A DNA stretch of 32,000 nucleotides from Bacteroidia bacterium (GTDB taxonomy: Bacteria; Bacteroidota; Bacteroidia; M30B66). The stretch spans positions 69,481 through 101,480 of the forward strand of contig JAGYKL010000009.1 in the NCBI GenBank assembly GCA_018401705.1. Reading direction: 5' to 3'. A model generated the notes under the pieces. It was not told the origin of the DNA and ran no database searches. It saw nothing but the letters and a program-made list of their open reading frames with translations. Numbering within the stretch: position 1 is the stretch's first letter; every line of letters starts with the position of its first letter. The translations under genes and the position numbers were made by a program. This document shows positions 1 to 32,000 of this stretch, in pieces.

Positions 1-201
1 GCTCAAGAAATGAAATTAAATAGCTCTTTAATTTCCCCCCTAGAATTAATAAATGAACCGGGCGGTGTAATTCGTCCATTAAACACAACATTAAATACAC
101 AAAAAGCACAAATGTTAGGACTTAAATTCCCATCCATGGATGAAAACATCAAACAGCTGTGCTACAATTTCAAATCATTTATTCAAAAGCATGGAATTTA
201 A
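1..201 (+). CDS. 3' end of a gene entering from the left edge; C-terminus resembles RmlD-type (dTDP-4-dehydrorhamnose reductase family) SDR sugar-nucleotide reductases
   Basis: Frame 1 is open from base 1 to TAA at 199-201. The tail GGVIRPLNTTLNTQKAQMLGLKFPSMDENIKQL fits the RPxNSxLxxxK...W...L C-terminal pattern of RmlD-like reductases. It overlaps the next start (ATG 191) by 11 nt. Confidence 0.45.
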   Translation, partial: AQEMKLNSSLISPLELINEPGGVIRPLNTTLNTQKAQMLGLKFPSMDENIKQLCYNFKSFIQKHGI

Positions 202-1264
202 AATAGGAAATCGTTTAGTAGGTGAAAATCACGCCCCGTATTTCATTGCTGATGTTGGCGCTAATCACGATGGAGACTTATCCAGAGCATTTCGTTTAAT
301 TGAGCTTGCAAAGGAAGCTGGTGCAGATGCAGTGAAGTTTCAAAATTTTCAAGCTTCAAAAATCGTAAGCAAGTTTGGATTCGAGAATTTAGGCGGTGCT
401 AAAGACCATCAGGCGAACTGGAAAAAGAGTGTTTTTGAGACTTATGAAGATGCAAGTATTAGCATGGACTGGACTGTTTTATTAAAACAGAAGTGTGATG
501 AAGCTGGAATAACTTATTTCACAAGCCCATACGATTTTGCATCTATTGATCACATTGACCCATTTGTAGAACTGTATAAAATAGGTTCTGGAGATATTAC
601 TTGGACCGAAATTATCGATTATATAGGGTCAAAAGGCAAACCTGTATTATTGGCAACGGGAGCCGCTTCATCTGAGGATGTTCATAGAGCAATGAACATT
701 TTGCAAAAACACACTGATAACATTTGTCTGATGCAGTGCAATACTAACTATACGACCAATAAAGAAAAATACAAGTATGTCAATTTGAATGTATTAAAGA
801 GATACCAACAGGAGTTTCCGGGTGTAGTGCTCGGGCTCTCAGATCACACTCTTGGTATTGCAACGGTTGTGGGAGCTGTCTCACTAGGAGCTCGTATATT
901 TGAGAAACATTTCACCGACGATAATAATCGCATTGGGCCAGATCATTCGTTTGCAATGAATCCTGAAAATTGGAGACAAATGGTTGATAACGCTAACGAA
1001 GTTTATCAAGCTCTTGGAGATGGGATTAAGCGAATAGAGGAAAATGAGAAAGATGCTGTTATTGTTCAACAAAGATCACTTAGAGCAGCGGTAGATCTTC
1101 CTATTGGAAAGGTCATCTTAGCTGAAGACCTAGAAGCACTTCGTCCGATACCAAAAGACGGTATCCAACCATACAAATTAGACGAGATCGTTGGGTCAAC
1201 CTTAATTAAACCATTAGTAAAGGGGGAACACATTACATATTCACATTTTAATACGAAAAAATGA
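191..1264 (+). CDS. NeuB-family nonulosonic acid synthase (PseI/LegI/NeuB type)
   Basis: ORF 140-1264; the likely true start is ATG 191 (MEFKIGNR...). N-terminal IGxxHAPYFIADVGANHDGDLxxAxxLIxxAKEAGADAVKFQ and internal LSDHTLG are hallmarks of NeuB-type synthases, and a SAF-like C-terminal domain is present. Sequence alone does not resolve PseI, LegI or NeuB. Confidence 0.85.
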   Translation: MEFKIGNRLVGENHAPYFIADVGANHDGDLSRAFRLIELAKEAGADAVKFQNFQASKIVSKFGFENLGGAKDHQANWKKSVFETYEDASISMDWTVLLKQKCDEAGITYFTSPYDFASIDHIDPFVELYKIGSGDITWTEIIDYIGSKGKPVLLATGAASSEDVHRAMNILQKHTDNICLMQCNTNYTTNKEKYKYVNLNVLKRYQQEFPGVVLGLSDHTLGIATVVGAVSLGARIFEKHFTDDNNRIGPDHSFAMNPENWRQMVDNANEVYQALGDGIKRIEENEKDAVIVQQRSLRAAVDLPIGKVILAEDLEALRPIPKDGIQPYKLDEIVGSTLIKPLVKGEHITYSHFNTKK

Positions 1265-1791
1265 TCAAAGGAAAAAATGTTGGTCTGAGAGCAGTTGAGA
1301 AAGAAGATCTTCAACTATTAAGAGATTGGAGAAACATTGCTCACTTCCGAAAGCATTTCAGGGAGCATAGAGAACTGAATTTGTTTAATCAAGAAAATTG
1401 GTTTCAGAAAGTCTCTGCTAATCCCAATGATTTTATGTTTATAATAGTAAGACTTTCAGACAATAAACCACTTGGAGCATGTGGCTTATTGTACACTAAT
1501 TGGGTAATTCGATCTGCTGACTATTCTTTTTACATAGGTGATGAAGAAGCTTACATTGACGATAAAGGTTACTCGGAAGAAGCATCTCATTTACTAATTG
1601 ATTATGGGTTTAATCAAATAAATCTCAATAAAATTTGGATGGAACTTTATGAATTCGATTCATCCAAAATAAACTTTTTTACAGAAAAATTTAATTTTAA
1701 GAAGGATGGTATCTTAAGACAGAACTGTTTTGAGGGGGGGAAATACCATGATTCTTTGGTAATTTCATTATTAAGGGATGAATACAAATAA
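1261..1791 (+). CDS. GNAT-family N-acetyltransferase (PseH-like candidate)
   Basis: 4-nt ATGA overlap with the synthase gene. 176 aa with an N-terminal V.LR..EKEDL..L..WRN pattern typical of RimL/PseH-type GNATs. The context is a nonulosonate locus. Confidence 0.7.
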   Translation: MIKGKNVGLRAVEKEDLQLLRDWRNIAHFRKHFREHRELNLFNQENWFQKVSANPNDFMFIIVRLSDNKPLGACGLLYTNWVIRSADYSFYIGDEEAYIDDKGYSEEASHLLIDYGFNQINLNKIWMELYEFDSSKINFFTEKFNFKKDGILRQNCFEGGKYHDSLVISLLRDEYK

Positions 1792-1922
1792 TTTAAACTC
1801 TAATTTTAAAAATTAGAAGGAAGGATACTAAGACAATTTAATTGACTGCTAATTTTCTAGCGATTCTCATTAGCAAAGAACTATTGGAAACTTTAGGCAT
1901 AGCTAAAATTGCCACTAATTGC

Positions 1923-2666
1923 TCAATTATCTGATTCTGAATCGAATAAAAACTTAAACTTCTGATAGAAAAATAACACATTCTGCAAGTCCGATCTATT
2001 TGTTTTTGAATAGTCCGGATTAGAATATATTAGTGCTGCTCTCATATAATCTTCCCTAGTGTCTACTGTTACTCTTATGAAAGAATAATCAATTCCATTT
2101 AGAGGTTGAAGGCTATGAGTTTTAAAGTCGTTGCAATGCTTAAATTTGTAGGTAACATGTTCTCTGTCTGCTTCCGACAAATCATCTCTCTCTGACATTT
2201 TCAAAAAAGAATTACCATTGAAAATTTCAATATTCATTCCATAAGGCAAGCCGACAGTATTTGTATAATCAAAATAGCTTTTCAAATGCTTTTCTATAAC
2301 ATCATCAAGAATTGGAATGTCAATAAATGGGTTGTCGGAAGTAATTCTAACAATGCAATCAGGTAGTTCCTTTAATGCAATAGCTCTGAACCTGCTTAAA
2401 ACATCATTTTCGTCGCCAGCAAAATATTCAATGTGAGATTGTTTAAGAAAATCAATTAATTTATCCTGCTCTTTTGTATTTGAAGTAGCAACAATTATTT
2501 TTTCAATATAGTTACTTCGATTTAGCTTCTGAATAATATTCGAGATTATTGGCATACCATGAGCTAAAGGCAATGGAAGCAATACCTTTCCCGGTAATCT
2601 ACTAGAAGTTAATCTTGCCTGAATGATGGCAATTACCTTAGGTTTAGCTAATTGTCCACCCTCCAT
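1923..2666 (-). CDS. SpsF/PseF-like cytidylyltransferase (CMP-nonulosonate synthetase family)
   Basis: N-terminal VIAIIQARLTSSRLPGKVL is the cytidylyltransferase signature shared by SpsF, PseF and NeuA family proteins. It is the last gene of the long minus-strand operon and overlaps the SDR gene by 23 nt. Confidence 0.75.
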   Translation of the reverse strand: MEGGQLAKPKVIAIIQARLTSSRLPGKVLLPLPLAHGMPIISNIIQKLNRSNYIEKIIVATSNTKEQDKLIDFLKQSHIEYFAGDENDVLSRFRAIALKELPDCIVRITSDNPFIDIPILDDVIEKHLKSYFDYTNTVGLPYGMNIEIFNGNSFLKMSERDDLSEADREHVTYKFKHCNDFKTHSLQPLNGIDYSFIRVTVDTREDYMRAALIYSNPDYSKTNRSDLQNVLFFYQKFKFLFDSESDN

Positions 2667-3426
2667 CTACAGCAAAATTTTGTCCGGTTATATACGCTGA
2701 AAAGTCTGACGCTAGAAATGCACATATTCCTTCAAGATCTTCAGGCCTTCCAATTCTTCTTAATGCAGTTTTATTTTCAAGATGCTTAATAAATTCTGCA
2801 TTTTCCTGAACTTTAGGATTTGGGAATGGTCCCGGGCTAATGCAATTGACAGTTATACCTTTGGGGCCTAAGTAGTTAGCAAAATACCTAGTTAACTGTT
2901 GAATAGCGGCTTTTGCAGCGCCGTAGTTTGGCGGACTTTGAAATTCCAGACAATTCTCATATATCCTGAAATCTGGAGATATTGTGCCGTACATAGAACT
3001 TATATTTATTATTTTGGCATTTGTGTTTAAATACGGCAGAAGTTCTCTGATACAACGGAATACAGAACCAAGAGCACCTTCAATTCCAATGGAGAAATCT
3101 TGATCAGACATTTTCTCGGGAATTTCACTTTTGCCAAAATATGCATTATTGAATAATGCATCAATTCTATTGAAATTCTTATAAATATTCAAATATGCTA
3201 CCTTAACGGATTCTAAATCAGAAACATCCACATTTTCAAAATAAAGATTTTTATGATTGCTTATTTGGGATTTCAATTCATCGAATTTTTCTTGAGATCG
3301 CCCAAGAACTACTGCAACACCTCCATGATTAAGAATCCCTTTTGTTATAGCTGAGCCTAAATGACCATATCCGCCAGTAATTAATGCTACTTTATCTTCA
3401 AGTCCGATGCGTTTATCTGTTGTCAT
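2644..3426 (-). CDS. short-chain dehydrogenase/reductase (SDR) family oxidoreductase
   Basis: Cofactor motif ITGGYGHLGSA, NNAYFG, and catalytic YGAAKAA (YxxxK). 260 aa. Confidence 0.85.
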   Translation of the reverse strand: MTTDKRIGLEDKVALITGGYGHLGSAITKGILNHGGVAVVLGRSQEKFDELKSQISNHKNLYFENVDVSDLESVKVAYLNIYKNFNRIDALFNNAYFGKSEIPEKMSDQDFSIGIEGALGSVFRCIRELLPYLNTNAKIINISSMYGTISPDFRIYENCLEFQSPPNYGAAKAAIQQLTRYFANYLGPKGITVNCISPGPFPNPKVQENAEFIKHLENKTALRRIGRPEDLEGICAFLASDFSAYITGQNFAVDGGWTIS

Positions 3427-4280
3427 TTTATTTTATGCCAATTATAAGGAAGTACTATTTCACTGTCAAAATTAGGTAAAGCAAGTTGGCTATTTACCTG
3501 TGGATTAAAAGTCATTAATGAGTCTATATTGTTTTGCAATTCTTTTGCAGACTGAACACCAATAACTACTTTATCTATAAATGGATTTTTTAAGCAGAAT
3601 TCCAATAAAAAAGCTGCGCGTTCAGATTTATTTGGATAAAGAAACTGAATCTCTTTTAAAATACTTTTTATTGGCAAGAAATAGTCGGGGATTTCTTCTT
3701 TAAAGAATAAACCTTGAAGGAAAGCAGATCGTGTATGAATTTCGCAGTTATGCGTTTTTAAGGTTTCGAAATACTGTTCAAAACGACGATCTAAGAAATT
3801 ATACTGAACTTGAACAAGATCTGGGATACAGCCCAAATCAAGGAGTTTTTCGAGTTGTTCAGTTTTATAGATTGAAAAACCAATTCGACTTATTAGCCCT
3901 TGATCTTTAAGCGATTTCAATTGTCTCCAATAATTTGGGCTCTCAATTAGAGTATCTGCTGAATGAGCTATATAGCCATACAGTTTTTTTAAATGCAGAT
4001 TCTTAATACTTGCATGAAATTCGTCTTCAATTGAACTTTCACCAATTATGGAAGGAAATTTTGAAACAACCTGCCAATTGTTCAAATTCAATTGACCAAG
4101 AACAGCCTCCGAATTGCCATAAGATCGGGCTGTATCGACAGTTACAATATTATTAAAAAAAGCAACATCGATAATCTGTTTAACTTCTTCAAATTGAACT
4201 ACTCCATCTGTATTATTAATCCCATAATCCAATCCAAATTGCACACTACCGAGAGCCAGTTTGGACAGATTTAATTTCAT
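3423..4280 (-). CDS. aldo/keto reductase family oxidoreductase
   Basis: 285 aa. The LGSVQFGLDYG N-terminus and overall layout are typical of AKR TIM-barrel proteins. 4-nt overlap with the downstream SDR gene. Confidence 0.6.
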   Translation of the reverse strand: MKLNLSKLALGSVQFGLDYGINNTDGVVQFEEVKQIIDVAFFNNIVTVDTARSYGNSEAVLGQLNLNNWQVVSKFPSIIGESSIEDEFHASIKNLHLKKLYGYIAHSADTLIESPNYWRQLKSLKDQGLISRIGFSIYKTEQLEKLLDLGCIPDLVQVQYNFLDRRFEQYFETLKTHNCEIHTRSAFLQGLFFKEEIPDYFLPIKSILKEIQFLYPNKSERAAFLLEFCLKNPFIDKVVIGVQSAKELQNNIDSLMTFNPQVNSQLALPNFDSEIVLPYNWHKIK

Positions 4281-4323
4281 TTCCTTGCAGGGTGATGGGT
4301 TTAATTAATATGTGACTCTCAAA

Positions 4324-5316
4324 TTAATGCTTATTGAAAATAAGTGATGCAAGCTCAGCTACTCCTAGCCACTGATCATTCGTTCCCGAATTGTAGCAAA
4401 AACCAGGTTCTACCATCTTCCCACCTTTATCTTCATAATACTTTTGGATTCTGGGGTTGCCTTGTGGCAGAATAGCGTAATAACGATCCAAATCAATGGT
4501 ATTGTAAGAATCTGAGCTCGTAATCATTTCTTCATGCATTTTCTCTCCAGGACGAATACCTACAACTTCGGTTCTAATTCCGGGAGCTACGGCTTCGGCA
4601 ACATCAGTAATTTTATAAGAAGGAATCTTAGGGACAAAAATTTCTCCTCCTATTGCATGTTCAACAGCAAAAAGAACCATTTCAACACCTTCTTCAAGCG
4701 AGATATTAAAACGGGTCATACCTGGATCTGTGATAGGTAGCACACCTTCATCTTTTTTCTTCAAGAAGAATGGTATCACAGAGCCTCGGCTCCCCATCAC
4801 GTTACCATAACGGACAACTGAGAATCTAACATCATGTTTACCTTTAACGTTATTTGCTGCCACAAATAATTTATCAGAACAAAGTTTTGTTGCACCGTAA
4901 AGGTTAATAGGAGCTGCAGCTTTATCGGTTGAAAGAGCTACTACAGATTGAACACCGCAATCGAGGCAAGCATCAATAATATTTTGAGCACCCAAAACAT
5001 TCGTTTTTATAAACTCGAATGGGTTGTATTCAGCGGCAGGCACTTGTTTAAGAGCAGCAGCATGTATAACGACATCAATTCCCTCGAAAGCTCTTTTTAA
5101 ACGATCGGCATCTCTGATGTCTCCCAAAAAATAGCGCATGCAAGGATATTTCGAATCAGGAAATTCTTGCTGCATCTCAAATTGTTTCAGCTCATCTCTT
5201 GAAAATACCACAAGACGTTTTACATCCGGGTATCTTTCGAGAATAATTTTCACCAGTTTCTTTCCTAATGATCCGGTACCTCCGGTAATAAGTATTCGTT
5301 TATCGTTTAAAGGCAT
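4324..5316 (-). CDS. pseB: UDP-N-acetylglucosamine 4,6-dehydratase (inverting), PseB/FlaA1 type
   Basis: ILITGGTGSLGKK Rossmann motif, DIRD, YGATKLCSDKLF (YxxxK). Length (330 aa) and full-length pattern match PseB/CapD-like dehydratases. Confidence 0.85.
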   Translation of the reverse strand: MPLNDKRILITGGTGSLGKKLVKIILERYPDVKRLVVFSRDELKQFEMQQEFPDSKYPCMRYFLGDIRDADRLKRAFEGIDVVIHAAALKQVPAAEYNPFEFIKTNVLGAQNIIDACLDCGVQSVVALSTDKAAAPINLYGATKLCSDKLFVAANNVKGKHDVRFSVVRYGNVMGSRGSVIPFFLKKKDEGVLPITDPGMTRFNISLEEGVEMVLFAVEHAIGGEIFVPKIPSYKITDVAEAVAPGIRTEVVGIRPGEKMHEEMITSSDSYNTIDLDRYYAILPQGNPRIQKYYEDKGGKMVEPGFCYNSGTNDQWLGVAELASLIFNKH

Positions 5317-5330
5317 AATATTCCGAGTAA

Positions 5331-6608
5331 TTATTGTTCAAATTTAAATGGTAGATCAACATAACCAACAAGATATAATGGGTTTACATCAGGTGGCATC
5401 TGAATGACCAATGGAGGTAGCAGATTATCTACTACATCAAAAGCTGTTTCAGTGCGGCTATCGCCAAGCCAATAATAAGTTTCAAATACTCCTGGCCTAA
5501 GAGCAATTGTTGGGAATGAAACTCTGAAATTAATTCTATCTCCAGGCTTCTTACCTGAAATATCAACTTTAATTCGACCTGTTGTTGTTACAATGTCACG
5601 AGTTCTTCCGGAGCGAAACGCAACATTTGTCATAAGTTCTTTTATAGGCTCATTAATAATACAAGTCATATCAAAATGAATATCATTACCTGGCAAAAAC
5701 TCTGTGCATTCGGCTCCTTCGGCATTTACCATACTCACATTTTCAAAACGCACAGCTCCGTTTCCTCTTCTTACACTTGGGTCATTTAATGCATCTTTAT
5801 CGGTAAGATTCACACGCATATTTTGCTGAACATAGTTGCGAATTACATCGTCGGTATTACCGTCCATTATAATTCCGCCTTGCTTCAATAATATTGCTCG
5901 AGAGCATAAATCGGAAACTGCGCCCATGTTGTGACTGACAAATATTACTGTGCGACCTTGGTCTGAAACATCCTTCATTTTTCCAAGGCATTTAGCCTGA
6001 AACTCAGCATCTCCAACAGCTAAAACCTCATCTATGATAAGTATATCAGGGTCAAGATGTGCCGCTACAGCAAAGGCCAAGCGAACATACATGCCTGAAG
6101 AATAACGTTTTACAGGAGTGTCGATGTATCTTTGAACTCCAGCAAATTCAACAATTGCATCAAATTTCTTTCTGATTTCTTCTTTGCGCATTCCCAGAAT
6201 AGCGCCATTAAGAAATATGTTTTCCCTGCCTGTTAGATCAGGATGAAATCCGGTTCCTACCTCAAGTAAACTTGCAACTTTACCTTTAATCTTTATTTCT
6301 CCACTACTAGGCGATGTCGTTCTGGAGAGAACCTTTAGCAAGGTTGACTTCCCTGCCCCATTTCGACCTACTAGTCCTACTATCTCGCCTTGGTTAACTT
6401 GAAAATTGATATCCTTCAGAGCCCAAACATAATTTGAAATTGCAGAAGCAGCTTCTCTATCGTTTGTTGAAGCCAGCTTGATGTTTGGATTCTCCTTCCC
6501 GCGTAAGCGGTAAAAAAAAGCACGAATATCTTCAGTTAATGTAGCAGAACCTACATCTCCAAGTCTAAAGACTTTTGAAATATCTTCTGCTTTAACAACT
6601 ACAGACAT
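5331..6608 (-). CDS. wzt: polysaccharide/O-antigen ABC exporter ATP-binding protein with C-terminal extension (Wzt-like)
   Basis: Walker A GRNGAGKST, ABC signature YSSGMYVRLAFA, Walker B ILIIDEVLAVGD. An extra domain of about 160 aa follows the NBD (about 5334-5816). Confidence 0.85.
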   Translation of the reverse strand: MSVVVKAEDISKVFRLGDVGSATLTEDIRAFFYRLRGKENPNIKLASTNDREAASAISNYVWALKDINFQVNQGEIVGLVGRNGAGKSTLLKVLSRTTSPSSGEIKIKGKVASLLEVGTGFHPDLTGRENIFLNGAILGMRKEEIRKKFDAIVEFAGVQRYIDTPVKRYSSGMYVRLAFAVAAHLDPDILIIDEVLAVGDAEFQAKCLGKMKDVSDQGRTVIFVSHNMGAVSDLCSRAILLKQGGIIMDGNTDDVIRNYVQQNMRVNLTDKDALNDPSVRRGNGAVRFENVSMVNAEGAECTEFLPGNDIHFDMTCIINEPIKELMTNVAFRSGRTRDIVTTTGRIKVDISGKKPGDRINFRVSFPTIALRPGVFETYYWLGDSRTETAFDVVDNLLPPLVIQMPPDVNPLYLVGYVDLPFKFEQ

Positions 6609-6633
6609 ACTCGGATTTTAGAAGATAAATAAA

Positions 6634-7512
6634 TCATACAGTGTCCATGAAGTCTTTTTCGGTTCGATTAAACATAACCAAACCAATTACTAATGCAACA
6701 ATTGCAAATACAGTTGAATAAGCCAAAAGAGGCCAACTAATTTTATCTATACCTAAAAAAATATATCTAAATGCCTCAATGATTGAGGAGAGCGGATTGA
6801 TTTCAAAAATCCAACGATACTTATCAGGAATTATTGATGAAGGATAAATAACGGGAGTTGCATACATTAATAGTTGTACGGCAAATGGAACCATATTACT
6901 CAAATCGCGGTATTTGGTTGTTAGAGAAGAAATTATAATTCCGAATGACAATCCAATCACCATCATTAATAATAGCAGAAATGGCAAAAGCCATAAATAT
7001 TGAAGTTGTGGACTGGCAGGATCTCCCGACCAAACGAAATAAGCTAATGTTATACTGAGTAGGATTAACTGAACGCCAAATTTAATAATAGCTGAAATCA
7101 CAGAAGAAAGAGGCACTATTAAACGAGGAAAGTATACTTTGCCAAAGACTCCAGCATTTGCCCTAAAAGTTGTTGCTGTTCTATTTATACAATCAGCAAA
7201 ATAACCCCAGGCAATTAATCCACTCAAATAAAACAATATGGGATTTATCCCTCCTGTTGACACTTTAGCTATTAGTCCAAATAGAATGAAATAAATGAAG
7301 GTGTTAAGAATGGGAGGTAAAACAAACCAGAAAGCCCCTAAAAGAGTTTGCTTATAAACTGTTACAATATCTCTTCTAACGAGAAGAAGCAGCAAATCAC
7401 GGTAATTCCAAACTTCCTTCAAACGCAAATCAAACCACCCTCTTGATGGTCTGATAATCAAACTCCAATTTTTATCGTTTGTTGTGTTCACTTGCTTGGC
7501 AGACTTGGGCAA
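6634..7512 (-). CDS. wzm: ABC-2 type polysaccharide exporter permease (Wzm-like)
   Basis: Hydrophobic protein with about 6 TM segments. N-terminal LKEVWNYRDLLLLLVRRDI is typical of ABC-2 (Wzm/TagG/KpsM) permeases. It lies immediately upstream of the Wzt-like ATPase. Confidence 0.85.
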   Translation of the reverse strand: MPKSAKQVNTTNDKNWSLIIRPSRGWFDLRLKEVWNYRDLLLLLVRRDIVTVYKQTLLGAFWFVLPPILNTFIYFILFGLIAKVSTGGINPILFYLSGLIAWGYFADCINRTATTFRANAGVFGKVYFPRLIVPLSSVISAIIKFGVQLILLSITLAYFVWSGDPASPQLQYLWLLPFLLLLMMVIGLSFGIIISSLTTKYRDLSNMVPFAVQLLMYATPVIYPSSIIPDKYRWIFEINPLSSIIEAFRYIFLGIDKISWPLLAYSTVFAIVALVIGLVMFNRTEKDFMDTV

Positions 7513-7562
7513 AACTAATTTTTTTTATGATAAGTCTATGTAATTGAAAATGATGTGCTTAA

Positions 7563-8447
7563 TTAAAACTGAGTCTTCACTTCCTGATATGTTCGTCTTA
7601 TTCCTTCCTCGAGATTTATAGCTGGATTCCAGCCAAAAGACCTCAGGCGACTGCTATCCATTAACTTACGAGGAGTTCCATCGGGTTTTGATGTATCAAA
7701 ACGAAGTTCACCTTCAAAACCAACGACCTTTTTTACAAGCATAGCCAGGTCCTTAATGCTTATATCTGAGCCATAGCCAACGTTAACAAAAAGTTCTTCA
7801 TTGTAATTCTCTAATAGAAATACACACGCATCAGCTAAATCATCTACGTGTAGAAACTCTCTTAGAGGAGCACCTGTTCCCCATATTTCAACTTCAGAAG
7901 CTCCAGCAATCTTGGCTTCGTGCATTTTACGAATCAAAGCAGGCAGTACATGCGAATTCTTTAAATCGTAATTGTCGTTTGGCCCGTAAAGGTTTGTTGG
8001 CATGGCAGAAATGAAATTACATCCGTATTGCCTTCTAAAACTTTCGCACATCTTGATGCCAGCAATCTTAGCAATTGCGTATGGTTCATTAGTTTGCTCA
8101 AGTAAACCGGTCAACAAACTTTCTTCTTTCAACGGTTGTTCGGCCATTTTGGGATAAATGCACGAAGAGCCCAGAAATAATAATTTCTTCACATTTGTCC
8201 TCCAGGCACTGTGGATGATATGATTTTGAATAGCCAGATTATCGTACAGAAAATCAGCACGATAAATATTATTGGCTAAAATCCCACCAACTTTGGCAGC
8301 TGCTAAAACAACCACATCAGGCTTTTCTGTTTCGAAAAAAGCTTCGACATCCGCCTGACGGCGTAAATCTAATTCGGCAGAGCTTCGTCCAATCAAATTG
8401 GAATAACCTTTTGCTTCCAAAGCTCTCCAAATAGCCGAACCTACCAT
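7563..8447 (-). CDS. fcl: GDP-L-fucose synthase (GDP-4-keto-6-deoxymannose 3,5-epimerase/4-reductase)
   Basis: Near full-length match to the Fcl/WcaG pattern ([35 protein letters not shown]). Homology continues upstream of the first ATG (KIYIAGHRG, to about 8480) with no ATG, GTG or TTG before the in-frame TAA at 8490-8492, so the annotated start is doubtful. Confidence 0.85.
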
Positions 8448-8489
8448 CCCGCGGTGTCCCGCGATATAAATCTTATCGTGCTTTTCCCC

Positions 8490-9789
<1,300 letters not shown>

Positions 9790-10130
9790 CTATGTATTTT
9801 AAACGACTATACATGTTTAAAAACGACTTATGTCAATCCAAACTCTTAAATTGTTCCCGGGTAGGGGCTTTTGGGTTTATCCCTCAACTATTTCAGAGAA
9901 TCAGTCAAGCCAATTATTCCAAAATCACTTAATATTTATTCACACAAAATGTTAATTACCTAAAACCTTAACAAGCTTATACGTTTAAGACGGTTAAAAA
10001 TGGCTTATCTCAAACCTAATACCTTTTCACTATTCCTTTACCTACCACGCTATCTTTATTAACTTGGTTGGCTATCAGGTTCTAGACAAACGTAGAAACC
10101 GCCAGTTTTTCCTTTAGTAATTTTTCACTT

Positions 10131-10850
10131 AGTTTGTCGAATAAAGTCCCCTTCGGCAAGCTCGAGACATTCTTAAGGGAGCTAAAAGCCTTGTGAAGCA
10201 GGACATTGGCTTAAGGCGGAGCTTATCGAGTAAAGTCCGCGGAGCTTGTCGAGTAAAGTCCTGCTGAGCTTGTCGAGTAAAGTCCTGCTGAGCTTGTCGA
10301 AGCAGGACATTGGCTTAAGGCGGAGCTTATCGAGTAAAGTCCTGCTGAGCTTGTCGAGTAAAGTCCTGCTGAGCTTGTCGAGTAAAGTCCTGCTGAGCTT
10401 GTCGAAGCAGGACATTGGCTTAAGTCGGAGCTTATCGAGTAAAGTCCTGCTGAGTGAAGCAGGACATTGTCGAGTAAAGTCCTTTGTCGAAGCAGGGACA
10501 TTGGCTTAAGGCGGAGCTTGTCAAGTAAAGTCCTGGCGTCGAGTAAAGTCCTGAGTTGAGTCCTGAGTTGTCGAAGCAGGACATTGGCTTAAGTCGGAGC
10601 TTATCGAGTAAAGTCCTGCTGAGCTTGTCGAAGCAGGACATTGGCTTAAGTCGGAGCTTGTCAAGTAAAGTCCTGCTGAGCTTGTCGAAGCAGGATTAAG
10701 GCGGAGTAAAAGTCCTGCTGAGCTTGTCGAAGCAGGACATTGGCTTAAGGCGGAGCTTGTCAAGTAAAGTCCTGCTGAGCTTGTCGAAGCAGGACATTGG
10801 CTCAAAACGGAGTGTCAGGACTTGGCTTACGGCAGAGCTTGTCAAAGCAG
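10131..10850. repeat. higher-order tandem hairpin-repeat array (24-nt and 33-nt units, 105-bp superunit)
   Basis: Unit A is GAGCTT(G/A)TCGAGTAAAGTCCTGCT. Unit B is GAGCTTGTCGAAGCAGGACATTGGCTTAAG(G/T)CG. Superunits A-A-A-B lie at 10219-10322 and 10323-10427, followed by decayed copies. The hairpin GTCCTGCT-GAGCTTGTCGA-AGCAGGAC occurs at 10282-10308, 10387-10413, 10613-10639, 10712-10738 and 10769-10795. Confidence 0.9.
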
Positions 10851-10919
10851 TTTTATCACCTCAACTTATAACTTTGCAGCAGATTAAAGGGTTAATTTCT
10901 AAAAAGAACAAATTAACAC

Positions 10920-11498
10920 ATGCAAGAAACGTACACTCAAAACAAAACTTTCGATAGGATCGACTTCTCAAAACCCACTAATAAAAGGCGAATACGAAAA
11001 AAAACTGCATTTTTAACAGTTGCAATTTTGCTGATAGTAATCTTGATGGATTTAAATTCATTGAATGTGAATTCAATGGATGCAATCTTTAGTTTAGTGA
11101 GATTAAGCAAAACGGCATTTCAAGAATCAAAATTTATTGATTGCAAAATGTTGGGCCTTCGCTTCGATACATGCAATGAGTTTGGGCCTTTTCGTTTGAG
11201 AACTGCCAACTTAATCACTCCTCCTTCTATAAAACAAAAAATCAAAACAGACGGTTTTCAAAGATTCACGATTGCTTGAGGCTGACTTTAGCGAGTGTGA
11301 TTTGACAAGTGCTTTATTTGAAAATTGCGATTTTGCAGGTGCTACTTTGATTTCACGAACCTCGAGAAAGCTGGATTTCCGCACATCATATAAATTATTC
11401 AATTGATCCGTAATCAAATCGAATTAAGAAAGCCAGGTTTTCAATCTCAGGCATTTCGGGACTACTCGATAAATATGAATATTGAAGTAGAAAAATAA
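10920..11498 (+). pseudogene. pentapeptide-repeat protein, multiply frameshifted
   Basis: Pentapeptide-type segments are spread over all three + frames, including FIECEFNGCNL, LSKTAFQESKFIDCKMLGLRFDTCNEFG, FSFENCQLNHSSFYKT, LEADFSECDLTSALFENCDFAGA and SISGISGLLDKYEIEVEK. Several frame switches coincide with A or T runs. A TAACTTTG (-7-like) motif lies at 10869-10876. Confidence 0.65.
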
Positions 11499-11624
11499 CG
11501 AAAGACTTCTATCAGCTCAAAACTGCTTCAATTTTATCAATAATGAGCACTTCATCATATGTATTTAGAAACATCATACAAAGAATTCTAAACCTCTCTA
11601 GCCAACATCTGTTACCTTTGCAGC

Positions 11625-12225
11625 ATGCAAACCTATCCATCTAAATTATTAGAAGATGCAGTTAATGAGATGTCATCTCTTCCTGGTATTGGAAGAAAAC
11701 GGCTCTAAGGTTAGTTTTGCATTTGTTAAAAAGAGAAGCTTCTGATGTAGAACGCTTTTCATCTTCTTCCTCAAACTTCGCAATGAACTACATTACTGCA
11801 AGCTTTGCTTTAATATTTCAGACTCTGGAAACTTGCGATATATGCAGTGATTCTAACCGCGACTCTCATATAATTTTGCGTGGTTGAAGACATAAAGAGA
11901 TGTGATGGCTATAGAAAACACAAGGCAATTCAGAGGTGTATATCATGTTCTTGGCGGAATTATTTCACTAATGGATGGCACTGGCCCTGCAGACCTTAAT
12001 ATTGAAAGCCTTGTAAACAGAACTATGGATGAGTCTGTTGAAGAAGTCATCATGGCTTTGAGTTCTACCATGGAAGGAGACACAACTAACTTCTACATCT
12101 ACCGAAGGTGAAAGATTTACCCATCAGAGTGCACGCTGGCAAGAGGGGTTTCTGTGGGTGATGAGCTAGAATACACTGACGAAATTACCTTGGGCAGATC
12201 AATTTTAAACAGAACCCCTTTCTGA
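11625..12225 (+). pseudogene. recR: recombination protein RecR, frameshifted
   Basis: MQTYPSKLLEDAVNEMSSLPGIGRK then a premature stop. RecR continues in other frames: LVLHLLKREASDVE, the Cys-rich zinc-finger region, and Toprim [25 protein letters not shown]...[16 protein letters not shown] (ORF 11902-12111). The C-terminal [23 protein letters not shown] ends at TGA 12223-12225. A TACCTTTG -7-like motif lies at 11613-11620. Confidence 0.8.
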
Positions 12226-12240
12226 CCAAACCTTGCAACG

Positions 12241-13096
12241 ATGAGCACCCTTGAAAAATATCTCATTATTTATCGCTTGTTAAATTTAGCCACTGTTTTT
12301 GCATTGCCTTTTGCAATCATTGGTTTTTTTCTGGGAATTGAAGCGCTTGGTTCATCACCCGATTGACCATCTTTATTAAAATAGTTCTTTGTATGGTCTT
12401 CGCAAGAAGCGCCTATGGGCTTCAACAGATATATAGATCGGAAATTTGACGAAAAAAACGAACGAACTGCAGTTCGTGAAACCCTTCAGGAATAATATCT
12501 CCATCAAAATGCACTTGCATTTGTGATTATTATGAGTCTTGCTTTATTGGTACAACAGCATTTATCAATCCAATTATGTTTTGCCCTTTCTCCGGTTGCC
12601 CTGGCAGTGGTTTTGGGTTATAGCTATACAAAGCGTTTCACCTGGCTTTGTCATATTGTGCTTGGTTTAGGTTTAGCTCGCTCCTATTGGTGCTTATCTT
12701 GCAGTGACCGGCGCATTTGATGCTGCCGCTGTACTTCTCTTTCCTGTGCTTTTTTGGACTGCAGGGGTTTGATGTGATTTATGCTTTGCAGGATGAGGAT
12801 TTGGATAGAAACGAGCAGCTGCATAGCATACCCGTTTGGTTGGGAAAGAAAAAGGCTCTTGAACCTTTCCTCTGCTTTGCATGCATTAACAGCAGCTTTT
12901 TTTATTTATGGCAGGACGAGAAGGCGGATTTGAATGTTCTATTTTATTGGACTTTCGGTTTTTCTAATCCTGGTTTATCAGCATAGCATTGTAAAACCTA
13001 ACGATTTAAGTCGAGTGAACTCGCTTTGGCACAACTAACGGCATCGCCAGTGTTGTGTTCGCGGTTTTCTTCCTTTTGGAATATTTCCAACCCTAA
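12241..13096 (+). pseudogene. UbiA-family polyprenyltransferase, frameshifted
   Basis: The N-terminal membrane segment from ATG 12241 stops after about 40 codons. UbiA-like pieces continue in other frames, including the [18 protein letters not shown] piece of ORF 12523-12720 and [27 protein letters not shown] in 12717-12986. The reconstructed C-terminus ends at TAA 13094-13096. Confidence 0.65.
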
Positions 13097-13106
13097 CCAA
13101 GAACTT

Positions 13107-13270
13107 ATCAAAGTCGGTCTGAGAGAGGAGCTTGTCGAAGACCGGCATTAACATATCAAAGTCGGTCTGAGCTTGTTGAAGACCGGCATTAACATATCAA
13201 AGTCGGTCTGAGCTTGTCGAAGACCGGCATTAACATATCAAAGTCGGTCTGGAGCTTGTCGAAGACCGAT
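13107..13270. repeat. 41-bp tandem hairpin-repeat array (about 4 copies)
   Basis: The unit is ATCAAAGTCGGTCTGAGCTTGTCGAAGACCGGCATTAACAT. Copies lie at 13107-13154 (with a 7-nt insertion), 13155-13195, 13196-13236 and 13237-13270 (truncated). The hairpin GTCGGTCT-GAGCTTGTCGA-AGACCGGC occurs at 13113-13146, 13161-13187 and 13202-13228. The array lies between convergent gene ends. Confidence 0.9.
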
Positions 13271-13283
13271 CAACTCCAACACA

Positions 13284-14514
13284 TTATTCTGGCTTAATAC
13301 CAACTCTTCCTAGGTAGCCCAAAAGCCGAGACCCTGATTTTACATAAATATGTTGGTTTTCTTCAGAATACAATCCTGCCCACTGGTGGTAAACATACTG
13401 TGAAGGACCTCCACTTAAAGCCTGGAATCTCAATTCCAAATTGAAAACCATTGTGACCGGAGAAAGTCACATCAATATCTTATGGTCAGTTGTAACTTGC
13501 TTATTCCAATGTGAAGGATCATGTGACAAAAGCAATTTAACTGGAACATCAGGCATTCCGGCTTTAGCCTTTTAGAATATCTCCTTTCTTTGGAAAATTT
13601 AAAGCTCCACCCCAATTTTCAACTCCTATTAAGCCAATTTTTTCGCCGCCTTTTTCAAGTATACGATGCTCATTTAAAAGTAAATCCCAGCCCATTTCCT
13701 TGTGAATTTCCTTCAACCTGTCAAGGTTTGCTTTCTTAGCTTCTTCAGTTTCCCAAACTACATAATCGCCGTAATCGTGATTTCCAAGAATAGAAAAAAC
13801 TCCAAGCGGAGCTTGTAACTTCTTCCATATGTTAATATGCGGCTCTGCTTCTGATGAACGATCATTCACTAAGTCGCCCGTAAAGAAAATCACATCCGGC
13901 TTTTCAGCCATAATCATCTCAACAGCCCTTTCAAATGAGCTCCCATTGTAAAATGAACCACTGTGTACATCAGAAATCTGAACGATTTTTAATCCCTCAA
14001 ACGCAGATGGCAGATTTGGTAAAACCACACTTTTTCTTCGCACTTTAAAGTCGAATGCTGTTTTAACCATACCATAAATCATTGTGCTTAAAGGTATTGC
14101 AGCTACGCCCAAAGCTGTATAGCTTAAAAACTTAGCTCTGCTAATGCCATCTTCACCTCCGCCGGAGCCAATTCCTAAATTGAAGAAATGTCCTGACCAA
14201 CGCACCAGTCTTTGTAAATCATCTACCAATAAAAACAGGCTTCCTACAATTTTACTAAGCACCAAAATAAAAATCAAACAAAACACATACTGATAAATGT
14301 ATTTCGAAAACAGTGGGTCATTCCATGTAATCATTGAAAATGCCCCAAAAGCAAGCGAAAAAATTGTTATTCCCCAATAAATTCTAGATGCCAAAACCTG
14401 TCTCGACAACGTCCAGTCGGATGTTACCGTTTTGATAGATTGGAAAAAGTAAAAGTCAATCAACAGCAGAATGCCGAAGAAAATCAGAAATCGAATGAGC
14501 ATGAATGTCGCCAA
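13284..14514 (-). pseudogene. membrane-anchored calcineurin-like metallophosphoesterase with frameshifted 3' end
   Basis: The intact ORF 13564-14514 has N-terminal TM segments and the motifs ISDVHSG, TGDLVND and GNHDYGD. Downstream, homology continues in other frames (LLLSHDPSHW, the DVTFSGH piece, FQFGIEIPGFKW, GRVGIKPE) to TAA at 13284-13286. Confidence 0.65.
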
Positions 14515-14570
14515 TGTGGTTGTGTTGTCAGGTCTTAGTCAAATGGCATGCAATTCGACTAAAGCCAAGT

Positions 14571-15371
14571 ATGGAGGATAATGAACACACAAAAGTACCA
14601 TTAAGTTCGCGACCTTATCGACCGTCAACGTTAATAAATCAGGATATTAAAGATGAAATTGCAGTTGAGCGACGTAAAGTCATATTCAGTGCCATTTTTG
14701 CAGGTGCACTTGTTGCTGTTCTTTGGATAGTTAAATTATACGAATACGTTTTTCATTGGAATACACGCATGATGGGTTTAAGGCCCAGATCAAGCGAAGG
14801 TCTATTAGGAATTTTAACAGAACCGCTGGTTCACGGCGATATGAATCATCTTATCTCAAATTCAGTTCCTCTATTCCTGCTTATGATGGCCATCATTTAT
14901 TTTTACCGTGGGGTAGCTTTTAGAGTATTTGGCTGGATTTGGATTCTCACCGGCATTGGTGTGTGGATTTTCGCTCGCGGACATCTGCATATTGGCGCCT
15001 CCGGCGTGGTGTATGGCCTAGCGACTTTTCTGGCTTTCAGCGGATTTATGCGCAATGACACCAGGCTCATGTCAATCTCTCTTCTGGTTGTTTTTCTTTA
15101 TGGCGGAATGGTTTGGGGTGTTTTGCCCCTATTTCAGCATATTTCCTGGGAATCTCACCTCATGGGTGCATTGGCAGGAGTGTTTTGCGCTATTAAATAT
15201 CGGCACGAAGGGCCACAACAAAAGAAGTATTTTGAAGATGAGGATGATGAAGAAGAAAGTTTCGGCTTGCCGCCGGATGAAAACTCCGGAACTCACTCAA
15301 CGTTGCCTCATTACGGAGGAATTCAATATCACTATCTCCCGAAAGAAGATAAGAACGAATCAAAGTCATAA
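14571..15371 (+). CDS. rhomboid-family intramembrane serine protease
   Basis: Catalytic GASGVVYG serine motif and a downstream His (ESHLMGALAG) in a multi-TM protein. ATG 14571 is preferred over ORF start 14505, which overlaps the divergent gene start. The C-terminal tail is acidic. Confidence 0.8.
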   Translation: MEDNEHTKVPLSSRPYRPSTLINQDIKDEIAVERRKVIFSAIFAGALVAVLWIVKLYEYVFHWNTRMMGLRPRSSEGLLGILTEPLVHGDMNHLISNSVPLFLLMMAIIYFYRGVAFRVFGWIWILTGIGVWIFARGHLHIGASGVVYGLATFLAFSGFMRNDTRLMSISLLVVFLYGGMVWGVLPLFQHISWESHLMGALAGVFCAIKYRHEGPQQKKYFEDEDDEEESFGLPPDENSGTHSTLPHYGGIQYHYLPKEDKNESKS

Positions 15372-15380
15372 CTTCGCCGC

Positions 15381-17255
15381 GTGAATTTTGTACAGGTTGA
15401 AGGACTAACGAAATCCTATGGAGAGCGTGTCCTGTTTGAGAATATTAGTTTCGGACTGCAATTGGGTCAGAAAACGGCTTTGGTAGCAAAGAATGGTGCG
15501 GGCAAATCAACGCTGCTTCGCATCATGATGGATAAAGATGTTGCCGATGCCGGACAAGTGGTTTTCAGAAACGATTGTGTGGTGGCTTACCTCGATCAAA
15601 ACCCCGATTTCAATCCTGAAGATACAATTCGTGAAGCCGTATTCGCCTGGAAAGACCCGAGGATTGACGCAATTAGAGAGTATGAATTAATTCTTGAACA
15701 AGCAGAATCGCCCGAAAGAAATGAGCAGTTAGAGATTATCACCCGCCGGGTGGATGAACTCAAAGCTTGGGATACAGAAGCTAAAGTGAAGGAAATCCTT
15801 GGCAAACTTAGTATTCACGACCTCAACCAAAAAATGGGAGTTTTATCGGGTGGACAAAGAAAGCGAGTAGCTTTAGCTGCATTGCTTATTCGCGAACCCG
15901 ACATCATGCTGCTCGATGAACCAACCAACCACCTCGATATTGATATGATTGAGTGGCTCGAAGGCTGGTTAAGTCAGAAGAATCATACCCTTTTGATGGT
16001 AACTCACGACCGTTACTTTCTAGATAAAGTTTGCAACGATATTATTGAACTAGATCGAAACACAATCCAGAGATATAAAGGCAATTACGCATATTATCTT
16101 GAAAAAAAGGAAGCGGCACGAGAAGCGTTTAATTCAGAAGTAGGAAAAGCAAGAAACTTGTATTCGAAAGAACTAGAATGGATGCGTCGAATGCCGAAAG
16201 CCCGCGGCACTAAAGCTAAAGCAAGGATTGAACAGTTTTACGATACTAAGGAAAAAGCTTCTCAAAGAATTCAAGATGACAAAGTTGAGCTAAGCGTTAA
16301 AATGAATCGCTTGGGAGGTAAAATTCTCGAACTCATCAAAATATCTAAGTCATACGATGATAATTTGCTCATTAACCCTTTCACATATACTTTTAAAAAG
16401 GGTGAGAAGATTGGTATTGTTGGCAAGAATGGCTGCGGAAAATCAACATTCTTAAAAATCATCATGAGTCAGCTTGAATCTGATACCGGAAAAGTGGTGG
16501 TTGGCGATACTGTTATTTTTGGATATTACTCTCAGGATGGAATGAATCTCGCCGATGATAAGCGAGTAATAGAAGTAATAAAAGATGTTGCCGACGTTAT
16601 TCCTTTGGCCGATGGCCGGAATTTAACTGCATCTCAGTTGTTGCAACTGTTTCTTTTTCCACCTCAAATGCAATATACGCCGGTTGGCAAACTTAGCGGT
16701 GGAGAGAAACGAAGATTGTACTTGCTTACGGTTTTAATGAAGAATCCAAACTTCCTTATTCTCGATGAGCCGACGAACGACCTCGATATTCAAACACTCA
16801 ACATCCTTCAGGATTTTCTTGAAAATTTTGGCGGCTGTGTATTGATTGTGTCTCACGACAGGTTCTTTATGGATGCTTTAGCCGATCACCTTTTTGTTTT
16901 CGAAGGCCAAGGAGTTATTCGTGATTATAATGGTAATTATACTGATTACCGCTTAGAGCGGGATGAGGAAGAAAAACAGCAAAAAGCACAACAAACTCTT
17001 GAAAAGGAAACTGTAAAAAAGCACGAAAAGCCCAAAAGCAAACCCAGCTTCAAAGATGTTCATGCTTACGAGCAGCTTGAAAAAGAAATCCCTCAAATCG
17101 AGAAAAAAATTGAGGAACTCAGCGCAAAAATGAATGAAGGAATTTCTGACCATGAGAAACTCATGGAGATTTCTGAAGAAGTAGCAAGGTTAACTAAGGA
17201 GCTCGAACTAAAAAGCAATCAATGGCTGGAACTTGCAGAGAAGCTCGATGCCTGA
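15381..17255 (+). CDS. ABC-F family ATPase (Uup-like, no membrane domain)
   Basis: Two cassettes are present: AKNGAGKST / LSGGQRKRVALA / LLDEPTNHLD, and GKNGCGKST / LSGGEKRRLYL / LILDEPTNDLD. A K/E-rich C-terminal coiled coil follows. GTG start. Confidence 0.85.
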   Translation: MNFVQVEGLTKSYGERVLFENISFGLQLGQKTALVAKNGAGKSTLLRIMMDKDVADAGQVVFRNDCVVAYLDQNPDFNPEDTIREAVFAWKDPRIDAIREYELILEQAESPERNEQLEIITRRVDELKAWDTEAKVKEILGKLSIHDLNQKMGVLSGGQRKRVALAALLIREPDIMLLDEPTNHLDIDMIEWLEGWLSQKNHTLLMVTHDRYFLDKVCNDIIELDRNTIQRYKGNYAYYLEKKEAAREAFNSEVGKARNLYSKELEWMRRMPKARGTKAKARIEQFYDTKEKASQRIQDDKVELSVKMNRLGGKILELIKISKSYDDNLLINPFTYTFKKGEKIGIVGKNGCGKSTFLKIIMSQLESDTGKVVVGDTVIFGYYSQDGMNLADDKRVIEVIKDVADVIPLADGRNLTASQLLQLFLFPPQMQYTPVGKLSGGEKRRLYLLTVLMKNPNFLILDEPTNDLDIQTLNILQDFLENFGGCVLIVSHDRFFMDALADHLFVFEGQGVIRDYNGNYTDYRLERDEEEKQQKAQQTLEKETVKKHEKPKSKPSFKDVHAYEQLEKEIPQIEKKIEELSAKMNEGISDHEKLMEISEEVARLTKELELKSNQWLELAEKLDA

Positions 17256-17666
17256 TTAAGCATTTTCAATCACAATGGTTTTCGCTATTTGATCGTGAAG
17301 CCCTTGCCTTTTCAAAGTAAATAGAACCATTACGCAACCAAAACCCGCAAGAAAAAACGAAAGCAATCTGCTCATGTAACGAATACTTGCTCTCGGGAAA
17401 CTTATTCTCTTCCCACGTTCAGTGGTAACTTTTATTCCTAATAATTGCTTTCCTAAAGTTCCTCCTTTATAGCTGCTCTCGAGTGCGGCGCTGTATACAT
17501 AATAAAAAAGAAAGAAGATTCCATTATTAACCCAGTGAAAATCATCATTTCCTGCAGGCTTTCCGGTTACTGCGTAAGCCAAGGCTCCCGACAGAATTGC
17601 AAATAAAGTCCAGTCGATTAAAGTTGCCAATACTCGTTTCCAAAAGCTAGCATATTTCATTGGCAC
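17256..17666 (-). CDS. RDD-family membrane protein
   Basis: 136 aa. N-terminal FWKRVLATLIDWTLF plus internal and C-terminal hydrophobic segments and a LHD motif are typical of RDD domain proteins. Its stop abuts the ABC-F stop. Confidence 0.65.
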   Translation of the reverse strand: MPMKYASFWKRVLATLIDWTLFAILSGALAYAVTGKPAGNDDFHWVNNGIFFLFYYVYSAALESSYKGGTLGKQLLGIKVTTERGKRISFPRASIRYMSRLLSFFLAGFGCVMVLFTLKRQGLHDQIAKTIVIENA

Positions 17667-17786
17667 AGGATTGGGTAAAGCACAAAAGTAAGAATAACAA
17701 AGCCTCGGTGTGGAATACCCAGCCTTAACTTATTTACACAATCGTTAACAACTAATTATTTCATAATATTGATTATTCATTCTGTT

Positions 17787-18821
17787 ATGATAAGAATCAT
17801 TTCTGCCCTTTTCATGCTTCTATTGATTTTACCGTCATGTAGAACATCAGTAGCATATTCAGGCCTAAGACCTGCAGATATTTCACTTCCTGCTGATATA
17901 AAATCAGTAGTACTCGTAAACCGATACAAAGCCGACCGTCGAAACAGCTGGATGAATATTGTTGAAGGAATTTTTACTGGCGAAATGCTTTTTGCCGACA
18001 GGCGCGGTGTTGAATTTACTCTTTCTAGCTTGCAACAGCGCTTAATGAATGGTCCCAAATACCAAGTTGTTATTGCTAATGAGCAACTTACAGGCACAGG
18101 TACAGGAATGCTTCCTCCTCCTATATCTCAACCCGACGTTCAACGTTTGCTGTCAAACCATAATGCGCAAGCTGTAATTGCCATTGAGGCATTCGATTCA
18201 GACATAGCTGTTAGAACGGAGCCTCGAGAAAGAAAACGCACAGTTAACGGCAAAGAGGTGATGGAACAATACTTCGAGGCTTTTGAGGTAGTAAGAATAA
18301 CTATTGGTTGGAGAATCTATGGAATGACTGGCTCTGTGATAGACCAACATCAAATGACAAGTACACGCACTTTTAATGCTAGAGGCAACACACCCGCCTT
18401 AGCTCAGTCTAATTTGCTTTTCCCTATGGATGCTATCATGCAAACCGGAACCTTGGCGGGTGATGCCTATGGTGTTAGAATAGCTCCTTCATGGGTATCA
18501 TACAGAAGAACTATCTATTCAAAAGCTTCCGGCACAGCCGGGATGAAAAAAGCCCGTCGCATGGCTCAGCGAGGCGACTGGCAAGAAGCTTCAGCTATTT
18601 GGGAAAGATTAAGCCGGTCTGACGACAGTCGCGTTGCTAAGCGAGCTACCTACAATAGAGCCGTTGCTGCAGAAATGGAAGGCGATTTTGATACTGCTCT
18701 TCTCTGGGCCAGAAAAGCAGCTAACCAATACGGACTTAGAGAAGCCGACCAATATATCAGAACTCTAAATTTTAGACTTGGTGAACTCCAGCGACTAGAT
18801 CAACAAATGGGAGATGAATAG
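17787..18821 (+). CDS. hypothetical lipoprotein with TPR-like C-terminal helices
   Basis: From ATG 17787: MIRIISALFMLLLILPSC, a signal peptide with a lipobox Cys at residue 18. The C-terminus (RGDWQEASAIWERL...YNRAVAAEMEGDFDTALLWARKAA) looks TPR-like. No family was recognised confidently. Confidence 0.6.
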   Translation: MIRIISALFMLLLILPSCRTSVAYSGLRPADISLPADIKSVVLVNRYKADRRNSWMNIVEGIFTGEMLFADRRGVEFTLSSLQQRLMNGPKYQVVIANEQLTGTGTGMLPPPISQPDVQRLLSNHNAQAVIAIEAFDSDIAVRTEPRERKRTVNGKEVMEQYFEAFEVVRITIGWRIYGMTGSVIDQHQMTSTRTFNARGNTPALAQSNLLFPMDAIMQTGTLAGDAYGVRIAPSWVSYRRTIYSKASGTAGMKKARRMAQRGDWQEASAIWERLSRSDDSRVAKRATYNRAVAAEMEGDFDTALLWARKAANQYGLREADQYIRTLNFRLGELQRLDQQMGDE

Positions 18822-18930
18822 GAAATGAGCAAGCTTGATTGATTCAAAAAACTCCTATGTCAATCCCCTATTTCCCTTCCAGTGATTCATTACCTTGCAA
18901 CAATTTTTAAAATTTACTGTTGCTCATCAC

Positions 18931-19957
18931 ATGCAATCACCAAGTACCGGAGTTTTACTACTCCAATTAGGAACCCCAGATAGTCCCAGCACCGCTGATG
19001 TTAGAAAATATCTTCGTCAATTTTTGATGGATGCCAGGGTCATTGATGTGCCTTATTTACTTAGACAAGTTCTTGTAAATGGCATCATCGCCAATTTCAG
19101 AGCACCAAAATCAGCCAAGTTGTACAAGGAAATTTGGACTGAAGAAGGTTCACCTTTATTGATTTATGGCAAAAGCCTACAAAAGCATTTGCAATCGCGC
19201 TTAGGCGATTCACATATCGTTGAACTGGGAATGCGTTATCAATCGCCAGATATGCTCCTCGCTCTTGAGAAATTCAGAAAGCTTAAGCTCAAAGAGGTAA
19301 TTCTAATGCCGCTTTATCCGCAGTTTGCTTCTTCAAGTACCGGTTCATCTTTACAACAAGCTTACGAAACAATTGCCAAATGGGAAGTAATCCCCGAAAC
19401 ACATGCCGTTTCGTCTTATTTCGACCATCCCGATTACATTAAACTTTGGACTGACAAAGGCAAAGCCATGATGGACGGAAACTTCGATGCTTTTGTCTTC
19501 ACATTCCACGGAGTTCCGTGGAGGCATATTCGCAAAACCGAATGCGGAGGAAACTGCCAGGACGGACCTAAAGAATGTGCTCCTATCAGTCAACAAAACA
19601 GAGTTTGCTATAGAGCTCAGTGTTTTGCAAATGCAAGAGCGGTAAGAGACCAAATCGGGTTACCTGAAAAGATACCTATATCACTTTTCAATCAAGATTA
19701 GGCAAAGATCCTTGGCTTACTCCTTACACAGATGAAACTTTCATTCGCCTTGCGAAGGAAGGCAAAAAACGCATTTTAGTATTCTCTCCATCTTTCACAG
19801 CCGATTGCCTCGAAACCATTCATGAAGTTGGAGCTGAATACAATGAGCTATTTCAAGAACATGGTGGAGAAAAACTGGTGCTCGTACCAAGTATGAATGA
19901 AGATGCAGGCTGGATTGATTTTCTTGAAAATTCGATTCGAACAAAATCGACTTTGTA
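18931..19957 (+). pseudogene. hemH: ferrochelatase with a single frameshift near 19665-19680
   Basis: From ATG 18931: GVLLLQLGTPDSPSTADVRKYLRQFLMD..., PLYPQFASSSTGS, FTFHGVP. The ORF stops at 19701. The conserved continuation TFQSRLGKDPWLTPYTDETF...FSPSFTADCLETIHEV... reads in a shifted frame to TAA 19955-19957. Confidence 0.8.
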
Positions 19958-20011
19958 AGAGATTTTATTCACAATTATACCTAATATAGCCAACTAACGT
20001 TATTCGGGCGC

Positions 20012-21604
20012 ATGCTTCCTAAACAGCTTCGCTTTCTACATCCATATTTGCATTTGATTGGGCTTCTGCTAATGATAGCAGGATTGCCTTTCTCTAAGCT
20101 ATTGATGAGCCTTTCACAGTTCTTCCTTGGAGGAAACTGGATTCTCGAAGGCAATTTCAAGGAGAAGTTTGAGCGCTTAAAATCCAAGCAAAACGCCTGG
20201 ATGCTGATGGGAATCTTTTTAATGCTCCTTCCCGGTCTGTTTTATAGCAACGATTTAAGCAACGGCTTGAAGATTGTCAGAATCAATCTACCTTTCTTTA
20301 TATTTCCTTTTGTATTAGCGAGTTCGAGGCCACTCAAGAAAGAATGGTATGAACTACTAATCAAACTTACCGTGCTTTCGGTTTTTTTAGGAACAATAGC
20401 GTGCAGCATATGGGGAATTCCTCGCTGGCTAAATGCCGAATTCAGTGATATCAGAAAAATTTCAATTTTTATTTCTCATATCCGATTTGCCTTGCTAATA
20501 AGCTTTTCTATTTTACTTGGCTTTTGGATGTTGGTTTACAAACCCTTTATTATACCCAAACCACAGAAATTCCTTCTTGTGGGTATGATGGTTTGGATGG
20601 TGGTTTTCCTATTCATTTTACAATCGTTAACAGGCATATTTATTCTGCTTAGCATCTTTTTAGGTTGGGCGATTTATCTCGTTATGAGAAAACTGAACCG
20701 TTTAAAAACAGCAGCTATTCTTAGCTTTCTGCTAGTCTTGCTAACATTTGTTGTTATTCAAACGCAGCGGGCTTATGATGGGTATTTTACACCAAATGAG
20801 ATTTACAATAAGCCTTTACCTGAAAAAACAGCGCTTGGAAACGGCTACTCGCACAACTTTTCTGTAATCGAAAATGGGTACTATGTTTTTAGCTTTTTAA
20901 GCCAAAATGAGCTTATCGAAGCATGGAGAGCGCGTAGCAATCATGCTATTGATAGTGCCGATGGCAAAGGTCAACTCACTTATGCAACCTTAATTAGATT
21001 TCTAAATTCAAAAGGTTTACCTAAGGATGCGTCGGGCGTTCAAGCCCTAAGCGAAAAAGAGATTGATTACATTGAACAAGGCATTGCCAATGTAAATTAC
21101 ACTGGCTTGTGGGGTATTAAAATGAGATTCTACCAGATACTCTGGGAATTTGGTTATTTAAAGCGAGGAAGCAAAGAAGGCAAAGGTCACACATTGGTTA
21201 TGAAGCTTGAATTCCTAAAAAATGCTGTTATTCTCATTAAAGAAAACCCTTGGGTTGGTGTCGGAATTGGTGATGTAAAGAATGCTTTTATTGAACATTA
21301 TGAAAAAGTAAATAGTTGGCTCGCGCCACAATGGCGGATGACATGCCATAACCAATATTTGTATATAGGAGTTGCTGCAGGAATCCCAGGAATGTTGCTA
21401 TTCCTGTTTATTTTCTTCAGACCAGTAATAGCAGACCCTTATTTACCTCTGGTCATTTTCATTGTAATAGCAGCAATTTCAATGATTCCTGAAGACACTT
21501 TAACAACACAAGAAGGAGTTTCCTTTGTTGCTTTTTTCTATTCTTTCTTTCTCTTCTGCCGACCGCGAAGTAAAACATCAAGTGAGTCTTCTTCTTCCTC
21601 CTGA
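20012..21604 (+). CDS. O-antigen ligase/polymerase-like (Wzy_C-type) polytopic membrane protein
   Basis: 530 aa with many TM segments, a large loop, and a late HNQYLYIGVAAGIPGMLLFLF segment typical of the O-antigen ligase domain. Its 3' end overlaps convergent rsmI by 67 nt, so the true stop region is uncertain. Confidence 0.55.
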   Translation: MLPKQLRFLHPYLHLIGLLLMIAGLPFSKLLMSLSQFFLGGNWILEGNFKEKFERLKSKQNAWMLMGIFLMLLPGLFYSNDLSNGLKIVRINLPFFIFPFVLASSRPLKKEWYELLIKLTVLSVFLGTIACSIWGIPRWLNAEFSDIRKISIFISHIRFALLISFSILLGFWMLVYKPFIIPKPQKFLLVGMMVWMVVFLFILQSLTGIFILLSIFLGWAIYLVMRKLNRLKTAAILSFLLVLLTFVVIQTQRAYDGYFTPNEIYNKPLPEKTALGNGYSHNFSVIENGYYVFSFLSQNELIEAWRARSNHAIDSADGKGQLTYATLIRFLNSKGLPKDASGVQALSEKEIDYIEQGIANVNYTGLWGIKMRFYQILWEFGYLKRGSKEGKGHTLVMKLEFLKNAVILIKENPWVGVGIGDVKNAFIEHYEKVNSWLAPQWRMTCHNQYLYIGVAAGIPGMLLFLFIFFRPVIADPYLPLVIFIVIAAISMIPEDTLTTQEGVSFVAFFYSFFLFCRPRSKTSSESSSSS

Positions 21605-22287
21605 TCAGGTTCATACTTGCTTAATCCACCGATTACCAAGACTATTTCACCTTTCGGTGGAATACTTGAATAGTGCTTTAATAAATCATCGAGCGAAGCT
21701 CTGTTTACTTCCTCAAATTTCTTTGAGATCTCTCTTACCACTGCCGCCTGGCGATCTCCGCCAAAAAATTCGGCTGCCTGTTGAAGCGTTTTTATTAAGC
21801 GATGTGGAGATTCATAAAAAACCATGGTGCGACTTTCCTCAAGCAATTGCTTGAAACGGGTTTGACGACCCTTTTTATGAGGAAGAAATCCCTCGAAACA
21901 AAACCTGTCGCATGGTAAGCCTGAAACAACCAAAGCTGGAATTAATGCTGCAGGCCCGGGCAAACACTCAACTCGAATGCCCTCTTCAATGCAAGCTCTT
22001 ACAAGTAAGAAACCTGGGTCTGAAATTCCGGGAGTTCCTGCATCCGAAACCAAAGCCACCTTAGCATGTTGCTTTATCTGATTAATAACATAGGCAAGCG
22101 ATTGATGCTCGTTATGCAAATGAAAAGGCTTGAGAGGTTTACTAATATCTAAATGCCTCAGAAGATTGCCTGAAGTACGAGTGTCTTCTGCAAAAATCAA
22201 ATCACATTCTTTTAATTCCGTGATAGCTCTTAGGGTAATATCTTCAAGATTACCAATAGGAGTAGGAATTAATACCAAATGCCCCAT
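21538..22287 (-). CDS. rsmI: 16S rRNA (cytidine1402-2'-O)-methyltransferase
   Basis: N-terminal LVLIPTPIGNLEDITLRAI..L.ECDLIFAEDTR, SDAGTPGISDPG, and FYESPHRL, all conserved in RsmI tetrapyrrole-methylase-fold proteins. Confidence 0.9.
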   Translation of the reverse strand: MGHLVLIPTPIGNLEDITLRAITELKECDLIFAEDTRTSGNLLRHLDISKPLKPFHLHNEHQSLAYVINQIKQHAKVALVSDAGTPGISDPGFLLVRACIEEGIRVECLPGPAALIPALVVSGLPCDRFCFEGFLPHKKGRQTRFKQLLEESRTMVFYESPHRLIKTLQQAAEFFGGDRQAAVVREISKKFEEVNRASLDDLLKHYSSIPPKGEIVLVIGGLSKYEPDQEEEEDSLDVLLRGRQKRKKE

Positions 22288-22289
22288 AC

Positions 22290-23255
22290 TTAGGCGTTAT
22301 GCAAATACCTGCGATTAAGTAATTCTGCCAATCCCTGAAACGCTTTGCTTTCAGGATCCCAGTTGTATTTGTTTTTCAAATCTTGAAAGAAATCCTCTGC
22401 TTCTTCGTAATTCTCAAAATTATTGAGCTTATCGAGGGCTGCATTGTATTCGTTGATATTATTCTTGAATAGATCCTTCAAATAGGCAAACTTTTCATTG
22501 ATACCAATAGCATTCTTTATGTTTGAAATAGGTTGCTTAATGGCCTGTGAAGCCACTGTTTTTTCTGTTGGCTTAGCTATTTTATCATACAAAGAAGCAG
22601 CTTTCTCAAAGATACTTTCTTTTTTAGGCTCGTTGGCAACCGGCTCTGGCTTGAATTCAATTTTGCGGACAGTTGGTACAAAATCTTTCTGACGCTCTTG
22701 CAATAAGTCTTTTTTAGGACTCACAGGTGGAATTGCCGCTTCTTTAACAGGCTCTGCCGGAGCTTCTAACACTATAGGTGTTTCTTCTACTTCCTTGATG
22801 GAACCTTCCTCTTCTGCATTTTTTTCAGCAACAGCAAGGCCTTCATCAATCTTAATTGATTCAACATTCTGATGAAGTTCCTCAACTGTTTCATCTAATT
22901 TTAACTCAACAGCTGTTTCCTCTTTGTCAGAAGTTACTGGCGCACTTACTTCTTCTTTTGGACTCTCAACCTCTATTTCTTGAACTTTCGTTTCAACAAA
23001 TGAAGGCTTTTCAATTTTTTCAGCAACACGTTCTTCAACACGTGAAGTAACAACCTCAGAGGCCGACTTTCGGCGTTTTAGCTCCGCGGCTGTGCGTAAA
23101 TCTAGAAAGCTCTCATAGAGGTCCCGAACATCTTTTAGAGCAAGATCAACTTCAATTAAAGGAATAGAATCCTTGAAATGAATTATCCTACCATATTGTT
23201 CTTCAACTTTATACAGTAAATGTGTTATGTCTTCGTGAATGCGTTTAGCGTCCAT
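22290..23255 (-). CDS. hypothetical protein with conserved termini and an acidic E/K/V/P-rich low-complexity core
   Basis: ATG 23255 (MDAKRIHEDITHLL...) is preferred over ORF start 23366, which would overlap tdk. The central region of about 150 aa is rich in E, K, V and P. The C-terminal module is INEKFAYLKDLF...YNWDPESKAF. Its stop lies 2 nt before the rsmI ATG. Confidence 0.6.
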   Translation of the reverse strand: MDAKRIHEDITHLLYKVEEQYGRIIHFKDSIPLIEVDLALKDVRDLYESFLDLRTAAELKRRKSASEVVTSRVEERVAEKIEKPSFVETKVQEIEVESPKEEVSAPVTSDKEETAVELKLDETVEELHQNVESIKIDEGLAVAEKNAEEEGSIKEVEETPIVLEAPAEPVKEAAIPPVSPKKDLLQERQKDFVPTVRKIEFKPEPVANEPKKESIFEKAASLYDKIAKPTEKTVASQAIKQPISNIKNAIGINEKFAYLKDLFKNNINEYNAALDKLNNFENYEEAEDFFQDLKNKYNWDPESKAFQGLAELLNRRYLHNA

Positions 23256-23346
23256 AGGAGAATTGCCGAATTGAATCGTGATTGAATTATGTAGTTTTGT
23301 AGGTACAAAACAACAATGTAAAAGTAGTAATTCAAACCGTTCCATT

Positions 23347-23955
23347 ATGTTTCTTGAAAACACCATTCATCCACAAAAACGTCACGGCTGGATAGAAGTT
23401 ATCTGCGGCTCAATGTTTTCGGGCAAAACAGAGGAACTTATTCGTAGATTAAAACGTGCAAAGTTTGCAAAACAACGTGTAGAAATTTTTAAACCTGCAG
23501 TTGACATCAGATATGATGACGAAGATGTTGTGTCGCATGATTCAAATTCTATTCGTTCAACTCCCGTTGAGTCTTCTCAAAGCATCTTACTGCTTGCAGG
23601 CGATGTAGAGGTAGTTGGGATTGACGAAGCTCAGTTTTTTGACAAAGAACTGGTTAACGTATGTAATGAGCTCGCAAATCTCGGTAGCCGAGTTATTGTT
23701 GCCGGCCTTGACATGGATTACCGCGGAAACCCTTTTGGCCCCATTCCATCGCTACTTGCAACTGCTGAGTATGTTACTAAGGTTCATGCCATTTGTATGA
23801 TTTGCGGAAACCTTGCCAATCACTCTCACCGTCTTGATACAAGCAATGAAAATCTTGTTTTACTTGGTGAAACAAATGAATATCAACCATTATGCAGAGC
23901 CTGTTTTTATAAGCTCAACCCTTTGCCTTATTCTGGTAAATCGAAAAATATATAA
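23347..23955 (+). CDS. tdk: thymidine kinase
   Basis: P-loop [21 protein letters not shown], and a C-terminal zinc-ribbon (CMICG...CRAC). ATG 23347 is preferred over 23278. Confidence 0.9.
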
Positions 23956-26411
23956 TGAAGAGTTTTACGCTGCAAGATTTCGCTGAAACGCTAGGCTGTG
24001 AGATAATTAACCCTTCTCAAGAACCCTATGCGTTGAATGAAATCACTTTCGACAGTCGAAAAATTCATCATGCAGGCAACAGTCTTTTTGTTGCTTTAAA
24101 AACTGAACGAAACAATGGCCATAGATATATTGAAACAGCCTATCGCTCGGGCGTTAGAAATTTCCTGGTTTCTGAATGGTCATTTCAACTTAAAGACGCA
24201 TCCTACATTCTTGTAGAAAACACCCTAGAAGCAATCCAATTTCTTGCAGAAGAAAAAAGAAAAAAGTTTAAGGGTCTTTGCATTGGCATCACCGGAAGCA
24301 ATGGAAAAACTTGGGTTAAAGAATGGCTGCACACTTGTTTGAATAAACATAAAATAACTTATCGTAGTCCAAGAAGCTATAATTCTCAGTTAGGCGTAGC
24401 GCTCTCAATTCTTGGAATGCCTTTAGATTCAAACATTGCCATACTTGAAGCAGGGATTTCTCAATCAGGCGAAATGGGTAGCCTTGTAGAAATGATTCAA
24501 CCTCAGCTAGGTATCTTCACTAATATAAGAAGTGCCCATGCAGAGAATTTCGAAAGTAAAACTCAGCATATTCTTGAAAAGCTGAAATTATTTCTCAATT
24601 GTGAGAAACTTATTGTCAGCAGCGATTATCCAGAGATTATTGAGCTGGCAAAAAGTCTAAACATCCCTCTTTTCACTTGGGGAAAAAACGCAAGCGACAA
24701 TTTAGTCATCCAGCGAAGCAGAATATCTCAAAAGAATTGTGAATTAAGTCTGAGATTTCAGAATCAGAAATTTGACTTAAACATCCCATTCAGTGATGAG
24801 GCATCCATTGAAAATGCCTTACATGTTTGTGCTGCAATGATGGTATGCGGAATTCAAATCGCGGATATTACCAAGGATATTCCAGAACTTGAGGCACTTG
24901 AAATGCGCCTTGAATTTATTCAAGGAAAACGAAATTGCACCATAATAAATGATACATGGAGCGCCGATCTGGATTCTTTGCGCATTGCTTTAGAAGCAAT
25001 GGATGAACAATCGCTTGAAAAACGAACACTGATAGTTTCTGACCTCTTCGAAACAGGTAGCATGCCAGATGAGTTATATGCCAAGCTTGCCGAATTATGC
25101 GTTCGAAAGAAAGTCACACGAGTATTAGGTGTTGGTGAACAGATTTCAAGATTTGCTCATCTCTTCGAGATGGAGAAAAAGTTTTTTATTTCAACTGAGG
25201 CTTTAATCAACCGCTTGCCAATACTGGAATTTAAGCAAGAATGTATTCTTTTAAAAGGAGCCAGGGTGTTTGAATTTGAGAGAATTGCATCTCAGCTTCA
25301 AGAGAAAACACATGAAACGGTGCTTGAAATTAATCTGAGCGCCATGATTGAAAACCTTAACTTCTATCGCTCACTTGCTGGAAAAAACGTAAAAACTATG
25401 GCTATGGTCAAGGCTTTTGCTTACGGCAGCGGAAGCATAGAAATTGCTCATATGCTGCAGTTTCATGGCATTGATTATTTGGCTGTAGCTTATGCTGATG
25501 AAGGAGTTGCTCTTAGAAAAGCTGGAATTTCGAGCCCTATACTAGTGCTTAGTCCCGAAACAGATAGCCTTTCAGACATGCTTGAGTACAATCTTGAACC
25601 AGAGATTTACAGTTTCAGAATGCTTGATTTATTTCTCGCTGAGCTCGGAAGGAGAAATCAGGATGAAACAGCAAGGGTTCAAATAAAGCTTGATTCTGGC
25701 ATGCATCGTTTGGGGTTTGAGGAAAAAGAAATTCCAGCATTAATTGAGAAAATAATGGCAAACCCTAAAATTGAAGTAGTTGGCGTTTTTTCTCATCTCG
25801 CGGCAAGTGGAGAATCTGAACATGATAGTTTTACTAATCAACAGATTCAAGTTTTTGAGCGTGGTTCAACCTTGATTCAGGAAGCATTGGGTGCTGGAAT
25901 ATTCAGACATATCCTGAACACTTCGGGAATAAAGCGTTTTCCGGATGCTCGTTTCGAAATGGTAAGACTTGGAATTGGACTTTATGGCATTGGCCATGCT
26001 CAAGAGCAGAACTATCTAAAAGATGTCAGTCGCTTACAAACAACCCTATCTCAGATTAGAACACTTGAATCAGATCAAACAGTTGGGTATAGCCGTATGG
26101 GTAGGCTTAGCAGAACATCCAGGATTGCAACAGTACCTGTTGGATATGCAGATGGCTTTTTAAGGAAATTAGGAAATGGCAAATCTGGATTCAAAATCCA
26201 CGGAAAGTTTGCTCCTACTGTAGGAAACATCTGCATGGATATGTGCATGGTGGATGTAACCGATATTCCCGAAGCAAAAGAAGGAGACAAAGCCGTGATT
26301 TTCGAGAATGCTGACGACATCCGGCGATTAGCCGAAACCCTTGAAACCATTCCATATGAGATTCTCACGGGGGTTTCCGAACGAGTGAAGCGAGTTTATA
26401 TCCAAGAGTGA
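23955..26411 (+). CDS. bifunctional UDP-N-acetylmuramoyl-tripeptide--D-alanyl-D-alanine ligase / alanine racemase fusion
   Basis: The N-terminal Mur ligase carries GITGSNGKT. The C-terminal half is an alanine racemase with the PLP-lysine region AMVKAFAYGSG and a conserved VGYADG. TAATG start/stop overlap with tdk. This fusion is common in Bacteroidota. Confidence 0.9.
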   Translation: MKSFTLQDFAETLGCEIINPSQEPYALNEITFDSRKIHHAGNSLFVALKTERNNGHRYIETAYRSGVRNFLVSEWSFQLKDASYILVENTLEAIQFLAEEKRKKFKGLCIGITGSNGKTWVKEWLHTCLNKHKITYRSPRSYNSQLGVALSILGMPLDSNIAILEAGISQSGEMGSLVEMIQPQLGIFTNIRSAHAENFESKTQHILEKLKLFLNCEKLIVSSDYPEIIELAKSLNIPLFTWGKNASDNLVIQRSRISQKNCELSLRFQNQKFDLNIPFSDEASIENALHVCAAMMVCGIQIADITKDIPELEALEMRLEFIQGKRNCTIINDTWSADLDSLRIALEAMDEQSLEKRTLIVSDLFETGSMPDELYAKLAELCVRKKVTRVLGVGEQISRFAHLFEMEKKFFISTEALINRLPILEFKQECILLKGARVFEFERIASQLQEKTHETVLEINLSAMIENLNFYRSLAGKNVKTMAMVKAFAYGSGSIEIAHMLQFHGIDYLAVAYADEGVALRKAGISSPILVLSPETDSLSDMLEYNLEPEIYSFRMLDLFLAELGRRNQDETARVQIKLDSGMHRLGFEEKEIPALIEKIMANPKIEVVGVFSHLAASGESEHDSFTNQQIQVFERGSTLIQEALGAGIFRHILNTSGIKRFPDARFEMVRLGIGLYGIGHAQEQNYLKDVSRLQTTLSQIRTLESDQTVGYSRMGRLSRTSRIATVPVGYADGFLRKLGNGKSGFKIHGKFAPTVGNICMDMCMVDVTDIPEAKEGDKAVIFENADDIRRLAETLETIPYEILTGVSERVKRVYIQE

Positions 26412-26455
26412 ATTAACAGGCTCTTTCGTTTTTTACACTTTTTTCGAATTTCATA

Positions 26456-26565
26456 ATACTATCTACCTGATACTAATTACTTAATACTATCTACTTGATA
26501 CTATCTACTTGATACTATTTACTTGATACTATTTACTTGATACTATCTACTGATTACTAATACAT
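26456..26565. repeat. 14-bp tandem repeat, about 8 copies (ATACTATCTACTTG consensus)
   Basis: Units start at 26456, 26470, 26484, 26498, 26512, 26526, 26540 and 26553. The central copies are near-identical and the outer ones are diverged. The array is intergenic, about 45 bp upstream of the gldA-like start. Confidence 0.9.
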
Positions 26566-26610
26566 GTTTAGCCTAGAAATTACGTTTCTTTGTATTAAAT
26601 ATTGAGATTC

Positions 26611-27516
26611 GTGTCGATTATAGTTTCAAATGTAACTAAAGTGTACGGAGAGCAGAAAGCGCTCGACGATGTTTCTTTTCAGGTTAACAAGGGAGAAATC
26701 CTCGGTTTTCTTGGACCAAACGGTGCAGGAAAATCAACCATGATGAAAATCATTACAACATACATACCTCCTACTGAAGGAACTGTGAGTGTTGTCGGTT
26801 TTGATTGCATGGAAAACAGCATGGATGTTAGAAGAAACGTAGGATATCTTCCTGAGCACAATCCCTTGTACTTAGACATGTTCGTGAAAGAATACCTAAG
26901 CTTTATAGCTGGATTGCATAAACTTCAGGATAAGCAGAAGAGAGTCGATGAAATGATTGGACTCACAGGTCTCGATCGCGAGCAACACAAAAAAATAGGC
27001 GCCTTATCAAAAGGTTACCGCCAACGTGTTGGTCTTGCCCAAGCTTTGATACATAACCCAGATGTAATTATTCTGGATGAGCCAACCAGTGGACTTGACC
27101 CCAATCAGCTTGCAGATATCCGTGAGTTAATAAGGACTATTGGTAAAGAAAAGACCCTTATGTTTTCTACACATATTATGCAGGAAGTAGAGGCAATTTG
27201 CGATAGAGTTGTAATTATTAACCGAGGTAAAATTGTCGCTGATGGAAAAGCTGAAGACTTGGCAAATCAGCAAAAAAGAGGGTTTACCATTGAAGTTGAA
27301 TTTGATAAAGAGTTTGACATAAATTCCTTAAGAAATATCAATGGCGTAAAGAAAGTAAGGTCATTGAAAGGCAATTCATTTGAATTGATTTATGAAGGAG
27401 AAGCAGATATTCGACCTGATATTTTCAAGTTAGCAGTCGATAAGCAAGCTACAGTGCTTACCATTAATAGAAAAGAGCTAAAGCTAGAAGAAGTATTTCA
27501 GCAGCTTACTCGTTAA
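26611..27516 (+). CDS. gldA: ABC transporter ATP-binding protein, GldA-like (gliding-motility-associated type)
   Basis: Walker A GPNGAGKST, signature LSKGYRQRVGLAQAL, Walker B IILDEPTSGLD. Size and the C-terminal LEEVFQQLT tail fit GldA-type ATPases. GTG 26611 (VSIIVSNVTKVYG) is preferred over TTG 26602. No gldF or gldG gene is adjacent, so the symbol is tentative. Confidence 0.55.
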   Translation: MSIIVSNVTKVYGEQKALDDVSFQVNKGEILGFLGPNGAGKSTMMKIITTYIPPTEGTVSVVGFDCMENSMDVRRNVGYLPEHNPLYLDMFVKEYLSFIAGLHKLQDKQKRVDEMIGLTGLDREQHKKIGALSKGYRQRVGLAQALIHNPDVIILDEPTSGLDPNQLADIRELIRTIGKEKTLMFSTHIMQEVEAICDRVVIINRGKIVADGKAEDLANQQKRGFTIEVEFDKEFDINSLRNINGVKKVRSLKGNSFELIYEGEADIRPDIFKLAVDKQATVLTINRKELKLEEVFQQLTR

Positions 27517-27556
27517 AAATAATTCAAGGAAATATCTTACAAACAACAGTTTGTGG

Positions 27557-27587
27557 TTTGAAGAGTGATATCATATCGCTATTTTTG
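27557..27587 (+). promoter_or_regulatory. candidate Bacteroidota sigma-A type promoter for metK (-33 TTTG, -7 TAnnTTTG)
   Basis: TTTG at 27557-27560 and TATTTTTG at 27580-27587 are separated by 19 nt, matching the published Bacteroides/Flavobacterium consensus spacing. The ATG follows 28 nt downstream. Confidence 0.4.
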
Positions 27588-27615
27588 CCACCCATTCACT
27601 TAAAACACATAATCA

Positions 27616-28944
27616 ATGCCCTATTTATTTACGTCTGAATCTGTTTCGGAGGGCCATCCGGATAAAGTAGCTGATCAAATTTCTGATGCACTTATTGACC
27701 ATTTCTTAGCTGTTGATGCGTCATCAAAAGTTGCTTGTGAAACGCTTGTTACAACAGGTCAAGTAGTTCTTGCTGGAGAAGTTAAGTCAGAAGCTTATCT
27801 TGATGTTCAAGATATTGCTCGTGAAGTAATTCGTAACATCGGCTATACTAAGTCGGAATATATGTTTGAAGCAAATTCTTGCGGAATATTTTCTGCAATA
27901 CATGAGCAATCTGCAGATATTAATCAAGGTGTTGAGAAAAAAGACCCTTGGAAGCAAGGAGCTGGCGATCAAGGAATGATGTTCGGTTACGCATGCCGTG
28001 AGACTGATAACTACATGCCACTTCCTCTTGAATTGGCTCACCTGTTATTACGTGAACTGGCTGATATTCGTCGCGAAGGCAAACAAATGAAATACCTTCG
28101 TCCGGATGCTAAATCTCAAGTAACAATTGAATATAACGACAATAACGAACCTGTGCGCATTGATGCAATCGTTGTTTCTACCCAGCATGATGATTTTGAT
28201 GCAGAGCGTAAAATGCTTGATCAAATTAAGAAAGATATTGTGAATATCCTTATCCCCCGTGTGATGAAGAAGCTTCCAAAAAGAGTTCAAGCTCTTTTCA
28301 ATGCTAAAATCAAATATCATATTAACCCAACGGGTAAGTTTGTAATTGGTGGTCCACATGGTGACACGGGTCTTACTGGGCGTAAGATTATTGTTGACAC
28401 CTATGGAGGAAAAGGAGCTCATGGTGGAGGTGCTTTCTCTGGAAAAGACCCTTCGAAAGTTGACCGTTCGGCTGCCTATGCTACGCGTCATATTGCTAAA
28501 AACTTAGTTGCTGCTGGTGTTTGTGATGAAGTTCTTGTTCAAGTGGCTTATGCTATTGGAGTTGCAGAGCCAGTTGGATTATATGTAAACACTTATGGCA
28601 CTTCCAAAGTGGATATGAATGACGGCAAGATTGCTGAAATAGTGAATAAACTTGTTGATATGCGTCCATATGCTATTGAACAACGTTTCAAATTGAGAAC
28701 TCCTATTTATAGCGAAACTGCGGCATACGGACACATGGGAAGAGAGCCAAAAGTTGTTACTAAAGTGTTCAACAAAGGCAAGAAAAACGAAGTTAAAATG
28801 AAGGTTGAGTTATTTCCTTGGGAAAAGCTTGATTATGTTGAAGCTTTTAAAAAAGGATTTGGTTCTGTAGCAAAGCCTGAGAAGAAAGCTGCCGTTAAAA
28901 AGCCTATTGCGAAAAAAGCAACTAAGAAAGTTGCAGTAGCTTAA
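27616..28944 (+). CDS. metK: S-adenosylmethionine synthetase with Lys/Ala-rich C-terminal tail
   Basis: [27 protein letters not shown], and [19 protein letters not shown]. The final 26 residues are [26 protein letters not shown]. Confidence 0.95.
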
Positions 28945-28962
28945 ATCTTATAAATCTTAATT

Positions 28963-28997
28963 AAAGCCTCTGTTGACCAATCTTCAGAGGCTTTTTT
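28963..28997 (+). terminator. rho-independent terminator downstream of metK
   Basis: AAAGCCTCTG (28963-28972) pairs with CAGAGGCTTT (28985-28994) around a 12-nt loop. The 3' arm runs into a T-tract ending at 28997, about 20 nt after the metK stop. Confidence 0.7.
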
Positions 28998-29047
28998 GTA
29001 TCATTGAAATTAAAATTTTAATCGTGGAAACATCTGCAAGAAAAGGG

Positions 29048-29563
29048 ATGATACTTAAGCATCCCGTTTATGGCAAAGGAACCGTTATTTCTGCCGAAGG
29101 AATTATAATTACCGTTCATTTCCCAAATCGCGGTAATATGGATATTTCATCCCGAACCGAAGGTTTGGAATTGATGGAAGCCGAAACCGCTGAAACTAGC
29201 GATGATTCCGCTGATATGTCGACTGTAGAAAAAACCCTCAGGAAAATTTTACAGAACTATGAATCATTGCAAGAAATTGTTCCACTTGGAGATAAGTGGG
29301 TTGGAGGTACAATGTTGCTTCAACCTGCAGACCCAGCTCTGAAACCCAAAGAAATTCCAATTGAAACATTCTTCCATAAAATTGTACTTGTAAGAGATAG
29401 GCTAAGGGTGATGGAACAGCAAATAAATTCTAATTCTAAGCTCAGTGATGAAGAAAAAGTTGATTTGCAACAATACATTACCAGAATCTATGGAAGCCTG
29501 ACAACGTTCAATATTTTATTCAAGAACTCTGATCACAACTTTGTTGGAGAAAAGAAATCTTAG
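29048..29563 (+). CDS. hypothetical protein (171 aa)
   Basis: ATG 29048 is preferred because the TTG 28973 start would run through the metK terminator. The N-terminus HPVYGKGTVISAEGIIITVHF resembles small beta-barrel (Tudor/SH3-like) HxxFGxGxV modules, followed by an acidic linker. No family was assigned. Confidence 0.5.
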   Translation: MILKHPVYGKGTVISAEGIIITVHFPNRGNMDISSRTEGLELMEAETAETSDDSADMSTVEKTLRKILQNYESLQEIVPLGDKWVGGTMLLQPADPALKPKEIPIETFFHKIVLVRDRLRVMEQQINSNSKLSDEEKVDLQQYITRIYGSLTTFNILFKNSDHNFVGEKKS

Positions 29564-29617
29564 AATTGTTGAACTCTTTTTGACAAACGGTTGTTATTCA
29601 AATAGAGAAGAAAGTAA

Positions 29618-30340
29618 ATGGAGGGACAAGATGATTTCAATTCAGAAGAATGGCAAACTGCCGATTTACTTAGAGAAGTAGATGAGATTTTTTCCTTTTC
29701 AGGAAGAAGAGAATCCGAAGTTCTTAATGCATTTGGTAAAGGTTCTTTCATAGCTTCTGGCGGAAATGCCAAATACCGTGAAACTAGCTCCAAGACAATC
29801 TTCAATGAGGAAAACATTAAGCAACTTTGCATCCGCTACCGCTTAAGATTTTTACCAATTCAGTTATATTGTGGTGAAGTTCCTTATGAAGTAATTTCAA
29901 AGATAAAAAGCTACGAGCACAAGCATCATGGAAAAAAGGCTGAGCTATATATCCTTGCTCCACCAGCGTTTTTTCTATTAAAGAACGCCTATAAAGACCC
30001 ACTGCTATTTGCTTCAAATTCAAATGGAGGATACGAGCTTCTTTGCGAGTGGGGAGAAAAATCTTCCTGGTATGTACCTGTTTTAAACTACCCATTTCGC
30101 GATTTCAAAAGCATGGTTATTAGCTCTCTGGCTGTAGGCTTTGTAATTGCGTTAATATGCGGACTTAACGGTGTGTTGAATTATCCAAATACATTTAAAT
30201 CCATTATCATGAAAGCTCCAATCATGATACTGTCTGCAGGGATGTTTTCTACAGTTGCGCTATGCTATGGTTTAATCACTAAGACTGACTTTAGTGCTGA
30301 CAATTGGCAGAGCAAATACTTTAGAAAAAGAATTATTTAG
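29618..30340 (+). CDS. hypothetical membrane protein (cytosolic N-domain plus two C-terminal TM helices)
   Basis: 240-aa ORF. Hydrophobic segments [18 protein letters not shown] and [19 protein letters not shown] lie near the C-terminus. No recognisable family. 8-nt convergent overlap with der. Confidence 0.5.
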
Positions 30341-31640
30341 CTCTAAAAAAAATCTGAATTGGCACTCCGGTAAAGTCGTATGCTTCCCTGATTTTGTTCT
30401 CCAAAAATCTTTTATAGGGATCTTTAAAGTACTGAGGCAAATTACAGAAAAAGATAAATTGAGGATGGTGAGATTTAAGTTGAGTAATATACTTAACCTT
30501 TAAATACTTTCCTTTCACCGCAGGCGGTGGATTGTTTTCAATGAGCGGTAATAAATAGTCATTCAACTTTCGAGTTGGTATTTGCCTCTTTCTGTTTTCA
30601 TGCACTTGCACAGCAGCCTCAACAGCTTTTAACAGTCGCTGTTTTTCAATTGCGGATGTAAAAATGATTGGTACATCTTTGAAAGGAGCGATTCTTTGCT
30701 CAATCAATTCTGTGTATTGCTTACTTGTGTGAGTATCCTTGTCAATAGTATCCCATTTATTCACAAGAATTACAACTCCTCTGTTGTTTCTTAAGGCTAG
30801 CCATAGAATATTCAAATCCTGAGATTCTATTCCGTCTTTTGCATCAAGCATCAGAACACAAACATCGCAATGCTCAATCGCTTTAACAGTTCGCATAACA
30901 GAATAAAACTCTACATCTTCGTGTACTTTGCCTTTCTTTCTGAGACCGGCAGTATCCACAAGAAAGAAGTCATGGCCAAAAGCCTTGTAGCGAGTATGGA
31001 TAGTATCTCGGGTGGTCCCTGCAATGTCAGTAACAATGTTTCTTTCTATACCTAATAAGGCATTTACAAAAGAAGACTTCCCAACATTCGGTCTTCCAAC
31101 TACAGCAATTCTAGGAATATCTGCTTCAACTTCGGTTTCAGAAGTATCAGGTAGAACTTCAACAAGATCATCTAATAATTCACCTGTACCGGAGCCATTT
31201 ATAGAAGATATGCAGTAAACTTCGCCTAATCCTAGAGCATAGAATTCACCCGAAAGCCCGATACGTTCATTATTATCAACTTTATTTGCTACCAACAGGG
31301 TTTTTCTTGAAGACTTTCTGACTACATCGGCTACTTCTCTGTCAAGATCTGTAACTCCCATCATCACATCTACAACAAAGAGCAACGCATCGGCTTCTTC
31401 GATAGCAATTTCAACTTGTGACCTTATTTCACCTTCAAAAACATCATCAGAACCAAGAACATATCCGCCTGTATCAATAAGAGTAAACTCCTTTCCCTGC
31501 CATTCTGCCTTTCCATAGTGTCTGTCACGAGTAACACCCGCCATTTCATCAACAATGGCAGTTCTAGAATCGGTTAGACGATTAAATAATGTTGATTTAC
31601 CCACGTTTGGGCGACCAACAATCGCAACAATACTTCCCAT
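30333..31640 (-). CDS. der: ribosome biogenesis GTPase Der (EngA)
   Basis: Two tandem GTPase domains ([12 protein letters not shown] and [28 protein letters not shown]) plus a KH-like C-terminus. Confidence 0.95.
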
Positions 31641-31641
31641 A

Positions 31642-32000
31642 TTAATTTAAATATCCAAAACGTTTTAGCTGGCGTTCACTGTCTCGCCAATCTTTACTTA
31701 CTTTAACCTGAACACTCAGAAAGACTTTCATTCCAAGAAACTCTTCCATTGCAATTCTCGATTCTGTGCTTACCTTCTTAAGCATTTTGCCCTGGTGCCC
31801 TATAATAATTCCTTTTTGAGATTCTCTAGAAACAAAAATAGTTGAGCTTATTCGTATGATTGTTTCTTCAACTTTAAAGTCCTCAATGGCTACTTCAACA
31901 GAATATGGAATTTCCTTTTGATAGTTGAGAAGAATTTTTTCTCTTATTATTTCTGTGCAAAAAAAACGTTCTGACCTGTCAGTGAGTGCGTCTTCTTCAA
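31642..32000 (-). CDS. era: GTPase Era, C-terminal (KH domain) portion; gene continues beyond the right edge
   Basis: The minus-strand frame is open from the window edge to TAA 31642-31644. It reads [30 protein letters not shown]...[14 protein letters not shown]...[19 protein letters not shown]. The stop lies 1 nt before the der ATG. Confidence 0.85.

Follow-up and report, generated by a model that had tools for sequence, protein, structure and literature searches.

The window analysed here, a 32-kb stretch of DNA from a Bacteroidia bacterium, carries two repeat arrays in which one hairpin design recurs. Array 1 lies in a divergent intergenic region upstream of a likely promoter, with pentapeptide-repeat, recR, and ubiA genes on its 3' side, while array 2 is followed 3' by the end of a convergent phosphoesterase gene. 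The putative promoter element, TAACTTTG, matches the Bacteroidetes -7 box consensus (TAnnTTTG), adjoins array 1 on its downstream side, and is conserved in the relative L027, an independent assembly of the same locus at ~90% identity. The features are as follows:

8500..13560, no strand: indel-rich, low-quality stretch enclosing both arrays (comparison with the ~90% identical relative)
10131..10850, plus strand: array 1, a complex tandem array of the hairpin unit (sequence reading, TRF, covariance model)
Within 10131..10850, plus strand: array 1 higher-order repeat of 105 nt, consisting of the linker centre GAGCTTATCGA, then GTAAAGTCCTGCT + GAGCTTGTCGA three times, then AGCAGGACATTGGCTTAAGGCG
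10140..10174, minus strand: opening unit of array 1, with a short stem and the centre in inverted orientation, reading GAGCTTGCCGA on the minus strand (8 bits only)
10219..10405, plus strand: two runs of a 24-nt half-unit (centre and 5' arm, without the 3' arm), 3.5 copies each (TRF)
10282..10308, plus strand: complete hairpin GTCCTGCT-GAGCTTGTCGA-AGCAGGAC (43.6 bits)
10387..10413, plus strand: complete hairpin, sequence as at 10282..10308 (pairing, covariance model)
10613..10639, plus strand: complete hairpin, sequence as at 10282..10308 (pairing, covariance model)
10670..10696, plus strand: hairpin with 3' arm AGCAGGAT, outermost pair G-T (32 bits)
10712..10738, plus strand: complete hairpin of array 1 (43.2 bits)
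10769..10795, plus strand: complete hairpin of array 1 (pairing, covariance model)
10869..10876, plus strand: TAACTTTG, ~45 nt upstream of the pentapeptide-repeat ATG (weak, pattern-only match)
13110..13270, plus strand: array 2, 41-nt unit AAAGTCGGTCTGAGCTTGTCGAAGACCGGCATTAACATATC, ~3.4-4 copies (TRF; 33 and 23 bits)
13202..13228, plus strand: cleanest array 2 hairpin GTCGGTCT-GAGCTTGTCGA-AGACCGGC, with a T-G wobble at pair 2

The hairpin is 27 bases long and reads AAAGTCCTGCT-GAGCTTGTCGA-AGCAGGACATT in array 1 and AAAGTCGGTCT-GAGCTTGTCGA-AGACCGGCATT in array 2, so that both follow the layout GTC-N5-GAGCTTGTCGA-N5'-G(A/G)C with an identical 11-nt centre. Between the array 1 stem (GTCCTGCT/AGCAGGAC) and that of array 2 (GTCGGTCT/AGACCGGC), C-G becomes G-C, T-A becomes G-C, G-C becomes T-A, and T-A becomes T-G. 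Direct reading therefore confirmed the shared design and the compensatory stem changes (three swapped pairs and one T-G wobble) described in an earlier sequence-only reading of this DNA. All eight pairs form in the six complete array 1 hairpins and in two clean array 2 hairpins, the head next to the window hairpins is AAAGTC, with an A before the GTC, and the array hairpins share a single orientation. Allowing at most one mismatch, the 11-mer centre occurs 25 times in the window compared with 0.30 expected, a count reached by 0 of 100 shuffles. An alternative GCTT/AAGC fold, which had been disfavoured before, is not conserved, since the 3' arms of the wider family described below start AGG, AGC, ACC, AAT, or AGT.

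The arrays are not simple rows of hairpins. TRF reported periods of 24, 57, and 105 nt in array 1 and 3.4 copies of a 41-nt period in array 2. In much of array 1, three copies of the 24-nt unit (centre and 5' arm) precede a single 3' arm, every linker holds the second centre copy GAGCTTATCGA, and beyond the 105-nt repeat there are 57-nt units followed by degenerate ones. The half-unit runs at 10219..10405 are the signature of slippage or unequal exchange. Thus, the earlier view that the arrays are not slippage debris stands for the stems, whose covariation is real, but fails for the arrays themselves, which are probably products of slippage or unequal exchange, judging by the 24-nt half-units and the copy numbers in L027. 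In array 2, copy 1 has an extra GAGAGAG, the centre of copy 2 has T in place of C, and copy 4 has one additional G and an incomplete, truncated 3' arm.

Compared with the ~90% identical relative, 8500-13560 contains ~120 indels, about half of them in homopolymers, while the flanking genes contain almost none. As a result, the bracketed genes are frameshifted in the window assembly; in the whole stretch five genes are broken (gmd, pentapeptide-repeat, recR, ubiA, and the phosphoesterase C-terminus), and all five are intact in L027. Since this stretch is of low quality, array copy numbers and irregular units are unreliable, and the latter may be sequencing errors. Taken further, the arrays as a whole might be artefacts of a poorly polished long-read stretch, as suggested by the confinement of the indels to this region and by the resemblance of the irregular array 1 units, and of the odd insertions in array 2 copies 1 and 4, to read errors. 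However, L027 has the same hairpin type at the same locus, the repeat units are internally consistent across hundreds of bases, and the hairpin family occurs in hundreds of unrelated records; we therefore regard an artefact as extremely unlikely and limit the doubt to copy number and fine detail.

Array 1 of L027 has two units only, with the centre inverted inside the same flanks, the unit type to which the first unit of window array 1 (10140..10174) corresponds. The L027 hairpins, with the stem GTCCTCCT, score 41.9 bits with the covariance model. L027 lacks array 2 and has a CrtO gene in its place, showing that the position of array 2 is a deletion or rearrangement junction relative to L027. 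In relatives with a 78% identical ABC-F protein, synteny breaks at the array 2 position and no hairpin was found, ~22 kb of one such relative being covered. The two arrays do flank pentapeptide-recR-ubiA in the window, as had been pointed out, but they do not delimit a cassette, since L027 combines all three genes with a short array 1 but lacks array 2.

Several known elements were considered for the arrays and set aside. No T-run was seen 3' of the window hairpins, and intrinsic terminators were rejected on this ground. A CRISPR array was rejected, the linkers being themselves repeated and no cas-like domain occurring among the window ORFs scanned, as were type III toxin-antitoxin repeats, the genes 3' of the arrays being pentapeptide-repeat/recR/ubiA or phosphoesterase rather than ToxN/AbiQ-like. 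Small ribozymes such as the hammerhead were discarded for lack of the core CUGANGA...GAAA, and attC and dif/Xer sites on their defining features. The absence of a GTAG head, of CRISPR architecture, and of a transposase from the window was borne out.

The hairpin is not specific to the window; one centre occurs with many complementary stems in several phyla, plasmids, and phages. Scans of genomes, metagenomes, viral contigs, and plasmids yielded 129 distinct copies with ~48 stem combinations, the arms mostly complementary; among the carriers are Bacteroidota, Cyanobacteria, Proteobacteria, a Clostridia MAG, and tailed phages. The same centre with other complementary stems was found, for example, in the Clostridia MAG, in Ferruginibacter, in a Bacteroidota MAG, in a high-GC MAG, and in IMG/VR contigs, and unannotated copies lie on plasmids of Gloeothece, Comamonas, Sphingobium, Rhizobium, Methylobacterium, and Hymenobacter. 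The two Hymenobacter copies are on a 6.4-kb 'plasmid' that looks like an inverted-duplication assembly. Two loci in the 32 kb of the window have copies, and a single Comamonas plasmid of 647 kb has them in 15 places. No match came from cultured phage genomes or from a set of 5,426 E. coli genomes. Metagenome contigs with the hairpin span 29-71% GC. All of these collection scans demanded the exact centre, so its conservation across the family is partly by construction, and independent evidence on this point comes only from copies not selected by centre and from the two window arrays. In a reverse search with the stem TGTCATCCT...AGGATGACA fixed and the centre free, only seven loci were found in viral contigs, one of them related (TCGCTTCACTC).

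The family unit is (T/C)GTC-A-Y-N-N-T / GAGCTTGTCGA / A-N-N-R-T-GAC, and the three middle pairs of its 8-bp stem (P1) are free to change yet remain complementary. The base before GTC is T in 61% and C in 20% of the 129 copies, giving a (T/C)GTC head in 81%. Among 132 pattern matches in metagenomes, 76 had five and 45 had four of the five free pairs complementary; that is, 121 of 132 had at least four, compared with ~7% expected. In the family pair counts, 81% of cells were paired, and covariation was 0.375 compared with 0.148 +/- 0.009 in shuffles (0/500 reached 0.375) and 0.16 or less when partners were slid. The covariation behind the claim of a folded hairpin is thus very strong at family level. 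A covariance model built almost wholly from foreign copies scored array 1 at 43.6 bits and array 2 at 33 bits and found nothing else in the 32 kb besides the window array hairpins. The window lineage, with stems GTCCTGCT and GTCGGTCT and the L027 stem GTCCTCCT, is a divergent branch of the family.

The centre had been taken for a sequence-specific loop. Rather than an open loop it is probably a structured cap, since position 4 covaries with position 7, and 5 and 6 are free. In copies not chosen by centre, positions 4/7 are C-G (CCTGT in 17 copies, CCCGT in six, and also CTCGT, CATGT, and CTAGT), T-A (TTTAT in three), or T-G (in two), positions 5 and 6 are unconstrained, and either T or C stands at position 8; some variants have an entire additional hairpin inserted between GAG(C) and (G)TCGA. 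According to sequence rules and this covariation, tandem sheared G·A and A·G pairs would extend the helix on the GAGC strand, followed by G3-C9 and then by C4-G7, which would close a loop of 2 nt and leave T8 as a bulge. With such a cap, of G(CUUG)C type on a Y-GA-R tandem mismatch, one strand alone would give a hairpin that is compact and very stable. Mismatches are an ambiguous guide to the folded strand: in the window lineage the G-T wobbles fall on the GAGC strand, and the same strand of high-GC copies often has A·C at pair 4 (31 cases).

These A·C pairs also bear on the possibility that a single-strand DNA enzyme (HUH/Y1-type or other) recognises or nicks the hairpin, which would make the family an actively mobilised non-autonomous element on the model of REP and RAYT. 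The enzyme would then read both the (T/C)GTCA head and the conserved centre. Retention of A at stem position 4 when its partner becomes C suggests sequence-specific reading of the 5' GTCA head, and the predominance of T or C before GTC points the same way. HUH-system origin hairpins have a conserved centre with a variable stem, a layout that the family resembles, down to the compensatory stem changes seen in HUH-Rep origins such as the geminivirus/circovirus nonanucleotide loop. A Coxiella RAYT-linked REP has almost the same centre, and the presence of the element across phyla, on plasmids, and in phages is also in keeping with an enzyme. However, HUH-Rep origins are single-copy, lie beside a Rep gene, and have an open nicked loop, whereas copies of the GAGCTTGTCGA hairpin are numerous and dispersed, come without Rep, and seem to be base-paired in the centre; the free positions 5/6 and covarying positions 4/7 fit structure better than base-specific reading. 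No candidate enzyme gene was near any of ~130 copies. Co-occurrence with RAYT genes, which the sequence-only reading had raised, found no support: an HMM of four RAYTs detected no RAYT-like ORF among ~7,500 ORFs from ~1 Mb of carrier loci plus the window. A tblastn search of plasmids with E. coli RayT returned 26 records, none of them a hairpin-carrying plasmid, and the three plasmid RAYT loci inspected are flanked by GTAG REPs rather than by the GAGCTTGTCGA hairpin. A search for filled and empty phage sites through the endolysin beside a hairpin pair gave only identical phages or relatives at ~40% identity, and hence no clean pair, and no target-site signature was seen. We therefore consider an enzyme site quite unlikely.

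Genomic context is REP-like. Flanking genes were tandem for 46 copies, convergent for 22, and divergent for six (p = 4e-4), showing that copies sit downstream of genes and avoid divergent promoter regions. Array 1, between divergent genes, occupies a context that the family otherwise avoids. At least three further flank pairs were present in 18% of copies compared with 1.6% expected, and a minority lie inside A-run/T-run palindromes. Back-to-back plus/minus pairs and clusters occur in phage L012/L014/L020, in L091 and L136, and on a Comamonas plasmid, and in a phage structural operon copies fill almost all intergenic gaps. Relative to flanking genes, 26 copies are sense and 20 antisense; relative to local GC skew, a proxy for the replication strand, the split of 26 to 41 is not significant (p = 0.09).

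The position of most copies 3' of genes, together with the phage operon, could be taken to mean that the hairpins act in cis at the RNA level (by stabilising transcript ends, as sites of processing, or as attenuators), the arrays tuning expression of a pentapeptide-recR-ubiA operon. The CUUG-type cap is a stable motif in RNA as well, and the Rfam family of Aggregatibacter sRNA 41 (RF02901, AaHKsRNA41) holds the same motif pair, its consensus containing CUGAgCUUGcCGAAG and the inverse copy UUCGgCAAGcUCAg in one long hairpin, an arrangement like that of the back-to-back pairs in phage contigs. However, RF02901 is a 187-nt model of one sRNA locus that matches the phage pairs only, at 35.7 bits against a gathering score of 97, and leaves the window arrays unmatched. 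None of the 4227 Rfam families matched the window at gathering thresholds, and none at E up to 10 on 10050-13350 was relevant. Orientation is unbiased with respect to transcription (26 to 20), the L027 centre is inverted within the same flanks, array 1 is upstream of the likely promoter in a divergent region, and the window hairpins lack a T-run. An RNA element is thus rather improbable, and of the earlier proposal that the hairpin folds as RNA or as single-stranded DNA, single-strand folding stands and a strand-specific RNA role is unlikely.

Regular spacing of the conserved core (41 and 57 nt), and its occurrence in either orientation in other genomes, would also suit iterated double-strand protein binding sites of iteron, operator, or centromere-like type, the site being the 11-13-bp core TGAGCTTGTCGAA. 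Duplex binding gives no reason for the covarying arms, the covarying positions 4/7, or the hairpin inserted inside the core; most copies elsewhere are solitary, and it is implausible that one binding protein should be shared by Clostridia, Cyanobacteria, and phages, making such sites very unlikely.

No family name was found, and full-text literature searches with the 11-mer, its complement, longer versions, and encoded peptide strings returned no relevant paper. The earlier remark that the element could not be placed in a known family holds in that there is neither a GTAG head nor an Rfam match, but it can be placed near REP/BIME-like elements, with the CGTC/TGTC-tagged type closest in layout. 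It is a short intergenic imperfect palindrome that folds as a single strand, lies in tandem and convergent gaps, and forms inverted pairs or clusters, as GTAG-type REPs and BIMEs do. GTAG-type REPs number ~100 or more per genome and are species-specific; the GAGCTTGTCGA family spans phyla and phages, and its hairpin lacks the GT(A/G)G head and has no RAYT found with it. A GAG...CGA at the stem foot is shared with Pseudomonas REPs. The centre is near-identical to that (GAGCTTGCGA) of the RAYT-linked Coxiella burnetii REP GTAGGTTGGGCTGAGCTTGCGAAGCCCAAC, which reads GTAGGTTGGGCT-GAGCTTGCGA-AGCCCAAC (Nunvar et al. 2010, PMC2817692). CGTC/TGTC-tagged REPs have an unpaired tag, 8-9-bp stems that begin A-T, 4-5-nt loops, a CCA tail, and no dedicated transposase (Di Nocera et al. 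2013, PMC3733652). The present family likewise consists of short intergenic palindromes with a (C/T)GTC 5' tag and an A-T stem start, and it shares with these REPs the mostly inverted (head-to-head) dimers, enrichment between tandem and convergent genes, occurrence in several phyla including Bacteroidetes, and the lack of a known dedicated transposase. It differs in that GTC pairs with a 3' GAC, the 11-mer centre is conserved, the CCA tail is missing, and the variable part is the stem rather than the loop. After the tag come a 5-bp stem (A-Y-N-N-T), the 11-nt centre, and a 3' end GAC, so that the tag agrees with the CGTC/TGTC type but the 8-9-bp stem, 4-5-nt loop, and CCA do not; the dimensions fit only if G·A, A·G, and G-C are counted as stem (eight pairs plus CTTGT).

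Taken together, these results lead us to conclude that both arrays are probably local tandem amplifications of a short, self-folding palindromic repeat belonging to a very widespread REP/BIME-like family. Its covariation shows that the element folds as a single strand, and the context counts show a REP-like habit, that is, lying 3' of genes, in inverted pairs or clusters, and at the tips of longer locus-specific palindromes. Since orientation relative to transcription is random, folding would occur mainly as single-stranded DNA rather than as sense RNA. Judging from its distribution, the hairpin appears to be mobile, spreading between lineages via plasmids and phages. Selection for folding, possibly aided by templated quasi-palindrome correction, would keep the stems complementary, and the repeated centres and arms would promote replication slippage or unequal exchange, generating the 24-, 41-, 57-, and 105-nt arrays and unstable loci. 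Any cellular role would be REP-like, as a stable structure at transcript ends or in DNA.

A bolder reading, which we consider possible but unlikely, is that bacteria at large and phages share a structured single-strand module, with an 8-bp variable stem, a G·A/A·G plus G(CUUG)C-type cap, and an optional second helix, which conserved machinery would specifically recognise and which would constitute a new mobile or regulatory class instead of a passive REP-like palindrome. The machinery may be an enzyme of a new kind that mobilises single-stranded DNA, or else a factor of the host or phage and, if this reading is true, the copies throughout the phage structural operon would point to a role in expressing phage genes or in handling the genome.

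At none of the places where it was found is the element annotated. It is a source of spurious ORFs and unstable tandem arrays, and its location in the window is both a trouble spot of the assembly and a rearrangement junction; it is therefore of practical importance for assembly and annotation. Normally, a REP is particular to one species, its stem being conserved and its loop variable. The GAGCTTGTCGA family reverses this pattern, its 11-nt centre remaining constant from Clostridia to Cyanobacteria, plasmids, and tailed phages while the stem compensates, and this raises the question of whether the centre is kept constant by an intrinsic, ultra-stable fold or by a shared protein.

Direct reading of the window, which comes from an uncultured bacterium of the Bacteroidia, agreed with the sequence-only reading in finding two arrays of one hairpin design, in which an 11-nt centre is common to both and the 8-bp stems (P1) differ, as had been described, by three consecutive compensatory pair swaps and a fourth pair changed from T-A to T-G. 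With up to one mismatch allowed, the 11-mer centre occurs 25 times in the window vs 0.3 times expected by chance.

Hairpin units of the two window arrays
10131-10850, plus strand: array 1 hairpin, AAAGTCCTGCT-GAGCTTGTCGA-AGCAGGACATT
13110-13270, plus strand: array 2 hairpin, AAAGTCGGTCT-GAGCTTGTCGA-AGACCGGCATT
Array 1, 105-nt unit: centre copy in the linker (GAGCTTATCGA); 5' arm plus centre, three times; one 3' arm and its flank

In a direct scan of the 32 kb, array 1 had six hairpins with eight of eight pairs and array 2 had two clean ones; all of them are on the plus strand, and the rest of the 32 kb has none. TRF gave periods of 24, 57, and 105 nt for array 1 and 41 nt x 3.4 for array 2. 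Array 1 is more complex than a row of hairpins, being built on the 105-nt higher-order unit, and in its first unit (10140-10174) the centre is inverted.

The arrays lie in poor sequence, and one rival explanation is that they are an assembly artefact. The genes between ~8.5 and 13.56 kb (gmd, pentapeptide-repeat, recR, ubiA, and the metallophosphoesterase C-terminus) are all split into short ORFs, and the same five genes are all intact in L027, a close relative with the same locus in an independent assembly (ENA scaffold; 87-91% nucleotide identity). Compared with L027, the window has ~120 indels within ~8500-13560 (101 single-base; about half in homopolymers), the flanking genes being nearly free of them, and in-frame fragments of the broken genes retain ~95% protein identity. 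To judge from this comparison, the interval has the look of long-read sequence left unpolished, or of a filled gap, and not of real pseudogenes or gene decay. The arrays are real, since L027 carries this element at the matching position; their copy numbers and irregular units are unreliable, examples being 10438-10588 and the additional GAGAGAG at 13121-13127.

The genes on either side of array 1, gmd and pentapeptide-recR-ubiA, are divergent; those flanking array 2, ubiA and phosphoesterase, are convergent. At the array 1 site, L027 has just two 57-nt units, whose hairpin, with the stem CTCCT/AGGGG (one G-T), keeps the AAAGTC...GACATT flanks and is on the other strand. A terminal half-unit, CTGCTGAGCTTGTCAAAG, is common to L027 and the window and comes after L027's two units; window array 1 therefore expanded from that terminal unit. 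Array 2 is absent from L027 at the ubiA-phosphoesterase position, where ~950 bp with a CrtO-family gene (L027 6926-7886) replace the array 2 segment of the window (13087-13270), and the window in turn is missing this gene between ubiA and phosphoesterase. In more distant relatives (ABC-F protein 78% identical), gene order breaks exactly at the array 2 point. On these comparisons the arrays are fast-changing, strain-specific amplifications, with array 2 at the junction of a deletion or rearrangement. No conserved cassette is delimited by the two arrays, which bracket the three-gene block in the window; L027 is without array 2. A TAACTTTG box at 10869-10876, also kept in L027, fits the Bacteroidetes -7 consensus and would, on weak evidence, put array 1 upstream of the operon promoter. 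Upstream of array 1, a ~70-nt segment (AAACGACTTATGTCAATCCAAACTC...GTTCCCGGGTAGGGGCTTTTGGG) with a terminator-like hairpin at its end is single-copy in the window (9800-9876) and occurs twice in L027 (4030-4105 and 4236-4296), on both sides of a stretch of N; this points to a further repeat or to faulty scaffolding. Separately, a 14-nt tandem repeat (ATACTATCTACTTG, ~7 copies; TRF also gave a 28-nt period) occupies window 26447-26561, the intergenic space between an ABC-transporter gene and a murF-alr fusion gene (23955-26411, one 818-aa ORF with MurF-like Mur ligase and alanine racemase domains), and the L027 alignment breaks there.

That the hairpin should have further copies with complementary arms was borne out in MAGs, viral loci, and plasmids. 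Four places (Clostridia, Ferruginibacter, Bacteroidota, and high-GC MAGs) matched a pattern with flanks and centre fixed and any stem allowed, their stems being ATCCT/AGGAT, ATGTT/AACAA, ATAGT/ACCAT, and ATCCT/AGGAT; in three of the four MAGs (not Clostridia) a second inverted centre or near-variant follows within some tens of bases. With the looser pattern GTC-N5-GAGCTTGTCGA-N5-GAC, 22 viral loci matched and fell into two clear groups, true hairpins with 4-5 of the 5 pairs and chance matches in GC-rich coding sequence with 0-3. Among the 132 matches listed from metagenome contigs (contig GC 29-71%), all five free positions were paired in 76 and four in 45, vs ~7% expected. De-duplication left at least 129 real copies with at least 48 stem combinations, the most frequent stems among the 129 being ATCCT, ACCCT, ATGGT, ATGCT, ACACT, and ACTCT. 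By BLAST, the element is also on plasmids of Gloeothece, Sphingobium, Rhizobium, Sinorhizobium, Methylobacterium, Hymenobacter, and others, and one Comamonas replicon has it in 15 places; hardly any of these copies is annotated. It was not found in cultured-phage records or in E. coli.

Covariation was measured on an unfiltered alignment of 150 pattern matches, one row of which came from the window. Paired cells made up 81% overall, double changes at the three middle pairs numbered 67, 64, and 27, and the covariation score was 0.375 vs 0.148 +/- 0.009 in shuffles (0 of 500 reached 0.375), falling to 0.16 or less when partners were slid. A covariance model built from the same alignment, window row included, gave 43.6 bits for the array 1 hairpins, 33 and 23 bits for those of array 2, and 41.9 and 24 bits for both L027 copies, which lie on the opposite strand. 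The covariation counts against a further rival, an array of binding sites in duplex DNA. Stem complementarity may be kept by selection, by templated quasi-palindrome correction, or by both.

Part of the centre's constancy is built in, as every scan required it; centre variants were taken from additional hairpins in the same loci, chosen without regard to centre. Positions 4 and 7 are C-G in CCTGT (17), CCCGT (6), CTCGT, CATGT, and CTAGT, and otherwise T-A in TTTAT (3) or T-G in TTTGT (2); positions 5 and 6 were seen as TT, CT, CC, TC, AT, and TA, and position 8, absent from the Coxiella REP, is T or C. Between GAG(C) and (G)TCGA, some copies have a nested copy or a whole additional hairpin, giving a fold of P1, internal loop, and P2. 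The "loop" is probably a structured cap. At its foot, G1·A11 and A2·G10 would form tandem sheared pairs, the Y-GA-R context holding on both strands; above them G3-C9 would pair, then C4-G7 would close a two-base loop with T8 bulged. From the geometry of G·A pairs and the stability of CUUG/CTTG mini-loops, as known from nucleic-acid structure, we infer a G(CUUG)C-type cap. ViennaRNA, which does not model such a cap, predicted a plain 8-bp stem with an 11-nt loop. On the complementary strand T·C and C·T would replace the G·A pairs, so that the cap would be available to one strand only. Two carrier loci are of separate note: L020 (4380-4460) has a nested copy, GTCATGCT-GAGC-[AGT GAGCTTGTCGA ACT]-GTCGA-AGCATG, in which a small centre with 3-bp arms sits within another copy's centre, and L156 (1660-1725) has a related hairpin with another centre (complement of GAGTGAAGCGA), TGTCATCCT-TCGCTTCACTC-AGGATGACA, within a perfect 15-nt outer palindrome (catcttgtacatcgc ... 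gcgatgtacaagatg).

Gene context was taken from a simple ORF call. Among copies with genes on both sides, arrangements were tandem for 46, convergent for 22, and divergent for 6 (divergent rare, p = 4e-4 vs 25%), and 27 further copies lay within called ORFs, mostly near ORF ends on high-GC contigs. Relative to flanking genes, orientation was sense for 26 and antisense for 20, and relative to local GC skew it was 26 to 41, not significant. Because there is no transcriptional orientation bias and the cap would exist on one strand only, the evidence points to folding in single-stranded DNA over a sense-RNA function; one rival reading takes the hairpin as a cis-regulatory RNA. At least three extra complementary, locus-specific flank bases were present in 18% of copies vs 1.6% expected, so the element is often at the tip of a longer hairpin; in some copies the extended flanks are terminator-like palindromes (A-run/stem/T-run). 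The base 5' of GTC is T in 61% and C in 20%, and A at stem position 4 is kept though its partner is C (31 cases). Two copies often stand back to back in inverted orientation, and such a pair folds into a single long hairpin in which its centres pair with each other. Clusters in L091 and L016 include partial 24-nt units resembling those of array 1, and L136 and Comamonas have two-hairpin modules in duplicate.

In the tailed-phage structural operon of L012 (IMGVR_UViG_3300025012_000327, 190-8160; head closure, tail, tape measure, endolysin), nearly every intergenic gap holds one or two copies in both orientations, as also in L014, L020, and L102. Phage operon hairpins have at least eight different stems, and in a composite variant that recurs, 21 inserted nt (GTCCAAAGGACTCCTTTCGGA) separate the 5' arm from the centre. 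On the Comamonas endophytica plasmid NZ_CP106882.1 (L169, 990-1230), a ~95-130 nt module in tandem duplicate holds plus and minus hairpins ~35 nt apart within outer arms CCGTTCGT...ACGAACGG, with an insert within the centre in one copy, and looks like a MITE- or BIME-like composite. The 6.4-kb Hymenobacter psoromatis 'plasmid' (CP014770.1, L174) has two family hairpins and the same three genes (dtd and two hypothetical) as an inverted duplication, possibly an artefact of assembly.

Rfam has no family that covers the arrays of the window; RF02901 (Aggregatibacter sRNA) contains the same motif pair and matches phage pairs only, far below threshold. Among described REPs, the RAYT-linked Coxiella REP has the centre GAGCTTGCGA, and Pseudomonas REPs have GAG...CGA at the stem foot (Nunvar et al., PMC2817692). 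CGTC/TGTC-tagged REPs have A-T-initiated stems, form head-to-head dimers, and occur in Bacteroidetes without a dedicated transposase (Di Nocera et al., PMC3733652). Our family is like the latter in its tag, A-first stem, and genomic behaviour, and differs in its stem and loop dimensions, paired 3' GAC, and cross-phylum centre. The remaining rival is that the hairpin is an HUH-type recognition site. RAYT searches of carrier loci and plasmids found none in association with family hairpins. Because of these likenesses and differences, and since RAYT was not found, we place the family with the REPs as a variant of its own, outside every described family. The motif is unprinted in the openly accessible full texts searched, and an earlier description may exist.

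Overall, what the sequence-only reading observed was confirmed, and its interpretation was supported only in part. It had held the arrays not to be simple slippage debris; the arrays themselves, with copy numbers differing in L027, are best read as slippage or unequal-exchange amplifications of a REP/BIME-like palindromic repeat, which is likewise the best-supported reading of the family. The window instance is modest and lies in poor sequence, and the family behind its hairpins is a broad and unannotated one whose structure is unusual among REPs.
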